Positions 1 through 64,000 of a stretch of DNA of 64,000 bases are shown here, piece after piece. Within the stretch, counting starts at the first letter, position 1, and each line of letters begins with the position of its first letter. Both the position numbers and the translations under genes were made by a program. The notes beneath the pieces are model-generated. The model was given only the letters and a program-made list of their open reading frames with translations. It was not told the DNA's origin and made no database searches. This DNA comes from a virus (taxonomy: Duplodnaviria; Caudoviricetes), in the IMG/VR virus record IMGVR_UViG_3300037634_006988, positions 23,916-87,915 of that record. The stretch is one strand, 5' to 3'.

Positions 1-1352
1 TGCGGAGCTTTGTTTTTATAAGGCTTAAAAGCAACTTTTGTATAATTCTGGTCTGATTTAAACGGTAAATCATCGGAGGCCAAAAAATTAAATCCCATAT
101 TCTTTGAAGTTCCCCAATATCCGTCCACATAATCTTTTATGAACATCGCCCCCATCTCTGTATCTTCAAAAAGTTTAACAACTTCAGATTGAGAAGTGTC
201 GGAAGTGGAAAAATTAATTTCACAATACATTGGAAATCTGTTCGCAATTGGATTAAGTGAAGAAAACATTTCAATGTTCGACATGGGAACAATTTGATGT
301 TTAAATCTTTCGGCTAAAGTTGGTTTTGCTGTCCCAGCAACAGAGCGTTCAAAACTAGAAAAATCTGTATTAACAAAGGGAATATTCTCTGATGGCCCAA
401 CTTGTGGAACAATCAACCTTGATGCATATTGAGCGTATGCATAAGCATATTTGTCAAAATATTGTCCTTTACTAATATCAGCTTCAACTGTTTGAGATCT
501 AGCCCCAGCGTTATAAGTAACATCCGTTGCAACCCGCGCCTCTTTAATAGCATTATCTAAGGTTATGTGTTTTTCGAAAACAGTGTCTACAGTTGCTGGA
601 TCTATATTTCCATTTGGATCCCGCTCGATTTTACTATCATCACCCATTACACTTAGAAACGAATATAGACTTGGCAACATACTTTCTGGCGGTTCTTTGT
701 TTGGATCCTCTTGTGTTAAAATAGATTCATAAGACTGAACATAAAAATTATAAACTGGTTTAATTTCAGCCTCTTTAACGGCTACAGAACCATAAAAATT
801 GTCTTCAATATTTTTTTTGTTAATAGGGGCTTCATAATAAAATACACAATCTTCAAATTTTATTGGTTCACCACCATCACGAAGCTTTGGAAATGTTGAA
901 ACAATATTATCATTAGTTAAGTTTTGTTCAATCGTGGGAAGTCTTGGTGCTGCATCATCATCAAGCACTTCCAACCATTTGTCTAGAGGGTATTGAATTT
1001 CTGGATTGCCGCAAGCAGCTATATCTGCCTCATTATAATTAATTGTTACTTTTTCTGTTTTAGGAAAAGTGTTGGATGTATCTGAAGTGTAAGGTAAACC
1101 GAATCCACTTGCTGTCCTGTTGCTTATTTCAATGGCTCCGCCCCCAACAAATGACACTGCGCCCCGACCCGCTTTATTCCAAATTCTATTCATACGATAA
1201 CGCATAAAGTCAATTGGGCCTGGAGTCTCATATTCAAAAAATGGCTTATCTATTGGCGCATTACTTCCGAATGAAGTTTCACTATAAACCCCAACTTTTC
1301 GAGGTTGTGGGTGCGAGATTGTTGTCCCGCCTTGAGAATTTCTAGGTGCCAC
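1..1352 (-). CDS. Hypothetical (probably virion structural) protein, C-terminus truncated by the window edge
   Basis: Manual translation: the frame is open from GTG at 1352 (preceded by GGAGGAGG, overlapping the TAG of the upstream gene) to position 1, MAPRNSQGGTTISHPQPRK... Absent from the ORF track because it runs off the edge. Confidence 0.75.
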   Translation of the reverse strand, partial: MAPRNSQGGTTISHPQPRKVGVYSETSFGSNAPIDKPFFEYETPGPIDFMRYRMNRIWNKAGRGAVSFVGGGAIEISNRTASGFGLPYTSDTSNTFPKTEKVTINYNEADIAACGNPEIQYPLDKWLEVLDDDAAPRLPTIEQNLTNDNIVSTFPKLRDGGEPIKFEDCVFYYEAPINKKNIEDNFYGSVAVKEAEIKPVYNFYVQSYESILTQEDPNKEPPESMLPSLYSFLSVMGDDSKIERDPNGNIDPATVDTVFEKHITLDNAIKEARVATDVTYNAGARSQTVEADISKGQYFDKYAYAYAQYASRLIVPQVGPSENIPFVNTDFSSFERSVAGTAKPTLAERFKHQIVPMSNIEMFSSLNPIANRFPMYCEINFSTSDTSQSEVVKLFEDTEMGAMFIKDYVDGYWGTSKNMGFNFLASDDLPFKSDQNYTKVAFKPYKNKAP

Positions 1353-4300
1353 TATAGCCACCTCCTCCCTTTCCTCGACCAGGCTTCATTAAGCCCACAT
1401 CACGTCCAGGTTGTTTGGTTGTGGTTGGGCCTGTCATTCCTTGAACTTCTGCCGGTGGTCTACCAGGATCAAATGGTGGCTTAGACAAATTTGGTTTTAC
1501 CATAAGGTTGGACATAATGTCGTCTACATCCCAGTTGGATGTAACTGCATCAAGCATGGGGCCGGTGGGAACAACACCTGGAATATCTTCGGCACTCGTG
1601 GTGGGGTCTAAAGTTGAAGTCGTAGTCAAATCTGGTCCCCGTGCCGTTGTTGGACCTTTGGGTTTAATATTTGGTGGCGATAAAACGGGTTTGCGAGGAC
1701 TTTCTTCTGTTCCACCACCACCAGTATTTAAAATAAAATATTCATCATATGTGGGCAAATCTGAACCCGGGTGTCTTTTTATTTTAAGTGTTCCGTTTTC
1801 CCACGGTCTTATTCTACATAAAAGATTTTTATGACTCATAGTATTATATGCCGCTCGGTTTAATGTTTTCCACACTGGCAAACCTGTTGAAAACTCTTCA
1901 TTATTGCCATATTTTGTTTTTTCATAATGATCCAAATATTGAATTTCTCCGATTGTTTCAAATAATATACGTGCCTTTGGACTTAAGTGTGCGTTTTCAA
2001 AAGGCTCTTTATCTAAGAAATCTGACATCGCGGTTCTTAATGACCCACCGCCAACACCTGGAACTTGTCCGCCCATAGACGAATGACTAATCAATGCTTT
2101 AACTGGGTTCGGCAAATTATTAATCACGTCAACCGGCTCGGCCTTATAAAAACCATTTGGATTAGTTGGACTATAATAGTCTACGCTCTTTTGACTTGAA
2201 CCTTCTGGTAATTGAACGCCTGCACGATTTCCGTCGCTTACAACTCCATTAGAAATCAAATCCCAAAAAATATTAAACGCTTTTCGATTTTCTCCCGTTT
2301 GTGCGTTAGAACCTTTTGTATAATCTTCATTTGGTGTAGAGCTAAAATCCGAAACAGGAATATCACCAGGGTCAACAAAATCTGTTTGGGGTGACGGGCT
2401 TGGGACCGCAGTAAGATTATAATTGTATGAAAGAAAATCTGCCACTTTTTCTTGCAAAGAATCTGTAGAAAGAAACGAAGTGGCGCGTGTCCACGCAGTT
2501 ATTGAGGACGCCATTGAGTTCATAAATGTGCGACTATCAAAATGTGGCATATGAAGTTCGTTATGACCAACTAGAGGTAATGACGTACCTTCTGAATAAA
2601 CAACGGCTGGCGTCAAATATGAAAAATCAGTCACTTGTAATCGATCATCGGGAGTTATGTTTGCAAACCCACTCATATCAAGATGGGCATTTTCGCTGGT
2701 AAATATTTTTAATAATTCTTTTCGAATAATGTGTTTAAAGGTTGTATCTCCAATCATACGAATTCCTGAAGATTCTGGAATGCGAGGGAAACCCGTATAA
2801 TCTGCGCCCAAAAAATCAAATCCCGTGTCGGTCGGCATATTTCCATCATAATAATCTGAAAAAGTATGATCAATTTTAAAAATCTTAGCGCTTGGTTTGC
2901 CACCACTTTCAACATCTATTTGAAAAGTCGTGGAAGATTGGCCAGTTGCGTTTACACTATCTTCAACTTTTGGAAATTTGGACGGTTTTTCTTTCTGAAT
3001 TCCAATCGCCCGGTCCATAAAAGATAATAAATTTTCATAAAGATTTATAAGAACCATACAACCTTGAGGATTTCCTGAAGTGGGGCTAATAAATTCATTC
3101 AACATTTTTACCCACCCTTTGCCTTGTTTGACTGACACAGGCGTAAACATTTTTAACACATCAATATATTGTTCTGCGGCCTGATATGGCGGATTATTTC
3201 CATTCTCACTTATTGCAAAAGCTTGCGTAAATCGATTAGTGGTTGGATTAAAATATGCTTCTTGGGGTGAACCAGTGGCAAACTTATTTCCTGTTTGCGT
3301 ACCTGCATTATAATATTTTTTGAGGCCTCCTAACTCCAACATCAATTCAGATCTCTTTTCAATTAAAAGATCAACAATATTATCTTGTATTTCTAACTCA
3401 ACCATATATTGGTAATAGCCGTCAGTTTGTTCTGAGATGCGTCCGTCTGTACCACTGTAATATAAAATGCCCCCCCCCGTCTTGTCTTCAATGCCACTCA
3501 ATTGACGAATTGACGAAGCTCCGTCCATCGACGCGCCTCCTGAACCTTGAAAAGTATATTCGTTCCCATTCCAAGTCTCGCCCGCATTTATTATCAACTC
3601 TTCAGATGGGTCATAAGATACCTTTTTTGATTCTCCCGTTAATGTTACTGTTCTGCTTATTCCTAATGTTTTGCCCAAATTAGCAGTTGCAGTAAATAAT
3701 GGAGGTAATGAGCGCTGATTTCTCAACAAACCATTATCAAACTTTTTCAACTTAGGGGTTGGCTCAAACTTGTGATCTCCCGGAAAATAATATGGACTTG
3801 TCCCAACTTCTGAACTTCCTACAACACGCTTTCTATATATTTTCATCGAAAGAATACGAACCCTTAACAACGCTTCTTTTAGCCACCAAGGATTAGTGGT
3901 TGATTCTGCTACAAAAAGTTTTGAATAGGGAGTATTTTCTCTCACCAATTTCCTCAAGTCAAGTCCAAAGAAAAATCTGCAATTATTGTCTTGATCTCGT
4001 GATAGATGAATATCAGTAAAATAAGAAAATTTTGTATCCTTTATAATATTTCTTCGATTGTTATTAACTGCGCGTAAGAGATCATTCTCCAACATACTAA
4101 AATTAAGCTCTAATTTATCAAGTCTTTCCTTAATTCTAAAATCTTGAATTTTTGAATTTGTAACAGTTTGTCTAAAAAGATAAGGTTGTTCACCTCTTGT
4201 TGCGTTTGGGTCGTGTGATTCACCACCCATATATCCTGTATATCCCCCCATTGTACCGTAGTGATAGGGTCCAGTCCACAATTTATCAGTTTTAGTTAAA

Positions 4301-5058
4301 CCTGCATCAGTTTTTTCACCTTCAAAAAAAACAAAACCATCCAAGACTAATTCACTATTTCTAAAAACTAAATCTGAATTCATTTTTCCAACTAGGGGAA
4401 AATCATATTCATCATCATTAAGAATTGAATTAGAATCAAACTGCCAGGATTCGGCTAAACTCTCTATATCAAAACTAGCCCACACAAAATAAGCTAAACT
4501 TTCAGGATTGGGTGGCAACTGAAAAGGAGGCGACCATTCTGATTCATTCGTATTTATTGTAAGACCCATACTTTTAATGGCATTCCCATTTCCATCAAAT
4601 TCTGTTAATTGATTTGCTATTGGTTTGCCGTTATCAAAATTAGAAAGTGAAAATGACCACGCTGATGCCCCAGGACCAACATCAATAGAGCCCTCTACTC
4701 CATGTCTTGAGCCAGCCGCCATAGCCCTCGACCAAGTTTGTGTGGCTTCTGGTGTTGTGGTTTGGATAACATGAATCCTTATATAATTTTTTAAAGTGAG
4801 ATTAGTAGGACCCAAAGTTCCAACAGAAAACCATTGAGATATATTTCCGGCACCCAACACATCCTTAACTGTAAGGACTAATTCGACTGTAAGATTTTCA
4901 TTACCGGCTGTTTTCTTGCCTTCACCCTCATAATCAATATGAGGATTTATTTCATTGCGAGTAACACCGGCTTGATTTGAGAGAGTAATCTTACTAATAT
5001 AAACAGTGGGCAAAAATTGTCCAACTGTTTGTTCTGGATTTATTACATAATTCGGCAT
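1342..5058 (-). CDS. Large hypothetical virion protein (1238 aa) with a Pro/Thr/Gly-rich C-terminal tail
   Basis: Long ORF coupled to its neighbours within the structural module; no recognisable catalytic motif. Confidence 0.6.
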   Translation of the reverse strand: MPNYVINPEQTVGQFLPTVYISKITLSNQAGVTRNEINPHIDYEGEGKKTAGNENLTVELVLTVKDVLGAGNISQWFSVGTLGPTNLTLKNYIRIHVIQTTTPEATQTWSRAMAAGSRHGVEGSIDVGPGASAWSFSLSNFDNGKPIANQLTEFDGNGNAIKSMGLTINTNESEWSPPFQLPPNPESLAYFVWASFDIESLAESWQFDSNSILNDDEYDFPLVGKMNSDLVFRNSELVLDGFVFFEGEKTDAGLTKTDKLWTGPYHYGTMGGYTGYMGGESHDPNATRGEQPYLFRQTVTNSKIQDFRIKERLDKLELNFSMLENDLLRAVNNNRRNIIKDTKFSYFTDIHLSRDQDNNCRFFFGLDLRKLVRENTPYSKLFVAESTTNPWWLKEALLRVRILSMKIYRKRVVGSSEVGTSPYYFPGDHKFEPTPKLKKFDNGLLRNQRSLPPLFTATANLGKTLGISRTVTLTGESKKVSYDPSEELIINAGETWNGNEYTFQGSGGASMDGASSIRQLSGIEDKTGGGILYYSGTDGRISEQTDGYYQYMVELEIQDNIVDLLIEKRSELMLELGGLKKYYNAGTQTGNKFATGSPQEAYFNPTTNRFTQAFAISENGNNPPYQAAEQYIDVLKMFTPVSVKQGKGWVKMLNEFISPTSGNPQGCMVLINLYENLLSFMDRAIGIQKEKPSKFPKVEDSVNATGQSSTTFQIDVESGGKPSAKIFKIDHTFSDYYDGNMPTDTGFDFLGADYTGFPRIPESSGIRMIGDTTFKHIIRKELLKIFTSENAHLDMSGFANITPDDRLQVTDFSYLTPAVVYSEGTSLPLVGHNELHMPHFDSRTFMNSMASSITAWTRATSFLSTDSLQEKVADFLSYNYNLTAVPSPSPQTDFVDPGDIPVSDFSSTPNEDYTKGSNAQTGENRKAFNIFWDLISNGVVSDGNRAGVQLPEGSSQKSVDYYSPTNPNGFYKAEPVDVINNLPNPVKALISHSSMGGQVPGVGGGSLRTAMSDFLDKEPFENAHLSPKARILFETIGEIQYLDHYEKTKYGNNEEFSTGLPVWKTLNRAAYNTMSHKNLLCRIRPWENGTLKIKRHPGSDLPTYDEYFILNTGGGGTEESPRKPVLSPPNIKPKGPTTARGPDLTTTSTLDPTTSAEDIPGVVPTGPMLDAVTSNWDVDDIMSNLMVKPNLSKPPFDPGRPPAEVQGMTGPTTTKQPGRDVGLMKPGRGKGGGGYSGT

Positions 5059-6113
5059 TAGCAGTCCTTCAGATCATCTTCGCTTATATCTGTACTATAA
5101 ATATTACGTGCATCAATTTCTGCTTTCTTATCGGCCTCATCACAATCCAAAAAGCGTGTTGAATAAATGCCCAGAGTCCGATCTGTCGCATGTTTGCATA
5201 AAATGTCCTTATCAATCTCATTGTCTATATCAATTTCAAGAAAATATTCCACATAACGAGAATCAAGATCGAAATCTCCCATTCCAGCTATATCAATCTC
5301 GTCCAAATAAGATTCTTTATCTAATAATATACCATCCTTAATTTTTGGAGGATACTTAACAAAATAGAGAGGAGTCATGACTTCGCGAGTTCCGCCTTTG
5401 CCATTGCAAACCTTTTCTTCTTCAATTTCATAAACTTCGATTTCGTAACCCTCTTTTTCAAATTCTATATTTTCTTCCCCAAAATCTAATAATATACCCT
5501 CTTTGTCTGCAAAAACATCAATGTATTCATTACCATAAACATCTGAATCTTTATCTTCAATAATTTCACCAGCAACTTCTTTTTTAATGGCTGTTTGATA
5601 TAAAACATTTTCAACCGTAATTTGCGGAACGTGAATTGCACTTCCAGTTTCTTCTTTTGTCCAAGACGTTGTTTGAGCTGAACTGCTAATAGACCCTATT
5701 AAAAGATTAACATTCCAAGATGGGGCATATGTGGAATTAAGATCGGAGGTCCCAATCATACTTTGAAGAGCATATTGTTTATCTGTTATGGTTTCTGGAG
5801 GTCTTAAATCTAAATCTTCAAAATATCTTTTTTCCCATTCATATTCTGAACGAATTAATTTATTTGCTTTCCTTACTTGAGATTCTACACCTCGGAAATT
5901 ATATTGACCTTCCAATTGTGGAGTGTCTGTTTTTATGCGTTTTTGTATGTCTTTTTGATCCTGTGGTCCATAGGCATAGTTGGAGTCATATAGGATGCCA
6001 TCGTCGTAAAAAGCGTAATAAACTGGCTTAAATTTGCCATTGGAAAGCAAATATTTGCCATATGGTGTTAACTGAACATCGATTACCTGCTCTTGTTTGT
6101 TAAAAAATTTCAT
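5058..6113 (-). CDS. Hypothetical baseplate-region structural protein (351 aa)
   Basis: TAATG overlap with both neighbours; acidic C-terminus; function inferred from gene context only. Confidence 0.5.
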   Translation of the reverse strand: MKFFNKQEQVIDVQLTPYGKYLLSNGKFKPVYYAFYDDGILYDSNYAYGPQDQKDIQKRIKTDTPQLEGQYNFRGVESQVRKANKLIRSEYEWEKRYFEDLDLRPPETITDKQYALQSMIGTSDLNSTYAPSWNVNLLIGSISSSAQTTSWTKEETGSAIHVPQITVENVLYQTAIKKEVAGEIIEDKDSDVYGNEYIDVFADKEGILLDFGEENIEFEKEGYEIEVYEIEEEKVCNGKGGTREVMTPLYFVKYPPKIKDGILLDKESYLDEIDIAGMGDFDLDSRYVEYFLEIDIDNEIDKDILCKHATDRTLGIYSTRFLDCDEADKKAEIDARNIYSTDISEDDLKDC

Positions 6114-9100
6114 TAGCTAGTTCCTCCACCAGTATAACCCGGACCTCTTGCTATAGTCGCTGCCGTGGTTTGGCGTGCTGTTTGTCCTTGTCCTGCCGCA
6201 GGTTCAACTTCTTCAGCGGCTGTGGCTGGTCTCTTTTCGGTGGGTGCAGCCTCTTGTAGTGGTCCCGCTATTTGTGGTTCCCCAGCGTAACTTCCAATTG
6301 TTTCTACTTGCGCGAGTTCCACTAAAGAAAAATGGTCATAAGGCCAATTATAACTATATTCTAATCCCACTGGATTAATATAATTTGACTCTTTAAGCAT
6401 TGATTGTATGCCGAAACCTCTCGTCTCAGTCTGCGGTGTCGTTGCCCAATAATTTATGTGTGCCTTTTTCTTTACCTTAAACACCATCCATCTTATATCT
6501 TCAGATGGTGGAAGTTTTTTGCCACCAAAAAATTCATTTATTCCTGTTGAGTGTGAAAAACTTGATTCATCTAATTCCGCTGTTGTTGAAATTTTTGGCA
6601 TTAATCCTTGCCATATATCAACCAAATCTTGTCTATCAAGTTCATGTTCAAACTCTATCATATACATTGCAAATGGTTCAATTGTGATATTTTTCATAAA
6701 ATCTAATTCAGGTGGAAGAATGTATTTATCCATTAATCCTCGCAATTTGCTAATAGAGGTATTTTTTTTGGGATTTTGAAAATTTCTTCTAGCTGCTGGT
6801 TTATGCACCCCAAGCGAGAAAAACCACTTACCCATAATTTGTTTCGACGTAGTTCTGGCCAAGTCTGAATTGCGCCCAAACTGTTTGGTGCTAAACGGTA
6901 TTGCCACAACTGCTTCAGAAATTGTTTTTGTGTCCGCAATTTGTCCGATTTGTCGTGTTAAACTAGTTTCATCAATCGGCAATCGCGATGGCCCCCCTTC
7001 GAAAATCGAAGAGTCAATAGTTGCACCGGCCGCTGTAGTTGGTGCTTTTTGGAACCATTGTGTCATGTCTTCTACATCTTGTCGATTTAGAAATTCATTT
7101 GGTACTCGTTCAATTCCAAAAAAGATTCCCTTATTGTTTATAGGAACTTCGCCGTAGCCGCTCCACATTCCACGTCCATATCCTTGTTCTGGTGTTTGTG
7201 AAGATGAAAAATCTAAAACAGGAGTTTCCATGTGAGGTGAGATAACCCACCGATTTAAAGCTTGATCTGATGGATTTTCAACCTTTAAACCTTTGAGTTC
7301 CAAAGAAGCTGTAACATCCATCATTTGTTGAAATGCTGGAGAAGTTATATAGTTGGCCTTAACCATACCATATCTTGTCCAAGCTTCAGCTCGCGGGTCG
7401 TTGGCCCCCTTAAAACTCATAGTCATATTATTAAATATCCTTCTAAGATTGGGACCATTCCCAGCACCAGGATTTTGTTCATCTTCAACAGAGCCTGTAT
7501 ATATTAATCTTACTCGTGCTTTTCCGTAGAAATACGGGGGAGTTACAGGAGCAAAGGCTGGATCACCATCTCTAAATGCTTTAGCGCCCGAATACCATGC
7601 ATTGTTAGTTGGCGATGCATTTGTCTGAAAGGCATACCATTTCGGACCAAAATATTTTCCGTTGTATGAGCCAGTTACTCCAGCACCACCCGCACCCCAC
7701 ACTGTACCATAATCCCCCACTAAACTTGCCGACACATAACCATTATAATAATCTTGAATCATGATTAATTCATTATTTGGAGCAGTATTTGTTTTTTCAA
7801 TATAAACATCCATTACATAAACTTTACCTGCCAAAATTTTAACACTTCCTTGTGGCAATGATTCAATATATTGAAGGCTTTGATTTTTTAAGAAAAAATT
7901 TGGAATCTCGGCCAAATAATTATGCATTGCACTTCTATACAGATTAGTAACAGATTTTGGGGGTGGCCCAGAAGATGAAAATGTTGCAAACGGTATTCTA
8001 CCGGGTTCCGACCCAATCAGTGCGGAATGATTTATATTATAATATGAAGGTGCATTAAATATTAATCTGTGTGAATCTTTTTCTGCTTGCCCTTCGGCAG
8101 CAGGCTTCCATGCTGGTGTATAATCTAGAGGATCCAATAAAGACTTAAAAGGAAACCGAGTGGTTGCTGTGCCTGTAATTTGCTGGTATCCCCACTCTCC
8201 ATAGCCAATAGTATTTAATCCAATACTACCTGTAAAAACCGGCCAATCAACAGCAACCCCAGATTTAATTGTATTGTATAAAATTCCCGGCGCGAACCAC
8301 GGCTGCAATAACGTTTGCAAAGCTAATTGTTGAGAGCCAGATTGAACCCTGGGATCAGCATTTGTTGGCACACCAGCCGACCACGTTAAAGCTCCACCAG
8401 TAACATATTGACCTAAAGCGCCGGAAAATAAACTAACCAATTGAGTTGATCGGTCAGATGGATAAAAACCCTTATATGGCAATAATTTTTTAACAGCGGT
8501 GCATTTTAAGGTAATTTGTTCTAGTTTATTGTTTTCTGCAAATGTTCCAAAATATTTTTGGAAATCTGAAAATGAATATTCTTTAAAAAAGTTTCTATCA
8601 AAATTTCGTATGTTTGTGTTTGATGGAGTTGCATCACCAACATCGGCACTTTGTGTGATATTGCCACCATTTAATAATAAAAACTTATCATTTTTTGCAA
8701 AAAAACTATCTTTTGTTTCTGTATAATATTCCATATTATCCGAAATTCGAAATTCTGGTAAAACTGTCCACGCTTTTGAAAGTCCTCGAATATCTTCAGC
8801 ATAATCTTCATAAGAATCAAACCACGGATTTTTTCCAGAATCTCTCGCAGCTGTCCATTTCATTCCCTTACAAAATTCAGCAGAGGCTGTCTGTGGAGCA
8901 TCTCCCGCGATATAGCCATATATATCACTACAAGCTGCTGCATTACAATATAATTCATATCCATAATATGGAAGCCAATAATAAAAAGCTGATGCGGACG
9001 GTTTGATATAAAAGTTATGACTCCATGCATTTTCTAATATTGATCCTGTTACTCCCCCACACAAACCGCCAAGTTTATAAATATTGATTGAATTAAGTTC

Positions 9101-12100
9101 GCCCGTATCTTGACCATTATTGTTCGCATAATTGGAAGAAGCAGACAAAGTGCCAACATCCAATCCAACTGCTGGGTCTGGTGAGCCACTCGGCGGATAC
9201 CATACTAATGGTTCCTCCCCAAAACACCATACGCTTCTTGCTTGACCATCTTGATTTCCGCAAGAATTGGAAATTGTAGTTTGAAAACGAGCATACGCTT
9301 TTGCTGGGGCAATCGCGGCAGCTGGTCCGAGATCCGGAGCAACATACCTGTTTCGATTATAATCTGCATTTCTCCACAGTGTTCGCCTCTGATCCGGGTT
9401 GCGATCAATTCCATTGCTTCCCAAAGATAATGAAGCTGTTGGAGGAAACGCAGAATTTACTGAGGCAGTTTCTGCATATTTTGTTCTTCCGCGAGTTTCT
9501 GCAAGTCCTGTGTTGGCTCCGCGTGGATAAATAACTTCTGGATATATTAAGTTTTGGAATGCTGCCTGATAATCAGAAGCTCCTCTTAATTTATCATAAA
9601 TTTGTATATCAGATTTATAATTTACTCCACCAAGATATTCAGCAATAGACAGTTCTCGTTGATTAAGGGGCAGCCATCTTTGGGTCCAAAGACATTTATT
9701 GTTTCCATAAGAATGCCTTAAGCTAATTTTAGGATTTTGAAGGCGACTTGTGAGCGCACGGTATTTAAAAGTAACTGGCGGCTCAACAAAGTTTTTAATA
9801 TTGTTTGGTCCTGTCCGAGGATCAAAATAGGTTGCAGGCCTATTTGTTCCTGAACCATGAAGAACTGTCACAACTCCGCGTTTGGACCCAACAGAAAGGA
9901 TATTATTATTCTTGTGATACCGCGCAATCGGTGTTTCGCCAGTTCTAATTTGTTTCCAAGTTGGATGTTGATATGGACCATTGCGATGAAGATTCAATGA
10001 ATTGAGCACGGTTCCAGAATTAGCGGGCAATGAGGCAACTTGTCCGCGATAAGCCCCCAAACGAGCGTCCAATGGATAACCCAAAAGATTTGTTGAGGAA
10101 GTAAGAGGTTCATAAATTAATGAATTTAATCCCACAAAATCAGCACTAATTCCAAGTGCGCCTGTAACACTCGCACTAATAAATGGAATTGCCGATTGTG
10201 TTATTGAAGTTGTGCCAGATGGGACCGAAAACGGAACAATTCCACCCCAATCATGTGCGCCAATATGCCCCAACATATTACATGCAGATTTAGAAACTGA
10301 CGAAGTTATCCACGCATATTGAAAATCGCTTTGAGGAATCGGGTGTTGAATATACCAATTATCATAATTTATGCTGCAAGTTGAAGCTCCATCCGCAGGA
10401 ACTTTCCAAGGATTTCTATTAACCTTGTGATATGATGCAATCACACCATCATATGAATATGCATTAACTGTGTGTTCTGCTGGAGTTGTGCCATCTCCTG
10501 GGCTTCCTGTTGGATCAATTCCAAATTGTCCACAATGCTCTGTTAACCAACTATCTAATGCTTCACGTACAATCAGATTTCGATAATTTAATTCATTGTA
10601 AACAGAATATTCTTCTGCATTAACATCCATTGCACCACGAGGACTAACCTCGGGTCCACCAGGAGCATTAAATCTTTCAACAAAAATAGATTTATTTGTG
10701 CCCGTTAAATCAAATCTTGGAAGAGCATAATCAATTGCACCACTAAAAATGCCAGTGTCAGATGATGTGGGAGAGAAACCACCATTCTTTACAAAAAACC
10801 TATTATTTAATCTGCGACCAGATGTTTGAAGAATTTGATAACCAGTGGTATAATTGCCCACAACTGCCGACGATGTTCCCCATTTAATATTACGAATGTT
10901 TAGTGGTCGTTTTGCGTATTCATCGCGAATCATTGTTGCACGAGGTTGATCAACACCTCTTTGAGAAATGGTTAAAACATTAGATGCAAATGATAAATCC
11001 CACGCTTCGGGCCTGGTGTCGGTCGTGTCAGTCGATGCTGAATTAATATTTATATGACGATGCTGTCTTCCTCCAACATGCGCGTCAGTAAACGGACCTT
11101 GAACTGGAACTCCTTTATCATCTCCATAAACATCATCATGATAATTGTCAACTTCTGTTTTAGCTCTAAAATTTGTTGAAACATCGGCCACATAACCAGT
11201 TGTAACAGAGGAACTATACAAACTAAATGGGGCAAATATCTCACTTTTGCCGCTTGTATAACCATAAGGGTTTGTAGAATTAGCAACTTTAGCTTCTAAT
11301 CGATCTTTAGAATTGGGAATAATGACATCATCACAGCCAATTTCAGCAGGAATGCTGGAAGCAGCAATATCTAATTGTTCGGATGAACCAAACTTAAGTG
11401 CTTCGTGAGTATATTCCACTGTTTTGGCTCTTGGAAAATTAGAACCGCCATGAATTTCTAAAGACTCATCAACAGCCAATCTATAAATCTTTGTAAAATT
11501 CCTTAAAGCATATGCTTGGCCTTCATAAGTTGTTGTAGTTGCGGTTGAGTTTCTTGAAACCGCCAAAGTTGGTCCACTTCCACTACGGAAATCATCCGAT
11601 AATCGAACATCGTCACGTTGACTATCGACGGTTGAATCGCCAGAAGTAATATTAGAGTTGTCTCTATTGGCACGTCGCAGCCACCATTCGCAATTTGATC
11701 CAGTAGCAGTTGTAGGAATTGGCGCAATTCCACGCTTTCCTGAATAAAGCATTTCATTGATACCAAAAACACCAGCTTCTGGATCAGACTGCTTCATCTC
11801 CAAAGTAGGAAATTTAGACCAATATTTATTTCTTTCAAGAACGTGACTTTCAACCATAGTTCGCAAGTTTTCAGAAAAACGTGCAGAACCAGGCACAAGT
11901 TGTTGCAACATCACAGACAACGCCGAGTCTAACCATTTAAAATATTCAACAAATTTGTCGAGATCAATTGTGTTTTGAACTCTTTCAAAATAAAGTTGAC
12001 GCAACTTTTGCATACTTTTATATTCTTGGCGATAACGATTGACTGGCTCACCAATAAGATTATTAAAATCAACAATCGTTCCAAAAATATCGAGCATTTC

Positions 12101-15100
12101 TTTAGTGATAATATTATACATGCTCTTTTCAAAAGCAAAATAATATTGTTCAGGTCGAGAATCTTTAACAAATATACTATTTTTATCCTCATCAATGAGG
12201 GAAATCATATCTGTACTGTTAATAACTTCTGGTGGTTGCTGCAATAAAGTATGCACGTATCGCTCGTCAACAGAACTGCTAGCATTTGCGCCAAAACCAA
12301 AACCATAGCCAGTATGTTGATATTGACCGATTGGGCCGAGCCAACCCCATCTTCCCGTATAATCGTTAGAACCAGAAGAAGCGATTGAAGTATCTTGAAC
12401 TGTGAAATTCCCGCCAGAATCAGATGCAGAAACAGTAGCGAAATCCCAATTTAAAATCAAGGTTTCTAGTTGAGGAATTGATTTAACAGCTTTGCTTCCA
12501 AGATTTGCGCCTTGTTCAGTAATGTAGGCGTCTCTATAAGGTTGAGCAGAGCCAAAATTTGTAACATCTTTTGCATGAGCTTGAAGAACGCTGCTTGTAA
12601 GATAGTCCATCCATACTCGCAAAGATGAAGCCTTAATATTACTTTGTTGCAGAACTGTTCCAGTTGTGTTTGTTCTGTGAGCGCCAACAAAAAATCTTTT
12701 ATTTGCCTTTAAGAAATTTTGAGCGTCTGATGCTGCCATAGATGCCGTAACAGCGAAACTATTATTTAAAACATCAAGAACATAATTATAACCTGAAAAC
12801 TCAACGTCGTATTGACCATTATCACTTCCAGACACGCCAGCCGCCAATGGATATTTTTTGGGTTTAATTCGAACTGCAAAATTCCATCGAGTTCCATCAT
12901 AAACATCTTGAAAAACAGAACTGGTAAGTTTGGGAATAACTCCAAGTCCATCATTACTGCAAGTTAATTGAAAAAAGGCAGCCTTTCTTCTAATGTCAGT
13001 ACGAACTGATTGAACTTGAAATTGTCCTGCATCTCCCGCAGAATTGTAAGTTCCCCATGTTGTACCAGGAGATCCAGAAGTGTGGCAACCAAAAATAGAA
13101 GCAGTTACAAAATTAGAGGTAAAATAAACCTCTGTTCCTTTTTCTTTGTCTTTGGGGAAAAACGATTCTAATTCATAAGTGTTTCCACGATATTGAACTT
13201 CTGCGCTTGAGCTAATATAGCCGCGACTATATGAATTTCCGCTAGCCGTTTGCTGAAGAACAACAGCGTTTGTATTTGAGGAGCTGTGAAAATTGGCATA
13301 CTTCTTTCGTATTGTGTTCTTCTCATAATTGTCTTGTAATTTGTATGTAACCTGATCACCATACAGACGAATATTAATCAATTCACTATCAACACCAAAA
13401 CATCTTATGAGATTTCTAAAGGACTTCATTGTGCCCTTTGTTTTATAAACATAAACTAAATTGTTATAAACATTCTGATATATTAAGTTTTTAAGCTCAT
13501 TAACTTTTTGGGTGAAAAGTTTTTTATTATTGCGAGCATCCAAATATTCTAAATCAGAGGCTTTTGTAAAGATTTCAGATGTTAAAAATCCTGAAGAATC
13601 AATAAATCTATTAGCAAATGGAAATGGCTTATCGCTTCCGCTGATATAATCTTTATTTTTAAGCGAAGTAACAGCTTGAGTTTGCAAATAAAGAGTGTCA
13701 AAATAACTTGACATTATTTGAGTTAAGTTTTTTAAAGTGCCATTAGCATCATTTTGGTCCTCTGAGGTTATCCATTGTGGCAAAGAATCAAACATTGAAG
13801 AATTGTTGGTCGCATCATATAATTTACCAACATTCTTTTTATCGTTTAGAGAACTAGAAACTAGCGGATGAGTTGAATATAAAATGGGGTCTGCAAACTC
13901 AGAACTGGCAACAGAAGCAGACACGATAGCAGATCCTGTATTACGCGAGGTAATCGTATATCCATTCCATTCACCATTAGTAACACGGCCAGCATAATCA
14001 ATTACAACAGCATCTTTACTATTAACGCTGGAAGTATTAATAATTCCTTCATTAAATTTATAATAGACCCCTAAATCGGCAGGATTTTCATAACTATATT
14101 TAGTTGAGGCAGAAGTGGCTAATGTAAGATCAGTGTTTGTTCCTCCACCGACTTGAGTAAACCAATGTTGCCCAATTTGAGTTGCTGTTCGTCTTGTTTT
14201 CCAAAATCTAAATTCATCGAGAGAGCCTGATAATTTACCATAACCTTGAACTTCGGAGCCACCAGACACCGGAGCAATAAGAGAGCCAATTTGACCCAAC
14301 ATCGAGCCGGTTACAGTTCCAATCGTTGTTCCACCAGTGTATGTGTATGTAAGTGCGCCGTTTGTATAAAGGCGACCAACCATTTGACTGCCAGTATTTG
14401 CAAATGTAAGGGCGAAATGATTCCACGAACCAGTTAAGGTGCTTCCACTTAAAATAACAACTGGTGGTTCAGTGTCCGCCGCGCCCTGCCAAGAAAAACC
14501 AGCACTTCCTGATAATAATTCTACTTGAAAGTTTGGATTAAGAACATTGCCTTCTGTTCCAGATATTTCTACTCTAAATCGCCCATATCCTGTTGTCCCA
14601 AAAGTTCCACTATTCCACACATCAAGAATAACCTGTCGTCTTGATTCAGAAGCTTTATCAAATCCTGGTTTATTAAGCCAAAACTCAACTGATACGCCTC
14701 CGCTTCCTTCTAATTCAAGATTAGATAAACCTTGGCTAGCAGTGTTATAAACATTTAGGTTATCAAACTGCAAAGTAAGTTCTGGGTTTGTAGTTGAATT
14801 TAAAGAGTAACTTGTGTTATGCCCCTTGAAATAAATCCATTCGTTTTTTGTAGCAGAGTCATATCCTTGAGATTGTTGAGCGCTGAAAGCATACGATTGT
14901 CCAAAATTAATATAACCAGTCGTGCGAGGATATTCATTTTCAAAAATATATCGATCAAGATAAGTTCCCGAAAGGCTCCAGTTAATTTTTTCTTTTAATG
15001 AACCATCATAGGGATATTCATTTAAAACATAGTTGTAAGCATCTTCATAATATTTCTCTGCGGAACCATATATAGCAAAATTTGAAGCAGACGAAAAATC

Positions 15101-15247
15101 AACATGAGGAAGAAACCTCTTTTTGTCTTTAATGTTTGATTTAAGATAATCTGGAGATTCAACTGCTGAACCTACTGAACGCTGAGTGGCGTTTTCTAAG
15201 AGTTTATCAGATTTTTTTCCGCTAAAAAGATCTTTAATATTAGACAT
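6113..15247 (-). CDS. Giant baseplate wedge/adsorption protein (3044 aa): gp7/P2 gpI-like segment plus two LamG-like (ConA lectin) domains
   Basis: LamG signatures (SVEFWLNK...WNHFALTF...LYTNG...GSLDEFRFW...YYKFNEG; a second copy WNFAVRI...LRVW...LNWDF). The YKTKGTMKSFRNLIRCFG segment resembles the KGT motif of gpI/gp7 wedge proteins. Lies next to gp6- and gp25-like genes. Confidence 0.65.
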   Translation of the reverse strand: MSNIKDLFSGKKSDKLLENATQRSVGSAVESPDYLKSNIKDKKRFLPHVDFSSASNFAIYGSAEKYYEDAYNYVLNEYPYDGSLKEKINWSLSGTYLDRYIFENEYPRTTGYINFGQSYAFSAQQSQGYDSATKNEWIYFKGHNTSYSLNSTTNPELTLQFDNLNVYNTASQGLSNLELEGSGGVSVEFWLNKPGFDKASESRRQVILDVWNSGTFGTTGYGRFRVEISGTEGNVLNPNFQVELLSGSAGFSWQGAADTEPPVVILSGSTLTGSWNHFALTFANTGSQMVGRLYTNGALTYTYTGGTTIGTVTGSMLGQIGSLIAPVSGGSEVQGYGKLSGSLDEFRFWKTRRTATQIGQHWFTQVGGGTNTDLTLATSASTKYSYENPADLGVYYKFNEGIINTSSVNSKDAVVIDYAGRVTNGEWNGYTITSRNTGSAIVSASVASSEFADPILYSTHPLVSSSLNDKKNVGKLYDATNNSSMFDSLPQWITSEDQNDANGTLKNLTQIMSSYFDTLYLQTQAVTSLKNKDYISGSDKPFPFANRFIDSSGFLTSEIFTKASDLEYLDARNNKKLFTQKVNELKNLIYQNVYNNLVYVYKTKGTMKSFRNLIRCFGVDSELINIRLYGDQVTYKLQDNYEKNTIRKKYANFHSSSNTNAVVLQQTASGNSYSRGYISSSAEVQYRGNTYELESFFPKDKEKGTEVYFTSNFVTASIFGCHTSGSPGTTWGTYNSAGDAGQFQVQSVRTDIRRKAAFFQLTCSNDGLGVIPKLTSSVFQDVYDGTRWNFAVRIKPKKYPLAAGVSGSDNGQYDVEFSGYNYVLDVLNNSFAVTASMAASDAQNFLKANKRFFVGAHRTNTTGTVLQQSNIKASSLRVWMDYLTSSVLQAHAKDVTNFGSAQPYRDAYITEQGANLGSKAVKSIPQLETLILNWDFATVSASDSGGNFTVQDTSIASSGSNDYTGRWGWLGPIGQYQHTGYGFGFGANASSSVDERYVHTLLQQPPEVINSTDMISLIDEDKNSIFVKDSRPEQYYFAFEKSMYNIITKEMLDIFGTIVDFNNLIGEPVNRYRQEYKSMQKLRQLYFERVQNTIDLDKFVEYFKWLDSALSVMLQQLVPGSARFSENLRTMVESHVLERNKYWSKFPTLEMKQSDPEAGVFGINEMLYSGKRGIAPIPTTATGSNCEWWLRRANRDNSNITSGDSTVDSQRDDVRLSDDFRSGSGPTLAVSRNSTATTTTYEGQAYALRNFTKIYRLAVDESLEIHGGSNFPRAKTVEYTHEALKFGSSEQLDIAASSIPAEIGCDDVIIPNSKDRLEAKVANSTNPYGYTSGKSEIFAPFSLYSSSVTTGYVADVSTNFRAKTEVDNYHDDVYGDDKGVPVQGPFTDAHVGGRQHRHININSASTDTTDTRPEAWDLSFASNVLTISQRGVDQPRATMIRDEYAKRPLNIRNIKWGTSSAVVGNYTTGYQILQTSGRRLNNRFFVKNGGFSPTSSDTGIFSGAIDYALPRFDLTGTNKSIFVERFNAPGGPEVSPRGAMDVNAEEYSVYNELNYRNLIVREALDSWLTEHCGQFGIDPTGSPGDGTTPAEHTVNAYSYDGVIASYHKVNRNPWKVPADGASTCSINYDNWYIQHPIPQSDFQYAWITSSVSKSACNMLGHIGAHDWGGIVPFSVPSGTTSITQSAIPFISASVTGALGISADFVGLNSLIYEPLTSSTNLLGYPLDARLGAYRGQVASLPANSGTVLNSLNLHRNGPYQHPTWKQIRTGETPIARYHKNNNILSVGSKRGVVTVLHGSGTNRPATYFDPRTGPNNIKNFVEPPVTFKYRALTSRLQNPKISLRHSYGNNKCLWTQRWLPLNQRELSIAEYLGGVNYKSDIQIYDKLRGASDYQAAFQNLIYPEVIYPRGANTGLAETRGRTKYAETASVNSAFPPTASLSLGSNGIDRNPDQRRTLWRNADYNRNRYVAPDLGPAAAIAPAKAYARFQTTISNSCGNQDGQARSVWCFGEEPLVWYPPSGSPDPAVGLDVGTLSASSNYANNNGQDTGELNSINIYKLGGLCGGVTGSILENAWSHNFYIKPSASAFYYWLPYYGYELYCNAAACSDIYGYIAGDAPQTASAEFCKGMKWTAARDSGKNPWFDSYEDYAEDIRGLSKAWTVLPEFRISDNMEYYTETKDSFFAKNDKFLLLNGGNITQSADVGDATPSNTNIRNFDRNFFKEYSFSDFQKYFGTFAENNKLEQITLKCTAVKKLLPYKGFYPSDRSTQLVSLFSGALGQYVTGGALTWSAGVPTNADPRVQSGSQQLALQTLLQPWFAPGILYNTIKSGVAVDWPVFTGSIGLNTIGYGEWGYQQITGTATTRFPFKSLLDPLDYTPAWKPAAEGQAEKDSHRLIFNAPSYYNINHSALIGSEPGRIPFATFSSSGPPPKSVTNLYRSAMHNYLAEIPNFFLKNQSLQYIESLPQGSVKILAGKVYVMDVYIEKTNTAPNNELIMIQDYYNGYVSASLVGDYGTVWGAGGAGVTGSYNGKYFGPKWYAFQTNASPTNNAWYSGAKAFRDGDPAFAPVTPPYFYGKARVRLIYTGSVEDEQNPGAGNGPNLRRIFNNMTMSFKGANDPRAEAWTRYGMVKANYITSPAFQQMMDVTASLELKGLKVENPSDQALNRWVISPHMETPVLDFSSSQTPEQGYGRGMWSGYGEVPINNKGIFFGIERVPNEFLNRQDVEDMTQWFQKAPTTAAGATIDSSIFEGGPSRLPIDETSLTRQIGQIADTKTISEAVVAIPFSTKQFGRNSDLARTTSKQIMGKWFFSLGVHKPAARRNFQNPKKNTSISKLRGLMDKYILPPELDFMKNITIEPFAMYMIEFEHELDRQDLVDIWQGLMPKISTTAELDESSFSHSTGINEFFGGKKLPPSEDIRWMVFKVKKKAHINYWATTPQTETRGFGIQSMLKESNYINPVGLEYSYNWPYDHFSLVELAQVETIGSYAGEPQIAGPLQEAAPTEKRPATAAEEVEPAAGQGQTARQTTAATIARGPGYTGGGTS

Positions 15248-15251
15248 AATT

Positions 15252-16772
15252 TCACTCTATTACTCGAAATTTAAAAGTCTCAGGTTGTTCTTGGTAAGCG
15301 CCATTTATATAATACACGAACTTGATTCCATAAGCATAACCAGTTTCAAGCATTTTCATATCTAAATCAAAATAACTTCCGGTAACATCATATGAAAGTC
15401 TCGTGTGGTTTAAACTCCCAGTTCCATATGAAATAACATCCTTTTCATCAATCATCCTAAAAATTTTAAAATACGCATCTTCAACAATATCATTTGAAAT
15501 TGCCTTAGAAGCTACTGTGTAAATAGTTGGACTCCAATCTTTTAATCGAGTAAAGAGTCGGAACCGAGTTGTTCCATCATTATAGTATTCAGGCTCTAAA
15601 TTAGTAATAGTAGTGACATATCGGGGGATAGAAAAAATATTAGAAGAATTAAACTTCTTTGGTATAAACGATCCCGTATGATAAATTTTTACACCGGCCG
15701 TTGTTATGGCAGAACCTGATGAGCCAGAAAACCACCTATCATAAGCAAAACTGGCTGTTGTGTCGAGAGCAAAAGAAGCGCTATAAATTCCTGTAGCCAC
15801 ATAACCACCAGTGATTGGGTTATTGGGCGCAGCAGAAATTAATTCACCGGACGCGCCAGAAGTGTAAACATTAACATATATTGGACCCGTCCCAACATTT
15901 GCAAGATTTGTGGGTTGTCCTCTCACATAATTGTAAAGGTAAAGCGTGTTTAAATTGTCCGCAGCGCTCAAATTAGAGCTGGAAACATAAAAACTTCCAC
16001 GCTGATCCTTTCTGGTTGAGTTCCATCGGGCCTCAATAACTGGTCGAGAAAAGAAATATTCACTACTTCGTGCTGAAAACTTCTTTGTGTAATAAGATCG
16101 AGAGCCAGTTTCTTGGCTTTGTGTAAGCATAATACCCACACCATAATTGGAATAATCTCCTGCAATCCATTTTTCAACTAATCCAGTAATCTTAACTTCT
16201 AAATCTCCGGTTCCTTTTTCGCCAAAAGTCTGCTTATAATTAAATTCGTCATAAGTAGAGGTGGGAGACCCATTCCAAGAAGCACTCAAATAGCTTCCAC
16301 CCTCTAATGTGGTGCTATCAACGTTGGTCCAAACGGTGTTTGCAGCCGCATTTATCCAGTTGGATCCTGTGCCACCATAAGTATAGTCCGAATAATTATC
16401 CAAATCTAGTCCATCACCTTCCTGCCACGACTGAGAAACTGGGGTAACAACTAAAGTAAAGTTACGAGGAAGGGTTTGGGAGTGTTTTACATTGTAAAAT
16501 CTAAGATAAAAATCAACACTTCCGCTTGCTGGGATTGTTCCAGCAGATCTATCAGATTGAATAGTTACTGTGGCATCAGCCGTGACCACTGGAAATTGCG
16601 CCAAAACACGGCTTAATTCATATGAAGAGGAGCTTTTTTGAGCATAAATGGAGAAGATCTCTAACGAATCTGCTAAACCAATATTACTGCCCGTTCCGCG
16701 AGTTGTTAAATCCGCTTGATAGGCATTTGTAATTGTATTATCATAGATTGCGGTATATCTTTTAATACTCAT
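15252..16772 (-). CDS. Virion protein with an N-terminal DNRLRE-like domain (506 aa)
   Basis: The N-terminus DNTITN...SNIGLADSLEIF...SRVLAQF resembles the DNRLRE pattern; Ser/Thr/Gly-rich; baseplate context. Confidence 0.45.
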   Translation of the reverse strand: MSIKRYTAIYDNTITNAYQADLTTRGTGSNIGLADSLEIFSIYAQKSSSSYELSRVLAQFPVVTADATVTIQSDRSAGTIPASGSVDFYLRFYNVKHSQTLPRNFTLVVTPVSQSWQEGDGLDLDNYSDYTYGGTGSNWINAAANTVWTNVDSTTLEGGSYLSASWNGSPTSTYDEFNYKQTFGEKGTGDLEVKITGLVEKWIAGDYSNYGVGIMLTQSQETGSRSYYTKKFSARSSEYFFSRPVIEARWNSTRKDQRGSFYVSSSNLSAADNLNTLYLYNYVRGQPTNLANVGTGPIYVNVYTSGASGELISAAPNNPITGGYVATGIYSASFALDTTASFAYDRWFSGSSGSAITTAGVKIYHTGSFIPKKFNSSNIFSIPRYVTTITNLEPEYYNDGTTRFRLFTRLKDWSPTIYTVASKAISNDIVEDAYFKIFRMIDEKDVISYGTGSLNHTRLSYDVTGSYFDLDMKMLETGYAYGIKFVYYINGAYQEQPETFKFRVIE

Positions 16773-18574
16773 TACTTAATCGTTCCTTTAATATCTGTGT
16801 CGGGATATTTGATTTCAAAAATAACATTTTTAGGACAGTCTATGTAGCTTCCATCCGCCGAATAAAGCATATTAATATCTATAGGTTGAGTTGAATAATT
16901 GGTTCCAGATTTCTGAACAATATTTACCCGCGTAACATCAATGATTCCCTTCATTTTGTTAAGTTGGCTATAGATGTCGGACACATAAAATGGTTGCCCA
17001 ATCTCAAATTTTCTGTTATAATAACCACTCAATTGTGAAATTGCATCGCTTAAAACATCAAATTTGTTTGAATCTAATCCGGCAATTGCTGTAAATTCAA
17101 TTCCTATATTAACAATTTTGGTATCCAAAATATCAACGGTATCACTAATCATTTTACCCTGATTTAGCCATTGTTTTAAATTTTCTTTGATTGCGGGATT
17201 TGATTTTACTAAGGTTCCATCTTCAGCTTCAGAAATAACATATAAATTAAGGTTTCTGCGTAGCGAACTTGAGTCTCGGACGATGTTTACGCGCTTTACA
17301 CCACCATATTGAGGAGGCATTGCATAACACAGGCTTCTATAATCTTCCGCCGTTACTGCACGATTTTGCGCAGAAAACACATTATAGATTCTCTTTTTCA
17401 ATTCCTCTGTCGTTGGAAGCATTACATCTCCTGTAATTGGTTCCTCATTGTTTACTTCCAGTGAACCAACAACGGTTCCCAACGTGGTTGAATTTAGTGT
17501 TGCAAGCTCTTTAAAGTCCCAAAGTGGAGCATCTACATTCGTTAATGCATTTGCAGAAACATTAACATTATCGGCATCATTTACACGATATGTAACTGTT
17601 AATGTCGTATTCGATGGAGCAACACCGAACTTATCTGTTTTCAAAAAATTACCCGGATCAATAGTTGCGTCAGAAACATAGTCTTTTCCATGAACTTTCA
17701 TTACCACTTTACTTGGGTCAACTAAAGAATCGGTGGCAAGTGTGGTGTTTGTCGTTCCAAAACCAAATTGAAGAAAAACATCTGTTTGAGTTCTTTCTGT
17801 AACAAAACGCCGAGGAACAACAAATGGTCTTAATGTATTTTGAGTAACAGAACTATTATCTCCTCGGTTCAATGTAGATTTATAAATGGTGTCTTGTGAT
17901 AAATAATCCACCTCAAAATACTCATTGCCCTCTGAATCTACCACAGAGACAATTTCAGTAACATTGGTTCCATTTAATTTAAGTTTGAGAAATTTCTGAA
18001 ACTTGCCAACTACGACCTCTTCTCGATTTATTTTGCCAGAAACCACTTGACCTTTACCCCTAATTGCAAAACTTGTGGGGGTTCCATTGTCGCTATTTAC
18101 TTCAGCAATTACAATTTCATTAGCTGGATTAGAAAAATTAATGTCTTCATTTAGTGTAAAACCAATACCATCAATGGAAGAAAGCGCCGCCCCCCTCTTT
18201 AAAATAGGAATATAATCGGTGTTTGGGCCAGCCCCAACTGAAGCTGCGGGTACAATGATGTAAAATGTGGCTTCGCCCGCAGATGCAGCGCTAGGATTAA
18301 ATTTATAACCCATTTGTCGCCCCAATTTGATGATATTCTCATACTCAATGGCAGTGTCGAGGAAAGACTCGTTAACGCTGTAGTCCAAATAAAACGATAA
18401 AATATCACCAATATAGGCGGTTGTATCGACCATCAACGAACCAAAACCTGACTCGCTGAAATCTTTAAAGCTGTTGGGGTAATAGCGTTTTGCGTAATCT
18501 AATAAATCTTCACGAATAGAATTAAAATCGCGTGATGTATAATCAATAAGTGGATATTGTTTTTTTGAGCCCAA
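16772..18574 (-). CDS. Baseplate wedge subunit (T4 gp6 / baseplate J-like)
   Basis: IDYTSRDFNSIREDL...YYPNSFKDFSESGFG...AYIGDILSFYLD and AQNRAVTAEDY are hallmark gp6 motifs. Confidence 0.9.
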   Translation of the reverse strand: MGSKKQYPLIDYTSRDFNSIREDLLDYAKRYYPNSFKDFSESGFGSLMVDTTAYIGDILSFYLDYSVNESFLDTAIEYENIIKLGRQMGYKFNPSAASAGEATFYIIVPAASVGAGPNTDYIPILKRGAALSSIDGIGFTLNEDINFSNPANEIVIAEVNSDNGTPTSFAIRGKGQVVSGKINREEVVVGKFQKFLKLKLNGTNVTEIVSVVDSEGNEYFEVDYLSQDTIYKSTLNRGDNSSVTQNTLRPFVVPRRFVTERTQTDVFLQFGFGTTNTTLATDSLVDPSKVVMKVHGKDYVSDATIDPGNFLKTDKFGVAPSNTTLTVTYRVNDADNVNVSANALTNVDAPLWDFKELATLNSTTLGTVVGSLEVNNEEPITGDVMLPTTEELKKRIYNVFSAQNRAVTAEDYRSLCYAMPPQYGGVKRVNIVRDSSSLRRNLNLYVISEAEDGTLVKSNPAIKENLKQWLNQGKMISDTVDILDTKIVNIGIEFTAIAGLDSNKFDVLSDAISQLSGYYNRKFEIGQPFYVSDIYSQLNKMKGIIDVTRVNIVQKSGTNYSTQPIDINMLYSADGSYIDCPKNVIFEIKYPDTDIKGTIK

Positions 18575-18600
18575 TCGAAGTTCCTCTCTTTATCAAATAA

Positions 18601-18990
18601 TTAGTCAATGGGCAAAGTTAGTTCTAATTTGTCTACATCGTCTAAAGGTACTATTGTGTATTCAACAGCAACACCAAGAAAATTTGGATCTAAAGCCGGA
18701 TTTGAAGCAAAAGTGTTAAAAACAACATCGTTAATGGTTACATAAGAAAGATATTTTTCTACTTGTTGACGAATTCTGCCAGCGATTCGTCCATGAAGGC
18801 CTGGATTATCCAACTCGAATAAATATCTTTTTAATCCCACCCCAAAATCATCATCCATAACTCTTTCACCAGGAATAGTAAATAATAAATTTTTAAGATT
18901 TTGTTTAACCAGATCTTTATAATCTGTGATAAGAGCAATTCCGTTTATACCGTCTATAAAAAGCGGAAGTTTTGGTGTTATACCTGCCAT
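18601..18990 (-). CDS. Baseplate wedge subunit gp25-like (GPW/gp25 family)
   Basis: KQNLKNLLFTIPGERVMDDDFGVGLKRYLFE motif; 129 aa; adjacent to the gp6-like gene. Confidence 0.9.
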   Translation of the reverse strand: MAGITPKLPLFIDGINGIALITDYKDLVKQNLKNLLFTIPGERVMDDDFGVGLKRYLFELDNPGLHGRIAGRIRQQVEKYLSYVTINDVVFNTFASNPALDPNFLGVAVEYTIVPLDDVDKLELTLPID

Positions 18991-19005
18991 TACTTATATC
19001 CTCCA

Positions 19006-22000
19006 TTATATTTCGCCTGGCTCCAATGGAGGCATTCCAACATCAATATCACAATCCTCATCATTTGGGCCTCCCATTTCTGCTCCAGGTCCAGAACCTT
19101 TACTAAGTAGTTTGTCCAACCAATCTGCCGGTGGCATTGAGTTTAACCAATTTGGTTCTGGCCTCCAATCCATACCCCAATAAGCCAAACCAAATGGAGT
19201 AATTGGAATTCCAGGCCAGATCATTGGCAATAATGTGATGGGTAAAAGTGCCAATGAAATAAACATAATTTGAGGCTCTGGAATAAAGTTTTCATTAATC
19301 GGTTCAAGCCAAGCATCTGGTGGTTTTTGGGGAGATCCAGGTGCTCCTGGTCCACAATCTTCCTCGCCTTCGGGTGCCTGTTGAGTTTGATTGGCCATTA
19401 TCTGAGCCTGAGCGATTATTTGATTTATTAAATGAATTGCATCTCGAATTTGTTTTGATACCGCAATATTTGTATCAGTCGCCTCCACAAATCCCTTAAA
19501 AATCAACACAGATGTCTTCAAAATCATAATGCCGATAGTCGCCGCCAATCCGCCCCAAAGATGACCATTCATTGCTCCTAATTGTAAATCTAAATTACTC
19601 GGACCACAATCAGTAGATGGATAATTCCCACTATTATAAATGCCAAAGAACAAATCTTTTAAGCGGAATTTGGTTGGATCAAACAACTCACTAATTCCCT
19701 TATAAGAACGAAGATATTCCGAACCGTATATGTTATTGAGAGATAACATTCTGGGAAGTGGAAAAAGATACCTAAATAATGCTTGATATTCACTAGAAGC
19801 TTTTAATTGCTCTATAAGTGTTTGGTGCTTGAGTTTATATTGAAATTCAAAAAACGGCATTCCCCCATTCATACGAAGCGAGAGAGGCACTCTAGAATCA
19901 GCATGACCATTAACTACATCTCTCATTCGAGTGTCTAAATCAACTGGAACTTCCGAACACACTAGTGGAATTACGTTGGCGACTTCTTCAAATGGAGCGT
20001 TATCTGTATTGGATACAAAAAAAGCTTTCTGGTAAAGAGCACCATCAACAGTATTTGAGGCTTCTCTGGCAATTTTACCAAACGGTAAACCTTGATTAAA
20101 TCCGCCCTGCGCAGCACCTCTATAAAACTGTACCGTCGGATCCAACTCGTGATTCCTCCAACAAGAGGTTGCTGCTCCCGGTGGCGCTGGAGCAGGCCCA
20201 AAAGGTTCAGCAAGAACAGGTTGAGGTGGCATGGGATTAACATAAGATATTCTTAATCCAACATGAACACTTTTGAAAAAATCTCCCAACACAAAATAAT
20301 CTCGGTCAGGCGAAACACTTACTCCCAATTCTTGGGCTTTGGCCTCACCACACTCCATAAATCTTGCCAAATCTGTAATTAATGCTTTCGTTAATCTATT
20401 TGGAAGACAATCGGCAGAAAGATTTTGTTGATAATGAGACAAAACATTAGCAGGAATTTCTCCTTGAGAATTAAAACGAGTATTTATATATTCTTGAAAT
20501 TTTTTAATATTAATAACCCCTTTTAAGAATTCGGTACGATCCACGTCTACATAATTGGAGTTTTTCCACTTTACCTCTTCAATTCCTCTTCTGAATTCTT
20601 GATCTCCTTGAAAATGTTGAGTAATTATTTCTTCTGCGGTATCGTTCGATGCAAGATTTGCATTCGTTTCATACGGCATTCCTTGATAATCTAATTCCTC
20701 TACTCGAATATAATACTCTTGAATAAAGTTGCCGTTCTCAAAACTTTTGCCAGGATTGGTCTCAGGTGGTGATTGGGCGCGAGATGTGCCACCAATTACA
20801 ATTTCCTCGAAAAGAAGTTCTCGTCGAAGTTGTCGTCCTTCTTCAGCTTCCTTAAAGTGACGTATCATTATGGTCACATGATTTATCCACTCGTCATAAG
20901 TCCTGCTCAACTCACTCCAAAATGCCTCTGTTTCGTATAGATTTTTAGCTTCTTCCTTTTCCCAAACTAAAATCTTCTTAATAGACAATATATCAAAATC
21001 TAATAAACTTAAATAAGGCATTCCGGTTTCAAGCAAATTAACTGCTCGTTGTAATAATCTATTCACCCACGGATTAGTGTCGGACCTGGGATTCTCTGGA
21101 TAACCAGTTTGTGAATTAAACGATGTGGGTTGCAAATTAAAAAAGCTAAGATTTTTAAAATTGACGCCGACTGTTATGCCTGTATTCTCTTGTAATTCGA
21201 GTCGATCAGGATTACGAATGCCTAAACCTTCTATAAATCCTTCGGATTCTCTTCCGCGAACTATAGCACCCGACGTTCTACTATTATATCCGATGGTATT
21301 ACTAGGACCCCCCCAACTTTCATTTTGCGTTTGTTTTGTTCCATCCCAATGATATCTATATCCCGGATCTATCAATTTAAAAGACAGGGGCGCACCCCGC
21401 CGCTTTGCCTGACCCTGGTTCGACCGATTTCCGGGCTGTGTATTTAAATACCACCCCTTCCAAGGTCCAATAACTTGATTTCCAATTGTAATCCAACGCA
21501 AACGACCGAAATCTTCAATGTCAGGTTCAGCATCAGCGGGAAGCCCAGCGAGCCTTCTCCAATCAAGATCAACATAATCAGCTGGGGCATCAGCACCAGG
21601 TTCGTCGGGATCGGCGTTTTTCCGACGCACTTGTTCCATAGACCTATACCACCTGTTACCCTGGAAGCCAAGATGAGCCGAGCCACGGTCGAATGCAGAA
21701 TATTGGTAATTCAAAGGGCTGCCCCCATCGCCCTGGGCATTTGTGGTGAAACTGATAGAGGGGACTGAAACTGGCGTATCTATGCCAAAATCGTATTGGC
21801 CCGTGCCACGACCGAAATCAATCTCTTCTCCAAATGAATCTCGAATCCATTGAGGGGGTTCAACTCCCTCCCCACCCCATGCGCGTTTATCCCACACTTG
21901 CCCATGTTTAAAAGTCCACGATTTTTGTCCAGATTTTTGTGCTGTTATATCTTTTAAAATTTTACCTGGATAAAAAGAGAGAACATCAACCGCGCCACCA

Positions 22001-25000
22001 GAGTTTGTTCTGGTAAATGTTTTAATATAGTCATCTAATTCTGTTGCCTTGTCAGACCAATTTAAATCATCATGAAAACCAGCAGCAAGAAATCTTAAAA
22101 AGATTGCCATGCTTTTCTGTTCTCCTAAAGATATTCCGTAATTATATGCCTCATCGCTAGTTGAATCTGGAATATTTGGGTCGCCGCCAGGAATTGGATT
22201 TAACGCCAAAATTCCCTTATCTGTTGTCCATGAATTTGAGGAGTCTAAAAGCCCCGCCCCCCGCAAAATCTGACTTTCGCGAGATTTATAAGGACTGTTT
22301 AATCCTGTATTAGATTGTTTATTGGGAGATAATGCTTCAACTCCGGTTATATATTGCCAATCTTCTCCACCTTGCGTTAGGGGATAGCGGGGGGCCTCCT
22401 TAGACCAAATTTCAGCTTTCGAAACTGCATCTGTACCAAAATATTTTCTCATTAACATCCCAACTGGCAAATTCCTTAAAGTGGAAACCCTTTTTAAATC
22501 CTCCATCCATAAACCGGCGATTATTTCTTCCGAAAGAGTTCCATTAGATGCCAATACTAAAGCCTTATCGGCTGGAACCGGATTATTTGAACCACCATCA
22601 CCGGCACTATAAGAATCATTTTCTAAGATCTGATTATTACCTGTGCCCCCATCACGAATGCCATTGAGTTCTCGCGGCACACTATATTCAGGAATCCATG
22701 CAGGCTCTTCTGCACTCTCCTTTTGCAGCAAATAAGAGTCTAGATCTGTTTTTCCAGCCGCCCCAACAACTTTTGACAAACGATTCGAAACACCAAAAAT
22801 TTGGTATCTTATAAAATATTCTAACGCCACATCAAAATTTTTAGTTTCAGCTCGTGGAGGAGTTAAATTGGGTGCATTTCTATTATAAAGATCCAGTGTC
22901 TCAATTCTAAATTCACGTAAAAATGCTTTTTGTGCAACGTCTTTCTTAAGTAATTGCGCAATATACGACACCAACAAAGAATCAACAGAGTCGGGAGTGC
23001 TAAATCGAAACCAATAAAAACAATAAATGGACCTCAACATAACCTCCAAAACATATGTTCTGACTGTTAATAATACCGCCCCACTCAAATTTGCCTTTTC
23101 AAATGGATTATCTTTGTTTGTGCCCAATCCATCTACATTTGGAAAAGAAGCCTCGATACACTGAATTAATCCATATTCATCTTTAATTCTTTGCTTAATA
23201 ATTTCAAAATCTAATAAACTGGCATTAATGTCACACTCTTGCCCTATTTTATTCATAGGTATTAAGTCTAAGGTACTTAATTTACTCAACTCCATTAATG
23301 GAGATTCTGCAATCATTTTAGTAAAACTACAATAATAATCTCTCCACAACCCATCGTAAGCGCTATACTTGATTTGATCTCCATATCTCTTATCGTAGAG
23401 ATAATCTCCCAGAGATTCAGCATTGCCATCGCCAAGGAGGCCAACTCCTGCTCCTCTTAGTGAGAGCCCACCATCAGGTCGAATAACACTTGGTCCATTG
23501 GGCCATGCCTGATTATAATTCCAAGAAACAAATAATTGTTCTTGTGGAATGTGTTGAAGTGTTGGAGAATATATACAATTATGGAACGCCCGATAAATAT
23601 TATCACTTAACGAATCTTCTTTAGTATCTCGATAAACGACAAATGGGGGAGCAGATCCAGCAGCAGTGGTCAATAGAATAGTAATACCATATTGATCTTT
23701 TGGACGATTTCCATTTCGTGCTTCATCTGCTAACGATACGGAGTAAGGAACAATATATTTTATATCATAAGAAGAACCGTGAAGGCTTTGAAAAGCCTCA
23801 ACTATACCACTAATACTTTCTCTAGCAATTTGAGGATCTATTCCTTCTGGTAGAGAAGGTGCTGCGTCTATTGAAGGAATCACCTTGTTCGTAATAAGTT
23901 CCATAGCCACGTCTGTCATACCAGCAGTTTCAAAAAGATTATTATCCACTTTAAAATTATAATAATGGTAAGAATTGTCATTATCGGTTATATTAAAAAG
24001 TCCTTCATTAATGCACATTGTCTGATATGCCTTCTTTAAGCCAGGAGCAAATTTAGATGGTGCCCTTTCTTTAACAGTAATTGGAATGGGAGAATATCCA
24101 TAAAGGTTGGTATACTCAGCTAATTTTTGGCCCCCACGATTTGTTGTATCATATTCTGATGCACGTCGTCTGCCTCGCGATGTTACATATTGTGCTGGCC
24201 CCGGCCGAATCTGAGATATTTCCCATTCATATTCTTGTTCTGCTGTTGGTTGCGTTTGACCAGTGCTCATTTGTCCCCCAACAAGTCGATCTCGTATTTC
24301 ATCACCCGCTGGCCACGCCAAATCGGGATCATCCACCACACCATTTGCTTCTTCTTCTGTGTCTCTACCAACGAGAGGTTCGTTCATCCAGCGTATAATA
24401 TTTTTTCCTGGTTGAGCCGCATCAGCAGGTAATGCACCAAAAGAATATCTTAAGTTTTGATCTTGGACCATGCTTACCCATTCTTGATTTAATTGGCGCT
24501 CTGAAGTTCCATCTGGATTTGTAACCCTTATTGTTCTCTTAATGGGACGTTCTACAATTGGTTGTTTCGTTAATATTGGTATAAGTCCTTCCAGATTTTC
24601 GTTAAATGCCATCGCAATACTATCATAAATTGTACTCAGAACTTTGTTCATCATAAAAATAAGCGATGGATGATCTTTTTCTACTAATCCCGGCTGAATT
24701 CCCCGATGAACTTCTTGTTTAGTTTCTTTGGAAATAAACTTTTTATTGTCATTGGGGTCAGTCATTACCCTTTCGGGTGGAATTATTTCACCTTGCTCAT
24801 CTCGATAAACCATTTTGCAGAAAATAGCAGGAGTCGCATCACCCAGCAAATCCCCCTTTTCCAACATTTTTGCTAAATCTTCAAGGCGTTGCTGTTTACG
24901 AGCACGAGATTTATCAATTTGATCCTTAATTTGAGACGCTGACAATCCTTTGCCTGCCAATAAACTTTGACGCATGGCAGTATCATCAGCATCACATAAA

Positions 25001-27042
25001 CATTTAACAGATTCGGGCATCGCATCCGTAACTTCTTTTACTGCGCCAAGAATTGATGATGGGCCAAACAGTTTCCCAAAATCTTCCCACATTTTTTGAA
25101 CTTTTGGTCGCAAAGAATCCGAACCTTCACCCACATCTTGACCAACAAGAACAACTTTCAATCGTGGAAAATTATCTAATAAATTTGTAACAGCATCTAA
25201 AGCTTCTCGTCCTGTTGCGCAACCCAAAAGTAAGTTGCCCATTTCGCCCGGAGTCAAAACTTGCGATGAAGCATTTACATATTCAGACAAATCAGTCTTA
25301 GCGTTTTCAATTTTTTGTTGTATTTCTTCCTCAGAAGTTTCCGTTCGCACGCCGGGCGTATATTTTGAAGTTCCTGCTAGATCTAAACCAGCAGTTAATA
25401 ATGGATTTTTGGCCCATCGTTCAGTTTCTCCAAGAACTTCTCTGCTTATTTGATTTGCTCCCGATTCTCTCATCATTGTGGAGCCAGCTTCGCCTACAGT
25501 TCCCACAATCATTGTCTTCAACAAAGAATCACCAATATTAAAGGCTCCAAAATTCATGCCATCAAATCGCGAACGACCTTCAGCTTCATTAGCCAATGCA
25601 CATTCGTTGCACGCTTCCAACAATTGTTGAAGAAGTTCAACAAGCATTTGAATTAACATTCCTAAAACAGCCTCAAGAATGCCCATTAGGATTTTTAATC
25701 CTAAATCTTTCATATAATCTGCAATTGGAAAATCATCAGGAATAGATAAAGTTGGTATTGTTTTAGTGAGCAAATTGGCCACATTATCAAAAAAGCTTGC
25801 AGCTTGATTAAGATAAGCTTTTGCCATATTAAGATATTCAAACCCCTGAAAGCCAGAGCATTCTAGTGCGCCTTCGATTAAACTTTGAAGAGGAATCTTG
25901 TTTAAAACATTTTTAAAGATTCCTTTTGATAAATAATTGCCTGGATTTCGTGTCAAATAACCAGTTCCTAGCGTAATTCCATCAGTTATGGTTTGTAAGC
26001 TGCCAACAACAGTATCTCCCACAAATTCTGCTGAAGAATCAAGAACCTTTTGAGCGTTTTTTCGGTCTGCTTTTGACGTAACGGCAAAATCTTCAAGCTC
26101 TAATGTGGTTTTTTGAGGTTTAGAGTTGTCTTCAGCTGTCGTGCTAGGCCCTGCAATACCATCAGTATTGCTTCTGCGCCCTGGTTCTGAAAAATCGTAT
26201 GTTGGGGGGTTTATCACATAATCGTTAAAAAATGTTTCCATTGGAATATTTTCGTTCTTGAGATAAATGTTATAAATCTTGTCCAAGTTAAATAAGAAAT
26301 TAACTGTTCTTTTATTGGTTCCAATAGGGCTTTTTTGGAATTTTTTAAATCCCTTGTAAAGTGTTTGAATTCCTTTTCCTTCATCTATTTGCCCATACAG
26401 GAATTTGTATTCAGAATCAATACCAAAAATTAATAAATCAGAACGGCTTGAATCATAAGAATACCCATTAGATTGCATTAAGCCTGCGAGAGCCATCAAT
26501 GAATTAGAAAAATTATCAGTTTCGTGCTTAAGGTTTAAGCCAAGAACTTTCCCTCGAAAGCGCTGAATATTAGCATTATATTTGTTTAAGAGTTCTGTGG
26601 TTCCTTTAATTTTTTCTTCCAAGTCAAAAGTGTTGAAATACATCTCTGCCCAAGGTGGTGGCAATGCTAAAGGTGGTGGCTCGTCAGCCAATCCATCAAT
26701 AAGGGCCGTTGGCACCGATATTAAAACTTTTATTTTTGAGCCCGGTCGCTCCGAAACATACCAATCTTCGGCAAATGCTGCACCACTGCTCGTTGGGTCA
26801 TTATCAACTTTTTCATAAAATTCTAAAACATTTTGATAACCAACAGGAATAGCATTATCCTTAATATCCTGAAGTTTATCTTCGCTGCCTTCTGTTGTTG
26901 TTTCGCTTGTGACTACAGTAATTGAATATCTATCATCTAGATCGCCTTCAGCTTTTTGGAAAAAAGCTTGCGAACCATCCATTCGTGTCCAATCAACTTT
27001 TATTAAAGGCTTAATGTCTTTTTTTAGATCAATCGTAGCCAT
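19006..27042 (-). CDS. Giant hypothetical virion protein (2678 aa) with several hydrophobic helices
   Basis: Uninterrupted ORF between the putative spike gene and the gp25-like gene; function unknown. Confidence 0.55.
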   Translation of the reverse strand: MATIDLKKDIKPLIKVDWTRMDGSQAFFQKAEGDLDDRYSITVVTSETTTEGSEDKLQDIKDNAIPVGYQNVLEFYEKVDNDPTSSGAAFAEDWYVSERPGSKIKVLISVPTALIDGLADEPPPLALPPPWAEMYFNTFDLEEKIKGTTELLNKYNANIQRFRGKVLGLNLKHETDNFSNSLMALAGLMQSNGYSYDSSRSDLLIFGIDSEYKFLYGQIDEGKGIQTLYKGFKKFQKSPIGTNKRTVNFLFNLDKIYNIYLKNENIPMETFFNDYVINPPTYDFSEPGRRSNTDGIAGPSTTAEDNSKPQKTTLELEDFAVTSKADRKNAQKVLDSSAEFVGDTVVGSLQTITDGITLGTGYLTRNPGNYLSKGIFKNVLNKIPLQSLIEGALECSGFQGFEYLNMAKAYLNQAASFFDNVANLLTKTIPTLSIPDDFPIADYMKDLGLKILMGILEAVLGMLIQMLVELLQQLLEACNECALANEAEGRSRFDGMNFGAFNIGDSLLKTMIVGTVGEAGSTMMRESGANQISREVLGETERWAKNPLLTAGLDLAGTSKYTPGVRTETSEEEIQQKIENAKTDLSEYVNASSQVLTPGEMGNLLLGCATGREALDAVTNLLDNFPRLKVVLVGQDVGEGSDSLRPKVQKMWEDFGKLFGPSSILGAVKEVTDAMPESVKCLCDADDTAMRQSLLAGKGLSASQIKDQIDKSRARKQQRLEDLAKMLEKGDLLGDATPAIFCKMVYRDEQGEIIPPERVMTDPNDNKKFISKETKQEVHRGIQPGLVEKDHPSLIFMMNKVLSTIYDSIAMAFNENLEGLIPILTKQPIVERPIKRTIRVTNPDGTSERQLNQEWVSMVQDQNLRYSFGALPADAAQPGKNIIRWMNEPLVGRDTEEEANGVVDDPDLAWPAGDEIRDRLVGGQMSTGQTQPTAEQEYEWEISQIRPGPAQYVTSRGRRRASEYDTTNRGGQKLAEYTNLYGYSPIPITVKERAPSKFAPGLKKAYQTMCINEGLFNITDNDNSYHYYNFKVDNNLFETAGMTDVAMELITNKVIPSIDAAPSLPEGIDPQIARESISGIVEAFQSLHGSSYDIKYIVPYSVSLADEARNGNRPKDQYGITILLTTAAGSAPPFVVYRDTKEDSLSDNIYRAFHNCIYSPTLQHIPQEQLFVSWNYNQAWPNGPSVIRPDGGLSLRGAGVGLLGDGNAESLGDYLYDKRYGDQIKYSAYDGLWRDYYCSFTKMIAESPLMELSKLSTLDLIPMNKIGQECDINASLLDFEIIKQRIKDEYGLIQCIEASFPNVDGLGTNKDNPFEKANLSGAVLLTVRTYVLEVMLRSIYCFYWFRFSTPDSVDSLLVSYIAQLLKKDVAQKAFLREFRIETLDLYNRNAPNLTPPRAETKNFDVALEYFIRYQIFGVSNRLSKVVGAAGKTDLDSYLLQKESAEEPAWIPEYSVPRELNGIRDGGTGNNQILENDSYSAGDGGSNNPVPADKALVLASNGTLSEEIIAGLWMEDLKRVSTLRNLPVGMLMRKYFGTDAVSKAEIWSKEAPRYPLTQGGEDWQYITGVEALSPNKQSNTGLNSPYKSRESQILRGAGLLDSSNSWTTDKGILALNPIPGGDPNIPDSTSDEAYNYGISLGEQKSMAIFLRFLAAGFHDDLNWSDKATELDDYIKTFTRTNSGGAVDVLSFYPGKILKDITAQKSGQKSWTFKHGQVWDKRAWGGEGVEPPQWIRDSFGEEIDFGRGTGQYDFGIDTPVSVPSISFTTNAQGDGGSPLNYQYSAFDRGSAHLGFQGNRWYRSMEQVRRKNADPDEPGADAPADYVDLDWRRLAGLPADAEPDIEDFGRLRWITIGNQVIGPWKGWYLNTQPGNRSNQGQAKRRGAPLSFKLIDPGYRYHWDGTKQTQNESWGGPSNTIGYNSRTSGAIVRGRESEGFIEGLGIRNPDRLELQENTGITVGVNFKNLSFFNLQPTSFNSQTGYPENPRSDTNPWVNRLLQRAVNLLETGMPYLSLLDFDILSIKKILVWEKEEAKNLYETEAFWSELSRTYDEWINHVTIMIRHFKEAEEGRQLRRELLFEEIVIGGTSRAQSPPETNPGKSFENGNFIQEYYIRVEELDYQGMPYETNANLASNDTAEEIITQHFQGDQEFRRGIEEVKWKNSNYVDVDRTEFLKGVINIKKFQEYINTRFNSQGEIPANVLSHYQQNLSADCLPNRLTKALITDLARFMECGEAKAQELGVSVSPDRDYFVLGDFFKSVHVGLRISYVNPMPPQPVLAEPFGPAPAPPGAATSCWRNHELDPTVQFYRGAAQGGFNQGLPFGKIAREASNTVDGALYQKAFFVSNTDNAPFEEVANVIPLVCSEVPVDLDTRMRDVVNGHADSRVPLSLRMNGGMPFFEFQYKLKHQTLIEQLKASSEYQALFRYLFPLPRMLSLNNIYGSEYLRSYKGISELFDPTKFRLKDLFFGIYNSGNYPSTDCGPSNLDLQLGAMNGHLWGGLAATIGIMILKTSVLIFKGFVEATDTNIAVSKQIRDAIHLINQIIAQAQIMANQTQQAPEGEEDCGPGAPGSPQKPPDAWLEPINENFIPEPQIMFISLALLPITLLPMIWPGIPITPFGLAYWGMDWRPEPNWLNSMPPADWLDKLLSKGSGPGAEMGGPNDEDCDIDVGMPPLEPGEI

Positions 27043-27044
27043 AA

Positions 27045-28046
27045 TTAATTTGAATTATTGAACCTGCTGTTGATATATTTTTTACCAACCTCATTTAAAT
27101 AAGTTACTCGAAAGCTTGCCAAATTTGCTTTAAAAAGCATTAATGAACGTTTGGTTTGGCTCAGAGTGTCTATCATCCATTTAACGCCTTGAGTCTGACA
27201 ACTGGGTGATATTGTTGTCATTTTGCCCCAAAATGGAGAATGATGAAAATGATTTGCTATTGCTTCATTGAGAGAGGTTTGATGAACTAAAAATGTATCA
27301 ACAATTCCGGCTAAACTATCAATATGATGCACGAGCCTTGAAAGAGCCTCGGACAAATTTTCTCCCTTTACGAGCGGCTGCAAGTCCGAATCATCATTTC
27401 CAGCAATTAAATCAATTCCAGCCACACTACGAATTGTGCCGCCCTGAGAATTAATTGAGTCAACTCCGGTTACTAATTTAATACCTTCGCGCCCAATTAA
27501 TCGCACACCATCAGCTTTTAGTGCGATCCCTGAACGAGGAATGGGTTTAAAAGATGTTGGCGCAGGAATATTTGGATTATCAACTATATCAAATTCATCG
27601 TCATTAACACCAATAGCCGATCCAACAGTACCAGCAGCCAAACCAAAATTTGCATCAATATCAGTTTTTTGACTTATATAAATTCTAGCTGCGTCTTTTT
27701 TAAAATCGGGATCTGTCCAAACTTTTTGGTTATCACCAGTATATGCAATAACGCCTGCGCCCATTCGGCCAACAACAATATCAATTGATCCAGCTTGGGT
27801 GTCTCCCCGGCCACCATATCCGCTCATTCGCCCCTTGGGGCGATCCCGCCCCAAAACAATCCAAGAATTATTTTCGTTTTTTATAACCTTTTCTGTGGAT
27901 GTTTGAATATATTGGGGAACTGGTTCAAGTAATGGATCGCCACCAATACCCTTAATGAATTTGGTATCTTTTTTGCTTTTTTTGTCAAAAGCTTCTTTGG
28001 CCTCTTCACTAAGACCTGAAATTGTGGATGCTTGTTTAAAACTCAT
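27045..28046 (-). CDS. Putative baseplate spike/hub protein (gp5 C-terminal-like)
   Basis: Gly-rich beta-strand repeats (IALKADGVRLIGREGIKLVT), LQPLVKGENL followed by a coiled-coil; position upstream of the wedge genes. Confidence 0.4.
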   Translation of the reverse strand: MSFKQASTISGLSEEAKEAFDKKSKKDTKFIKGIGGDPLLEPVPQYIQTSTEKVIKNENNSWIVLGRDRPKGRMSGYGGRGDTQAGSIDIVVGRMGAGVIAYTGDNQKVWTDPDFKKDAARIYISQKTDIDANFGLAAGTVGSAIGVNDDEFDIVDNPNIPAPTSFKPIPRSGIALKADGVRLIGREGIKLVTGVDSINSQGGTIRSVAGIDLIAGNDDSDLQPLVKGENLSEALSRLVHHIDSLAGIVDTFLVHQTSLNEAIANHFHHSPFWGKMTTISPSCQTQGVKWMIDTLSQTKRSLMLFKANLASFRVTYLNEVGKKYINSRFNNSN

Positions 28047-28633
28047 TATCCAATACTCTTAATGCGCTTATTGTCTTTTTTGAATTTATCAGAAGTTTTT
28101 TCAACTGTGGGGGCCATACCTTGAGATAATTTACCCAAATAAAGGCCAACTTTATTTGTAAATCCCCATGCCCACGGATGAATAACCTGCACAGGATCCC
28201 CCGCTTTTGGAACAATTTTGTCTAATTCTTCATTTTGCGCCTCAAAAACAAAATGCTGATAAATAAGATCAGTTTCATCGCCCGGATTTAAAAAGTTTTT
28301 GGGCACAGATAACGCTCCATCGATCTTCGTATGAACCCACATCTTTAAACACGTTTCTGACTCAACATGAGAAATTGAATTAAGTCGATCTCTCGGCCCA
28401 TTTGGAGTAACTTTGCCATCTTTTGAGACAGCCAAAACAATACCTGGAACTGGTTTAGATAAATCTTCACCAGAAACATCATAACTTTTCTTTACGACGG
28501 TTGCCCAGCGCTCCACAAAAGTATCTTCGTTTTCTAAAAATGGAGAAGGAAACTTCTCAGCATTTGTCGGAAACAAACTATAATCACCATCAAGAAGTTT
28601 TTTTGTCTTTGAGTCCATCTGCTTTCTCCCCAT
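28046..28633 (-). CDS. Hypothetical protein, possibly a gp5 N-terminal OB-fold-like domain
   Basis: PGIVLAV...PKAGDPVQV resembles the gp5/gpV OB-fold pattern; TAATG-coupled to the spike-like gene. Confidence 0.3.
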   Translation of the reverse strand: MGRKQMDSKTKKLLDGDYSLFPTNAEKFPSPFLENEDTFVERWATVVKKSYDVSGEDLSKPVPGIVLAVSKDGKVTPNGPRDRLNSISHVESETCLKMWVHTKIDGALSVPKNFLNPGDETDLIYQHFVFEAQNEELDKIVPKAGDPVQVIHPWAWGFTNKVGLYLGKLSQGMAPTVEKTSDKFKKDNKRIKSIG

Positions 28634-28916
28634 TTAATTCATTAAAAATCTCATCTCGTTCACGTTCAGATAAATCTATAGTATCTGTTTCTCCTTTCTT
28701 TTGCAAAGTGGCAATCTTTACAAGTTGTTCATTTGAACGCTGAAGTGTTTCAACATATTTGGCCGCAATCAAACCAACCTCTTTATGCCGATGTTCGTCT
28801 GATGAGAGATACTTAACCAAATCTTTAAGCAGTTCTTTTGTTTGATCACGATCTGCTCTAATATTGTCTAGCGCCTCTTCGGCCAGTGCCTCAAAATCTT
28901 TTTTTAGTCGTTCCAT
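28590..28916 (-). CDS. Hypothetical helical protein (108 aa)
   Basis: ORF track; coiled-coil-like composition. Confidence 0.6.
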   Translation of the reverse strand: MERLKKDFEALAEEALDNIRADRDQTKELLKDLVKYLSSDEHRHKEVGLIAAKYVETLQRSNEQLVKIATLQKKGETDTIDLSERERDEIFNELNGEKADGLKDKKTS

Positions 28917-29590
28917 TTTTTCTTAAAACTAGCGTATTCAATCCTAAACTTGTTTAAACTATTTAAAACCTGCTTGGTGTTGAGATTTGTAATTTCCCTT
29001 ATATACAAATAAATAGCTTTTTTGTTAAAAATTTCGATTGTATCAGCGTCAGTAAACAAGATTTTAATAGCTTCCAAGATTTTTCGTTCGTTTTCTTTGA
29101 GGTTTTGTTTTTCCCATCTTCTTATCTCAACCCATAAATATTCCATGAACTCTCTTTTGTTGCGTTCAGCATCATAAGTGTTATAGATGGATAATTTATC
29201 TAACTCTACTTGTTTTGAGATTTCATCATAACCAGCTTCACGCCTGAGCTGGATTGCTGTTTTTTTAACTTTGGCAATGAACCAATTTTTTGTTATAACG
29301 CTGAAATAAGAAAAGGCTTTGGAACCTTTGGAGGGATCAAAATTGCTTAAAATTGTAACAAGATGCATTTCGCATTCATTTTTAAGGCTATCTACGTTGG
29401 GAAGGCTTGTAAATTTGTAGGTAAAAACGATCTTGTTAATCATTTCTACAAAAACAGGTTGAATTATATTCTTATACAACTCATTTCGATGTTGATTGTC
29501 CTCGGAAGCGATGTATTCGAGAATCGCATCTTCATGAAATTTGGTAAAATAATTAACCTTCTTCTGACGGCTGCGTTTCTTCTTGATCAT
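28904..29590 (-). CDS. Phage-encoded sigma-70-family-like transcription factor (probable late sigma)
   Basis: Region-2-like LVTILSNFDPSKGSKAFSYFSVITKN (compare FDPxRGxKFSTYA); C-terminal helical/HTH-like segment; lies just upstream of the structural genes. Confidence 0.65.
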   Translation of the reverse strand: MIKKKRSRQKKVNYFTKFHEDAILEYIASEDNQHRNELYKNIIQPVFVEMINKIVFTYKFTSLPNVDSLKNECEMHLVTILSNFDPSKGSKAFSYFSVITKNWFIAKVKKTAIQLRREAGYDEISKQVELDKLSIYNTYDAERNKREFMEYLWVEIRRWEKQNLKENERKILEAIKILFTDADTIEIFNKKAIYLYIREITNLNTKQVLNSLNKFRIEYASFKKKWND

Positions 29591-29924
29591 ATTTTGATTG
29601 CAATTCTAAAGTTGCCCTTTCTAACTCCTCTAATAAGTCGGGCTGAGTAAATGAATAAAGGCCCTCGTATTTGTTTAAAAATTCACTCAAAGCTTTGGTG
29701 TGTTCCAAAAGTCCACTTAAAGTTTCATCTCCGTAAAAAGTAGGCAACTCATAAACAGTTGTTAAATGTTCTTTAAATGAATCCATTCGAGTAAATATAT
29801 CTGCTGCTTCTTCTGAAATAACAAAAACTCTCACAATATTTTGACGTATATATGTTATTAATAAAACATTTACAACGAAGGAAAGTCCACATAAAATTGC
29901 TGCCACGATAAACCACTCATTCAT
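29553..29924 (-). CDS. Hypothetical membrane-anchored protein
   Basis: N-terminal hydrophobic helix WFIVAAILCGLSFVVNVLLITYI. Confidence 0.6.
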   Translation of the reverse strand: MNEWFIVAAILCGLSFVVNVLLITYIRQNIVRVFVISEEAADIFTRMDSFKEHLTTVYELPTFYGDETLSGLLEHTKALSEFLNKYEGLYSFTQPDLLEELERATLELQSKYDQEETQPSEEG

Positions 29925-30189
29925 TATTTTTATATTTCCTTTGTGAAAATTTTTCTTGTTCCTGCTTCAACTCTTCTTTTGCCTCTTCAATTGTTGCCTT
30001 TACAACACTTCCGGCCTTGGTTTTTGTTCCAAAATCACTGTTTTTTTTGCTTAAAAAAATTGTAGAAGGTCGCCGCATCACTTCCCCTATAGTATCACAA
30101 AGTTGACAAATTTGAACAATTTCTTTCAAAGAATGCCGGAGTTCAAATTCGCCATCGCACTTCTTACAATAATAAACATACTTAGGCAT
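29917..30189 (-). CDS. FmdB-family zinc-ribbon protein
   Basis: MPKYVYYCKKCDGEFE...CQLC; start moved to the ATG at 30189. Confidence 0.75.
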   Translation of the reverse strand: MPKYVYYCKKCDGEFELRHSLKEIVQICQLCDTIGEVMRRPSTIFLSKKNSDFGTKTKAGSVVKATIEEAKEELKQEQEKFSQRKYKNNE

Positions 30190-30370
30190 TCGCTTCTTCT
30201 TCGGGTGGTTCTGGATTAACCTGTAATAATGGAGGATTTTCCACAATCAATCCATCATCTGAATCGACTAACTCAAAATCCTTTAGCAACTCTGTTATGT
30301 CAGACTGCTCCATTATTCCTTTTTGTACTGCCATCATTAACGATCCAATGGCTTGATTTGATAATTTCAT
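30182..30370 (-). CDS. Small hypothetical protein (62 aa)
   Basis: ATGA-coupled ORF with an upstream AAGGAG. Confidence 0.65.
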   Translation of the reverse strand: MKLSNQAIGSLMMAVQKGIMEQSDITELLKDFELVDSDDGLIVENPPLLQVNPEPPEEEANA

Positions 30371-31176
30371 CTTAAATTCTCCTTAAATTTTTTATATACA
30401 TAATCTGCACTTGGGTGCCACTTATATTCACAATCAAATAAAACTTTTGTGTTTAATGGGTTCCAATTTTCTTCATACCTAACTTTATTTTGTGGAATAG
30501 ACCAAACAACGTGCGGTAGCCCGCATAATGATGCCAAATGCATAGGACCAGATGACGGCCCAAAGGCACAGCTTGAATTTCTTAAGATTGTTACAAGCTT
30601 TTTCATTTCCAAGTCTCTTAAATCATCAGTTCCATCTAAAAAGGCAGCTTCTTTCTTGGTGCCAATACACGCTATTTTCTTATTTCCCAACAACTTTTTA
30701 AGTTTATTCCAATTTTCTAAACTCCAATTATCTTCTTTTCTCAATTCCCTGCTTCTAATATGAAAAATATAATCATACTGTTTTACTTCTTCTTGACCAA
30801 AACACACATATTTTGGTTGAATTGGGTGATTGCCAAAAATTACATGATCTGTGTGGTGGGTATGCGGGGGGATTCCAATTCGTCGAGGTAACACGAGCGC
30901 TGTATCCTTATCCATTTTAATATTATTGCTTGTAACAATCTCTTTAAAAGCGCTCAATATATCTAAATTATGCATAAAGAATGCATCTGGGAGTCCACTA
31001 TTTGATTCATAAGCCACAAAACTGTGAGCGAAATCTTCATAAAAAGCTTCAGAATTTTTTCTAGAGATTATGGTGGTTTCATCGAACTTCTCAGACAAAG
31101 CGCGAATATATCCCTGCCACGCAAAAAGCTCCCAACCAAATTCGCCAACCCATGGACCCGCTATTAATCTTTTCAC
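30367..31176 (-). CDS. GT9-like (heptosyltransferase-type) glycosyltransferase
   Basis: C-terminal AFGPSSGPMHLASLCGLPHVV matches the GT9 DSGPMHLAAA motif; the GTG start overlaps the upstream stop. Confidence 0.65.
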   Translation of the reverse strand: MKRLIAGPWVGEFGWELFAWQGYIRALSEKFDETTIISRKNSEAFYEDFAHSFVAYESNSGLPDAFFMHNLDILSAFKEIVTSNNIKMDKDTALVLPRRIGIPPHTHHTDHVIFGNHPIQPKYVCFGQEEVKQYDYIFHIRSRELRKEDNWSLENWNKLKKLLGNKKIACIGTKKEAAFLDGTDDLRDLEMKKLVTILRNSSCAFGPSSGPMHLASLCGLPHVVWSIPQNKVRYEENWNPLNTKVLFDCEYKWHPSADYVYKKFKENLR

Positions 31177-31880
31177 TCGTACCACCTTGCATGATCTAGT
31201 TTTGCCTGCTCTAATTTAGATGGAGCTTCATTTACGTCAAATATTCCACGCCCAGCATAATGTATAACGTGGGACAGAAAACGATCTGGACTATTATTCC
31301 ACGCTTCTGAAAACATGGTCATATGATTAAATTGATAAGAAAGAGGTTTTATCTTATATCCCAACTTATTAATTAAATAACCAATGTGTATATCGTCAGT
31401 TCCCCACTCAGTAAAGTATTTGTTATCTATTTTACGATAAATATCACGATGGCATTTTGAGGTCACAAACACGCCCGTATTCACATATCCTTCACGCCAC
31501 CCAATGTCTCCAAATTGGCGCTGAGATTCGAGTATGCACTGAACCCTTTGCGGCTTTCGAGTTCCTAAATCTTCAAATATTGTACCTATGCTATCATATG
31601 GAACAATATTAAACAAGTCTGGACAATCTGGAGACAAAAGCATATCACTATCTAAATGCAATATTCGATCATAGTGTTCATGCAAATCATAGTGCTTCAT
31701 GATTCTATATTGATATACTCCATTGCCAATACCCGAAGCGGCTTCAGGGCAATTTAATGACTCATCTAAAATCAAAAAATCTGCCCCAATTCTTTCGGCA
31801 TAGCGCCTAAAAATGGGGTGTGTGAGTTGAACCCAATCAGTACAATGGTGATCGGCACGGGTGGTTATTAATAAATTCAT
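31173..31880 (-). CDS. GT-A fold glycosyltransferase (GT8-like)
   Basis: DxD motif HLDSDML, VNTGV and a C-terminal IHYAG. Confidence 0.75.
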   Translation of the reverse strand: MNLLITTRADHHCTDWVQLTHPIFRRYAERIGADFLILDESLNCPEAASGIGNGVYQYRIMKHYDLHEHYDRILHLDSDMLLSPDCPDLFNIVPYDSIGTIFEDLGTRKPQRVQCILESQRQFGDIGWREGYVNTGVFVTSKCHRDIYRKIDNKYFTEWGTDDIHIGYLINKLGYKIKPLSYQFNHMTMFSEAWNNSPDRFLSHVIHYAGRGIFDVNEAPSKLEQAKLDHARWYE

Positions 31881-31889
31881 TTTTATGTT

Positions 31890-32576
31890 TTATTTATATC
31901 CAAACTTAATTTGATATTTTTCAAGTTTATTAAAAAATTTTTTCACATCTACTGGATATGTTTTATAAAAACCACCATAAATTTCATATATATTTTTATA
32001 TAAACATATTTGATTTTTATCTATACCATTATGTTTGTAGCGTTCATGGGTTTGTGGTTGTCGGTATCTATTAGTAAATTTTTTCATATTTTTTACAAAT
32101 TCTATATTTATAAATTTACATACTCGTTGTATTGTTTCGTCAAAATTTAATATAACATCCTCCATCTTAACAAGCAGAATTCTATCTGGAAAAGTTGAGA
32201 TTAAATGATTATACACTTGAAACATCCACTCTAAATCCTTTAAGCACCCCTCCGGCGTAGCATCATCGGCCAGTGAAGAAACGTCGTTGCCGGGTTGCCC
32301 TCTGTATATTTTAGATAAAGAACAATCTCTCAAATCTCTTATTGTCCACAATATTTTTAAATCTTTGTTTAAGTTCATAACCGAATCAACACTCTCCAAA
32401 TTGTTGATGTAGGTTGTATCACACTTGCTCAAGTACGAAGTGTGTAACAACTCTGATTTTCTAAAAATTTGTTTATCTTCGGGCTGATAAGTAGCATCTA
32501 ATTTATAAGACCCCCTCAAGATTTCCAACAACATATTTGTTCCAGTTCTTCCACAACTTAGTATTAACACACTCAC
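31890..32576 (-). CDS. Sulfotransferase-like protein
   Basis: 5'-PSB loop [10 protein letters not shown], 3'-PB IRDLRD, and VKMEDV...F. Confidence 0.65.
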
Positions 32577-32698
32577 TCGTTATCTCCATACGTTTTTGTG
32601 TTTCCCTGTTCAGAGACTTCATAGTTCTTTGCTAATAAAAAATCAGCCAAATAACTTCCGTCTTGACCGTTTATACCCGTTATTAATGCTTTTTTCAA
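32573..32698 (-). pseudogene. gmd: Truncated GDP-mannose 4,6-dehydratase (5' stub, 41 codons)
   Basis: Manual translation [28 protein letters not shown] matches the Gmd N-terminus, then diverges and stops. SD AAGGA precedes the TTG start. Confidence 0.8.
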
Positions 32699-32757
32699 AA
32701 AATAATCCTTACAATCAATGCCTCATTATCCCACATTTTATATAAAATTTAAAATTT

Positions 32758-33453
32758 TTAATTGCATTCTTTGCAACGCTTCGTTAAATTAAACCCTGTT
32801 TCATCCCAACCCTTGTGGCAATTGTGATGAACATTTCTGGTTAGGGGGTCTAAATTACTTCCCACATCAATAAACGTAATGTTTGGCATTGCTTTAAACC
32901 ACTCTTTAACCAAAACTCGGGCTGTTGGACCTAAAGAGATGCACACCACGTCACCTTCTTGAAAATTCTTGGGAAATGAGTCTAAAACATGATTATAATA
33001 TTTCCAACTGTTCTTGCGCGGAATTAAACCCTTTTTTGCAACCTCTAATCCTATTTTTTTCAACTCATCAACATTCTGGTCGTCACCTCCAACCCACAGC
33101 AGTCTTTTACCCCTTATGGATTGCGGGAAAGTATCCATAAAATATTTCCAATTTTTGTTTGTTGTGACCACTGCGCTAGTTAAATATTGATAATCTCCGA
33201 CCAATTCATGAGCTAACTTATTGTACGAGGGATAACACTGAGAGCACGGAATACCAACATAGTAATTCTCTTGTTTATGTTGTATTGCATCCTTCAAAGC
33301 CACACTCAAAGACTCATCAACAACTTGGTCGCCCCTTGCAACTATAGAACCAATCTGATCTATACCCATCATCTCTCCATCATTGAATCTGGCAAACCCA
33401 AACGGAATATTACTCCTTAAATTATCCAAAAACCAATCCATATTCATTAACAT
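32758..33453 (-). CDS. GT-D fold (DUF1792-like) glycosyltransferase
   Basis: FGFARFNDGE motif and ISLGPTARVL...IDVGS; start moved to the ATG after AAGGAAAG. Confidence 0.6.
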   Translation of the reverse strand: MLMNMDWFLDNLRSNIPFGFARFNDGEMMGIDQIGSIVARGDQVVDESLSVALKDAIQHKQENYYVGIPCSQCYPSYNKLAHELVGDYQYLTSAVVTTNKNWKYFMDTFPQSIRGKRLLWVGGDDQNVDELKKIGLEVAKKGLIPRKNSWKYYNHVLDSFPKNFQEGDVVCISLGPTARVLVKEWFKAMPNITFIDVGSNLDPLTRNVHHNCHKGWDETGFNLTKRCKECN

Positions 33454-33493
33454 CTTGTCTTTCCTTTTTTGTAAAATATAGACAGAATAGTGC

Positions 33494-34825
33494 CTATTGT
33501 ATAACATTCAATATATTTGGAGGAGGCTCGATTGAAGGTGCGGGGGGCTCATCTCGCATATCACCAAAACCACCAACTTGAGATGAGTCTGCTAATCTTT
33601 CGCACAATAACAAATCATACTTGGCTTTAAAATAAGCTTGCTGTGCTCTTAATTCAATATTTGTAAAATGTTCCGTTTCCCAAAACTCATTAGTATACTC
33701 ATCAGCTGTTTCCCAATTTACATTTTTATGTAATCGATGGTCATAAAACGCAGTACCAGGATATGGACACAAAATAGTAAATCCAACCACATCTGGCCTA
33801 ATTTCATCAATTAACTGTTCAGTTAACAATAGATCTTCTCTGGTTTCGTTAGGCATTCCAAACAAAAAGAATCCTCGTCTTTCTATATTGTATTTTTTAG
33901 CCCATGCAAAAGCTTTTTTTACAGTTTTAACCTTTAACCCTTTACCAATATCTTTTAAGATACTATCGCTTCCACTTTCTACTCCCATATTTACTTGATG
34001 GCACTGAGATTTTTTTAACCATTTAAACATTTCTTCAGTAGTAAAACTACAGTGGATTAAGCATTCCCATTCAGTTGTTATACCTCTTTTAATTTTTTCT
34101 TTACAAAATTCAATCACAAAGTCTGGACTAATATCAAAAGTTGCATCAACAAATTTAAAATAATCTAAATCCAATTGTTTTATCACATATTCAATTTCAT
34201 CACAAAGTTCTGAAACTTTTCTCGATCTTATTGGATTATCTCTTTTACTAAATCTACCAGAAATAACTCTTTCTGCGCAAAAAGCACAATTAACTGGGCA
34301 CACTCTGTTACATTGAAATGAGGCGATTCTTTTACCGTTCATAGATTCGCATAAATCTACTGTTCTATAATTCTTAATTATTTCTCTATCTGGCCAAGGC
34401 AATTCTTGCATGGGAGCTTTGGTTCCTTGAATAATAGCATCAGTTTTACCATTAACAATATCTAAAAAAACTTCTTCTCCTTCTCCAATCACAACCTGGT
34501 CAACTTCGTCATATGCAGCGCATTCACATGGCAGAGCAGATACATGAAAACCACCAAATACTTTTCTCGTTTGAGGACTTTTTTCTTTTATAACCTTTGC
34601 TAATCTTAATGCATGAGGCCAAGCAGGGGAAGTGCAAGAAAATCCAACTACATCAGCCCCAATACATGCTTCAATAATAGTTTCATCAGTGTCAAAATTA
34701 CCTTGAAAGCATTTCAGGTCTAATTCTCCTTTAAAATGCTTCTTTAAATAACCAGCAATAAAACCTAATCCAATAGGTTCCCAAATATTTTCATAATATG
34801 GTTGTACTAAAACTACTTTTTTCAT
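33494..34825 (-). CDS. B12-binding radical SAM protein (class B methyltransferase-like)
   Basis: N-terminal cobalamin-binding domain (PIGLGFIAGYL...VGFSC...GGFHVS...GEGE), CPVNCAFC cluster motif, GVESGS and PYPGT. Confidence 0.85.
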   Translation of the reverse strand: MKKVVLVQPYYENIWEPIGLGFIAGYLKKHFKGELDLKCFQGNFDTDETIIEACIGADVVGFSCTSPAWPHALRLAKVIKEKSPQTRKVFGGFHVSALPCECAAYDEVDQVVIGEGEEVFLDIVNGKTDAIIQGTKAPMQELPWPDREIIKNYRTVDLCESMNGKRIASFQCNRVCPVNCAFCAERVISGRFSKRDNPIRSRKVSELCDEIEYVIKQLDLDYFKFVDATFDISPDFVIEFCKEKIKRGITTEWECLIHCSFTTEEMFKWLKKSQCHQVNMGVESGSDSILKDIGKGLKVKTVKKAFAWAKKYNIERRGFFLFGMPNETREDLLLTEQLIDEIRPDVVGFTILCPYPGTAFYDHRLHKNVNWETADEYTNEFWETEHFTNIELRAQQAYFKAKYDLLLCERLADSSQVGGFGDMRDEPPAPSIEPPPNILNVIQ

Positions 34826-35457
34826 CTGTTTGCTTCTGTATATACTTTGTATTTTGATAAATCCTGATATTCGATTTCCAAATCCTCATTATCATCTCCA
34901 ATACCTAGCATCAATACACACCCCTTTGCAGCTATCTCAGGCAACATATAATAATTCCAACCAAGCATATCAAAACTTTCCTCTAAAGCTCCCACTGCAT
35001 GTCTTCCAAAATATCTTGCTCGCTTTAACCATTCACACGCCTGTTTATCATCAGTTAAAATCATCCCACCTTTTCCTAATTTTAAAAACTTATGAACTCC
35101 GCTAAAAGATAAACACTGAAGTTGCCCAAGAATATACATATTTTTCTTAAAAGTCAAAGCACTATCCCAAATGGGAAATGGTTCTAATTTATATTGGCCT
35201 TTTAATTTTTTTCCTTTTATTGCCGGATGTTCATTGTTAAACTTAACTTTATTGCCAGCATGTATTATGGCACATGGGACTGACATATATGTTCTAGCAG
35301 GAATGGTAATCTCTTCATTATCTAATTGAAGATATTTCATACACAAAAATAATGCATTGGTTGCATTATCAACAGCAATTGCATATTTCGCTCCACAATA
35401 TTCTGCTATAATTTCTTCAAACGTGTTTACTACTGTAAAAGCATGATCATGTTTCAT
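34822..35457 (-). CDS. Short DegT/DnrJ/EryC1/StrS-family PLP-dependent aminotransferase (211 aa)
   Basis: AKYAIAVDNATNALFL, WDSA and SFSGVHKFLKLGKGGMI (PLP lysine loop). Confidence 0.75.
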   Translation of the reverse strand: MKHDHAFTVVNTFEEIIAEYCGAKYAIAVDNATNALFLCMKYLQLDNEEITIPARTYMSVPCAIIHAGNKVKFNNEHPAIKGKKLKGQYKLEPFPIWDSALTFKKNMYILGQLQCLSFSGVHKFLKLGKGGMILTDDKQACEWLKRARYFGRHAVGALEESFDMLGWNYYMLPEIAAKGCVLMLGIGDDNEDLEIEYQDLSKYKVYTEANR

Positions 35458-35469
35458 TTAATTTTCCTC

Positions 35470-35544
35470 CTAAATTCCATTGGAATATAATCTATTATAA
35501 TCTAATGTGAATTGCTCTAATTTGTTTTTTACACCTAATTTCAT
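35470..35544 (-). pseudogene. 24-codon relic resembling the C-terminus of the GT8-like gene
   Basis: MKLGVKNKLEQFTLDYNRLYSNGI versus SKLEQAKLDHARWYE at the end of 31173-31880. Confidence 0.45.
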
Positions 35545-36272
35545 CTTTTATATTTTTCTTTGGGAACACAAAAATATTCAGCAAAACTGGTAAATTCTTT
35601 GCAGCGACTGCCCGATTCATCAAAAACAGCATATTCTAATTCTGTAAACTTATTAAAATCAAAACCTCCATCTTCTATTTTCACAAAACCTGGATAACCT
35701 TTATGCTTACTTTCTCCTTCAATCCAAGCTCCTGGGTGATATCCAATTTGCCATATAGGTCTAGTATTTTCGAGAAGATTAGTCATTCCATGCAACGCTA
35801 CAGTTTCCATGCCTTCAATATCCATTTTTATCAAATCCGGCTTCTTCAAAGAGTGTTCAGCTATATAATCATCCAAACGAATATATTCAATGTTTCTAGG
35901 TTCAGCAGGAGTGTCAGTGCAATCATTAAATTTGGTAAAAACAGTTTCATTTTTATTGCTAACTGCAAGAGGTAAAACGGTAATATTATAGGGTTTTGAA
36001 TTTATGATATTCCTGTCGTAATTATCAGGAAAACCTTCGAAAGCAATTACCTCCATTCCCTCTAATGACATTGGAATGGCATAAGTCCCGATATAAGAAC
36101 CAATATCATATACAATACTGTTTGGTTTCAACAATCTAACGACTTTTTTAAAATTATGATCTGGTCGATTAAATAAAGTTCCTTTGAGAATAAATTTATC
36201 CATATTCCAACCAGAAGTTAATAAATTATAAAATTTTATTGTGTGTTCCTTGTATTTAATTTCTTTATCCAT
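35541..36272 (-). CDS. FkbM-family SAM-dependent methyltransferase
   Basis: YDIGSYIG, AFEG and LIKMDIEGME motifs. Confidence 0.85.
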   Translation of the reverse strand: MDKEIKYKEHTIKFYNLLTSGWNMDKFILKGTLFNRPDHNFKKVVRLLKPNSIVYDIGSYIGTYAIPMSLEGMEVIAFEGFPDNYDRNIINSKPYNITVLPLAVSNKNETVFTKFNDCTDTPAEPRNIEYIRLDDYIAEHSLKKPDLIKMDIEGMETVALHGMTNLLENTRPIWQIGYHPGAWIEGESKHKGYPGFVKIEDGGFDFNKFTELEYAVFDESGSRCKEFTSFAEYFCVPKEKYKR

Positions 36273-36380
36273 TAGGTTTTTCCTTTTGTGAGTTAATTTT
36301 GGTATTAATATGTTCTATTACTACATCTACATTCATTGCACCTAGTCCAAGGGAATTTCTTTTAATAATCTCTTCTTGTT

Positions 36381-37355
36381 TTATTTTGGGGCGGCCCCTA
36401 CCGTAAAATAAAAATCTTGATGCTTCTGTAAATTATTTAAATACGATTCATATCTTGTCGCATTAGTAATAATATTAAAAAACTCATTAAACATAAGTTC
36501 AAAATGATTCATCGCTTTAATATTAATCTTCCTCTCCTCTCCGATCGATGATGTTAAAACAATAGTTGTTTCTAGATTATCATGCTTAGAAAAAAATCTG
36601 TCAGCCCTTATTCTGTATTTTTCAGTCCAAATGTCTATCTCATTTCTATAACTTCTTCCCATTCCCCAATCCAAAAATGCAAATTCACCTGTTTTGAATT
36701 TAACAACACAATTTCCTTCAGTATCAACTTCATATTTTGACGATTGAATAATATTTGAATTTATACTTTCATAATCGTTGCCCAATAATAATGAGGTGGT
36801 TTTTATCAAATAACATGCGACATCAAGAAACGCGCCGCCTCCTAAAGATTTTTGATATCTAATATTATCAGCATTTAAATGTGGATAACCAAAGCGAGCA
36901 GTTAAAGTTCGAATCTTGCCAACATTAAATTTATCCAATATATTTTTTAATTCACAATATTGATCATGGTATTCAAACATAAATGATTCAAAAATACATT
37001 TATTCACTTTTAATGCTTGAGATTTAAGCGTAAGGAAATCATTATAATTTGTAACCAGTGGTTTTTCACATATAACATGTTTATGGTTAGCTAAAGCCTC
37101 ATAATTATATTTGAAATGACTATTGTTGGGCGACGAGATATATACACATTCTACACATTCATCTTCCAGGGCATCTTTGTAACTTTCATAAATATGATAA
37201 TCATCTGTATTATAATTTCGTATTTTCTCGGGGGTCCGAAAATACAACCCTATAATTGTAAAATAGGGAGAAAGTTCTAATGCAGGAATAATATTCCGTA
37301 ATGCATGTTCACCAACAAAAATTAATGCAATTTTAATTTTATCAAACGTGGGCAA
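36381..37355 (-). CDS. Gfo/Idh/MocA oxidoreductase (probable NDP-sugar 3-ketoreductase)
   Basis: KHVICEKP and GGGAFLDVACY motifs; coupled to a 2,3-dehydratase gene. Confidence 0.85.
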   Translation of the reverse strand: MPTFDKIKIALIFVGEHALRNIIPALELSPYFTIIGLYFRTPEKIRNYNTDDYHIYESYKDALEDECVECVYISSPNNSHFKYNYEALANHKHVICEKPLVTNYNDFLTLKSQALKVNKCIFESFMFEYHDQYCELKNILDKFNVGKIRTLTARFGYPHLNADNIRYQKSLGGGAFLDVACYLIKTTSLLLGNDYESINSNIIQSSKYEVDTEGNCVVKFKTGEFAFLDWGMGRSYRNEIDIWTEKYRIRADRFFSKHDNLETTIVLTSSIGEERKINIKAMNHFELMFNEFFNIITNATRYESYLNNLQKHQDFYFTVGAAPK

Positions 37356-38124
37356 GAATACCCCTTATATGCGGATTTATCCAAGCATCTTCTCGCATTA
37401 AATGTTTAATTTGATAAAGACTAGCCCAAACAAAATTATCAGTAGGCAATTTTATTTTATGTGATTCGGGCAACTCTATTAAAATACCCCGATTTCTTTT
37501 GTTATATAATCTTCCTCCGTCTTCTGCCATCCACGCATCAAACAATACCTTAGAACCTTTCACAAAATTATCTTTATCAAAATATTCAGTAAAATATGGT
37601 TTTCTTCCGCGATGACTTTGGTTTAAATTGGCAAATGTAGCTTGAATGGTCGGGCTCAGTTGCACATGACCATAATTTCCTGGCTCTGTTTTTGCCTCGC
37701 ATAAATAGTGAGGAACACCATCAAATCTTTTTCGTATAATACCAAGAATGCCTCCATCATATCCCACTTGCTCTACAATGGGTTGATCCCATCCATTATT
37801 GACTTCGCGACTTTTTATACTCACTTTCAATCCTCGTACTATAAAAAAATCATTGGAAAAGTGAGAAATATTTCCTGTTTTTGGGTCTATCGACCAATCT
37901 TTTAGTTTATTAATTCCCACTTCTTCTAGCTGCATAGTCGAAGAATTTCTTTTAGTTTCAAACCACTCTTTTAATTCTGCAAGCGTATAAAACAAAGACC
38001 AATCATTTAAAGCTTCAAAAGAAGCTTCTAAAGAATGTTCATAATTATTAGAGAAAGAAAGTGAACGAAAAAATGTTTTGTAATTTTCATAATCATTGAT
38101 ATATTTAACACTTTTGTTGTTCAT
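37342..38124 (-). CDS. NDP-hexose 2,3-dehydratase (single-domain, 260 aa)
   Basis: WDQPI...GILG...HYLCEAKTEPGN...QLSPTIQAT...EDGGRLYNKRN are conserved motifs of this family. Confidence 0.85.
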   Translation of the reverse strand: MNNKSVKYINDYENYKTFFRSLSFSNNYEHSLEASFEALNDWSLFYTLAELKEWFETKRNSSTMQLEEVGINKLKDWSIDPKTGNISHFSNDFFIVRGLKVSIKSREVNNGWDQPIVEQVGYDGGILGIIRKRFDGVPHYLCEAKTEPGNYGHVQLSPTIQATFANLNQSHRGRKPYFTEYFDKDNFVKGSKVLFDAWMAEDGGRLYNKRNRGILIELPESHKIKLPTDNFVWASLYQIKHLMREDAWINPHIRGILAHV

Positions 38125-38357
38125 TCATTGCCCCTTTCAGGAAACACCTCAATGCATAATACATTTATATCATGAATCAAAATGTGGCTGCCATTTAACA
38201 ATTCGAAATGAGTAAATTGTCCTTGGCTAAGAGTGGAAGTAATAACTCCATTAAATGTTCGTTTACTTCCGTCCTTAAAATGAATAATTTGTGTTACAAT
38301 ATCGCCAACATCTTTAACAGAAGATTGCAAATCTATTTTTTTATCATATGCTGGCAT
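38121..38357 (-). CDS. Hypothetical protein (78 aa)
   Basis: Translationally coupled on both sides. Confidence 0.55.
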   Translation of the reverse strand: MPAYDKKIDLQSSVKDVGDIVTQIIHFKDGSKRTFNGVITSTLSQGQFTHFELLNGSHILIHDINVLCIEVFPERGNE

Positions 38358-38752
38358 TAGTCCCCCTTTATAATTCTATATGAATCTTCATCAAAGTGTT
38401 GAGTCGAAAACTCAAAAAGCTCTGTATCTTCTAAAGCAATGATTTGGTGAACGCGGCCGGGAGGAACATGAAAATTATCGCCCTTTTCGAGAACTCGTCT
38501 CCCAGATGGACCTCGATGATGGACCACATCATTCCCAGCGGCTTTTGCTGTTTCCAAGTCGTCTGTCCACACAACCTTTATTTTGCCCGACTGAACATAA
38601 AAAACTTCATCTTTAAGTTTGTGATAGTGGAACGAACAACGTTTTCCTTTCGCGAAATAAAGTAGTTTTCCACAATATTTCTCACTATTGCAAATCCATT
38701 TTTCAAAGCCCCAGCCTTTGGAAACAAATTTAATCGGTATAGAAGTCTGCAT
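38357..38752 (-). CDS. Cupin-fold sugar isomerase-like protein
   Basis: KGWGFEKWI...CSFHYHKLKDEVFYVQSG...FHVPPGRVHQ...EFST. Confidence 0.8.
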   Translation of the reverse strand: MQTSIPIKFVSKGWGFEKWICNSEKYCGKLLYFAKGKRCSFHYHKLKDEVFYVQSGKIKVVWTDDLETAKAAGNDVVHHRGPSGRRVLEKGDNFHVPPGRVHQIIALEDTELFEFSTQHFDEDSYRIIKGD

Positions 38753-39050
38753 CTTTCATCCCCTTATCATCAACATAGATATCGCCATTAGGTTTTCCCA
38801 AAAATAATTTATGATGTTTTACATTCCAATCGCAAAGCTGTTTTTTTGTAAGTTCATAAAAAAGTCTATATGCTTGCGAAATATTATTATTCGTGCGACC
38901 CATGCCTCTCGCAGTATAGTATATCACAGTATGTCCATCATTATAAAGAGAATTGTTTTTGTCAATTCTACCACGAAAAGGTTTTGCATCATTATAATCA
39001 CCATTTGTGTGACTACAAATTGTTCCGTCTATATCAAATACATATACCAT
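38730..39050 (-). CDS. HAD-superfamily phosphatase (capsule-biosynthesis type)
   Basis: FDIDGT (motif I), YTARG, and GKP...YVDDK. Confidence 0.8.
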   Translation of the reverse strand: MVYVFDIDGTICSHTNGDYNDAKPFRGRIDKNNSLYNDGHTVIYYTARGMGRTNNNISQAYRLFYELTKKQLCDWNVKHHKLFLGKPNGDIYVDDKGMKDADFYTD

Positions 39051-39819
39051 CTAAATCCTCCAATTTTATCGCGTAAGTCCCAAATTTTTGAACTACAACA
39101 CCACCACATTCATTAGCAAACTTAATAGAACGCTCCATATCACCTGTCATCAAATAGGCATATGCCAACGCCGCCAAGAATGTATCTCCAGCCCCACAAA
39201 CGTCAAAAATTTCCACTTTTTTCGTTGGAAACCTTTCTTCCTTATACAAGACCCCCTCCTCACCCAACGTCACAATTAATTCACAATTTAGGGGAAAAAA
39301 TGATGCTTCCTGATATTCTTTATTATTGATTTTCAGAATACAATTTTCATAACATGATAAATCCTTCTTCTTGCTATCAACAAAAACCGGCAAATCTCCT
39401 GCTTTGGATAAAATACGCTTTATAATGTGAGCATCTAAAAGACCTTTGTCATAGTCAGAAATTACAATAGCGTTATATAACGCAAAATCAATAGAATTTA
39501 ATGCCTCTTCGGACAAAACTTTCAATAACTGTTCTTCGCCCGAATCCACACGCAAAAGGTGTTGACGAGATTTAGTATCAATATAGCGAGACTTAATTAT
39601 TGTTTTGTCGTTGGTGAGAAGTCCAACGGAAACATTGAGCCCCTCAAGGTTTGTTTTTACATTAAAAGCCATTCCTCCACTTTTTTCGGTTTTTAAAACC
39701 TTAAAAACTGGAACTGGGGCTTCTGGACTCATGCGGTCGCATGAACCATAGTGATAATGATCAACGCAAGAATCACCTATGAGAAGAATCTTTAAGTATT
39801 TGGGTTGTTGAGTATCCAT
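39034..39819 (-). CDS. rfaE1: D-glycero-beta-D-manno-heptose-7-phosphate kinase (HldE kinase domain, PfkB family)
   Basis: RMSPEAPVPV, GGMAFNV, ISDYDKG and DVCGAGDTF motifs. Confidence 0.85.
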   Translation of the reverse strand: MDTQQPKYLKILLIGDSCVDHYHYGSCDRMSPEAPVPVFKVLKTEKSGGMAFNVKTNLEGLNVSVGLLTNDKTIIKSRYIDTKSRQHLLRVDSGEEQLLKVLSEEALNSIDFALYNAIVISDYDKGLLDAHIIKRILSKAGDLPVFVDSKKKDLSCYENCILKINNKEYQEASFFPLNCELIVTLGEEGVLYKEERFPTKKVEIFDVCGAGDTFLAALAYAYLMTGDMERSIKFANECGGVVVQKFGTYAIKLEDLDGICI

Positions 39820-40177
39820 TGATTCTTTCAAAAAATCTAACCTCTTTCGCATATTGCTCACCAACAATTGTTTTTCGTTGCCAATCAGAACCAACTATCA
39901 TAATATCTGGTGAAACTTTTTTGACAAGCATTTCAAGACCAAATGCATTGTTGAAGCTATAAACCTTATCTACATATCTCAAAGCTTTGAGAGTTTCCAT
40001 TCTATCTTCTAGTTTGTTATATGGCCGGTCATCACCTTTATCGCACTTTACTTTTGCGTCCGAATCAACACCAACAATCAAAATGTTTCCCAATGAAGCG
40101 GCATATTTAAAAAGTTCAATATGTCCACGATGAAGAACATCAAAACATCCATTAGTAAAAACAGTTATTTTTGACAA
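39773..40177 (-). CDS. rfaE2: Heptose-1-phosphate adenylyltransferase (HldE nucleotidyltransferase domain)
   Basis: FTNGCFDVLHRGH, GVDSD...RP...R and GYSTT motifs. Confidence 0.85.
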   Translation of the reverse strand: MSKITVFTNGCFDVLHRGHIELFKYAASLGNILIVGVDSDAKVKCDKGDDRPYNKLEDRMETLKALRYVDKVYSFNNAFGLEMLVKKVSPDIMIVGSDWQRKTIVGEQYAKEVRFFERINGYSTTQILKDSSHR

Positions 40178-41088
40178 TTTTCTAACACCTTAACATATTT
40201 TTCTATGCCCGCTTCCAAAGCAATGAATGGAAATCTATATCCGGCCATTTTAAGACGCAATAGTTTGGCTCTTGTATAAGTTTGATAATTTTCTGCTAAA
40301 TCTGATGGCATCTTTTTATACATTATATCAAATTTATAGTATTTTTTTAATTCTTCTACAATTTGCATGAATGAGTGTGTTTCACCCGTTCCACAATTAA
40401 AAATTCCACTCAATTTGCGCTGGTGAAAGAAGAATAGATTAAGATTTATAACGTCCTCAATATAAACGAAGTCACGAACAAACTTATCACTTCCCTCAAA
40501 CGGTCTTACAATGCCATCATCTTTAATTTGATTAAAAAACTGAAAAATAGTAGAAGCCATCTTTCCTTTGTTCTGTTCACCAGGACCATAAACATTAAAA
40601 TACCTTAATCCAACCACTTGAGATTGAGGTTCAAAACACCTGACATAATCATCAAAAAGAAGTTTAGAACGCCCATAAACATTAAGAGGGTTTTCATATT
40701 CACGCGATTCATCCCAAAGGCCATCTGAATGATTTCCGTAAACTGCGGCAGATGAAGCATATATTAACCTAACCTTACTTCTATAGCAAAAATCAAACAA
40801 AGCTTTACTATAATCAAAATTCTTATACATCATATCAACACTATCATAATTCATAGTGTTGGTGCAGGCACCTTGGTGATAAATGATGTCACCCTCACTC
40901 AAAGAATCTAAATTTTGAATAAAGTCTTGATAATCGACGAATTCTTTTACATAAGGTGCCAATTCGTGCTTTGATTGAATGATTTTACCGCGCTGGTCAA
41001 CAACACAAATTTCATCAAAACCCAATTTACTTATTTTCTTGACTAAGTTGCTTCCAATAAATCCACAACCACCAGTAACAACAATCAT
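40165..41088 (-). CDS. hldD: ADP-L-glycero-D-manno-heptose 6-epimerase
   Basis: MIVVTGGCGFIGSN, HQGACTNT, YASSAAVYG, PLNVYGRSK, RYFNVYGPGEQNKGKMAS and RDFVYIEDV. Confidence 0.9.
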   Translation of the reverse strand: MIVVTGGCGFIGSNLVKKISKLGFDEICVVDQRGKIIQSKHELAPYVKEFVDYQDFIQNLDSLSEGDIIYHQGACTNTMNYDSVDMMYKNFDYSKALFDFCYRSKVRLIYASSAAVYGNHSDGLWDESREYENPLNVYGRSKLLFDDYVRCFEPQSQVVGLRYFNVYGPGEQNKGKMASTIFQFFNQIKDDGIVRPFEGSDKFVRDFVYIEDVINLNLFFFHQRKLSGIFNCGTGETHSFMQIVEELKKYYKFDIMYKKMPSDLAENYQTYTRAKLLRLKMAGYRFPFIALEAGIEKYVKVLENCQK

Positions 41089-41096
41089 GTTTTCCC

Positions 41097-41978
41097 CTAA
41101 CTTAAAAGATATTTCAGAAAAATATTAAATGCTTTATCTTGATGTGCTCTTATTGTAGCAATTAGTGGCTCACCGTTTAAATCAAACCACTCTTCGCTGG
41201 ATGCTCCAAGAAGTTGAGTTTTAGTCATTACCTTACAATTCAACATTTTTGCTTCCACAACCAACCGGCACAAAGATTCAAGAACAGTTGGGATAAAAAC
41301 CAATGTTTTATATTGACTTAATTTGGTTAAAAATTCTTTCTCATCAGAAGATTGTATAAGATCATAAGATATGTTGTTCTTTTGACAAAATTGAATTGCT
41401 TCGCGAGTGCCTTTAGTGGGGTTCTGAGAATTTACAATACAGAAATCTTTTTCTTTAGGGGTGTTTGCGATGCTCGAAATGAAATCTAGCCTCTCTGATG
41501 ACCATAAACTACAACCGATGCTATCCACATTGGAAATATCTAAATTATTTCTAACACTATCTGTTTGACTATTACTCAAACAAATTACTGCTTGGGCGTT
41601 GGCATAAAAATCTCGATTAATTACCTGATCTTTTGGAGCAATAAAATTTGGAAATTTAGAGGGATCTCTAGTTTTAAGATATTTGTGATCATGCTCATAA
41701 ATTATATAAGATTTATTTTGAAGAGCGTGTTTTGCTGATTCAGAAAGTCCTACAAAATTACTAACAATAAACTTTTTATTCTTGTTTGTTTCAATAAAAT
41801 CAGATGTAATCTCTCTTGAATATTTTTTTTGTACTTCAAAAACGCTCTTTTCTAGTAAAGAGATGAGAACAGAATCATTATTTTCTGCACCACCTCTATT
41901 ACTTAAATCGTTTTTATAGAAATCGCAAACAAAAACGCACTTTAAAGCATTTGAATCTCGTTTAAAGATGACAGCCAC
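41097..41978 (-). CDS. GT-B fold glycosyltransferase-like protein
   Basis: KGTREAI and VFIPTVLESLCRLVVEAKMLNC (E-x7-E motif); start uncertain. Confidence 0.6.
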   Translation of the reverse strand: MAVIFKRDSNALKCVFVCDFYKNDLSNRGGAENNDSVLISLLEKSVFEVQKKYSREITSDFIETNKNKKFIVSNFVGLSESAKHALQNKSYIIYEHDHKYLKTRDPSKFPNFIAPKDQVINRDFYANAQAVICLSNSQTDSVRNNLDISNVDSIGCSLWSSERLDFISSIANTPKEKDFCIVNSQNPTKGTREAIQFCQKNNISYDLIQSSDEKEFLTKLSQYKTLVFIPTVLESLCRLVVEAKMLNCKVMTKTQLLGASSEEWFDLNGEPLIATIRAHQDKAFNIFLKYLLS

Positions 41979-43198
41979 TCCTCTTCTTCAACAGTCGGCT
42001 TATAAATTACATCGCACATTTTTTGATATTGCTTAGATTCTTCAAAATTCTCAACAACCCATTTTTGCAACTTTTTTGCCTGTGATTTAGCTGGACCATA
42101 GTTTTTATAAAGCATTCTCAAACTCTTTTTATAATTCCACTCTTTTGGGAAACACCACATTGAGTCTTTTTGAATTACACCTTCCCAATGGGCCGATTCC
42201 TGAATTGGTTTAATATCATAAATCACTTCAGTAAACATTGGTTTTGTACCTTCTTTATTTCTTTTATTTTTATTGGGCATGTGAAGAAAATCAACCTGTC
42301 CCCCCCAATTCGTAGTAACAATTGGCAATGAATTATACGCTGCCTCAAACAATGGCAAACCAAAGCCCTCACCATGAGAAATATTAACCATCGCCTTTAT
42401 TTTTGGGTGCTGATAAACCCCTGTCATTTCTGACTCACTCATATCCCCATGTAAAAGATAAACTTCACATTTTCTACCTTCATATTCGACAAGTAATTCC
42501 TTTAAACGAGTGTGAGCAAATTCCCTATCTCGCAAACAATTCTTCGCCAATGAAGTTTTGACAACAAGACCGATCTCTTGGTCGTAGAATTCCTCAACGA
42601 ACCATTTAATAGTATTTTCAAGATTTTTTCTAACAATCCAAGTTCCAACTGTTAGAAAATTAAAATCATGCTTTAAATCTAAATCAATCTTTGTTGAATC
42701 TATGTTTTTTACTGGATAACTCACTACTTCTATAGGGCATGTTACTTTTGCCATAAATTCTTCGCCAGTTTGATTATTTGCAGCTTTATATTCAGTGTTA
42801 TCAAACCCGTATTTTGCATGTTCTGAAACAACAATAATTTTGTCCATATTCATGCCTTTTTCTACCCACTGTGGAGCGATTTTGGTGGTTTCAATACCCG
42901 CAGTAACTCCAATATTCACTGGAGCCATTGGTTCAAATTCGTTTGGAACTGTGACCTGAAGAGATATATCGAACTGACCACCTTGTTGAGAGTATTGCAA
43001 AGTTTTTCCTAAAAGAAAATCCATCCATCGTCGTTCTTCAGTATCTTCATGATTCCAGCCAGTTTGACCCCAATTAATATTAATGTAATAAACATCAAAT
43101 AGGTCTGGGCGGCTTCTTAAAGAACGTAAAACAAAACGAGTATGTTCTCCGTATCCACTTTGACTTAGACCGGGGCCTTTAACAATAACTTTTTTCAT
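41942..43198 (-). CDS. GT4-family glycosyltransferase
   Basis: SGYGEH, RKNL, and SHGEGFGLPLFEAA...TNWGG. Confidence 0.85.
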   Translation of the reverse strand: MKKVIVKGPGLSQSGYGEHTRFVLRSLRSRPDLFDVYYININWGQTGWNHEDTEERRWMDFLLGKTLQYSQQGGQFDISLQVTVPNEFEPMAPVNIGVTAGIETTKIAPQWVEKGMNMDKIIVVSEHAKYGFDNTEYKAANNQTGEEFMAKVTCPIEVVSYPVKNIDSTKIDLDLKHDFNFLTVGTWIVRKNLENTIKWFVEEFYDQEIGLVVKTSLAKNCLRDREFAHTRLKELLVEYEGRKCEVYLLHGDMSESEMTGVYQHPKIKAMVNISHGEGFGLPLFEAAYNSLPIVTTNWGGQVDFLHMPNKNKRNKEGTKPMFTEVIYDIKPIQESAHWEGVIQKDSMWCFPKEWNYKKSLRMLYKNYGPAKSQAKKLQKWVVENFEESKQYQKMCDVIYKPTVEEEEWLSSLNEIQML

Positions 43199-44562
43199 AC
43201 CGTTCGCAACTCCCATGACTTATAATTCTTGCGATTTTCCCAAGAACTATGTCTTTCGTGTGTTTCAACTAATATTTTTTCCCACTGTTTGGCAAAATTT
43301 TCAAAATTGTAATTCTTTTCAACATGCTCTCTACCAGATTTTCCTAATTGTGCTCGCTTTTCTGCACCATATTCATACATTTTTAACAAAGCGTCTGAAA
43401 CTTGCGTCCCTGAAACCCTGTCTTCATAAATAAAAGGAACTTCTTGGGAACCAATAATTGCTTTTGACGACGGTTCTAGTCCTATGCCATGCTCATATTC
43501 TGTAATTGATTTCGCTTTAGCATTTCGCTTTAACATCATTTCTTCATTTACGTCGCCCAATGGCGTAACTTGTTCTTGAAGACCGCCAGTCATTGTTACA
43601 ACAATCGGTGTCTCGCAAGCCATTGATTCAAAAGTGGCCAAACCAAACCCTTCAGCATCTGAAATACCAATTGTAGTGTCAGCTGCATTATAAATCATTG
43701 CTAATTTATCTAAATCCACCTTTTCTGTCGAGATCAAAACTCTTCCATCACCAAGGCCCAAATTATTGATAATTGCATACAAATCTTGTCCATTGGGATC
43801 ATGAGGTTCTGTGTGCATTAATAAAGTTGCTTTGGCATTTTTGTCCTTCTTTTGCAATTTCTTAAGAAAATCATTAAACCAAAAAATTAAAGATCCACTT
43901 TGCTTGCGTCGAGCATTTCGATTGTTCCAAAAAACTAAAAAGTGATCTTCATCAATGCCAAAATTTTCTTTGCGAAATTTCTTAACACTTATTCTATCAA
44001 GTTTCTTAAATGCTTCTGTTGGAATAGCGTGTGGTAAATAATGTTCTTCAACATCGGGTGAAACAGTTTGAACGATATTAGACGTTAACTTAGAAATTGT
44101 TACAACTACATCGGTTGAATCATACCAAACCTTATTAAAAACTGGATATGGAAAATTGTCCCACACATGATAATAAACCAAAGGAACAAGTGGGCGTAAC
44201 TCATTTTCTATTTCCCACAACCATGGAAAAAAACGAGGATCTGTCATAAACCAAAGTATATCTGGGCGCTGGGTTCTTACCAACGACCGAATAACGTCTT
44301 GATTTCCATAACCATCAACGGGATAAATTACCCAATCTTCACCAAATTCATCCATTTTAATTGGTTTATAGCTATCGTGCTTAATCGCACCCCCAAGACT
44401 AACAAATTGAAACTTGCCAGTCTTGATCATTTCTCCAATAAAGTATTTTGTTTGAGTCCCCACACCAGATGGGGATAAAGGATGATCCGAAACTGTTAAA
44501 ATCTTAATCTTTTTTTGTTCATCTTGTGGTTTGAATTCTAAATCCACAACTTTTTCTGTCAC
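43195..44562 (-). CDS. GT4-family glycosyltransferase
   Basis: SGVGTQ, PHAI, NRNARRK and EGFGLATFESMACETP; GTG start follows AGGAG. Confidence 0.85.
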   Translation of the reverse strand: MTEKVVDLEFKPQDEQKKIKILTVSDHPLSPSGVGTQTKYFIGEMIKTGKFQFVSLGGAIKHDSYKPIKMDEFGEDWVIYPVDGYGNQDVIRSLVRTQRPDILWFMTDPRFFPWLWEIENELRPLVPLVYYHVWDNFPYPVFNKVWYDSTDVVVTISKLTSNIVQTVSPDVEEHYLPHAIPTEAFKKLDRISVKKFRKENFGIDEDHFLVFWNNRNARRKQSGSLIFWFNDFLKKLQKKDKNAKATLLMHTEPHDPNGQDLYAIINNLGLGDGRVLISTEKVDLDKLAMIYNAADTTIGISDAEGFGLATFESMACETPIVVTMTGGLQEQVTPLGDVNEEMMLKRNAKAKSITEYEHGIGLEPSSKAIIGSQEVPFIYEDRVSGTQVSDALLKMYEYGAEKRAQLGKSGREHVEKNYNFENFAKQWEKILVETHERHSSWENRKNYKSWELRTV

Positions 44563-44575
44563 TTTTATTTTTCTC

Positions 44576-45343
44576 CTACGGACACCACTCAGTTCGATTA
44601 AATTCGCACTTCTCACATTTTAAACGATTTTTTGGGTGGTTATTATTGTGAATATTATACACCGCCTTATTCAAAATGTTTAATGCATTTTTATTTTTTC
44701 TTTGTCCGCTGGAAACTCGAAAGATTTCAGCTTGATTTTTTTTGGCTGTGCGCTTTAATAAACCAAAATATGTTTCAACTATTTTTGGGTCAATATCATA
44801 TCTAGCGCAAAAGAAATTCTTGTAAAAAGTCAGCTGATAAGTTGTTATCCTATCTGTTTTTCTCTTAATATTCCATCCCCAAGAACAAGTCTTCCAATCG
44901 ATGATATGATATTTTCCATCTGGGGTCTTAATAATCAAATCAATATAACCTTTGAAATCATATTCTCCTGGTGCATTGATAAGTGGCTCTATAATCTCTT
45001 CTTCTACCGAAACTACCTTAAATCCGGGGAATTTTTTATGTAATGCCGCCAAAGCATACTTTGGGAGCAACCCACCAACTAACTTCATTTCCTCTATTAA
45101 TTTGGGATCTTTTTCAACATCCTCTGGAAGGTTATCTAAATTATCTTTAAATGATTGTAAAAAAATAGGTTCTGGGTCTATTGATTCATCAACAACAATC
45201 TTTTCACAACCAGCATGAACACCAGTTCCGAAAGAAGTGTGAACATTGCCCTTAAATAACCTTATTTTGTCAACATATGTAAGCTTATGATAAAAGGGGC
45301 AAAAATCCCAATTTTTTAAAGCACTAAACGAAACGTGTGGCAT
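44576..45343 (-). CDS. PD-(D/E)XK nuclease (AddB/Cas4/ExoV-like) with a probable 4Fe-4S staple
   Basis: GYIDL...IIDWKT and QLTFY motifs; an N-terminal Cys (CPF) plus C-terminal CEKCEF...WCP. Confidence 0.8.
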   Translation of the reverse strand: MPHVSFSALKNWDFCPFYHKLTYVDKIRLFKGNVHTSFGTGVHAGCEKIVVDESIDPEPIFLQSFKDNLDNLPEDVEKDPKLIEEMKLVGGLLPKYALAALHKKFPGFKVVSVEEEIIEPLINAPGEYDFKGYIDLIIKTPDGKYHIIDWKTCSWGWNIKRKTDRITTYQLTFYKNFFCARYDIDPKIVETYFGLLKRTAKKNQAEIFRVSSGQRKNKNALNILNKAVYNIHNNNHPKNRLKCEKCEFNRTEWCP

Positions 45344-45346
45344 AAA

Positions 45347-45667
45347 TTACTCATCTTTCGGTTTTAAACTTTTTTTAGTTCTTTTAGCACCCCTAGATGA
45401 TACCACAACTGAAGTCTTTGTGTCAAGCTTTTTTTGTGGTGCCTTAAATTTCCAAATAGCAGTAAGATTGTCTCCCATATTATCTAAATCATTCTTTTGA
45501 ATACATCCGCCTACAGAAATCTTTTGTTCTCTTAAGAAATTCATAACATGTTCTTGCCTTAAAATTGTTCGATTACTATCTCGCCTAGTTACTGGGTCTT
45601 TTTTTAATTTAGGTAAATTAACTGTAACAATAATTTCGCCATTTTCTTTTGTAACTGTAAAATTCAT
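45347..45667 (-). CDS. Hypothetical protein (106 aa)
   Basis: ORF track; in operon. Confidence 0.6.
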   Translation of the reverse strand: MNFTVTKENGEIIVTVNLPKLKKDPVTRRDSNRTILRQEHVMNFLREQKISVGGCIQKNDLDNMGDNLTAIWKFKAPQKKLDTKTSVVVSSRGAKRTKKSLKPKDE

Positions 45668-45670
45668 ATT

Positions 45671-46105
45671 TTATCCTTGAATGCACTTTTTTTCAATAAA
45701 TAACGGTCTGTAAAGCTTCTTTGCATAATCTTTAATACGCTGACCATTTATGCGAAGCATCGCTTCTCTATCAATTACTCCATGCCAATTTATTATTAAT
45801 GCATTGGTTGGAATTACTGCACTAGAAACCGCACAAAGTGAGAGGGTAGATACATCAGGAAAATTTTGAGATACAATCATTGCAATAGTGCTTGCATCTA
45901 TAATGACATCTCTTTCCTTATCTGGCATCCATTTAATATACATGATGATATGTTCTTTATTGGACGAATCAAAATCAATTTGTAATATTTTTCCCTCAAC
46001 ACGAGAACCTGAAAAAGTCATTTTCTTTGCTTGAGCTGTGGTTGTTGCCACAAACCCGATTAAGATGCTTAACATTAAAACACTTCTCGATAATATTTTT
46101 TTCAT
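45671..46105 (-). CDS. Secreted/periplasmic hypothetical protein
   Basis: Sec-type signal MKKILSRSVLMLSILIGFVATTTAQA. Confidence 0.6.
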   Translation of the reverse strand: MKKILSRSVLMLSILIGFVATTTAQAKKMTFSGSRVEGKILQIDFDSSNKEHIIMYIKWMPDKERDVIIDASTIAMIVSQNFPDVSTLSLCAVSSAVIPTNALIINWHGVIDREAMLRINGQRIKDYAKKLYRPLFIEKKCIQG

Positions 46106-46114
46106 TTTTTTTCC

Positions 46115-46807
46115 TTATGCCAGCAATTCTTCTAGTTTGTTGTATAATACTGGACTTATATCCTTTAAATAGTTTGAATCTCCATTTATGTATTCTTCAA
46201 AACCATTAGCAAAGTATTCTCGCAAGGATGTAACAGAGTAGGGAGAAAGAAATAAACCAGCAGATAAAGTAGATAAATTATCATAACCTAACTCCTTAAA
46301 TAGAAAATCATCAAGTTCATCAACCTTGTCTTCAGAAAAGAATAATTGACCCATTCCATGAAAAGAAACTTCATTTGCTCTTAATAATTCAATTAATCTC
46401 TTCTTTTTGCCCACATATTCTTTTTCAATTGCACCGTCACCATAGATTTCATAATGACTTCTGTCTTCTAATAAGTGTGCTAGTTCATGAACTATATCTT
46501 TAACAATAACATCTTCAGTTATTGCTGGAAACTCTTGAAATGATGAAAGATATATTGCTCCATCTTTCATCATAGCTTGAATGTGCCTGTTTTTTAGTTC
46601 AGGAAAGTCTCCTATATAAATACCTTCAAGACCAGCAAATAATTCATGAGGAATTGTTTCTTTTAACTCATCTAGAATGTTATTAATATCTATATGATCA
46701 GGAAATGAATTAATTATATAAACAGGAATGTCATATAAGTAATATTCTTTTCTCTCTTTTAAAGATTTCTTAACAGAATGTGTTAAATACTTTTTCATAT
46801 TTATCAA
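46115..46807 (-). CDS. Zincin-like metallopeptidase
   Basis: IVHELAH (HExxH) plus a downstream REYFA glutamate ligand. Confidence 0.6.
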   Translation of the reverse strand: MINMKKYLTHSVKKSLKERKEYYLYDIPVYIINSFPDHIDINNILDELKETIPHELFAGLEGIYIGDFPELKNRHIQAMMKDGAIYLSSFQEFPAITEDVIVKDIVHELAHLLEDRSHYEIYGDGAIEKEYVGKKKRLIELLRANEVSFHGMGQLFFSEDKVDELDDFLFKELGYDNLSTLSAGLFLSPYSVTSLREYFANGFEEYINGDSNYLKDISPVLYNKLEELLA

Positions 46808-46848
46808 ATATTGATAAGATCATATCATACTTTCAAGCGCCTTTAAAA

Positions 46849-48174
46849 TTAAAGAACTTTGGCTGTTAAAGTTGCTACTTTAGAACGTTCTCCCTTTAAG
46901 AATGTAATGTGGCCAGTAATATCATAAGGCTTCAATTTTTCAATGGCATAAGTCAATCCATTTGAAGTTTCATCAATATTGACGTTATCGATTTGTTCAA
47001 TATCACCCGTTAAAACAATCTTGCTGTCGTTTCCAACACGAGTTAAAATAGTTTTGATTTCGTGACGTGTTAAATTCTGACATTCATCAACAATAATGTA
47101 AGCTTTTTGAATTGATCTTCCCCTTATATAAGTTAATGCCTCAATTTCAATAATCTTTTTTTGCATATATTGATAAAGCATTAAATTATCATCACCAAAC
47201 AGAAATCTCAGGTTATCCTGAATAGGAGCAAGCCAAGGAGCCATTTTCTCTTCCAATGTTCCAGGCAAATATCCCAAATCTTTTCCCATTGGTTGAATTG
47301 GTCTTGTGACAATCAGTCTATTATATACTGAATCCTGGCTCATCACCTGTTGAAGTCCAGCAGCGATAGCACATAATGTTTTTCCACTTCCGGCTTTTCC
47401 AATTAATGAAACAATTGGAACTTCAGGATCTAAAAGTAACTCAAGTGCAAAATTTTGCTCTTTATTTTTTGGTGCAATTCCCCAACCATCCTCTTCTTTG
47501 TGTTCAATAATCTTTTTAAACTCTGTCTGCGCATTAAGAAATCTGGTTATCGCCGTTTTCTTTTCATTTGATGAAGAAACTAACATCACAAATTGATTAG
47601 CAAATAATTCTGGCTTATCATCAACTGCATCTGATAAGAATATTTTTTCACCCGCATAAAATCTATCAATAATTTGGTCATCGACCAAAATCTTAGCAAA
47701 TCCACCATAAAGTTCGTGGCTACTTTTGATAACTTTTTCTGTTTTATAATCTTCAGCGGATATACCAATTGCATCACATTTAATTCTTAAGTTTATGTCA
47801 TTGGAAACAACAATAACTTTGCGTTGTGGGAATTCTTTTTTAACAGTTAATGCTGTTGCAATAATCTGATGGTCAGGTACTTTTGAAGAATATCCTGCGG
47901 GCAACTCATTTAAGTCAGGAGCTTTTGTAAAGCAAAGCCCCGACCCTCTTCTAATGCGAAGCCCTTTTTGAAAATTTCCCTTTTCCCTGAGTTCATCTAG
48001 CGTTCGAATAATTCTTCTTGCATTTATTCCAACCCCATTTGGTCTTTTTTTACATTTGTCTAATTCTTCTAATACAACGAGTGGAATAATAATATCGTTC
48101 GTGCCGTAAGAAAAAATCGAACGATAATCCGTTAGATACACGCTGGTGTCTAATACATAAAACTTTTTTGCCAT
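46849..48174 (-). CDS. phoH: PIN-domain PhoH-like ATPase
   Basis: VLDTSV PIN start, Walker A GKAGSGKT, YIRGRS, VDECQN and GDIEQID. Confidence 0.95.
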   Translation of the reverse strand: MAKKFYVLDTSVYLTDYRSIFSYGTNDIIIPLVVLEELDKCKKRPNGVGINARRIIRTLDELREKGNFQKGLRIRRGSGLCFTKAPDLNELPAGYSSKVPDHQIIATALTVKKEFPQRKVIVVSNDINLRIKCDAIGISAEDYKTEKVIKSSHELYGGFAKILVDDQIIDRFYAGEKIFLSDAVDDKPELFANQFVMLVSSSNEKKTAITRFLNAQTEFKKIIEHKEEDGWGIAPKNKEQNFALELLLDPEVPIVSLIGKAGSGKTLCAIAAGLQQVMSQDSVYNRLIVTRPIQPMGKDLGYLPGTLEEKMAPWLAPIQDNLRFLFGDDNLMLYQYMQKKIIEIEALTYIRGRSIQKAYIIVDECQNLTRHEIKTILTRVGNDSKIVLTGDIEQIDNVNIDETSNGLTYAIEKLKPYDITGHITFLKGERSKVATLTAKVL

Positions 48175-48279
48175 ATAACCCTTCCATTTGAGTGTCTCTT
48201 AGCCATGAGGCTCATTTCTAAATAGATTGGTAGTTTGGGTTTTGACCCTATAGTTACTTTATAAAGGCCATTAATGTAA

Positions 48280-49134
48280 TTGAGAAGCACTATCGCAAAG
48301 TTTGTTTTATTTCTTATGATATACGTGACATTTGTGGGATGTTCGTCGTGCGCGTCGAGTTCTTATTTTCTTAATTCCGGCGATCTTTTTAGAGGTGCAA
48401 GAAAATCTTTTATAAAGCTCGCCTCCTATAACAAAGTTACTATAACAAATACTTCCTCCACTTCCGCTATTCACCAACGTCATGAATTAGAATTAAAATC
48501 TTCAGCTTCAGGTTTTATCGTAGGTCATAACAAGGATATAACTCTTGTTGCAACATCGGCACATGTTTGCACAATTTTAATGGGCAATCAAATAAATCAT
48601 TTCATCTCACGTTATTCTACTAATGATTCTGATTGGGAATTGGTCGAAAAAAATAAATTTATTTTAAATGATTATGCAGGTAAAAAATATCGAGGCGTAA
48701 TAATTGATTATAATATCGATTATGACATTTGTATTTTGGGATCTTCACGAATTCCATATCCAGCATTACCAATATCTAAGACTGCACCTGTAATTGGAGA
48801 AAAATATTACAACATAGCAGCCCCAATGGGATTATGGTCAAAAACAATGATTCCTTTATTTGAGGGTCGTTTTCTGGGAATGATGAAAAGGTCTACAGAT
48901 AGAGAAATATCTTATTTGTTCTCTATTCCAACAATAGGGGGATCTTCTGGTTCTCCAATTTTAAACATATATGGACAAGTTGTGGCCGTAACTCATTCAG
49001 CTTATAGCGGTTTCCAACATATAGCCATGGCCACCACACATAATCAGTTGAAAGACACTTACGATGAAGCAATAAAAAAATTATCAGAAGATTATGAGGC
49101 TTATATGCTTATCATTACTTTAGCGAATATTTGA
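48280..49134 (+). CDS. Trypsin-like serine protease with a lipoprotein-like signal
   Basis: Catalytic triad TSAHVC / DYDIC / GGSSGSP; hydrophobic N-terminus ending VGCSSC. Confidence 0.8.
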   Translation: MRSTIAKFVLFLMIYVTFVGCSSCASSSYFLNSGDLFRGARKSFIKLASYNKVTITNTSSTSAIHQRHELELKSSASGFIVGHNKDITLVATSAHVCTILMGNQINHFISRYSTNDSDWELVEKNKFILNDYAGKKYRGVIIDYNIDYDICILGSSRIPYPALPISKTAPVIGEKYYNIAAPMGLWSKTMIPLFEGRFLGMMKRSTDREISYLFSIPTIGGSSGSPILNIYGQVVAVTHSAYSGFQHIAMATTHNQLKDTYDEAIKKLSEDYEAYMLIITLANI

Positions 49135-49375
49135 TGGAGGTGGGGGGAATCGAACCCCCGTCCTAAATGCTTTAATAAACTGCGTTATACAAGGTTAAAG
49201 ATTAATAACCCCGGTTTTGGGTAACAAGGAAACCGGGAACCCCGCCAAAACTACTTAAGCAGCCATTGGAAGTGCAACATTATCGTTTGCATTTATAAGT
49301 TTAAGCCTTTTAGTGTTTACTCAGACACCCTTGCACAAATCTATCTCGACACCCAGTCGATACCTGGTCACCCCC
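49135..49375 (-). ncRNA. ssrA: tmRNA (one-piece, 241 nt), tag ANDNVALPMAA
   Basis: 5' GGGGGUG pairs with 3' CACCUCC-A, including the G3.U alanine identity pair. GGUAUCGAC motif, T-arm GGGGG-UUCGAUU-CCCCC, pk1, and resume codon GCA after AUAAAU. Tag at 49255-49290; CCA is not encoded. Confidence 0.95.
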
Positions 49376-49390
49376 GTAATAAGTATTATA

Positions 49391-49702
49391 CTATCTATTG
49401 AGACTCTTCATCGTTGTTCGATAAAAATATTTATCCATTCCAAGTTCTCGCATATCTTCATCAGAGATACCCGACAACATTTTTTGAACTTCTGGTCCTA
49501 ACCGAGGTTTCATTTTTGGATATTGTCTGCCAATATCAACAGCCATGTTCATATATTTCATAAATAAGTTAGATTGACCACTACCTTTTGCTCTTTGCAT
49601 ATTACTAATCAAATTATCAGCTATATCACTTGATTCGTCTTCCACTAGGTTTTCTAACTCCTCTTTAATAATTTGTTGAAGTTTGACTTTTGTTAGTTTC
49701 AT
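49391..49702 (-). CDS. Hypothetical protein with an MKLTKxKLxQIIKEE N-terminus (putative head-internal protein)
   Basis: N-terminal motif shared with 57853-58248; SD AAGGAG. Confidence 0.6.
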   Translation of the reverse strand: MKLTKVKLQQIIKEELENLVEDESSDIADNLISNMQRAKGSGQSNLFMKYMNMAVDIGRQYPKMKPRLGPEVQKMLSGISDEDMRELGMDKYFYRTTMKSLNR

Positions 49703-49725
49703 TATAATGATCTCCTTAGATTACT

Positions 49726-49742
49726 ATAAATAGTCTCTTAAA
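49726..49742 (-). promoter_or_regulatory. Putative late-promoter element TTTAAGAGACTATTTAT (copy 1)
   Basis: 17 bp identical to 58271-58287; both copies lie upstream of MKLTK genes. Confidence 0.6.
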
Positions 49743-49746
49743 GGCG

Positions 49747-49891
49747 AAAAAAAGAAGTACCCAAGATTGTTATTTCTTCGCAGTAACAAAGCTAGGCTCA
49801 CTCGCAATTATATCTTTAGCAGAGCCATCAAAGTTTAGTTTATTTTAATTTAATAGTTAAGATTTATCTTGTTATTGTACTTCCAACTACT
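49747..49891 (-). ncRNA. Candidate structured small RNA (~145 nt)
   Basis: Consensus sigma70 promoter directly upstream. Closing stems GAAGUAC/GUACUUC and CAAGA/UCUUG, internal hairpins GGCUC/GAGCC and UUGUUA/UAACAA, then a U7 tract; no credible ORF. Confidence 0.55.
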
Positions 49892-49897
49892 GTTTTT

Positions 49898-49926
49898 ATA
49901 CTAACATCATTCTGACTCCTTGTCAA
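49898..49926 (-). promoter_or_regulatory. Sigma70-type promoter
   Basis: TTGACA-N17-TAGTAT. Confidence 0.7.
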
Positions 49927-50278
49927 CTTCTTCTTCAAAATAATTGTCTACTTGATGTTTTCTCAATAAATTATTGAAGCCTTGTTCATGAAGTCCCAAA
50001 AACCTCGCCGCTTCTCGTTTAGATCGAGTCGCGGATACCGCATATTTTAATACTGCGTCCTTCACGATGGTTCGTAAAGAATACCAAATTGGTAAGCCAT
50101 ACATTTTACCTCTTAAGCCAAATTTTGAAGCCAATTCCAACTTCAGGCCGATAACCTCTTCCAATGAAAGGTTATTAAAAAGGATCTCAAACTCTTCGCT
50201 TGATTTCCCCTCTTTTCTTAGTTTATTAGAAAGTGAATAATAACGGTTTCGTCCGCTATTCTGATTCTTCTTTATCAT
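49907..50278 (-). CDS. Fis-family helix-turn-helix protein
   Basis: AVLKYAVSATRSKREAARFLGLHEQGFNNLLRKHQV is an HTH_8-like pattern. Confidence 0.65.
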   Translation of the reverse strand: MIKKNQNSGRNRYYSLSNKLRKEGKSSEEFEILFNNLSLEEVIGLKLELASKFGLRGKMYGLPIWYSLRTIVKDAVLKYAVSATRSKREAARFLGLHEQGFNNLLRKHQVDNYFEEEVDKESE

Positions 50279-50534
50279 TAGCAACCCCAAGTATACCATA
50301 ACCTGCTATATCTTTAAAAGGGCTTTCACCGAAAGCCTCTTTTTGTGTTGCTATTCTAAATAATTTGTCAACAATTCTGGTGACTGCTAACATGTCTTTA
50401 TATTGTTTGGGTTCAATTCCGTCTGGATATAGAACTTTTAATATTTCTTCTGATTTTTCAAATGCGCTGCCATACGCTATGTTCTTTTCATCTACAAGTT
50501 TGCCTATTTCTGTGCCAATTTTTTCAAATCTCAT
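50256..50534 (-). CDS. Nucleotide-modification-associated domain protein (Nmad1/DUF1599-like)
   Basis: KNIAYG...RIVDKLFRI...DIAGYGIL pattern; start moved to the ATG after GAGG. Confidence 0.55.
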   Translation of the reverse strand: MRFEKIGTEIGKLVDEKNIAYGSAFEKSEEILKVLYPDGIEPKQYKDMLAVTRIVDKLFRIATQKEAFGESPFKDIAGYGILGVANDKEESE

Positions 50535-50544
50535 TAATGCCTCA

Positions 50545-51528
50545 TTATATAAGTTCTTGGCCAGGTGCTTCGGGGGGTAATTCTCCACCAATTCCTGCGT
50601 CAAATTCCGCGCCAGCTTCAACGCCAGCCTCGCCTTCGTCTTGTTCTGCTTCATATTCATCTGTTGTTGGCTCCGTTACTGGTCCAAGCTCACTTTCCCA
50701 TTTATCAAAATATAGTTTTAAATTTGTGATAAGATAATCTTCAAAAAGTTTTTCATCTTGGTCATCATGTAGTATAGCATAAGTTTCAGCAATATTTTTC
50801 TCTATATTATTAAATGCTTCTTGAGCCATTGCTTTACCAGTTTCATCTTGTCCTTCAATTCCAAAAGTATCCACTTCTTCTGGCTCAGGCACTGGTTTAT
50901 CTTCAATATCAATAAATTTATCTTCGGGGGTGGCATCAACATCAGATACTTTAATATCTACTTCTTCTTCTATATCTTCATCTTGTTCGTCTAAACTAAG
51001 CATTTCTTCTTCTGTGCCTGCTAAACCGCCTTCTTTATTAATATCTTCTGTTTCTAATAGTGTAGACACAGCACTCACAATGTGTGCCCTAAACGAATCC
51101 CTTTGTTCTTTGGAAGTTGTTAGGGTTTTATATTCTATTTCTAGATTAGGAAGAATTTGTTTGAGCAATTCCTCCAGAATATTAATTGCTGTCGAAGAAT
51201 GCGGAGTTACTTCTACATCTTTCTTTGCTTCTTGAATTAATATTCTAACCACCTCACGAAGACGATCTTCATCATTTTTCTTTTCTTTTTGAAGTTTTTT
51301 GGATTCTGTTAATTTTTTATAATGCCTCTTTTTTAGGGCTTCATAAATAATTTCACGGAGAATCATTTCTTCAATAAATTGTTTTTGCTCGTCAACTTCT
51401 TCTTCGTCTTCTTCTCGAAAAATTGTGGGAGATTTTTTCTTTTTCGAACCAAGCGGAGATGAACTTCCTTCAACTGCTCCACCAGCCATTGAGGACATTT
51501 CTTCAAGATTTTCTTCTTTTTTAGCCAT
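50545..51528 (-). CDS. Highly acidic hypothetical protein (possible prohead core/internal protein)
   Basis: Glu/Asp-rich; repeated LRE-I/V-x-x-(I)-x-E segments. Confidence 0.55.
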   Translation of the reverse strand: MAKKEENLEEMSSMAGGAVEGSSSPLGSKKKKSPTIFREEDEEEVDEQKQFIEEMILREIIYEALKKRHYKKLTESKKLQKEKKNDEDRLREVVRILIQEAKKDVEVTPHSSTAINILEELLKQILPNLEIEYKTLTTSKEQRDSFRAHIVSAVSTLLETEDINKEGGLAGTEEEMLSLDEQDEDIEEEVDIKVSDVDATPEDKFIDIEDKPVPEPEEVDTFGIEGQDETGKAMAQEAFNNIEKNIAETYAILHDDQDEKLFEDYLITNLKLYFDKWESELGPVTEPTTDEYEAEQDEGEAGVEAGAEFDAGIGGELPPEAPGQELI

Positions 51529-51778
51529 TTTCTTTATCTTCCTGAAGTAGGGTAATTTGCTCTTCTAATTTATTAACTTGCTCTTGCAATCTTCGCGATG
51601 AACGCTTCAATTCACGCAATTGATGTTTCATAACTTCAATTCTTCTTTCTTCCGATAAACTGCGTGCTTTTAATGCACCAACATTTTCAGAAAGGGCTTG
51701 AATCCAACTATTAACGGTTGGACCAGTTCCTTCGCTTAAAATAAAGTTTTTCGCAAGTGAATCTAAATTAAATTTCAT
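51521..51778 (-). CDS. Small coiled-coil protein
   Basis: Heptad-like C-terminal half. Confidence 0.6.
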   Translation of the reverse strand: MKFNLDSLAKNFILSEGTGPTVNSWIQALSENVGALKARSLSEERRIEVMKHQLRELKRSSRRLQEQVNKLEEQITLLQEDKENG

Positions 51779-51781
51779 TTA

Positions 51782-51937
51782 TTAATCTCGATCAAAAAAT
51801 GATTTCTTTTTCTTCTTCTTTGGTTTGGGTTCTGGTTTTGGTTCTGCCTTTGGTTGCTCTGGAGCAACTTCGGGTGTATCCATTACACCAAATCCGCCAT
51901 TCATCCTCTTTCGTCGTCGTTTGCCTGGACTTGCCAT
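51782..51937 (-). CDS. Small basic peptide (51 aa)
   Basis: Manual translation MASPGKRRRKRMNGG...PKPEPKPKKKKKKSFFDRD; SD AAGGAG; fills the intergenic gap. Confidence 0.7.
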   Translation of the reverse strand: MASPGKRRRKRMNGGFGVMDTPEVAPEQPKAEPKPEPKPKKKKKKSFFDRD

Positions 51938-51950
51938 AATTTATTTCTCC

Positions 51951-53096
51951 TTATTTAATAATCTTTGACCAACGCTTCATAAGCGCTTCATTAAGTTCAA
52001 TTCGTGCTTTTTCTCGAATACTGCGATTTTTTGGAAAGAAAGACTCATCAAGCTCTTTTTCTTCATCAAGCTCTTTTTCTTCATCAAGCTCTTTTTCTTC
52101 ATCAAGCTCTTTTTCTTCATCAAGGTCTTTTTCTTCATCAAGCTCTTTTTCTTCATCAAGCTCTTTTTCTTCTTCAAGAGCTTCATGACCCTCATCATAA
52201 TCTTTATCATGTTTGAGGGCATCCAAGTGGCGCTCGATTGCCGCAATATGATCTTCATCGTGCCAAGAATCATGCTCATAATGCCTTTTTTCTTCCTCAC
52301 CAGAATCTTCGTCCAAGTTCTCTTCAAATTTGCTTTTAGATTTTGATTCATAACCCGCTTTTGCTGGGTCTGTTTTATCAAATTCACCTTTTGCAGTTCC
52401 TTCTTCTTGAACCTCTCCCTCGGCTAGAGCAGAGCTTTCACCCTTATAAACAGCCCCCGGTTGATCACCAGATTTTTCGGCCTCTTCTTCGGCAGCTCTC
52501 GCAGCCATAGACTTTGTAGGATCCGAAACCATATCACCTTCTTTTAATATCTTTCGAATCGTACCGCGAATTATAGTACGCAATTGCGATTCTTTTAAAT
52601 TCTTTTTCATTTTATCTCCCTCAATTAATGCGCTACTCACAACATCGCTAGTTGGCGCAGGTACATATTGACTTGTGCTAGTAAATAGTGGCCTTCCACC
52701 CTTATCTTTTAATTTATCTTCCCAGTCCCGAAAGATCATATTGCCACATTCATATGCCTCTCGTTCCATTTCTCTTAAATGACCATCTTCTTGAGCATAA
52801 CCCGACATAGTTTCACCAGCATTATCAAAGTCTCCTCGACAATTTTGATTATGATGAACCAATTCGTGAGCCAAAGACCGCAGAATATCTTTAATATGCC
52901 GTCCTTGCGTATAAAGTCCAATTTTGTGTTCAGTTGGTGAATAATGGGCGGTTTTACCCAAAGGATTGGCCATGTTATCTTTATCGCTTAATATGCTAAT
53001 TTTTACATGTGGGCCAAAGCCCAATTCATCCCGAGCCGAATTATATAGACTTTTCATTAAAGGCATGAATTTACCAATTCTTTCGGATTCGTGCAT
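51951..53096 (-). CDS. HExxH-domain protein with an acidic (EKELDE)n tail, putative head-internal protein
   Basis: LRSLAHELVHHNQ...EREAY; internal KESQLRTIIRGTIRKILKE motif; acidic repeat. Confidence 0.65.
   Translation of the reverse strand: MHESERIGKFMPLMKSLYNSARDELGFGPHVKISILSDKDNMANPLGKTAHYSPTEHKIGLYTQGRHIKDILRSLAHELVHHNQNCRGDFDNAGETMSGYAQEDGHLREMEREAYECGNMIFRDWEDKLKDKGGRPLFTSTSQYVPAPTSDVVSSALIEGDKMKKNLKESQLRTIIRGTIRKILKEGDMVSDPTKSMAARAAEEEAEKSGDQPGAVYKGESSALAEGEVQEEGTAKGEFDKTDPAKAGYESKSKSKFEENLDEDSGEEEKRHYEHDSWHDEDHIAAIERHLDALKHDKDYDEGHEALEEEKELDEEKELDEEKDLDEEKELDEEKELDEEKELDEEKELDESFFPKNRSIREKARIELNEALMKRWSKIIK
52045..52170 (-). repeat. In-frame 18-bp tandem repeat x7 encoding EKELDE
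   Basis: Plus-strand unit tcatcaagctctttttct; six identical copies and one with a single substitution. Confidence 0.95.
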
Positions 53097-53116
53097 CGCC
53101 TCTAATAATTAGTTTT

Positions 53117-53422
53117 CTAAATCACAAAAATCACCAAGAACCACCAAACCATAATTGCTGAATAAAAGAAAGACAAAATATATAAACAAACTTTGGATAG
53201 TTTTTTATTTCTATTAATCCAGAGAAAAATTGTAAAGATTGTGGTAACAAATATCTTAATAAAACCAAAGACACTACCATCACCCTCAAGCAGCATCGCC
53301 ATCAAAGGATTAGCTTCGTCTAGAGGTCCATATTTTATGTATTTTAGCGTTAAAAGTGTATCTAAAAGGTTGAAGAGGAGGAGAAGGGTAGCTGCAAAGG
53401 TTGGTGCGATTTTTTGCGTCAT
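53117..53422 (-). CDS. DUF5658-like membrane protein
   Basis: LFNLLDTLLT...EANPLM...FIKI pattern; three hydrophobic helices. Confidence 0.7.
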   Translation of the reverse strand: MTQKIAPTFAATLLLLFNLLDTLLTLKYIKYGPLDEANPLMAMLLEGDGSVFGFIKIFVTTIFTIFLWINRNKKLSKVCLYILSFFYSAIMVWWFLVIFVI

Positions 53423-53424
53423 TT

Positions 53425-53643
53425 TTAGATAAAATCAATGACGATTTTATAATCTTCCTCTGCCTGATCTTCTGGAGCTTTGGTAGGTGCTGGAATGGGT
53501 GGTGAATAAAGAGGAAGCCTTAAGTGTTCTCTATGATCTTCCAATTCTTTTCGCTTTTGGCGCTCAAATTCAATTAAAACTTCAATAGGAACATCTTCCC
53601 ACGGTTTTTTATGTTGCACCATATTTGTAACTAGTGATGGCAT
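53425..53643 (-). CDS. Hypothetical protein (72 aa)
   Basis: ORF track; in operon. Confidence 0.55.
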   Translation of the reverse strand: MPSLVTNMVQHKKPWEDVPIEVLIEFERQKRKELEDHREHLRLPLYSPPIPAPTKAPEDQAEEDYKIVIDFI

Positions 53644-53646
53644 TTT

Positions 53647-53892
53647 CTAATGTCCTTCTTTTTGTTCTGATTCGTTGGTTAAATATGAAAGATTAAAGGG
53701 CTCATAAGAGCCATCTGTTTTTATAATCTTAGCAAATATAAATTTTCTATTTACGCCTCGGCTCTCGGAATAAATTTCTTGAATAAAACCATATTCTTTT
53801 TTCTTAGTTAAGGTTGTCCAAGACACAAGATCTCCCACCTTAAACTTTTCTAATAAGGGTTCGCCAAATAAATTTTCTCCATTTTCTCTCAT
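53647..53892 (-). CDS. SH3/KOW-like small beta-barrel protein (orphan copy)
   Basis: KFKVGDLVSW...YGFIQEI pattern; TAATG-coupled start. Confidence 0.55.
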   Translation of the reverse strand: MRENGENLFGEPLLEKFKVGDLVSWTTLTKKKEYGFIQEIYSESRGVNRKFIFAKIIKTDGSYEPFNLSYLTNESEQKEGH

Positions 53893-54347
53893 TAACTTGT
53901 AAATGATGTAATATAAGTATACACGCATTTAGACATTGTTGTATAATAATTTTCTTCTTCAATGAAAATATCTAGTCTTTTTGCTAAATCCTTTCCTTTG
54001 CGCCACGCATCAATTTCTTCTGCAAGCACGTCTACTTTATATTTTGATGATTTTTGAAGTCTTTTGTTGCTATTGTAATATGCCATCTTCATTGAAGACG
54101 GATATTTCTTGGCATAAAGCTTTTCGTTACTGTGTAATATTAAATGACCACATTCATGCAAAAGCGCATATAATTGATTTTCGCGGCTTTGTCGCGTATT
54201 TATTGAAATTGCTTTTTCGGTTGATCTAAATTCATCATGACAACAATAATCAAAATCAATTGAAAAACCTTTTTTAGTTGACCACTCAACCAACTTATCT
54301 ACACCTTCGTCGATCCTTTTTTTCTTAACCTTTTGGGATTTTGTCAC
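53892..54347 (-). CDS. ImmA/IrrE-like HExxH metallopeptidase
   Basis: ALLHECGH...EEIDAW. Confidence 0.6.
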   Translation of the reverse strand: MTKSQKVKKKRIDEGVDKLVEWSTKKGFSIDFDYCCHDEFRSTEKAISINTRQSRENQLYALLHECGHLILHSNEKLYAKKYPSSMKMAYYNSNKRLQKSSKYKVDVLAEEIDAWRKGKDLAKRLDIFIEEENYYTTMSKCVYTYITSFTS

Positions 54348-54375
54348 CCGTCACCTCCAAATTAATGATGATATT

Positions 54376-54404
54376 ATTATATCACACCTTGGAGTCTACG
54401 TCAA
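54376..54404 (-). promoter_or_regulatory. Sigma70-type promoter with extended -10
   Basis: TTGACG-N17-TATAAT; the spacer ends in GGTGTGA; SD GGAGG downstream. Confidence 0.8.
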
Positions 54405-54439
54405 GTAGCAAATTTGATTAATTTATCGACAATTTTGAA

Positions 54440-54682
54440 TTAAGGGTTATTTAAGTTATACCAAGTTGACCATTCGCTTAAGGTGTCATCAAAATTATTT
54501 AGGAATATCATTGATGGTCCTCTTGAATGTATATAATATATTTTTATGCCCGTTGGAGCTGCATCTAAAAAAATTTCTTTAAATGGTTTTGCAGTAGGCG
54601 CTGGGGAATTATTAAGCAAAATTCTTGATTCACTTATGCCAACCTCATCGCTCAATAATTTAACCATTTCTTCTTCATTCAT
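54440..54682 (-). CDS. Hypothetical protein (80 aa)
   Basis: ORF track; SD-like AAAGGAAA. Confidence 0.5.
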   Translation of the reverse strand: MNEEEMVKLLSDEVGISESRILLNNSPAPTAKPFKEIFLDAAPTGIKIYYIHSRGPSMIFLNNFDDTLSEWSTWYNLNNP

Positions 54683-54697
54683 AAAATTTTTCCTTTA

Positions 54698-55885
54698 TTA
54701 TTTTGAAATATATTTACATGGAACATTGCCAGAAATCATTGTAGTAGACCCGCTTATAAATACACCATCAACAGAGCCAATTTGGTCAACCACATTTGGA
54801 TAATCACTCGCCACAGTTGTACCAAAAGTCCACCACCCCGTTGCCTTGGACGCCAGTTGAGTATTTGAGTGGTTTCTTGGATCAAGAGTACAATTCTGAT
54901 ACATTTCTAAAAAGTCTGCCGCTGATGCAGTGGCATGTAAAAATATTGATGCATTATCCATTGCGCCAGAAACACTTTGAAAAACGCGCCAATATCCCGA
55001 ATAACCATTATACCCAAAGGCAAATAAATTAAAATACATATCTGAACCAGAGGCAAAAGCTAAATATGGTGGTATATCTCCGCTTTTAGCTGTATCTTCT
55101 TCTTGACCGTTAATAAATAATTTGCATCTATCACTATTAGTTGCTTGTGTTCCATCATATGAACACCCCACATGATACCAGCAAGTACCAGTGAGTGGGT
55201 ATCCACTACTAGAAACAATAGAATAATAAGAACCAGTTACATTTCCCGAAAGATCCTTTGGTCTTGCAGCAGAAAAAACCATTGAAATTTGACCATTAGC
55301 GGTATTTTCATACTCGCCATAGCCACCCAAAGAAAAGGGGGTATCTACAAACATACCGTAAGTGCTGTCGGCAATCATTGCAACCGAAGAGGTGTTAAGT
55401 TGTGACCACCAGGGCGCAGAAGCATAAAAATCGACCGCATCTATTGTTTCTACAAATTGTCTTTTAACCCAATATGACCAAACAGATTGGGATACGGCCG
55501 AAAACGGCGCTGATGAACTTTGAAAACCTTCAACACCACCTGTATGAAATGTCCGAGCCGAAGGATAACTAGTATATTTATATGTCCCCTCTACAAGTTC
55601 TCCATCATTCCAATTATAAGACGATGTAATCCAAAAAGAGGCATCTGTTGAAGTAACACCCTGACAAGAGGAAGTTAAGGTTTTACCACAATTTTTTAGC
55701 CTTAAATCTAAAGCGGTTCTTGATCCCACCAAATAAGGAACGCAACTTTTTCTAAACCTTGCCATATAAGGTCTTAGACTAAAAGGAGCTTGTTTTAAGA
55801 CTATTTGGCCCCCAACGGAGCCAGATCCATATTCTTTTGAAGAAGATAGAATTGTTTCGATTATATAACCTTTATTTTTAGACAT
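54698..55885 (-). CDS. LamG-like (ConA lectin) domain protein, probable virion appendage
   Basis: WYHVGCSYDG...KLFING...SGAMDNASIF...GWWTF. Confidence 0.7.
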   Translation of the reverse strand: MSKNKGYIIETILSSSKEYGSGSVGGQIVLKQAPFSLRPYMARFRKSCVPYLVGSRTALDLRLKNCGKTLTSSCQGVTSTDASFWITSSYNWNDGELVEGTYKYTSYPSARTFHTGGVEGFQSSSAPFSAVSQSVWSYWVKRQFVETIDAVDFYASAPWWSQLNTSSVAMIADSTYGMFVDTPFSLGGYGEYENTANGQISMVFSAARPKDLSGNVTGSYYSIVSSSGYPLTGTCWYHVGCSYDGTQATNSDRCKLFINGQEEDTAKSGDIPPYLAFASGSDMYFNLFAFGYNGYSGYWRVFQSVSGAMDNASIFLHATASAADFLEMYQNCTLDPRNHSNTQLASKATGWWTFGTTVASDYPNVVDQIGSVDGVFISGSTTMISGNVPCKYISK

Positions 55886-55894
55886 AATCCAAAA

Positions 55895-56143
55895 TTAATC
55901 GCGGTTTACTTTTCTGATTCCTATAAAATCGCCAGATTCATCATAAACGGGCTCATAAGCCCCAAATGGAAATTTAATAGTATCTTCGTCGTCTTCAAGG
56001 CTTCCTTTTCTTGATTTTACGACCGTATATGGCGCATAAGCCAATCTTAGCCTTGCAGGGGTTGCCTCGGTGAAAACTCTCTTGTTTTGTTGATTTAAAT
56101 TACCCGAAAGGGTGGTGATTATGTAACTTTTACTTTTAGCCAT
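55895..56143 (-). CDS. Hypothetical protein (82 aa)
   Basis: N-terminus resembles that of 54698-55885; upstream ACTATTTA motif. Confidence 0.6.
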   Translation of the reverse strand: MAKSKSYIITTLSGNLNQQNKRVFTEATPARLRLAYAPYTVVKSRKGSLEDDEDTIKFPFGAYEPVYDESGDFIGIRKVNRD

Positions 56144-56168
56144 ATTTCTATGGTAAATAGTTAAAAAT

Positions 56169-56486
56169 TTATTTCACACTGCGGAATGCGCAATGAATAC
56201 CGCGAAAAGCTTTGCGATCAATCTTTAATTGAACCCCAACCTTGCCTAAAAAGTCATAATCAAGGATTGCGCCTTCACAACGCTCGATAATCTTGGCAAC
56301 ATCCTTGTTGGTGCTATAGACCCATACAAAACCTTCTTTTTTGTCTGCATTTGCGTCAATAACGTGTGATTCGCCTTCAGGCCCACCACCTTTGCCCTTG
56401 AAAAACTGTTTTATCTCAGTTAAGGTCGGTTTTTCGCTTAAAAGTTGCCCCCAAGCCTCTTTTTTTGTATCTTTTTTGTCAGTCAT
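56169..56486 (-). CDS. Hypothetical protein (105 aa)
   Basis: SD AGGAG; ORF track. Confidence 0.65.
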   Translation of the reverse strand: MTDKKDTKKEAWGQLLSEKPTLTEIKQFFKGKGGGPEGESHVIDANADKKEGFVWVYSTNKDVAKIIERCEGAILDYDFLGKVGVQLKIDRKAFRGIHCAFRSVK

Positions 56487-56495
56487 GTGTTTCTC

Positions 56496-57068
56496 CTAAA
56501 ACTTATCTAATAGAATATCTAGTGATTTTGCGGTCGCTAAAGCGTCTCCAAGGGCCGTATGACGGTCTTTTTCGTCGATTTTAACCCCCGCAGACTCGAA
56601 TAAAACGTCCGCAGAAGCTCGAAAACCCTTAATTTTGCCCGAAATCATTAAGAATTGCAGTATTGAGCAGCTATCAAGCGCCCGATCTCGGAAGTCATCC
56701 TTAAAATTCGCACCAGCCAGCCTGTAAAGCCTTCTAATGAACCCAAGGTCAAAAGCAACATTGTGCCCTACCAACTGAATTGGCCTCCGATTACTACCAA
56801 AATGGGCGTCTAAAGTGCCCCGGATATACCCTACAGCCACTTCTGGGGTTAACCCGTGCTTATAAACGTCCTCCAAGTTGATATTATTAACTTTTAGGGC
56901 CTGATCTTCAACATTAAGGGTCGGTTCCTGCACATAAAGGTCAAAAAGCTTAGATATTTCGCCTCTTGGGGTCCAAACGACCCCCGCAATGCTTAAAATG
57001 CTGTTTATTTCGGGATTTAAACCCCCGGTTTCCGTATCTATCACCAAGAACGTGTTTTTCATTGTCAT
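56496..57068 (-). CDS. DEDDh 3'-5' exonuclease (DnaQ/RNase T-like)
   Basis: IDTETGG, GHNVAFD and HTALGDA motifs. Confidence 0.9.
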   Translation of the reverse strand: MTMKNTFLVIDTETGGLNPEINSILSIAGVVWTPRGEISKLFDLYVQEPTLNVEDQALKVNNINLEDVYKHGLTPEVAVGYIRGTLDAHFGSNRRPIQLVGHNVAFDLGFIRRLYRLAGANFKDDFRDRALDSCSILQFLMISGKIKGFRASADVLFESAGVKIDEKDRHTALGDALATAKSLDILLDKF

Positions 57069-57073
57069 ATGCC

Positions 57074-57102
57074 ATGATAACACACCATATTTGTGAAGTC
57101 AA
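57074..57102 (-). promoter_or_regulatory. Sigma70-type promoter with extended -10
   Basis: TTGACT-N17-TATCAT; the spacer ends in GGTGTGT. Confidence 0.65.
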
Positions 57103-57196
57103 GACATTTTAAGCGCATATTTAGTAATAAAGGCCTTAAAATGGAAAAAAATTACACTTTTAGTGAAAAAATGATAAAATGAAGGAATATATATAG

Positions 57197-57856
57197 ATGA
57201 AACGGTTAATTCTCTCTGATTTGCACCTTGGTTGCTCTCATTCGAAGGAAAAAGAGCTTTTGTCCTTTTTGCGAGCCAATAATGACTTCGATGAGCTAAT
57301 TTTGGCCGGTGATATTATCGATTTTCTCTTAATTCCGACATTTACTGAGCAATCAGCCAAACTTTTCCAATTTGTGGCCGATTTCCCTGGAAAAGTCGTT
57401 TATATCGTGGGTAACCATGACATTCCCTTTAGATCTTGCATTGGAACCACCATATTTGGGGTAGAATTCGTCGAAAAGTGGGAATTTGAGGAAGATAACA
57501 AGAAATACAGGATAGAGCATGGTGATACATACGAAAAAGGCATCATTCATCGAAGAACATTGATTAGAATCATCTGTGTACTGCGAGATTTCTTGGAAAG
57601 GCTCTTTAAATGGAATTTATCTGCTTGGTGGCAACACCTTTTCAGCAATAAAATGAAATTAAAGAGGATTTGGGACATTGTTCAGTGGAATGATGAAGCA
57701 GATGTCTTTATTATGGGTCATACCCACGAACCAGAAGTATTAATTTGGGTAGATCAGGACCAAAACATCAAAACATACGTTAATTCAGGTGATTGGACAG
57801 AACATACGACTTATGTTACTATAATTGATGGTGTAACAAGGCTAAAGAAGTTTTAG
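57197..57856 (+). CDS. Calcineurin-like metallophosphoesterase, LpxH/YbbF-like
   Basis: SDLHLG, GDIID, GNHD, HGD, GHTH and NSGDW motifs. Confidence 0.8.
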   Translation: MKRLILSDLHLGCSHSKEKELLSFLRANNDFDELILAGDIIDFLLIPTFTEQSAKLFQFVADFPGKVVYIVGNHDIPFRSCIGTTIFGVEFVEKWEFEEDNKKYRIEHGDTYEKGIIHRRTLIRIICVLRDFLERLFKWNLSAWWQHLFSNKMKLKRIWDIVQWNDEADVFIMGHTHEPEVLIWVDQDQNIKTYVNSGDWTEHTTYVTIIDGVTRLKKF

Positions 57857-58248
57857 GGTTCCCCACTTGGTCGTGCTGGCCAATCTATTCCCTCTATTGC
57901 ATCCCACATTTGGGTTCCTGTAGGATAATTCACACCATCTTGAATTCTTCGGGCATGAAAACCAGCCAAAGCAGTCTCAAGCCCAAGTTTTGTTGCCCAT
58001 GACTGCGCATTTCCAACATTTCCAGGTTCTTCCAGCATTTCATCCCATAAAGTAGCCATATCTTTTACAGTTCTTCGGGCGTATAAAGCCCGCGCCATTG
58101 ATTTAATATAACTATTAACAACCATTGGATAATCTGGTCCAGATAAAGCAGCAAAATCTAAAGGTTTATCTTCTACCCCCATATCAATGCCCTCATCCCC
58201 AATTGCTTCATTTATAAGTTGCATTAATTTTGATTTAGTTAGTTTCAT
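57853..58248 (-). CDS. Hypothetical protein with an MKLTKSKLMQLINEA N-terminus
   Basis: N-terminal motif and upstream element shared with 49391-49702. Confidence 0.6.
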   Translation of the reverse strand: MKLTKSKLMQLINEAIGDEGIDMGVEDKPLDFAALSGPDYPMVVNSYIKSMARALYARRTVKDMATLWDEMLEEPGNVGNAQSWATKLGLETALAGFHARRIQDGVNYPTGTQMWDAIEGIDWPARPSGEP

Positions 58249-58270
58249 TGATTGTTTCCCCTAAACAACA

Positions 58271-58287
58271 ATAAATAGTCTCTTAAA
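58271..58287 (-). promoter_or_regulatory. Putative late-promoter element (copy 2)
   Basis: Identical to 49726-49742. Confidence 0.6.
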
Positions 58288-58300
58288 TAAGACGAAGAAT

Positions 58301-58338
58301 AAAAAAAAACGGCGGGAGGTCATTACAACCTCGCCGCC
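58301..58338 (-). terminator. Rho-independent terminator
   Basis: GGCGGCGAGGT-loop-ACCTCCCGCC followed by T9. Confidence 0.75.
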
Positions 58339-58366
58339 GCGAAAATAGCTCAGATTTTCTTTAAAA

Positions 58367-58999
58367 TCAGAGGGATACTGACAAGTCAAGCCCAAATACA
58401 TGAGCATGTGTCCACGAATCACTGTTTGAGGCGTTCCACATATAATAAACGCCAACATCCATATAATCCATAAGACTTTTGGATACGCCAACAGACAATC
58501 GGTTTTCTGAAAGCCCATCGCCATTAACAAACACTTCCTCGTTTACACACGGATTTAGACCAAGAACACCATCACCCGTCATTGAAGCAGTAACGCTTGT
58601 TCTTGCCCGCCAATCCTCGCCATCTGTAATGCGAAGTTCCATCCGCGTTCGATTTGACAAGGACATTGGCCCCCAATCACCGAGATTCAAGCCAACACCC
58701 ACATATGGTCGATGCTCACCCGTACTTACATTACGATAACCAAGGCTAGCACTTAGCCAATCCGTTGCAGCATAAGCCACATCAAATTCGGTGTGTTGAC
58801 GAGCCAATTCTGGACCCGCAAGGTCGGCAAACCGAAATTCCTCCTCAATCGCAAGCGTCAAACCATTCGAGAGCTTTCCCGAAACGTTCACGCTTGTCCA
58901 CAAAGCACTTTCTGCTGCAAACACATAGTTTGCAGTCATGAGTGCAGCACCAATGATGATGCCGCCGATTCCAATTTTAGTAAATGTATTTTTGTTCAT
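58367..58999 (-). CDS. DUF2490-like outer-membrane beta-barrel protein
   Basis: Signal peptide, then alternating amphipathic strands: EFRF...GYR...EHRPY...RTRMELR...WRAR...EEVF...ENRLSVG...HVFGLDLSVSL. Confidence 0.75.
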   Translation of the reverse strand: MNKNTFTKIGIGGIIIGAALMTANYVFAAESALWTSVNVSGKLSNGLTLAIEEEFRFADLAGPELARQHTEFDVAYAATDWLSASLGYRNVSTGEHRPYVGVGLNLGDWGPMSLSNRTRMELRITDGEDWRARTSVTASMTGDGVLGLNPCVNEEVFVNGDGLSENRLSVGVSKSLMDYMDVGVYYMWNASNSDSWTHAHVFGLDLSVSL

Positions 59000-59036
59000 A
59001 TTTTTCTCCTTTTTGTTTTGAACTGTTTACTTTTAA

Positions 59037-59114
59037 TTATTTTCGTGTACGCATATAAATGAATGCAGCCACGATTACAACACCAACCACGGCACCAACT
59101 ACTTCAACTGACAT
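59037..59114 (-). CDS. 25-aa single-pass membrane peptide
   Basis: MSVEVVGAVVGVVIVAAFIYMRTRK; strong SD AAAGGAG. Confidence 0.65.
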   Translation of the reverse strand: MSVEVVGAVVGVVIVAAFIYMRTRK

Positions 59115-59139
59115 AAAATGTCTCCTTTCTCTGAATAGA

Positions 59140-59221
59140 TGCTCACAGAGGGACTTGAACCCCCACGCTTATTAGCAAAAGATTTTAAATCTTTCGTGTC
59201 TACCGTTTCCACCATGCAAGC
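59140..59221 (-). tRNA. trnL: tRNA-Leu(UAA), CCA not encoded
   Basis: Acceptor stem GCUUGCA/UGUGAGC-A, D-loop GG, anticodon stem AAAGA/UCUUU with loop UUUAAAA, long variable arm, and GUUCAAGU T-loop. Confidence 0.9.
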
Positions 59222-59238
59222 CATTAAAATCTCCCGAC

Positions 59239-59267
59239 AGTATATCTCAAATATGAGGGTTTGTCAA
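59239..59267 (-). promoter_or_regulatory. Sigma70-type promoter for tRNA-Leu
   Basis: TTGACA-N17-TATACT. Confidence 0.8.
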
Positions 59268-59279
59268 GAAGAATCTGAG

Positions 59280-59669
59280 TTAAGCTAATGTATAATAAAG
59301 CAATTTAACCGCGTGATCAGTACATAAGGTTTTTTTATTGCTCCAATGCATCCATTTTTCTGAGCAATACAGTTGCCCTATCTTACCACACACTTCACAC
59401 GTTTTAAAGCTAAGAGTTCTGCAAAATTTAACTATTTCGTCCACCACATCGTCTCCACCATTATATTCAATTTCAAGCCAGCCTTGTTTTGCTTTTATTT
59501 TTGTAAAAAGGGTGGGAATTAAACTGCTTTTGCCCAAATTCATTTCTTGATATATTTTGATTGCACTCAACATATCTTCAACAATTATATACCAACCGTC
59601 ATCGATTTCAATAATGTTTGGATCGGGCAATAATTCAGGAAAATTCTTATATAATTTTTCAAAGCCCAT
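59280..59669 (-). CDS. Conserved phage hypothetical protein with a C-terminal Zn finger
   Basis: DGWY...KIKAKQGWL...TCEVCGK...TLCTDH. Confidence 0.6.
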   Translation of the reverse strand: MGFEKLYKNFPELLPDPNIIEIDDGWYIIVEDMLSAIKIYQEMNLGKSSLIPTLFTKIKAKQGWLEIEYNGGDDVVDEIVKFCRTLSFKTCEVCGKIGQLYCSEKWMHWSNKKTLCTDHAVKLLYYTLA

Positions 59670-59687
59670 AATTTTAATTATAAGCTC

Positions 59688-59723
59688 AAAAAAAAGGCGC
59701 TGCCAAAATTAATCAGCAGCGCC
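59688..59723 (-). terminator. Rho-independent terminator
   Basis: GGCGCTGC/GCAGCGCC stem followed by T8. Confidence 0.85.
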
Positions 59724-59754
59724 AACGACATTAAATCGCAGAAGGAGAAATCAG

Positions 59755-59976
59755 CTAGTTTGCAGTCTTAGTGGAAGTAAACTTGCCACGAATATTGCGG
59801 TTATAGAAAGTGCCCTTCGATTTTGCTTCCACAAAATCATTAGCCGTCTTCCGACCGACGCTCCGATACACATAAGTGGTGCTGGGGCTCTTTTGCAAAG
59901 TAACGGAAAGTTGCTCCGTCAGGGGATTATATCCGATTGTGCGGATAAGTCTTGAATTAACTGTTTGATTTGTCAT
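59755..59976 (-). CDS. KTSC-domain protein
   Basis: VNSRLIRTIGYN...TYVY...AKSKGTFYNRNIRG. Confidence 0.85.
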   Translation of the reverse strand: MTNQTVNSRLIRTIGYNPLTEQLSVTLQKSPSTTYVYRSVGRKTANDFVEAKSKGTFYNRNIRGKFTSTKTAN

Positions 59977-60023
59977 AGTTGCCTTTCTGTGTGAGATTTT
60001 TGTCTCACGTTTTAATGAGGTAC

Positions 60024-60051
60024 ATTATACCACACCTAGAGAGAATGTCAA
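60024..60051 (-). promoter_or_regulatory. Sigma70-type promoter with extended -10
   Basis: TTGACA-N16-TATAAT; the spacer ends in GGTGTGG. Confidence 0.7.
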
Positions 60052-60059
60052 GTTCTTTT

Positions 60060-60305
60060 TTACACTAAATCGTGTTTAAAAATAATCTTATCATAAATAA
60101 ATCTTCGCCCATCAGCAAACCTATCGCCATCAAGCATTGATTCAAAGTTATTTAAAGAATATCTTAATATTGGCAGGCTTCTTTTTGGTGACCAATAAGT
60201 GTTAAGCATAGATTCAATTACAAGCTCCACGCTCCAAGTGCCATCAGTTTTTGAAACAACCTCCAAATATTGTTGTCCAATAACCACCTTGGGTTTATAT
60301 TTCAT
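60060..60305 (-). CDS. Hypothetical protein (81 aa)
   Basis: Start moved to MKYKP, TAATG-coupled to the upstream peptide. Confidence 0.55.
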   Translation of the reverse strand: MKYKPKVVIGQQYLEVVSKTDGTWSVELVIESMLNTYWSPKRSLPILRYSLNNFESMLDGDRFADGRRFIYDKIIFKHDLV

Positions 60306-60436
60306 TAGTTTTTCCCAAATCGGATCATTATTGCCCCCGCCATAGAAACACAAAGAATAGTCGGATAAACCACAGCTTTAAACAATAAATCACCGCCTTT
60401 CGTATTTAAAATTTTATTTAATAGTTTTTTGTTCAT
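60305..60436 (-). CDS. 43-aa membrane peptide
   Basis: MNKKLLNKILNTKGGDLLFKAVVYPTILCVSMAGAIMIRFGKN; SD GAGGAA. Confidence 0.55.
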   Translation of the reverse strand: MNKKLLNKILNTKGGDLLFKAVVYPTILCVSMAGAIMIRFGKN

Positions 60437-60496
60437 TGTTTCCTCACATTAATGAAAGCGGCACAGCCGCAAGTTGACGGGAAATTTTCCATAACC

Positions 60497-60664
60497 TTAA
60501 ACATATTTATCCCCTTCAGCCGCCACAATGTCCAAAAGATCGCCTTCCGAGTTAAAATGAATTTCAACATAAGCATTATCCAAGACAATCAAATGCTCGT
60601 TCCACTCATCGTGGTCAATGTTTGCAGCCTCCAAAAGAGCCACAATTTTTTCTTTATCGTTCAT
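60497..60664 (-). CDS. Small acidic hypothetical protein (55 aa)
   Basis: SD AAGGA before MNDKEK. Confidence 0.55.
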   Translation of the reverse strand: MNDKEKIVALLEAANIDHDEWNEHLIVLDNAYVEIHFNSEGDLLDIVAAEGDKYV

Positions 60665-60788
60665 AAAAAGTTCCTTGTTCATTTATATCATATTTTATGT
60701 CATTTGTCAAGACCAAAACCATCACACAAAACACAAAACAAAATATAAAAGATATGATACCAAAAATGTCAGTTTTTTTGTTTTTCAT
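60654..60788 (-). CDS. 44-aa membrane peptide
   Basis: MKNKKTDIFGIISFIFCFVFCVMVLVLTND...; its start context GCAAATGAAAAAC resembles the array junctions. Confidence 0.4.
   Translation of the reverse strand: MKNKKTDIFGIISFIFCFVFCVMVLVLTNDIKYDINEQGTFYER
60682..60710 (-). promoter_or_regulatory. Sigma70-type promoter
   Basis: TTGACA-N17-TATAAA. Confidence 0.6.
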
Positions 60789-61005
60789 TTGCTTTCGCAA
60801 TCAGTTTTAATTCGTAGTGTTTAAAAGCCGCTCGCCTTCCGTCAGCAAACAACACTTCCCACTCTTTTAGATGTTCGTCAAGATGTCGGCTTTCTGCAAT
60901 CAAACGAACAATCATTCCTTGTTTGTTGTGAAAAAACCGCAAAGTGGGACTTAGGTCATTATTTTTTATTACTTCAACCAAGTCACCGACCTCCAAATCA
61001 CCCAT
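60769..61005 (-). CDS. SH3/KOW-like array unit 15
   Basis: LEVGDLVEV...GMIV...VLFADG...LKLIAKA. Confidence 0.7.
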   Translation of the reverse strand: MGDLEVGDLVEVIKNNDLSPTLRFFHNKQGMIVRLIAESRHLDEHLKEWEVLFADGRRAAFKHYELKLIAKANEKQKN

Positions 61006-61032
61006 GTTATATAAATATGCAACATTTTGAGT

Positions 61033-61254
61033 TTATGCCTTTGCAGAAAGAGTAGTAGAATTTAAATTCCATTCATCCTTCTTGCCACAAGAATCCAAAA
61101 CCCAACATCGGCCGCCCCAAGACGAGTAACTCAAAAATATTCCATACATAACATAAACTTCAGAACGAACGGCACGCCCTCCGTCATCAAACAGAATTTT
61201 GTACTCCCATGACTTAATAAGATCGCCGCACTTAAAAATAGGTTTGATGTTCAT
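61033..61254 (-). CDS. SH3/KOW-like array unit 14
   Basis: FKCGDLIK...YGIFL...LSAKA; ATGA-coupled. Confidence 0.65.
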   Translation of the reverse strand: MNIKPIFKCGDLIKSWEYKILFDDGGRAVRSEVYVMYGIFLSYSSWGGRCWVLDSCGKKDEWNLNSTTLSAKA

Positions 61255-61463
61255 GGTTCTGCCATAACTCTTACATCCCAACGATAAACCCACTCTTGTC
61301 CGCTCGATGATTCGTCAGCCCAGTAAACTTTTATAGCCCCTTTGGGTAAACCTTTAATTGGGCCGAGATCAGTGATTATGCCAAATCTCTCTTCTACCGT
61401 CCGCCTTCTGTGTAGAGTTACCTTAACAAGACTACCTTTTTTTATGTCATTTTTATTATTCAT
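61251..61463 (-). CDS. SH3/KOW-like array unit 13
   Basis: IKKGSLVKV...FGII...VYWAD...VRVMAEP. Confidence 0.7.
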   Translation of the reverse strand: MNNKNDIKKGSLVKVTLHRRRTVEERFGIITDLGPIKGLPKGAIKVYWADESSSGQEWVYRWDVRVMAEP

Positions 61464-61651
61464 GCTCGCTTCTTTACAGCGCGCCGCCAAAGATGTGATG
61501 TTAATCCGTTGTTCATGTATACTTTTATTATTTTGGTACGTTCGATGCTTGGATCCTCTAAAACTATTCCATAAAAGCCATTATATTCAGAATCGAGAAA
61601 ACGTGGATCTTCCTCAATTATCACAAGATCGCCTGGCTTGAGGTTATTCAT
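61460..61651 (-). CDS. SH3/KOW-like array unit 12
   Basis: LKPGDLVII...YGIV...VYMNNG. Confidence 0.7.
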   Translation of the reverse strand: MNNLKPGDLVIIEEDPRFLDSEYNGFYGIVLEDPSIERTKIIKVYMNNGLTSHLWRRAVKKRA

Positions 61652-61872
61652 TGTTTTGCCTTTGCAACAATGGAAATGGTTCGTTTAAGATGAGTGGTTT
61701 GTCTGCCGTCTTGCCATCGAACCCAAACATATAAATGTGAATCGCGAATCTTTTTGTGTTTTATGGCTTCAAGTACATGATGAGGCACAGGCACAATAAC
61801 TCCAAAGAATCCATTCCGCTCGCCAAGCGGACCTGTCCATTCAACAAAATCTCCAACTTCAAAGTTATTCAT
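61648..61872 (-). CDS. SH3/KOW-like array unit 11
   Basis: MNNFEVGDFVEW...FGVI...VRWQDG...IVAKAKQ. Confidence 0.75.
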   Translation of the reverse strand: MNNFEVGDFVEWTGPLGERNGFFGVIVPVPHHVLEAIKHKKIRDSHLYVWVRWQDGRQTTHLKRTISIVAKAKQ

Positions 61873-62115
61873 TGTTTTGCCTTTGCGACAAGTTGCAAGT
61901 CACTCAATCTAAATGATTCTATTGGATCGATAAAGTGAACCGATAATGAGTCTTTATCTGCGCAATTAACAATACCATAAATTCCCGGAGATCCGTCGCG
62001 CCAAGATTTGCGAAAATCAATTCCGTGCATATTCTTAATGTCCGCCTCGGCGGGGCTCAAAGAAGGATGCCAAACAAAATCTCCAACTTCAAAGTTATTC
62101 ATTGTTGTGCCTTTG
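61843..62115. repeat. Junction-spanning direct repeat, 42/43 bp identical (61843-61885 and 62073-62115)
   Basis: aacaaaatctccaacttcaaagttattcattgtt(t/g)tgcctttg; a 23-bp portion also matches exactly between 61643-61665 and 61864-61886. Confidence 0.9.
61869..62102 (-). CDS. SH3/KOW-like array unit 10
   Basis: MNNFEVGDFVW...YGIV...VHF...LQLVAKAKQ. Confidence 0.75.
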   Translation of the reverse strand: MNNFEVGDFVWHPSLSPAEADIKNMHGIDFRKSWRDGSPGIYGIVNCADKDSLSVHFIDPIESFRLSDLQLVAKAKQ

Positions 62116-62317
62116 ATAATAATTTGAGTGATGTCATACTACCCTCTGCGAAAATTCGATGTTCACCACCGACCATAACTAATTCATATAATAACCTTCC
62201 ACTGGGGGTTTTCTTTATCTTTTTTATTATGCCCACATTATTAAAAACATAACTAAACACTCCTTTATAATTTATTTTAATAAGATCGCCAACATTATAT
62301 CTTTGTTCGTTATTCAT
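62099..62317 (-). CDS. SH3/KOW-like array unit 9
   Basis: YNVGDLIKI...GII...LKLLSKAQQ. Confidence 0.75.
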   Translation of the reverse strand: MNNEQRYNVGDLIKINYKGVFSYVFNNVGIIKKIKKTPSGRLLYELVMVGGEHRIFAEGSMTSLKLLSKAQQ

Positions 62318-62520
62318 CTTGATTTTGCCTTAAGTTTAACATCAGGTGTTAAATACCATCCAATATCGCCATCGAGGAAAAGAATTTTATATTCCTCGGG
62401 AAATGTTACGTTTCTTCCATTTTCTAATATAATTATGCCGGTGCAGAGGAAGTGGTCCATGCGGCCCCTCCGGGGCACCTCCACAAGATCCCCAATTTCG
62501 ATTTTTTGGTTGTTTTTCAT
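62314..62520 (-). CDS. SH3/KOW-like array unit 8
   Basis: IEIGDLVEV...GII...ILFLDG...VKLKAKSR. Confidence 0.75.
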   Translation of the reverse strand: MKNNQKIEIGDLVEVPRRGRMDHFLCTGIIILENGRNVTFPEEYKILFLDGDIGWYLTPDVKLKAKSR

Positions 62521-62696
62521 GCTAGCACCACTAAAACGCTAAGACTTTCCAACTTTCTGTTACCAGTAGACCAGTGGATTACCGCTTCATGGCAGACTGG
62601 GAGAATGTCAATAACCACGCCAAACTCATTTATTCGTGGCCAGCCCTTCCCAACAAGACTACCAACTTTTATTTTTTTTTGTCTTTCGTTTTTCAT
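62517..62696 (-). CDS. SH3/KOW-like array unit 7 (59 aa, below the ORF-track cutoff)
   Basis: Manual translation MKNERQKKIKVGSLVGKGWPRINEFGVVIDILPVCHEAVIHWSTGNRKLESLSVLVVLA; ATGA overlaps at both ends. Confidence 0.75.
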   Translation of the reverse strand: MKNERQKKIKVGSLVGKGWPRINEFGVVIDILPVCHEAVIHWSTGNRKLESLSVLVVLA

Positions 62697-62905
62697 GCTA
62701 GCACCTCAAACCCGTGGTCCATAACCCAACATCTATCTCCATTTTGAAGGTGAATATGGTACTCCACGAACACGTTGGTGTACGCCTCGACTCGAATCCC
62801 ACAAACAATTCCATAAAGGCCGTTCAGCTCTTTCCTCGGTCCCGACGGACCCATATCGAGCATTTTCACCAGGTTGCCAGGTTTTAATTGTTTTTCGTTT
62901 TTCAT
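62693..62905 (-). CDS. SH3/KOW-like array unit 6
   Basis: LKPGNLVKM...YGIV...IHLQNG...FEVLA. Confidence 0.75.
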   Translation of the reverse strand: MKNEKQLKPGNLVKMLDMGPSGPRKELNGLYGIVCGIRVEAYTNVFVEYHIHLQNGDRCWVMDHGFEVLA

Positions 62906-63093
62906 GCTAGCACCTCAAAGTCAGATTTATAGAAGGTGGTCTCGTAGCCGCCTTGAAGATGAATACAGTAGTGAATGATGACTTGGTTAAGCGAGATCTC
63001 CTCACAAACAATTCCATAATATTGCCAAGCCCAACTTTGGTTGTTAATAATGCGAACAAAACTGCCAATTTTAATTTGTTTTTTGTTTTTCAT
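62902..63093 (-). CDS. SH3/KOW-like array unit 5
   Basis: IKIGSFVRI...YGIV...IHLQGG...FEVLA. Confidence 0.75.
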   Translation of the reverse strand: MKNKKQIKIGSFVRIINNQSWAWQYYGIVCEEISLNQVIIHYCIHLQGGYETTFYKSDFEVLA

Positions 63094-63352
63094 GGTGCCG
63101 CCACAACCTCAACTAAATGTGGATATGAAAAACCTTCCTCTCCGTTGCTCCAGTGAACTCGAATACAATCTTCACCACGAGCCAGCATCCCTTTTTCGAT
63201 AAACTCAAGTGTTCTGAGTTTACTATTGGGCCTTCCCCGTCGAGGGCGCGGGTTCTTGAGATATTCAATTACAACACCATATCTCGACGTATTGCTGCGG
63301 GCGGCCCGACTACGAACCATGCTGCCAATTTTAATTTGTTTTTCGTTTTTCA
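63062..63352. repeat. Gene-start direct repeat, 30/31 bp (63062-63092 and 63322-63352)
   Basis: ctgccaattttaatttgttttt(t/c)gtttttca. Confidence 0.9.
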
Positions 63353-63353
63353 C
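63090..63353 (-). CDS. SH3/KOW-like array unit 4
   Basis: IKIGSMVR...YGVV...VHWSNG...VEVVAAP; GTG start. Confidence 0.75.
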   Translation of the reverse strand: MKNEKQIKIGSMVRSRAARSNTSRYGVVIEYLKNPRPRRGRPNSKLRTLEFIEKGMLARGEDCIRVHWSNGEEGFSYPHLVEVVAAP

Positions 63354-63574
63354 GCTAACACCTCAAACTCGTCATGCCGCAACCAACATCTTCTATTATT
63401 TTGCAAATGAATAAAATAACGTGCTTCGGTGGCGCTGCCAAGCGGCCCGCACCAGTATGTTTCAATCTTGCAAATAATTCCATAAAGTCCCCCCCGCTTC
63501 ACCAAGTCCATGAGGCCAACATATGATTTTACTTTCACCATACTGCCAACTTTTATTTTTTCAAAGTTGTTCAT
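63350..63574 (-). CDS. SH3/KOW-like array unit 3
   Basis: IKVGSMVKV...YGII...IHLQNN...FEVLA. Confidence 0.75.
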   Translation of the reverse strand: MNNFEKIKVGSMVKVKSYVGLMDLVKRGGLYGIICKIETYWCGPLGSATEARYFIHLQNNRRCWLRHDEFEVLA

Positions 63575-63789
63575 TATTTTGCTTTTGCCACAAGTTTTAA
63601 ATTTGATGGCCTTTCCCAGTCCTTATCGCCATCATTCCACTGCACAAAAATATCATGACTATCCTCTTCTAGCGGAATGTCAATATTTATTACAATTCCA
63701 AGGTGTTGCCCGCCCCACTCGCCTACAGTAGCGCCAACCCATTCAACCAAATCGCCCTTTCCAAGCTTCCACTTATCTTGGGTTTTCAT
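63574..63789 (-). CDS. SH3/KOW-like array unit 2
   Basis: LGKGDLVEW...LGIV...VQWNDG...LKLVAKAK; start moved to the ATGA-coupled MKTQ. Confidence 0.75.
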   Translation of the reverse strand: MKTQDKWKLGKGDLVEWVGATVGEWGGQHLGIVINIDIPLEEDSHDIFVQWNDGDKDWERPSNLKLVAKAK

Positions 63790-64000
63790 CGTTTTGTCCT
63801 TTCTACCTTGGTTAAATAAGTTGTATGATACCAATCTGCCCAGCCCGTGCCCCATTGCACTTTAGCGAAGGTGCCCTGGTAGCCACGATGTTCAAGCATA
63901 ATAATAATTCCCCACATTATGCCATCAAGATTCAGCCAATTGATAGGGGGTTTCTCCGGTAGGTGATCATATTCGACTAGATCTCCAATATTAAATTTTT
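63786..64000 (-). CDS. SH3/KOW-like array unit 1 (N-terminus beyond the window)
   Basis: Manual translation ...KFNIGDLVEY...WGII...VQWGTG...LTKVERTKR*. Confidence 0.7.
   Translation of the reverse strand, partial: KFNIGDLVEYDHLPEKPPINWLNLDGIMWGIIIMLEHRGYQGTFAKVQWGTGWADWYHTTYLTKVERTKR

Follow-up and report, generated by a model that had tools for sequence, protein, structure and literature searches.

The DNA analysed here, called the window throughout, is a stretch of 64,000 nucleotides (positions 23,916 to 87,915) of the IMG/VR virus record IMGVR_UViG_3300037634_006988. The window encodes a T4-type baseplate wedge protein, and on its minus strand a structured RNA element lies between a gene for a small HTH protein and a phage tmRNA, with a 103-aa ORF between the element and the tmRNA (Table 1). 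Neither a tRNA-like nor a tmRNA-like identity was found for the element itself; ARAGORN and Rfam call only the tmRNA and the tRNA-Leu listed in the table.

Table 1. Features of the RNA locus and its surroundings in the window. P1, Pa, P2 and P3 are the helices of the RNA; J1 and J2/3 are its unpaired linkers.
Feature	Position	Strand	Remarks
Small HTH protein gene	49907-50299	-	upstream of the RNA; ends inside the -35 hexamer
-35 hexamer TTGACA	49921-49926	-	perfect; within the last codons of the upstream HTH gene
Extended -10, TG-n-TAGTAT	49898-49905	-	TG before the second hexamer, which lies at 49903-49898
Match to covariance model R1	49749-49884	-	95.5 bits, E ~1e-13; sole match in the 87.9-kb record
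P1 extension, 5' strand	49877-49883	-	pairs with 49754-49760
P1 core, 5' strand	49866-49871	-	pairs with 49762-49767; found independently by RNAalifold
J1	49834-49865	-	A/U-rich linker of variable length and sequence; mostly gapped, non-conserved columns
Hairpin Pa	49814-49833	-	49829-49833 with 49814-49818; 10-nt loop holds the P2 5' strand (49822-49826)
P2, 3' strand	49795-49799	-	pairs with the Pa loop (49822-49826), giving an H-type pseudoknot
J2/3	49789-49794	-	unpaired junction, UAGC and two bases; near-invariant, columns invariant in alignment A1
P3 hairpin	49768-49788	-	49782-49788 with 49768-49774; conserved 7-nt purine-rich loop
P1 core and P1 extension, 3' strands	49754-49767	-	
U7 tract	49747-49753	-	directly 3' of the closing stem
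103-aa ORF	49391-49702		between the RNA and the tmRNA; own promoter-like box at 49722-49734
Phage tmRNA, 241 nt	49135-49375	-	ARAGORN and Rfam; usual downstream partner of the RNA
tRNA-Leu	59140-59221		ARAGORN/Rfam

The element is preceded by a sigma70-type promoter (49926-49898) that matches at 10/12 positions, has the additional TG and is the best match within positions 48000-52000; promoter-like sites around the element are no more frequent than in shuffled sequence. A first-pass annotation, made from the letters of the window, had already proposed this promoter, with its 17-nt spacer between the -35 and -10 hexamers, and it proves to be conserved: TTGACA, a spacer of 16-18 nt and a TAnnnT -10 stand upstream of the RNA in 74 of 87 non-redundant homologues. 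The promoter-less instances include contigs that are cut short as well as copies of subfamily 2 (see below), which have a longer 5' region with the promoter farther upstream. From spacing only, transcription is predicted to start near 49891, 6-7 nt before the outer stem. The predicted transcript of the window would be ~145 nt long, and the core of the family spans ~100-140 nt.

The HTH protein resembles the Fis/NtrC type of HTH only weakly. Translation probably begins at the second methionine (ATG at 50278) rather than at 50299, because relatives carry in-frame stops there (L015:1976-2000; L018:814-838), and the later start would likely shrink the apparent overlap with the upstream ORF (50256-50660). 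The gene lies directly upstream of the element, on the same strand, in 75 of the 76 instances with enough sequence, including copies that were found by the RNA pattern alone, and the distance from its stop codon to the element ranges from 8 to 136 nt. This tight linkage can be explained simply by the shared promoter. Some relatives of the HTH gene have no RNA behind them (L027, L028, L033, L037); in these, the tmRNA follows the same promoter directly.

A conserved pseudoknotted RNA domain

To gather homologues, we searched with the HTH protein and obtained 80 viral-contig loci, ~30 of which align with the window's intergenic region directly downstream of the gene. From the 3' part of the element, where conservation is highest, we derived a DNA pattern, and scans with it returned 33 viral contigs and at least 118 metagenome contigs. 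We aligned 25 diverse copies with plain MAFFT, without fitting to structure (alignment A1), and built the covariance model R1 from this alignment. Most of the viral and metagenome pattern matches agree with R1, the remainder being chance pattern matches, and R1 matches at least ~115 viral and metagenome loci at E < 1e-7. Removing duplicates from among the matches listed left 87 non-redundant instances (alignment A2). The E-values of R1 are rough by design; bit scores within the family are 60-119, vs 13.6 for the best match in the T4 region considered below.

The same pattern was run on prokaryotes, with one genome for each of 185,579 species. This gave 13 pattern matches, of which 0/13 match R1, and which are hence due to chance. 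No match was found among 50,697 deposited phage genomes, either by blastn with the region or by tblastn with the HTH protein. Exactly one copy of the RNA is present per long contig tested, and for contigs of 83-157 kb, CheckV gives estimates of 46-71%, which suggests genomes of roughly 170-220 kb. The family is restricted to one clade of marine T4-type myophages that are uncultured, and so far it is seen in phage sequence only.

The RNA has four helices (P1, Pa, P2 and P3). In A1, 91.3% of the cells pair, vs 83.0% in shuffles, and 16 of the 28 pairs show compensatory change; 0/500 shuffles reach the observed values. When the pairing partners are slid by 1-3 columns, pairing drops to 34-47%. 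With the alignment as its only input, RNAalifold returns P1, P2 and P3. In A2, 93.7% of the cells pair, compensatory changes are found in 20/28 pairs and the covariation score is 0.372 vs 0.150. Relatedness among the 87 sequences inflates the significance given by the shuffle control, a weakness that does not affect the slid-partner control or the compensatory changes between subfamilies.

Each helix contributes to this signal. P1 has compensatory changes in 8/10 pairs, and this covarying helix has a median length of 11 pairs and reaches more than 20, lengths that are lower bounds, as the greedy script used tends to stop short where internal loops interrupt the helix, as it does in the window. 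In Pa, 91.8% of the cells pair and 5/6 pairs are compensatory in A2; since Pa was not part of the model, it is not an alignment artefact. P2 pairs in 99-100% of the cells, with A-U replacing G-C in 24 sequences, and P3 in 96.6%, with three compensatory pairs. At the unpaired bases in the Pa loop, between P2 and P3 and in the P3 loop, A1 shows little or no variation. Covariation together with invariant junction bases in an aptamer-like conserved fold is what is looked for in riboswitch-type RNAs, and the element shows this combination. G-U pairs are common at several positions, where the other strand would have A-C mismatches, which indicates that the minus strand of the window is the transcribed one and argues against an element acting at the level of DNA.

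The conserved pseudoknotted RNA domain is real. The first-pass annotation had proposed looking for covariation, and would have given up the RNA if none were found or if the structure were merely the terminator of the upstream gene; all four helices covary strongly, and neither of these applies. The homologues are essential to this conclusion: folded alone, the window sequence has an MFE of -26.2 kcal/mol, vs -24.4 +/- 3.2 for its shuffles (z = -0.57). This is the level of chance, and support for the RNA therefore rests on the ~115 homologues.

Much of the fold in the window had been read correctly from the single sequence. Both the outer and the inner part of the closing stem (P1 extension and P1 core) lie where they were first placed, as do the U7 end and the UUGUUA/UAACAA hairpin, which is P3 and adjoins the P1 3' strand. 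A GGCUC/GAGCC pairing had been described as a hairpin; the pairing is real, but it is P2, the second stem of the pseudoknot, and the hairpin Pa, whose loop contains the P2 5' strand, had been overlooked. Similarly, an A/U-rich unpaired strand of ~40 nt is present (J1), but it is the least conserved part of the RNA and has no opposing strand. The P1 extension is also found, one pair longer, in the window's sub-clade (L007, L014, L143, L185 and others).

The U7 tract is likely the 3' end of the RNA in the window phage. A terminator scan made no call at this site (49747-49760). We also considered an intrinsic terminator of the HTH gene, which would be a compact G+C-rich hairpin with a loop of 3-8 nt just before a U-run, and rejected it: the stem beside U7 encloses a domain of ~120 nt, and the U-run is absent in 45 of the 87 homologues.

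The Pa loop contains an invariant ATG, with which a mini-ORF begins in many copies; it is 5-8 codons long there and 6 codons long in the window (49814-49828). It was rejected as a coding sequence, as both its length and its frame vary, and the Ala-to-Thr change of its second codon coincides with the compensating change in the partner base. We read it as a by-product of the RNA structure.

The copies fall into subfamilies. In the main group, the P1 core is as in the window. In subfamily 2 (L032, L114, L118, L138, L141, L161, L181, L183, L233, L235, L246 and L035), both strands of the P1 core have changed together, and there is an extra 5' helix with the P1 5' strand in its loop; as drawn from the sequences, this helix would turn P1 into a second pseudoknot. 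Read from the alignments, the extra helix covaries between L032, L181, L035 and L246. The tmRNA behind subfamily 2 is invariably a longer one (~360-410 nt), its tag ending in YALAA or YAIAA, while the tmRNAs of subfamily-1 phages are ~240 nt long. Subfamily 3 (L034, L036, L042, L044, L049, L058 and L060) has a higher G+C content and occupies the same genomic place. R1 matches only L049 (E 0.26) and L034 (E 0.64) among these, both weakly. The four-helix topology is nevertheless kept, with 92.1% of the cells pairing and 15/28 pairs compensatory, and since R1 barely detects copies that share this topology, the family is older and broader than the model shows. In L042 (3350-3490) and L044 (3347-3484), a segment overlapping the Pa 5' strand offers a second complement to the P1 5' strand. 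This alternative pairing would exclude P1 and Pa and is thus a possible switch, seen in these two related sequences only.

Downstream genes and comparison with known RNAs

The gene that follows the RNA varies. Among the 87 instances, it is a tRNA-Gly (UCC, called by ARAGORN) in 38, at a median of 14 nt after the P1 core, and a tmRNA in 24, at a median of 25 nt. Another 21 have other contexts, and four contigs are too short for assignment. The 21 comprise nine HldE-type adenylyltransferase genes and three HldD-type epimerase genes (12 ADP-heptose genes), as well as nine genes that are of other kinds or separately promoted. The adenylyltransferase stands between the RNA and the tRNA-Gly or tmRNA in L005, L007, L150, L153, L163, L191, L202 and L252, and the epimerase does so in L029, L148 and L179; the window phage has its ADP-heptose genes ~9 kb off, in a glycan cluster. 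The presence of these genes near the RNA reflects either a recurrent gene placement or a regulatory link.

In the window and four relatives (L247, L241, L139 and L227), the RNA is followed by a U-tract, then a promoter-like box, and then a gene whose product has an N-terminus of the 103-aa-ORF type. In L185, the window's closest relative, no gene intervenes between RNA and tmRNA, which makes the 103-aa ORF an insertion into an ancestral RNA-tmRNA unit. The interval between the two looks like an insertion hot spot. Across the family, a run of at least five U occurs within 32 nt of P1 in 42/87 instances. Where tRNA-Gly follows, 25/38 copies have a U-run between P1 and the tRNA, which has no promoter of its own. 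In ~14 instances, an ORF with a Shine-Dalgarno sequence begins 10-30 nt after P1 with no U-tract, and here the RNA resembles a 5' UTR.

Comparison with Rfam 15 gave no match to the element, either at the gathering score over the window or at E<=10 over positions 49600-50050. At ten homologous loci (E<=1), the motif was likewise unmatched, and only tmRNA, tRNA and tmRNA_permuted were found. Rfam covers 6S, glnA, Downstream-peptide, manA, wcaG, epsC/EAR, the self-cleaving ribozyme families and the tRNA clan. Closer inspection of L171 yielded just one further match, to an sRNA and far below threshold (23 bits vs a gathering score of 99). The tmRNA_permuted matches that overlap the motif were set aside; their score comes from the 5' half of the tmRNA, and the motif is treated as an insert. 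The Rfam scan suggested in the first-pass annotation thus yields no family, 6S included, and the annotation's central claim of a discrete structured non-coding RNA gene is supported, with a conserved promoter of its own, a closing stem and, in the window, a U-tract. With respect to Rfam 15 the family is uncatalogued. It may be an unnamed entry in a catalogue published in 2023, which lists 10,006 structured-RNA candidates from IMG/VR and RNA viruses (PMC10690425). A genome-language-model preprint leaves tmRNA unmentioned.

Several phage RNAs resemble the element in context. Like T4 rnaC and rnaD (species 1 and 2 RNAs), which are small, stable, non-coding orphan RNAs in a T4-type tRNA gene cluster, it keeps company with tRNA genes. 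T4 rnaC and rnaD are made from the same precursor as the tRNAs. However, they are promoter-distal and follow tRNA-Arg, whereas the window-type RNA is promoter-proximal, and with filters off, the best match of R1 in T4 positions 69000-74000 has 13.6 bits (E 0.66) and does not lie over rnaC/rnaD. The two are analogous in context, not homologous. The closest published precedent comes from Melnitz-like phages and pelagimyophages, in which a glutamine riboswitch is reported to adjoin an ssrA gene driven by an early promoter (PMC9004378). As in the OM43 phage Melnitz, a pseudoknotted RNA domain here forms part of an early-promoter tmRNA unit in marine T4-like phages of streamlined bacteria. Unlike the element, which precedes a one-piece tmRNA, the glnA domain of Melnitz lies on the 3' side of a two-piece ssrA, and there is no sequence likeness; the Rfam glnA and Downstream-peptide models do not match the element. 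The manA and wcaG motifs (RF01745, RF01761; PMC2864571) are also orphan motifs, nearly all from marine metagenomes and T4-like phages, and sometimes precede sugar-nucleotide genes. Both are in Rfam, but neither matches the element; they are built differently and show no tie to the HTH gene, tRNA-Gly or tmRNA.

Possible functions of the RNA

We tentatively prefer to see the element as an autonomous, stably folded RNA of a new family, which would bind a factor and be the first product of an early stable-RNA operon, although our confidence in this stays a little short of even. Host sigma70 polymerase would start early in infection at the promoter embedded in the 3' end of the HTH gene, and the RNA would be the first product transcribed, its 5' and 3' ends pairing as a long P1 that encloses the Pa/P2 H-type pseudoknot and P3. 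In most relatives, the same transcript would run on into tRNA-Gly(UCC) and/or tmRNA, 7-50 nt downstream, the RNA being the promoter-proximal member of the operon. Its 3' end would be formed by termination at the U-tract behind P1 (in the window), or by an RNase P cut at the 5' end of the next tRNA or tmRNA (in relatives), and the folded RNA may bind a protein or a small factor early in infection. We favour this reading because P1 is long and freely covarying, a habit of stable RNAs rather than of a ligand-gated P1, because several copies stand alone before a separately promoted gene (the window, L247, L241, L139 and L227), and because the downstream genes share no common function. Against it stand the ~14 copies resembling 5' UTRs, and the U-run before a promoterless tRNA-Gly in 25/38 copies would suit an attenuator equally well. 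Complex junctions with near-invariant unpaired bases are, moreover, typical of ligand-binding leaders, which also counts against an autonomous RNA. An Hfq-type sRNA or a protein sponge, both mentioned in the first-pass annotation, is possible; the window has the U-tail and the A/U-rich linker of the Hfq type, but the linker is not conserved.

The element could also be a signal-sensing leader that gates early tmRNA/tRNA transcription, either as a ligand riboswitch or by reprogramming the polymerase in the manner of put/EAR; judged from the sequences, this is possible but unlikely. Taken by itself, a cis-acting sensor, whether riboswitch-like or a protein-dependent attenuator, appears rather unlikely. 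P1, beside the U-tract, would then decide between stop and read-through, and where an ORF follows, the fold would set whether its ribosome-binding site is open. The RNA always lies right after the start site and upstream of something, it combines a pseudoknot with near-invariant junction bases, and the U-run that follows P1 in 42/87 copies includes cases immediately followed by a promoterless tRNA or ORF (L143, L007). The 5' UTR-like copies, the concentration of two ADP-heptose genes (HldE-type and HldD-type) in 12/21 of the other contexts, and the glutamine riboswitch beside phage ssrA in Melnitz-like phages (PMC9004378) point the same way. However, the downstream genes lack a common function and are mostly RNA genes, and P1 is longer and more stable than ligand-gated P1 stems. 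To our knowledge, control of RNA genes by riboswitches is not established. Reading the alignments, we found no alternative pairing conserved across subfamilies, possible alternatives appearing only in small groups (L042/L044); several copies stand alone before a separately promoted gene, and no Rfam likeness points to a ligand. By analogy with put (of phage HK022) and EAR (the epsC motif), which are folded RNAs just after a promoter that act on any downstream cargo, the nascent RNA might instead bind its own polymerase as a processive antiterminator, carrying it past terminators and Rho and ensuring that an untranslated stable-RNA operon and its inserts are fully transcribed. Put antiterminates without proteins. 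Such a role would explain the strict promoter-proximal position, the indifference to cargo and the read-through of the RNA's own U-tract into promoterless tRNA genes, and EAR is likewise pseudoknotted and serves a sugar-polymer operon (Weinberg 2010, PMC2864571). It is nonetheless improbable: the element has no likeness to put or epsC/EAR in sequence or Rfam model, the stand-alone copies that end in a U-tract oppose constitutive read-through, and the argument is drawn from position alone. We also know of no precedent for this kind of antitermination in T4-type phages. If a leader of either kind were at work, it would be the first well-defined RNA switch on viral stable-RNA (trans-translation) genes.

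That no functional RNA exists here, and that the element is a terminator or 3' UTR of the HTH gene, a DNA-level site such as a set of operators for its protein, or a very short ORF, is very improbable. The element does lie only 8-136 nt behind the HTH stop codon, about half of the copies have a U-tract, and the ATG of the Pa loop is invariant. However, four helices, including those of the pseudoknot, show compensatory changes and tolerate G-U on one strand only, which is at odds with a DNA site; the mini-ORF is constant in neither length nor frame, a consensus promoter separates the HTH gene from the element, and a conserved core of 100-140 nt far exceeds what a terminator needs. We rejected the small-ORF, DNA-site and pure-terminator readings on covariation. 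The 6S-like decoy of the first-pass annotation, which would sequester host sigma70 holoenzyme, is scarcely credible. The element is like 6S RNA (RF00013) in that its 5' and 3' ends form a closing stem and its gene is of the abundant-RNA type, with a strong sigma70 promoter. 6S RNA, at ~180 nt, forms a rod that is largely double-stranded, and its conserved central bubble imitates an open promoter. The long closing stem, the unpaired A/U-rich strand and the phage's own late sigma factor speak for a decoy, and nothing more does. The core of P1, the Pa/P2 pseudoknot and P3 is no rod with a central bubble, the strand taken for the bubble is unconserved and unopposed, and the RNA has 100-140 nt rather than ~180 nt. 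The Rfam 6S model does not match the element at E<=10, nor any of the ten homologues. Nor does anything tie the RNA to the phage sigma factor, as the annotation had suggested.

Whichever reading holds, orphan RNAs with a pseudoknot, a long closing helix and near-invariant junctions have often proved to be riboswitches, ribozymes or protein-binding machines. With more than 100 natural variants showing clear covariation, from abundant uncultured large marine T4-type phages, a seed alignment and a model are ready for use. The place of the RNA at the head of an early tmRNA/tRNA-Gly operon offers a handle on why phages carry tmRNA, as well as on their handling of host transcription and translation during the first minutes after infection.

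Some minor observations concern the sequence around the RNA. In L020, L021 and L022 (~3546-3570), the T-run before the tRNA-Gly varies from ~9 to ~20 T in contigs that are otherwise near-identical, which may reflect homopolymer slippage or an artefact of assembly or sequencing. In L244 (5556-5600), the RNA is near-identical to that of L014 and L230, but a G+C-rich sequence takes the place of their tmRNA 5' end; this is either a replacement or a chimeric contig. Two likenesses seen by eye were too weak to retain: that of J1 to a late-promoter-like box, and that of the P1 5' strand to part of the tmRNA. Finally, a conserved box of ~13 nt (ACTATTTAT, followed by a purine-rich part) precedes, by ~10 nt, the Shine-Dalgarno sequence of genes encoding proteins that begin with MKLTK. 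It is found in the window at 49722-49734 and 58267-58279, and just 3' of the RNA in L139, L227, L241, L247 and L031. The window has four matches to the box with at most one mismatch, vs 1.2 expected, a number reached by 4/100 shuffles. This box is probably a phage-specific, perhaps late, promoter.

Follow-up and report, generated by a model that had tools for sequence, protein, structure and literature searches.

Hyperplastic regions of T4-type phages are shuffled at repeated regulatory cassettes, the PeSLs (Arbiol et al. 2010, PMC2839356; Comeau et al. 2014, PMC4122927), which have been shown experimentally to be strong early promoters (PMC2839356). In these accessory regions of T4-type myoviruses, small genes without assigned function, which are unrelated ORFans, have a short repeat at each gene boundary, and recombination between neighbouring repeats inserts, deletes or replaces whole genes among near-identical phages. 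Free-standing SH3-like barrels of 60–80 aa are known from YorP of the Bacillus SPbeta prophage (PDB 2heq, PF09629), PetP/Tsr0524-like proteins and NdhS, and phages frequently have families of small SH3-like paralogues. Tandemly repeated protein-binding barrels occur in eukaryotic E3 ligases, as the Mind bomb REP (SH3_15, PF18346) and MIB/HERC2 domains. The poxvirus gene 'accordions' and the MGF families of ASFV are viral multigene families formed by tandem duplication in host-virus conflict, in which recombination changes the copy number of host-interaction genes and the copies then diverge. Finally, Orf65 (TifA) of the enterococcal phage phi47, a small early protein with an SH3-resembling N-terminal domain, inactivates host defence enzymes: it binds type IV restriction enzymes and inhibits them, and point mutations let it adapt, single substitutions changing its specificity (PMC11322646).

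We describe here an array of small phage genes that is best explained as a shuffling operon of SH3-like units, translated in a coupled manner, expressed early and supplying a panel of binders, an account to which we give about an even chance. The sequence-only reading of this DNA had held that no system of this kind is described, which was too strong, given the PeSL-shuffled hyperplastic regions (PMC2839356, PMC4122927) and the SH3-like paralogue families mentioned above. A paper describing such an array was not found in the literature.

Composition and extent of the array

The window (the whole stretch of DNA analysed, 64,000 nt) ends where its 87,915-bp contig ends. Its minus strand carries, at 60769–64000, 15 consecutive genes of a single family, each encoding one free-standing domain of 59–87 aa, just as the sequence-only reading had described them, including the partial gene at the edge. 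This partial unit, u15 (63786–64000, 43.4 bits against the family model described below), has lost its 5' end at the contig end; its complete form, P0005 of 75 aa, is present on the overlapping metagenome contigs L013 and L015. It is followed by u14 (63574–63789, 71 aa, 53.2 bits), which overlaps u15 by ATGA and is 98.6% identical to its L013 copy, u13 (63350–63574, 74 aa, 62.7 bits), joined to u14 by TAATG, and u12 (63090–63353, 87 aa, 46.2 bits), which has a GTG start and a long basic insert. Then come u11 (62902–63093, 63 aa, 58.2 bits), u10 (62693–62905, 70 aa, 58.1 bits) and u9 (62517–62696, 59 aa, 32.6 bits), of which an exact copy exists among protein database entries (P0132), and further u8 (62314–62520, 68 aa, 46.8 bits), u7 (62099–62317, 72 aa, 36.5 bits), u6 with its long b1-b2 loop (61869–62102, 77 aa, 22.0 bits) and u5 (61648–61872, 74 aa, 44.1 bits). 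The series closes with u4 (61460–61651, 63 aa, 32.9 bits), which has multiple metagenome alleles, u3 (61251–61463, 70 aa, 44.8 bits), the most divergent unit u2 (61033–61254, 73 aa, 21.3 bits) and the last unit, u1 (60769–61005, 78 aa, 39.1 bits). The earlier count of thirteen stop/start overlaps was reproduced as 12 four-base ATGA/GTGA overlaps and a single one-base TAATG overlap, the 27-nt spacer between u2 and u1 being the sole non-overlapping junction among the window units. An isolated family copy lies outside the array on the same strand (53650–53928; a 93-codon frame with the domain at residues 23–93; 24.3 bits, E 1e-6).

The array was also correctly expected to run past the window edge. 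L015 is 100% identical over window positions 64000–63784 and L013 99.3% identical over 64000–63566 (435 bp), and they carry approximately 21 further units upstream of the edge. Overlapping metagenome contigs 99–100% identical to the window lengthen the array to about 35–36 units and about 7.6 kb, within which at least six independent assemblies end. The phage is an uncultured marine T4-type myovirus with a genome of some 180 kb; the locus makes up the 3' portion of an operon of about 36 genes within its accessory ('hyperplastic') early region.

Membership was assessed with an external HMM built from 73 relatives outside the window, none of them 50% or more identical to any window unit. All 15 units scored 21.3–62.7 bits, compared to a maximum of 11.1 bits for shuffled controls (n = 300), so the family resemblance is not due to chance. 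The unit alignment displays the common skeleton that had been proposed (G-D/S-L-V ... G-I-V ... V-x-W ... G ... L-x-V-x-A), and the segments between the conserved strands could not be aligned among paralogues, in agreement with the claim that the loops are unrelated. No Pfam or PHROG family covers the unit family. Distant members are likewise arranged in arrays (L017, L018 and L019), and the array architecture is a trait of the family. Grouping the 200 units of 13 loci at 85% identity yielded 93 clusters.

Predicted fold and remote relatives

Structure models, which the sequence-only reading had suggested making, were made for two units, u10 and u6. The AF2 model of u10 (pLDDT 87.1; strands 12–15, 31–41, 45–53, 58–62 and 66–68) agrees with the SH3-like small beta-barrel superfold, in which five antiparallel strands form a strongly bent barrel some 60 residues long, and the predicted fold is SH3/KOW/Tudor-like with a disordered Lys/Asn-rich N-terminal tail. 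VIA placed it closest to DSIF KOW6-7 (Z 9.2, rmsd 1.7 over 56), followed by YorP (Z 8.7), MIB1 REP (Z 8.0) and Spt5 and NusG KOW (Z 8.0–8.1), and Foldseek returned PetP, YorP and NHase-beta with TMq values of 0.70–0.73. The best or near-best structural neighbours of u10 include YorP (TMq 0.71) and PetP (TMq 0.73). The model of u6 (pLDDT 77.7; strands 9–13, 39–48, 53–57 and 70–73) retains four of the five core strands, with the fourth strand uncalled and the b1-b2 loop of low confidence, and matched the same barrel classes weakly (E >= 0.35, TMq <= 0.54). The barrel assignment made from sequence is borne out for u10, with four core strands and weak structural matches for u6; by sequence, u6 and u2 score 21–22 bits against the external HMM, compared to at most 11 for shuffles. 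The barrel core is probably common to all units.

Searched against the PDB, the family profile matched MIB1 (4xi6, E 1.4e-6; 4tse, E 3e-5) and HERC2 (E 1e-3), MIB REP being the only solved family reached by a sequence profile. No window unit matched SH3_15 (PF18346) or MIB_HERC2 (PF06701) at E <= 1; two of 101 family members matched MIB_HERC2 (best E 3e-4) and none was listed for SH3_15. Since the PDB match is reached by the family profile alone, this indicates a remote relation to MIB1 REP rather than membership. The eukaryotic barrels moreover are fused in one chain and belong to the ubiquitin system, whereas the phage domains have one gene each. The YorP model (PF09629) matched no unit at E <= 1, and the Pfam models of PetP and NdhS, which unlike the array units are single-copy subunits of cyanobacterial photosynthetic complexes, matched none either. 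YorP and Tsr0524-like clusters were listed by an Atlas feature search, the likeness to YorP being at the level of fold and language model only. The phage antiviral trigger protein Gp54 (PF25180) had no match at E <= 1 when the 87.9-kb contig was searched in all six frames.

The KOW neighbours raise the question of whether the units could instead be regulators, that is, free NusG/Spt5-like KOW domains. Their targets would be the ribosome (S10), Rho, RNA polymerase or RNA instead of varied defence proteins, and they would uncouple host transcription and translation or redirect them. The Z scores of 9.2 and 8.0–8.1 given above would fit this, as would the profile matches to Thermotoga NusG KOW (E 5e-4) and, weakly, to the KOW regions of ribosomal eS4, eL21 and uL24, a fused multi-repeat relative labelled 'NusG' by JGI, and a pI above 8 in 54% of the 200 units. 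However, no window unit scored with the KOW motif (PF00467), and the single one of 101 members that did, at E 0.009, fell below the Pfam threshold; the predicted likeness to NusG–Spt5 KOW domains would be structural only. The fold match is also generic, as Tudor, PetP, NdhS and YorP score equally well, the pI values extend from 4.9 to 10.3 with a quarter of the units acidic, and a single conserved target fails to explain at least 93 unit types and their turnover between strains. We therefore consider such a regulatory role unlikely.

Unit exchange at a coding junction

Neighbouring genes share a conserved junction of approximately 45–60 nt, which comprises the last codons of one gene with an AAGG/GAGG ribosome-binding site, the overlapping ATGA and roughly ten codons at the start of the next. 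An SD-like AAGG/GAGGTG lies 5–9 nt upstream of each ATG. At the junction, pairwise DNA identity over the first 15 nt reaches 0.64, compared to a background of 0.27, and identity at third codon positions declines from 0.54 in the last six codons and 0.40 in codons 2–8 to 0.23–0.29 in the gene interior (random 0.27).

Comparison of relatives, as the sequence-only reading had proposed, revealed gain, loss and replacement of units among near-identical contigs: where the flanks are 98–99.8% identical, whole units are inserted or deleted and blocks replaced. In addition to the 435 bp at the edge, L013 matches the window at 98.3% over 4.3 kb, in a collinear block starting at u8, but u12, u10 and u9 are missing from it and two other units are present, every breakpoint being no more than about 40 nt away from a start codon. 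On L011 and L012, u10 is found at 98% identity with different units upstream. L014 differs from L015, to which it is otherwise 99.8% identical, by the deletion of a 251-bp unit between 45-bp repeats, which left a chimeric junction; farther downstream, the 17 units carried by L014 form an entirely different block. The unit breakpoints fall in the conserved junction, and the whole-gene indels ending in a boundary repeat correspond to PeSL-type modular shuffling. The present repeat differs in that it is coding and read by both neighbours, as C-terminal codons with the SD, ATGA and N-terminal codons, and in that the cargo consists of about 36 variants of a single domain. Compared to the poxvirus and ASFV families, which belong to eukaryotic viruses and consist of larger genes in separate transcription units, the phage mini-genes overlap, form a coupled operon and apparently recombine at the joint itself.

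Allelic differences within units were also pronounced, with a pN/pS of 0.61 in the array (42 N, 18 S) compared to 0.10 in the flanks (3.5 N, 9.5 S; Fisher p = 0.003–0.012). A static paralogue cluster, the outcome that would have spoken against the sequence-only reading, is not what was found, since near-identical relatives differ in their units and the array has an excess of amino-acid changes over its flanks. Relative to the L013 alleles, u6 differs by 12 non-synonymous and no synonymous changes, 11 of them in the b1-b2 loop, u13 in the codons of its N-terminal junction and over a patch at the b2-b3 hairpin tip, and u4 in a divergent patch at the b2-b3 hairpin (89% nucleotide identity). Between units, two regions are wholly different, the RT-like b1-b2 loop and the b2-b3 hairpin tip, and these vary patchily among alleles of one unit. 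A split of allelic changes into strand and non-strand positions was not significant (p = 0.55), and the proposed contrast in selection between loops and strands is therefore restricted to these visible patches. The dense multi-base patches could reflect small gene conversions instead of selected point changes. No signature of a DGR was seen: RVT_1 had no match on the contig, which covers approximately 48% of the genome, and the base changes of the variable patches draw on all four nucleotides without favouring adenine.

A pN/pS of 0.61, below 1, fits relaxed constraint too, and the array might then be a largely neutral gene accordion, in which unequal crossing-over at the junction repeats keeps units turning over and most units are redundant copies that drift, fixed function perhaps being limited to the conserved terminal u1. 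In line with this, the L013 copy of u3 has a premature stop, whole units are lost with no visible compensation, and u1 alone has recognisable orthologues in distant relatives, at the same end of the array (38–74% identity to the window u1 in alignment A4, with a conserved S-x-TLRF loop). We nevertheless regard this as rather unlikely, as in nearly all of the 200 units on the 13 loci the frame is open, the core motif is retained and the HMM score greatly exceeds that of shuffles, the genomic position of the array is kept in relatives whose u1 is just 49% identical, and u6 displays its 12:0 ratio. Furthermore, the fold has been kept despite saturated synonymous sites in the gene interior, which requires long purifying selection on the core.

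Expression and possible role

Immediately upstream of the array, L015 and L013 carry 11 near-identical PeSL-like cassettes (TTGACA-N17-GATAAT, a GAACCC/GGGTTC stem over the -10 box, SD and ATG), and one is situated at an internal gap, where it would directly drive a family unit. Given this PeSL-type early-promoter region, the operon is likely transcribed early by host sigma-70 RNA polymerase. Inside the window array, where genes overlap by 1–4 nt, the intergenic promoter and stem-loop of a PeSL cassette are lacking: the cassette consensus had no match in the window, and the coding strand of the array had no promoter match of at least 10/12 to a consensus of the E. coli type, which may not be that of the host. 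Stop/start overlaps with embedded ribosome-binding sites at 13 junctions are the arrangement of a translationally coupled operon, and translation of the array genes is likely coupled, as judged from these overlaps and Shine–Dalgarno sequences only.

Translational coupling is typical of complex subunits. The units could accordingly form one assembly, a mixed oligomer or chain amounting to a split version of multi-repeat proteins with up to 20 similar domains. The family does include two-domain fusions (P0047, P0082, P0095 and P0096), and its profile matches long proteins with 4–20 tandem similar domains, such as P0037 (2380 aa, 20 stretches). These long proteins are, however, eukaryotic (dinoflagellate, insect) or from unplaced metagenome contigs and maybe share a generic SH3 pattern only. 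A defined assembly is also hard to reconcile with unit number and identity varying between near-identical phages, and we find this explanation very unlikely.

Our preferred reading, at odds that for this part are at best even and possibly somewhat lower, is that the units would be a diversified panel of small protein binders for distinct, strain-variable host factors. Each unit would be aimed at a different defence protein, sensor or takeover target, and array content would follow the host population. The pI spread was counted toward varied targets, and Orf65, although two-domain, acidic and single-copy, offers a precedent by analogy (PMC11322646). A more far-reaching version, which we put forward tentatively and consider doubtful as a whole, is that the array, with about 36 co-expressed single-domain binders, amounts to a repertoire driven by recombination, and that its coding junction doubles as the site of cassette exchange. 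By exchange at the junction, a phage population might reshuffle, gain and lose specificities against strain-variable host defence and sensor proteins. If true, the array would represent a standing 'counter-immunity repertoire' on a single scaffold, and its content would be a strain-level record of host defences.

Composition and fold of the array

Fifteen ORFs of 59–87 aa lie back to back at 60769–64000 on the minus strand (u1–u15, numbered from the last unit, u1 at 60769–61005, to u15 at 63786–64000, which is cut by the contig end). Taking proximal start codons, 12 of their junctions are 4-nt overlaps (ATGA or GTGA) and a further one overlaps as TAATG, in agreement with the thirteen stop/start overlaps counted in the sequence-only reading; the sole junction with a spacer (27 nt) is that between u2 and u1. 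The array thus has the form of an operon of overlapping genes. The units align on a skeleton of two invariant glycines and the motifs G-D/S-L-V, G-I-V, V-x-W and L-x-V-x-A. Significant direct pairwise similarity was limited to some pairs (u10–u13, 1e-11; u10–u11, 3e-8; u5–u14, 2e-6), and membership was therefore tested independently with an HMM of 73 database relatives, all of them less than 50% identical to every unit of the window. All 15 units scored 21–63 bits, compared to at most 11 bits for 300 shuffled versions, and the proposed run of at least 15 consecutive small ORFs on one skeleton is thereby confirmed as one family. A lone extra copy lies outside the array, at 53650–53928.

Neither Pfam, applied to all 15 units, nor PHROGs, applied to ten, gave anything usable, and Pfam searches on 101 aligned members returned scattered weak SH3-clan matches only. 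No GenBank phage was matched by megablast of the region or by tblastn of u14. The 15-unit alignment held no stretch conserved enough for an IMG/VR scan, and the u1 sequence alone found no match there; a scan with an alignment of u1 orthologues led to one contig. An exhaustive profile search yielded 324 proteins at E ≤ 1e-3, mostly single domains of 58–90 aa; in another profile search, all family matches came from marine metagenomes. The family profile also matched some very long proteins (P0037, P0038, P0043 and P0044), in which SH3-like repeats stand in tandem, up to 20 per protein. Their sources are a dinoflagellate (Prorocentrum), an insect record (Diaphorina) and metagenomes, and they were treated as generic SH3-repeat proteins, the matches reflecting either true kinship or a generic SH3 pattern. 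The Gp54 trigger family was ruled out, having no match on the contig.

Against solved structures, the family profile matched the MIB1 REP repeat (E 1.4e-6), the NusG KOW domain (5e-4) and HERC2 (1e-3). The AlphaFold2 model of u10, based on the 101-sequence alignment, displayed five strands (pLDDT 87), with PetP, YorP, nitrile-hydratase beta, CPH and Spt5 KOW as top Foldseek matches (TMq approximately 0.7) and VIA Z scores of 9.2 for DSIF KOW6-7, 8.7 for YorP and 8.0 for both NusG KOW and MIB1 REP. Many uncharacterised small phage proteins in BFVD share the shape of u10, and the Atlas neighbours were viral hypothetical proteins and YorP and Tsr0524-like clusters. In the model of the divergent unit u6 (pLDDT 78), four core strands were kept, the fourth strand not being called; its loop between the first two strands (b1–b2) was long and of low confidence, and Foldseek returned weak structure matches only. 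For the two units folded, the barrel suggested for the entire array is hence well matched by u10 and weakly by u6, and the models support an SH3/KOW/Tudor-like fold for the family, firmly for u10. The description that suits the family best is that of an uncurated SH3-clan family with a distant relationship to the Mind bomb repeat. The isoelectric points of the units span 4.9 to 10.3, which argues against one common nucleic-acid ligand, and lower odds are given to the units being KOW-like regulators of transcription or translation than to their being binders of diverse host factors.

Extent and genomic setting

The window ends exactly where the 87,915-bp IMG/VR contig does (CheckV completeness approximately 48%), and overlapping metagenome contigs were obtained through exact-protein look-ups. 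One of these, L015, is 100% identical to window positions 64000–63784; another, L013, is 99.3% identical over 64000–63566 and 98.3% over 62529–58206, and the two contigs share 99.8% identity over 3,963 bp. Upstream of u15, L015 adds 19 clear and three weak units, back to a DUF8033 gene, so that the array does run past the window edge, as had been anticipated, and the composite comprises approximately 35–36 units over about 7.6 kb. The 10-kb contig L014 is made up almost wholly of units, 36 in number. JGI samples 3300002514 and 3300025141 are among those in which such contigs occur, and L005–L008 come from Tara samples. Distant family members are likewise arrayed on L017, L018 and L019, and the array is therefore a recurrent trait of this phage group, not a one-off.

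The window further encodes a baseplate wedge protein, PhoH, glycosyltransferases, a KTSC protein, a DUF2490 protein and an RNase T-like exonuclease. Adjoining the baseplate wedge gene are two giant ORFs, 3044 and 2678 aa in length (6113–15247 and 19006–27042, minus strand). A tmRNA lies at 49135–49375 (minus strand), and its tag peptide, ANDNVALPMAA, might help to place the host of the phage.

Synteny around the array is the same in the more distant relatives L005–L010 and L019. In L005–L010, the genes for the 129-aa and DUF2490 proteins are separated by malate synthase and isocitrate lyase (L005 9221–11994), and in L019 the 131-aa gene is followed by ORFs sized to match the pair (502 and 411 aa). 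At the corresponding place (58999–59280) the window carries only a tRNA-Leu(UAA) (59140–59221, minus strand) and lacks the pair, which makes the glyoxylate-shunt genes an insertion/deletion difference within the phage group. The synteny and the aceBA pair match a 179-kb T4-related environmental genome carrying aceBA (Nishimura et al. 2017; PMC5332604). In the aceBA lineage, the array is interrupted by a 75-aa Cys-rich zinc-ribbon-like ORF (CxxC...CxxC; L005 6865–7092), which is not a family member, the same interruption being a 195-bp gap in L006–L010.

Unit turnover, junctions and allelic change

Whole units differ among near-identical contigs, and the array is thus not the static paralogue cluster that would have spoken against a diversified set. 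When unit types were defined as clusters at 85% identity, the order in the window was 6-24-33-73-34-25-74-35-36-37-38-75-39-40-41 and that in L013 ...6-24-70-71-33-34-35-36-37-38-72-39-40-41. L013 lacks u12, u10 and u9 and contains two other units, within flanks 98–99% identical to those of the window, and all breakpoints lie no more than approximately 40 nt from a unit start. One of the missing units, u10, was found again on L011/L012 (98% identity), where the units upstream of it are wholly different. L014 equals L015 at 99.8% save for one missing unit, where a 251-bp deletion between 45-bp near-identical 5' segments of neighbouring units left a chimeric junction; beyond unit 6, L014 carries 17 different units. 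In the aceBA lineage, the proximal array is constant (five units in every locus reaching there, up to seven in most) and the distal units are variable. The 200 units on 13 loci fell into 93 clusters, and at least six independent assemblies stop inside the array, which is what population-level heterogeneity would cause. That the units are subunits of one assembly is held to be less probable than a panel of binders. In the L013 copy of u3 (L013 6051–6263), codon 60, a Tyr in the window, is a premature stop, which points to either decay of the unit or an error in sequencing.

Over 55 coupled junctions, pairwise nucleotide identity averaged 0.64 in the 15 nt that open a unit and 0.41 in the 15 nt ahead of them; at a distance of 45 nt in either direction it had dropped to approximately 0.27. 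The consensus reads ...AAaGGcaaaAca ATG AAnAAc..., and a second junction type reads TTTGAGGTGCTAGC ATG AAAAACGAAAAACAA. Among the window paralogues, identity at third codon positions was 54% over the final six codons and 40% over codons 2–8, compared to 23–29% inside the genes (random, 27%). Since synonymous sites are conserved at the gene ends, the junction is conserved at the DNA/RNA level, in keeping with a double role as the embedded ribosome site of the following gene and as a recombination substrate. The N-terminal tail it encodes was of low confidence in the u10 model.

Amino-acid changes are also in excess in the array genes, which differ between the window and L013 by 42 non-synonymous and 18 synonymous changes (pN/pS 0.61), compared to 3.5 and 9.5 in the five flanking genes (pN/pS 0.10; Fisher p 0.003–0.012). 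The u6 alleles differ by 12 non-synonymous and no synonymous changes, 11 of the 12 in the b1–b2 loop, and u4 and u13 have patches of change at the tip of the b2–b3 hairpin. Several alleles are seen for each of u4, u6, u10 and u13, and for u4, u6 and u10 the alleles in the database vary at those same places. The expected concentration of change in loops rather than strands was accordingly seen as patches at these sites, but not in the overall strand versus non-strand split (17/379 vs 31/551, p = 0.55), a blunt test in which the long b2–b3 hairpin of the u10 model was counted as strand. As micro-conversion could account for the dense patches of multi-base change, and given this null result, the pattern is taken as a patchy amino-acid excess, not as proven positive selection; a mostly neutral accordion of units is nevertheless given lower odds than the binder panel. 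A diversity-generating retroelement was rejected as the diversifier, being unlikely since the substitutions had no adenine bias and the contig (approximately 48% complete) no reverse transcriptase. Orthologues of u1 (38–74% identical) retain even the b1–b2 loop (S-x-TLRF), as would be expected for a unit with a fixed partner.

Expression and possible role

Upstream of the array, L015 carries 11 near-identical cassettes, each before a small gene, and one cassette lies inside the array, immediately before a family unit (L015 87–3965 and 7029–7057). They consist of an AT-rich stretch, TTGACA, 17 nt and GATAAT with an extended TG, followed by a Shine–Dalgarno sequence and ATG, with a GAACCC/GGGTTC inverted repeat spanning the -10 box. 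Judged by sequence, this is the architecture of the promoter-early stem-loop (PeSL), experimentally a strong early promoter and terminator in T4-type phages, where it mediates modular shuffling (PMC2839356; PMC4122927). The 64-kb window holds no copy of the cassette, and no coding-strand promoter match of at least 10/12 was found inside its part of the array with an E. coli-type consensus, which may not be that of the host. Strong consensus promoters return just downstream of the array (60051, 59706 and 59267), and a strong terminator hairpin lies at 59723–59696 (minus strand; 11-bp stem, T8). The terminator shares bases with the -35 box (TTGGCA) of the promoter that follows (59723–59677, minus strand), between the KTSC and 129-aa genes, a PeSL-like arrangement. 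The array would be expressed early, probably as one long polycistronic message with coupled translation of its units.

We infer that the units may act as a diversified panel of host-factor binders, for which the only functional precedent cited is Orf65, an SH3-like anti-restriction protein (PMC11322646). No description of such an array was found in full-text searching of the literature. A hyperplastic region shuffled at PeSLs is a known frame, and small SH3-like phage paralogues are common; what is new is the scale (approximately 36 units of one domain), the lack of any intergenic DNA and, as it appears, the use of a coding junction as recombination site. Stop, ribosome site, start and recombination site would share one coding repeat, which extends PeSL modular shuffling to a case without intergenic DNA.

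The array accounts for the breaks that metagenome assemblies of this phage lineage, abundant in the sea, show at this position. To our knowledge, the early accessory genes that large phages carry are mostly without known function, and the array offers an unusually clean natural experiment, with one small, easily expressed scaffold in dozens of natural variants per genome, at least 93 distinct units among the few loci sampled and turnover visible at strain level. Should host defence or takeover targets be what the units bind, natural inhibitors would be plentiful in this family, which would also serve as a model for how binders diversify in phages without a mutagenic retroelement.

Follow-up and report, generated by a model that had tools for sequence, protein, structure and literature searches.

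A run of small genes at the end of the 64,000-nucleotide stretch analysed here (the window) raises the question why the DNA is almost identical across the joints between neighbouring genes whose middles no longer resemble each other, and whether crossovers at these joints insert, delete, or exchange whole genes.

A tandem minigene array in an uncultured T4-type phage

The source of the window is an uncultured marine phage which, judged from its gp17-type TerL and its gene content, is a distant T4-type phage. TerL shows 44% identity to its counterpart in Flavobacterium phage immuto and ~35% to those of T4-like cyanophages. Besides the genes for a portal and a prohead protease, the contig carries those for a fused SbcCD-like (gp46/47-like) nuclease and a RuvC-like resolvase, the latter two outside the 64-kb window. 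Together with TerL, they mark a T4-type genome with general recombination genes, as in PeSL-type shuffling. The record searched comprises 87,915 bp at a CheckV completeness of 48%, so that the absence of a gene refers to this part of the genome only; the contig has no terminal redundancy.

The array spans positions 60769-64000 and consists of at least 15 paralogous minigenes in tandem on the minus strand, with products of ~60-90 amino acids. Given from the lowest base including the stop codon to the first base of the start codon, and all on the minus strand, the units are U00 (63786-64000, cut by the contig end), U01 (63574-63789), U02 (63350-63574), U03 (63090-63353, with a GTG start), U04 (62902-63093), U05 (62693-62905), U06 (62517-62696), U07 (62314-62520), U08 (62099-62317), U09 (61869-62102), U10 (61648-61872), U11 (61460-61651), U12 (61251-61463), U13 (61033-61254), and U14 (60769-61005). 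The array is truncated by the contig end at 64000; relatives show ~19 further upstream units, for a total of ~34, and more than 50 distinct units occur across haplotypes. U00 to U13 are chained by ATGA stop/start overlaps, and intergenic DNA is absent there. Two alignments (A1 and A2), a profile search, and a common predicted barrel indicate that the units are homologous and arranged head-to-tail. Promoter-like or terminator-like sites within the array did not exceed the shuffled expectation, and none was located at a joint.

An AlphaFold2 model of U10 (pLDDT 90.9) contained five strands and one helix. Its best PDB matches were PHF1 Tudor, Spt5 KOW, a designed SH3 barrel, and YorP (TM 0.55-0.65, E ~0.01), and the atlas structure match was to PetP (TM 0.69). 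Pfam and PHROGs searches with the units gave no match above threshold. According to the models, the minigene products are small five-stranded barrels of the SH3/Tudor/KOW-like type. They presumably act as variable host-binding or early accessory proteins, and this abundant, uncharacterised SH3-like phage minigene family provides candidates for host take-over or counter-defence.

Repeats are centred on the stop/start overlaps

The repeats centre on the ATGA overlaps between consecutive minus-strand genes. The original prediction had listed five repeat pairs, and the coordinates and match counts of all five were reproduced exactly. It had also described two clustered junction families, in agreement with our finding that the joints of U08-U11 belong to family A (KAKQ stop/MNN start) and those of U02-U07 to family B (FEVLA stop/MKN start). 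In family A, the minus-strand repeat at the U09-U10 joint (61843-61885) matches that at the U08-U09 joint (62073-62115) in 42 of 43 positions, and its 3' part, the copy at 61864, matches the repeat at the U10-U11 joint (61643-61665) in 23 of 23. In family B, also on the minus strand, the repeat at the U05-U06 joint (62684-62710) shares 27/27 nt with that at the U04-U05 joint (62893-62919) and 25/27 nt with positions 63341-63367. The latter belong to a repeat covering the U02-U03 joint and the N-terminal leader of U03 (63322-63367), of which positions 63322-63352 match the N-terminal leader repeat of U04 (63062-63092, codons for KNKKQIKIGS) in 30 of 31; these two copies form the crossover zone of the U03 indel described below. 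An exact scan of IMG/VR viral contigs with the family-B motif gave 0 matches. How strongly the middles differ is illustrated by U09 and U10 (units 10 and 11 in the original numbering), which both start with MNNFEVGDFV, as had been noted before, both finish with VAKAKQ, and are hardly alignable in between.

Positions 60700-64000 contained 39 repeated 18-mers, compared to 0 in 200 codon shuffles. The mean pairwise identity of the units peaked from about -17 to +28 of the ATG, with a background of ~0.25 elsewhere. The last codons of the preceding gene spell AAGG or GAGG, a Shine-Dalgarno-like motif, 8-13 nt ahead of the next start. These C-terminal tails, placed at Shine-Dalgarno distance, favour an explanation by constraint and selection only, in which joint identity results from dual coding (ribosome-binding site, stop/start overlap, leader codons, and first strand), and illegitimate recombination occurs anywhere but all other products are dead. 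The joints are also unstructured, as initiation regions are: when nine 70-nt joints were folded as single-stranded DNA, z ranged from -1.06 to +1.80, and hairpins or inverted repeats were not found.

A comparison of synonymous sites at gene ends and in gene middles had been proposed as a check, and it was positive, with better conservation at the ends. For sequence pairs that are not independent of each other, the fraction of identical codons at aligned identical residues was 0.58 at the N-terminal end (0.42 expected from codon usage), 0.63 at the C-terminal end (0.39 expected), and 0.41 in the middle (0.39 expected), and when codons were resampled with the proteins kept, the observed 30-nt N-terminal match was reached in 0.3% of the trials. 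Position-specific codon selection in the initiation region could explain part of this conservation. The 42/43 nt common to neighbouring paralogs with unalignable middles include seven consecutive synonymous sites, which argues against constraint as the only cause.

Near-identical relatives differ by whole genes

Marine metagenome contigs that are 98-99.9% identical to the window differ from it by whole-gene insertions and deletions. In assemblies and Logan contigs, on which the population evidence is based, at least nine clean events were identified between near-identical haplotypes, each with 14-45 nt of common junction sequence at the breakpoint. Unit number and content thus vary between close relatives, with crossovers in common sequence. 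Structural variation in relatives had been named as a check of the proposed junction crossovers, and the breakpoints of the whole-gene indels indeed lay within the junction repeats. Deletion, insertion, and replacement of whole genes with frame and overlap kept were therefore borne out by these events, but not the dedicated integron-like system to which they had been ascribed.

Contigs L003 and L004 are 99.8-99.9% identical to each other, yet two whole-unit indels apart. The window differs from them by four variants (SV1 to SV4), all on the minus strand, whose breakpoints lie in patches of junction or GDLV sequence. SV1 (63110-63313) comprises the body of U03 and occurs in the window haplotype alone; L003, L004, L005, L007, and L015 lack it, and contigs of runs X3-X5 never cover 63191-63307. 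SV2 comprises 385 bp (62512-62896) with U05 and U06, present in the window and L004 and absent from L003, L005, L007, and L015. An 18-nt patch across the stop/start overlap recurs without mismatch at the two borders of this segment (62512-62529 and 62897-62914). In run X4, a contig joining 62511 to 62897 had a depth of 14.4 and a U06 contig a depth of ~4, and in run X3 the deletion end had a depth of ~40 and a U05/U06 contig a depth of 5.3. Both SV2 forms thus coexist within each of two independent samples, and the presence of both indel forms in the same sea-water samples is part of what makes the natural evidence unusually clean. At the SV3 site in the U01-U02 joint (63566-63574), L003, L004, L005, L007, and L015 carry two additional units of 74 and 64 amino acids. 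SV4 maps to the GDLVE codons of U01 (63743-63764), where L004 carries ~384 additional bp, with a 22-nt patch on both sides of the insert. The joints of SV1 and SV3 cannot be described as simple hybrids of the two copies that flank them in the window, a point that counts against the homologous-recombination reading given below.

In U11 (61460-61651, minus strand), the allele of the whole unit has been replaced: divergence from L003/L004 is 10.9%, with all differences confined to 61478-61643, and the flanking units are at most 1.3% diverged; the U11 SNPs recur in runs X3-X5. Between the upstream haplotypes A and B, single units are cleanly inserted or deleted, with ~38, 18, and 14 nt of common junction sequence. 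Internal ends of similarity blocks lay in the interval from -25 to +45 around a start codon in 81% of the cases, compared to 31% expected. In L001 and L002, a 98% identical U05 follows another gene, and homology begins exactly at the U05 ATG. A second phage lineage, represented by Tara scaffolds of 83-174 kb, has a syntenic array in which segments have been replaced, with their borders at gene starts. A metagenome scan with U08 yielded one new locus only, the L003 haplotype, and in exact-protein look-ups U06 was found in L004 only and U04 was not on record. Searches of a phage isolate collection with the array (blastn and tblastn) gave no matches; when the two closest isolates were searched with a profile, the result was a single marginal match in Flavobacterium phage immuto (E 0.006), in which the array is absent.

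Source-sample unitigs break at every junction and numerous contigs terminate within the array, as would be the case if the variants were assembler mis-joins at repeats. We regard such an artefact as extremely improbable, since the joints recur in independent assemblies that differ in samples and pipelines (JGI 3300002514, 3300025141, 3300025131, and Ga0080013; ENA ERZ27249081 and ERZ27249063; and Logan). The 18-nt SV2 patch is shorter than the 31-mers of Logan and is crossed by a 404-nt contig with at least 194 nt per side, and the U04-U05-U06-U07 order of the window was independently reproduced by L004.

The breakpoints also bear on the explanation by constraint and selection. Only viable haplotypes, that is, surviving recombinants, are sampled, so that even breaks at random positions could leave breakpoints clustered at the joints, through selection for intact chains. 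However, every clean event shows the 14-45 nt of identity at the breakpoint, several different patches were used, and perfect hybrid joints nine times would be a rare outcome for illegitimate joins. We therefore consider it unlikely that constraint and selection suffice.

Probable homologous recombination at gene ends

The variants probably arose when the general homologous recombination of the phage acted on the conserved ends of paralogs, a form of PeSL "linker" shuffling with the linker embedded in coding sequence. The repeats are the 5' and 3' ends, conserved among the members, of a large tandem family of paralogous minigenes. On the upstream side of a joint, the last codons (AKAKQ, FEVLA, EKVAE, and similar) encode the tail past the final strand and at the same time a Shine-Dalgarno-like site; on the downstream side, the ATGA overlap is followed by the A-rich leader of the next gene and then by its first strand (GDLV). 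Because these patches stay alike between otherwise diverged paralogs, they would serve as 14-45-nt homology stretches for phage recombination, the partners being misaligned arrays of co-replicating genomes or co-infecting relatives. By each crossover, whole genes or alleles would be lost, gained, or exchanged while the translationally coupled chain stays functional. Repeated exchange would keep the joints uniform at the DNA level, with concerted evolution only at the gene ends and divergence of the middles. That homology drives the crossovers, and which enzymes act, is inferred. The bases that couple translation would double as homology for in-frame whole-gene swaps, and the array would allow the phage to shuffle a large, fast-changing set of small binding proteins that is still fully expressed. 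This would also explain the breakage of such phage assemblies at the array region.

The original prediction had named a single-strand annealing protein or short-homology recombination as candidate mechanism. The latter fits the SbcCD-like and RuvC-like genes; as to the former, and as a point against general homologous recombination, profile searches of the 88-kb record (~48% complete) for RecA/UvsX, AAA_24/Sak4, RecT, and ERF gave no matches, and a single-strand annealing protein was not found.

A dedicated cassette system, in which a phage recombinase or homing endonuclease targets the joint and units are excised, possibly as circles, would account for the presence of the U05-U06 pair in two contexts, for one joint in run X3 that goes back 385 nt, and for an HNH-AP2 endonuclease gene located between unit blocks in L001; the mini-circles of PeSL provide a precedent (PMC2839356). 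Such a system appears quite improbable. Integrase (Phage_integrase PF00589), resolvase (Resolvase), and reverse transcriptase (RVT_1 PF00078) gave no matches in the 87,915-bp record (~48% complete), the joints have neither hairpin nor inverted repeat, and the crossover sequence varies by event (stop/start core, N-terminal leader, or GDLV strand codons). The joints that go back have 33-42 nt on the short side (33 for the 385 joint) and the same depth as other odd joints, and most likely represent other paralogs. With no hairpins, no intergenic sites, no recombinase found in 88 kb, and differing crossover sequences, the label "integron-like" finds no support. Similarly improbable is the idea that the joint is a selected portable recombination module, served by a factor in the missing genome half or by the HNH-AP2 endonuclease, with frequent excision and re-insertion, perhaps as circles; if true, the phage population could combine small host-binding proteins into varying sets much as an integron does, but with no need for intergenic sites.

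Relation to known modular systems

Unequal crossing-over and concerted evolution are known in tandem gene families, including the host-antagonist "gene accordions" of large DNA viruses, such as the poxvirus K3L amplification reportedly described by Elde et al. in 2012. Like these, the array consists of tandem paralogs whose copy number and content change among close relatives by recombination between repeated units. Unlike in gene accordions, homology is restricted to ~15-50 nt at the unit ends with unalignable bodies, and therefore exchanges reshuffle distinct genes rather than amplify one.

The array also closely resembles PeSL (promoter-early stem-loop) modular shuffling, which takes place in hyperplastic regions of the genomes of T4-type phages (Arbiol et al. 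2010, PMC2839356; Comeau et al. 2014, PMC4122927), an instance of Botstein-Campbell "linker" exchange. There, the same logic operates at intergenic motifs, and T4 recombination needs patches of less than 50 bp (PMC2839356, PMC4122927). Both cases involve T4-type phages, small accessory genes, and a short motif that recurs at the borders of every gene. In both, phages that are otherwise nearly identical have gained, lost, or replaced whole genes, the breakpoints falling within the motif, and the exchange is ascribed to the general recombination of the phage acting on short homology, no dedicated recombinase being known. PeSLs are intergenic, combining a sigma-70-like promoter with a terminator hairpin that insulates unrelated ORFans transcriptionally, and mini-circles are a PeSL feature. 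In contrast, the array lacks intergenic DNA, promoter, and hairpin, its genes are paralogs of one fold, and its linker lies in the coding sequence of both neighbours and bears the ribosome-binding site and the stop/start overlap. The "linker" model of modular phage evolution would thereby be extended from intergenic motifs into coding sequence.

Like integron cassettes, the units are promoterless single genes in one orientation that are gained or lost whole at their boundaries. Unlike integrons, the array has neither attI nor structured attC, lacks sites between the genes, and shows crossover sequences that vary, and IntI is absent from the searched part of the genome by the PF00589 result given above. 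A diversity-generating retroelement was considered and rejected, with no PF00078 match in the ~48% complete record and allele divergence that is not adenine-specific. The ATGA overlaps with AAGG/GAGG 8-13 nt upstream in the preceding gene correspond to NTGA-overlap translational coupling. Such coupling is a general principle and not a recombination system; the array, however, repeats the element more than 30 times, and the recombination breakpoints fall on it.

An array of translationally coupled minigenes

The window forms the final 64 kb of an 87,915-bp IMG/VR record (completeness ~48% according to CheckV), and nearly all of its genes lie on the minus strand. These include an array of 15 small genes of 59 to 87 codons (U00 to U14), which extends from the contig end at position 64000 down to 60769 on the minus strand. 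ATGA stop/start overlaps chain U00 to U13, and a gap of 27 bp separates U13 from U14. All 15 genes are paralogous according to shared motifs: a common N-terminal leader M(N/K)N...xG(D/S)(L/F/M)V, a central motif G-(Y/F)-G-(I/V)-(I/V) plus a V-x-W-x-(D/N)-G strand, and tails reading VAKAKQ, FEVLA or the like. When the related metagenome contigs L020 and L003 were combined, the full array comprised ~34 units and began after a DUF8033 gene. In a scan of the array, promoter and terminator signals did not exceed chance level. Directly past U14 (60682-60770), inspection by eye showed a promoter-like site close to consensus (TTGACA-N17-TATAAA) that is missing from the list of the scan; it precedes an unrelated 61-aa gene (60497-60682) and marks where the coupled chain ends on its 3′ side.

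Pfam and PHROG searches with the units returned no family at threshold. A confident AlphaFold2 model of U10 (pLDDT 90.9, pTM 0.79) predicted a small barrel of five strands with one inserted helix. Its closest solved structures were Tudor (PHF1), KOW (Spt5), a designed SH3 barrel, and YorP (TM 0.55-0.65); the ESM Atlas match PetP (TM 0.69) and weak profile matches to eL21, MIB1 SH3 repeats, and NusG agree with these barrel look-alikes. A profile search of the full library yielded 259 relatives (E ≤ 0.001), among them long proteins with up to 19 domain copies. In the proteins P0054 (2380 aa) and P0055 (1319 aa), 13 to 19 tandem copies of the small barrel domain are present in a single chain, and P0055 contains eight Mind-bomb-type SH3_15 repeats. 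Related domains thus come in two alternative layouts, "beads on one chain" and "one gene per bead". As judged by inference, the units most likely function as variable host-binding or early accessory proteins.

DNA conservation at the joints

The direct repeats reported in the original prediction were all present with exactly the match counts given there, and they were centred on the joints, i.e., the stop/start overlaps between neighbouring minigenes. The array region contained 39 repeated 18-mers, compared to 0 in 200 codon shuffles. U09 and U10 have 42 of 43 nt in common across their upstream joints as well as identical tails, with bodies that could not be aligned, and the two junction families (A, KAKQ/MNN type; B, FEVLA/MKN type) were clustered as described. 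When mapped on the structural model, the conserved DNA spans the stop/start overlap together with the tail that follows strand 5, which is unstructured, and the leader and first strand encoded by the downstream gene. The unit tails spell AAGG or GAGG 8 to 13 nt ahead of the next ATG. Folding of the joints gave no stable structure (z −1.1 to +1.8), which is expected for translation initiation regions. U03 (63090-63353) has a GTG start, and its joint carries two substitutions relative to the family B consensus. This unit, confined to the window haplotype, also contains an unusually basic insert of 24 residues, and a 78% identical copy of U03 is located elsewhere, in another context, in contig L001 (162-429).

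When codons were resampled with all proteins unchanged, only 0.3% of the trials attained the 30-nt N-terminal match seen in the array, and five pairs shared at least 14 nt versus a mean of 1.1 to 1.6. The fraction of identical codons among aligned identical residues, calculated by region from non-independent pairs, was 0.58 at the N-terminal end (0.42 expected from codon usage), 0.63 at the C-terminal end (0.39 expected), and 0.41 in the middle (0.39 expected). By both approaches, synonymous sites were more conserved at the junctions than within the genes, a check that the original prediction had named. Junction identity exceeds amino acid constraint by these measures. Selection acting on initiation codons by position may account for part of the synonymous conservation, so that the synonymous test alone is not decisive.

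Whole-gene variation among relatives and within samples

Array homologues were confined to marine metagenomes, where several independent assemblies provided contigs 98 to 99.9% identical to the window yet unlike it in unit content. The structural variation at junctions whose absence would have spoken against junction crossovers is present in these near-identical contigs. The U05-U06 pair (SV2; 385 bp, 62512-62896) is absent in L003, L005, L007, and L015 and present in L004, with the breakpoint in an 18-nt patch of identical sequence that spans the stop/start overlap. U03 occurs only in the window, with the breakpoint in the leader repeat (SV1); between U01 and U02, relatives carry two further units, with the breakpoint at the U01-U02 joint (SV3); and L004 has ~384 additional bp flanked on either side by a 22-nt GDLVE patch (SV4). 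L003 and L004 are 99.8 to 99.9% identical except for two whole-unit indels. In its upstream part, the array differs between the A and B haplotypes by three clean indels of a single unit each, with shared junctions of ~38, 18, and 14 nt. In L001 and L002, U05 (98% identical) is preceded by a different gene, and homology begins at its ATG. Among 130 internal block ends, many of which represent one event counted in several pairs, 81% were located within −25 to +45 of a start codon versus 31% expected. U11 shows a divergence of 10.9% strictly inside the gene, with ≤1.3% in its neighbours. Allelic differences are largely non-synonymous (in U11, 21 base changes leading to 10 residue changes). A second, diverged lineage (Tara scaffolds of 83 to 174 kb) has a syntenic array in which the boundaries of replaced segments lie at gene starts or GDLV codons. 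On such scaffolds, adjacent malate synthase and isocitrate lyase genes (L008, 7484-10257; likewise L009, L010, and L011) are located just downstream of the minigenes, a complete glyoxylate-shunt pair of auxiliary metabolic genes.

Logan contigs of four metagenome runs were used for within-sample evidence, and both forms of SV2 occurred together in single samples (runs X3 and X4). In run X4, the deletion was represented by a 404-nt contig joining 62511 to 62897 (depth 14.4) and the insertion by a U06 contig (depth ~4); in run X3, a deletion end had a depth of ~40 and a U05/U06 contig a depth of 5.3. In run X1, the probable source sample, the U05-U06 unitig (62497-62905) showed ~2-fold flank depth (29.5 versus 14 to 17), and its loose end at 62905 matched the upstream context of L001 and L002. 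These two features indicate that, within one sample, the U05-U06 pair is found in two different contexts, in either one genome or two.

Recombination genes and proposed mechanism

The sequence identifies the phage as a T4-type myovirus, though a distant one. TerL, which is of the gp17 type, shows 44% identity to its counterpart in Flavobacterium phage immuto and ~35% to those of T4-like cyanophages, and genes for a portal, a prohead protease, a primase, and a RuvC-like resolvase are present. An SbcD-like (metallophosphatase) and an SbcC-like (Rad50-type ATPase) module are fused in a gp46/47-like protein of 1047 aa (record contig L012, 12851-15994); the T4 counterparts gp47 and gp46 are separate proteins. 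In the available half-genome (the 87,915-bp record, ~48% complete), no RecA/UvsX, Sak4, RecT, or ERF protein and no reverse transcriptase, tyrosine recombinase, or serine recombinase was found.

Given a T4-type phage with gp46/47-like and RuvC-like genes, no dedicated recombinase found in the half-genome, and no promoters or terminators above chance in the array, we infer that the joints are homology patches for general phage recombination, with homology presumably driving the crossovers and general phage enzymes presumably acting. Likely routes would be unequal crossover when arrays pair out of register and exchange when related phages infect the same cell. Either would produce deletions and insertions of whole genes and allele swaps, with the coupled chain always restored, and the same exchanges would homogenise the joints.

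The closest described system is the modular shuffling by promoter-early stem-loops (PeSLs) in hyperplastic regions of T4-type phages, and the array works alike (PMC2839356, PMC4122927). The authors of the PeSL studies themselves drew a comparison with integrons, found no dedicated recombinase, and stated that T4 is able to recombine on patches of <50 bp (PMC2839356, PMC4122927). PeSLs are defined by an intergenic promoter-terminator motif, whereas the linker of the array has no such motif, lies within the coding regions of the two adjoining genes, and bears translational coupling signals; moreover, the genes shuffled in the array are paralogs with one fold. The array is likewise consistent with tandem families that evolve by unequal crossing-over. 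The original prediction had proposed crossovers between junctions in an integron-like cassette system. The variant breakpoints confirm the crossovers, but a dedicated system of this kind is not supported, as no IntI was found in the half-genome, the array has no attC structure, and its crossover sequences vary, which places it outside the definition of an integron. A literature search returned no paper on coding-embedded junctions shuffling a minigene array.

In L001, a homing-endonuclease-like gene (HNH_3 + AP2; 2263-2805) is located between two minigene blocks and adjoins a MoxR-like AAA_5 ATPase gene and a DUF2201 gene. Such an enzyme could promote exchange nearby through double-strand breaks.

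A near-identical helix, MKLTKS(K/Q)LQQ(I/L)IKEE, opens at least eight proteins that are otherwise unrelated; their genes lie within L012 1758-17286 (for example at 16057-16323, 16320-16661, 16663-16953, 17029-17286, and 11625-11987) and at window position 57853-58248. This helix, a second portable conserved gene start of the phage, might serve as a targeting or processing tag.
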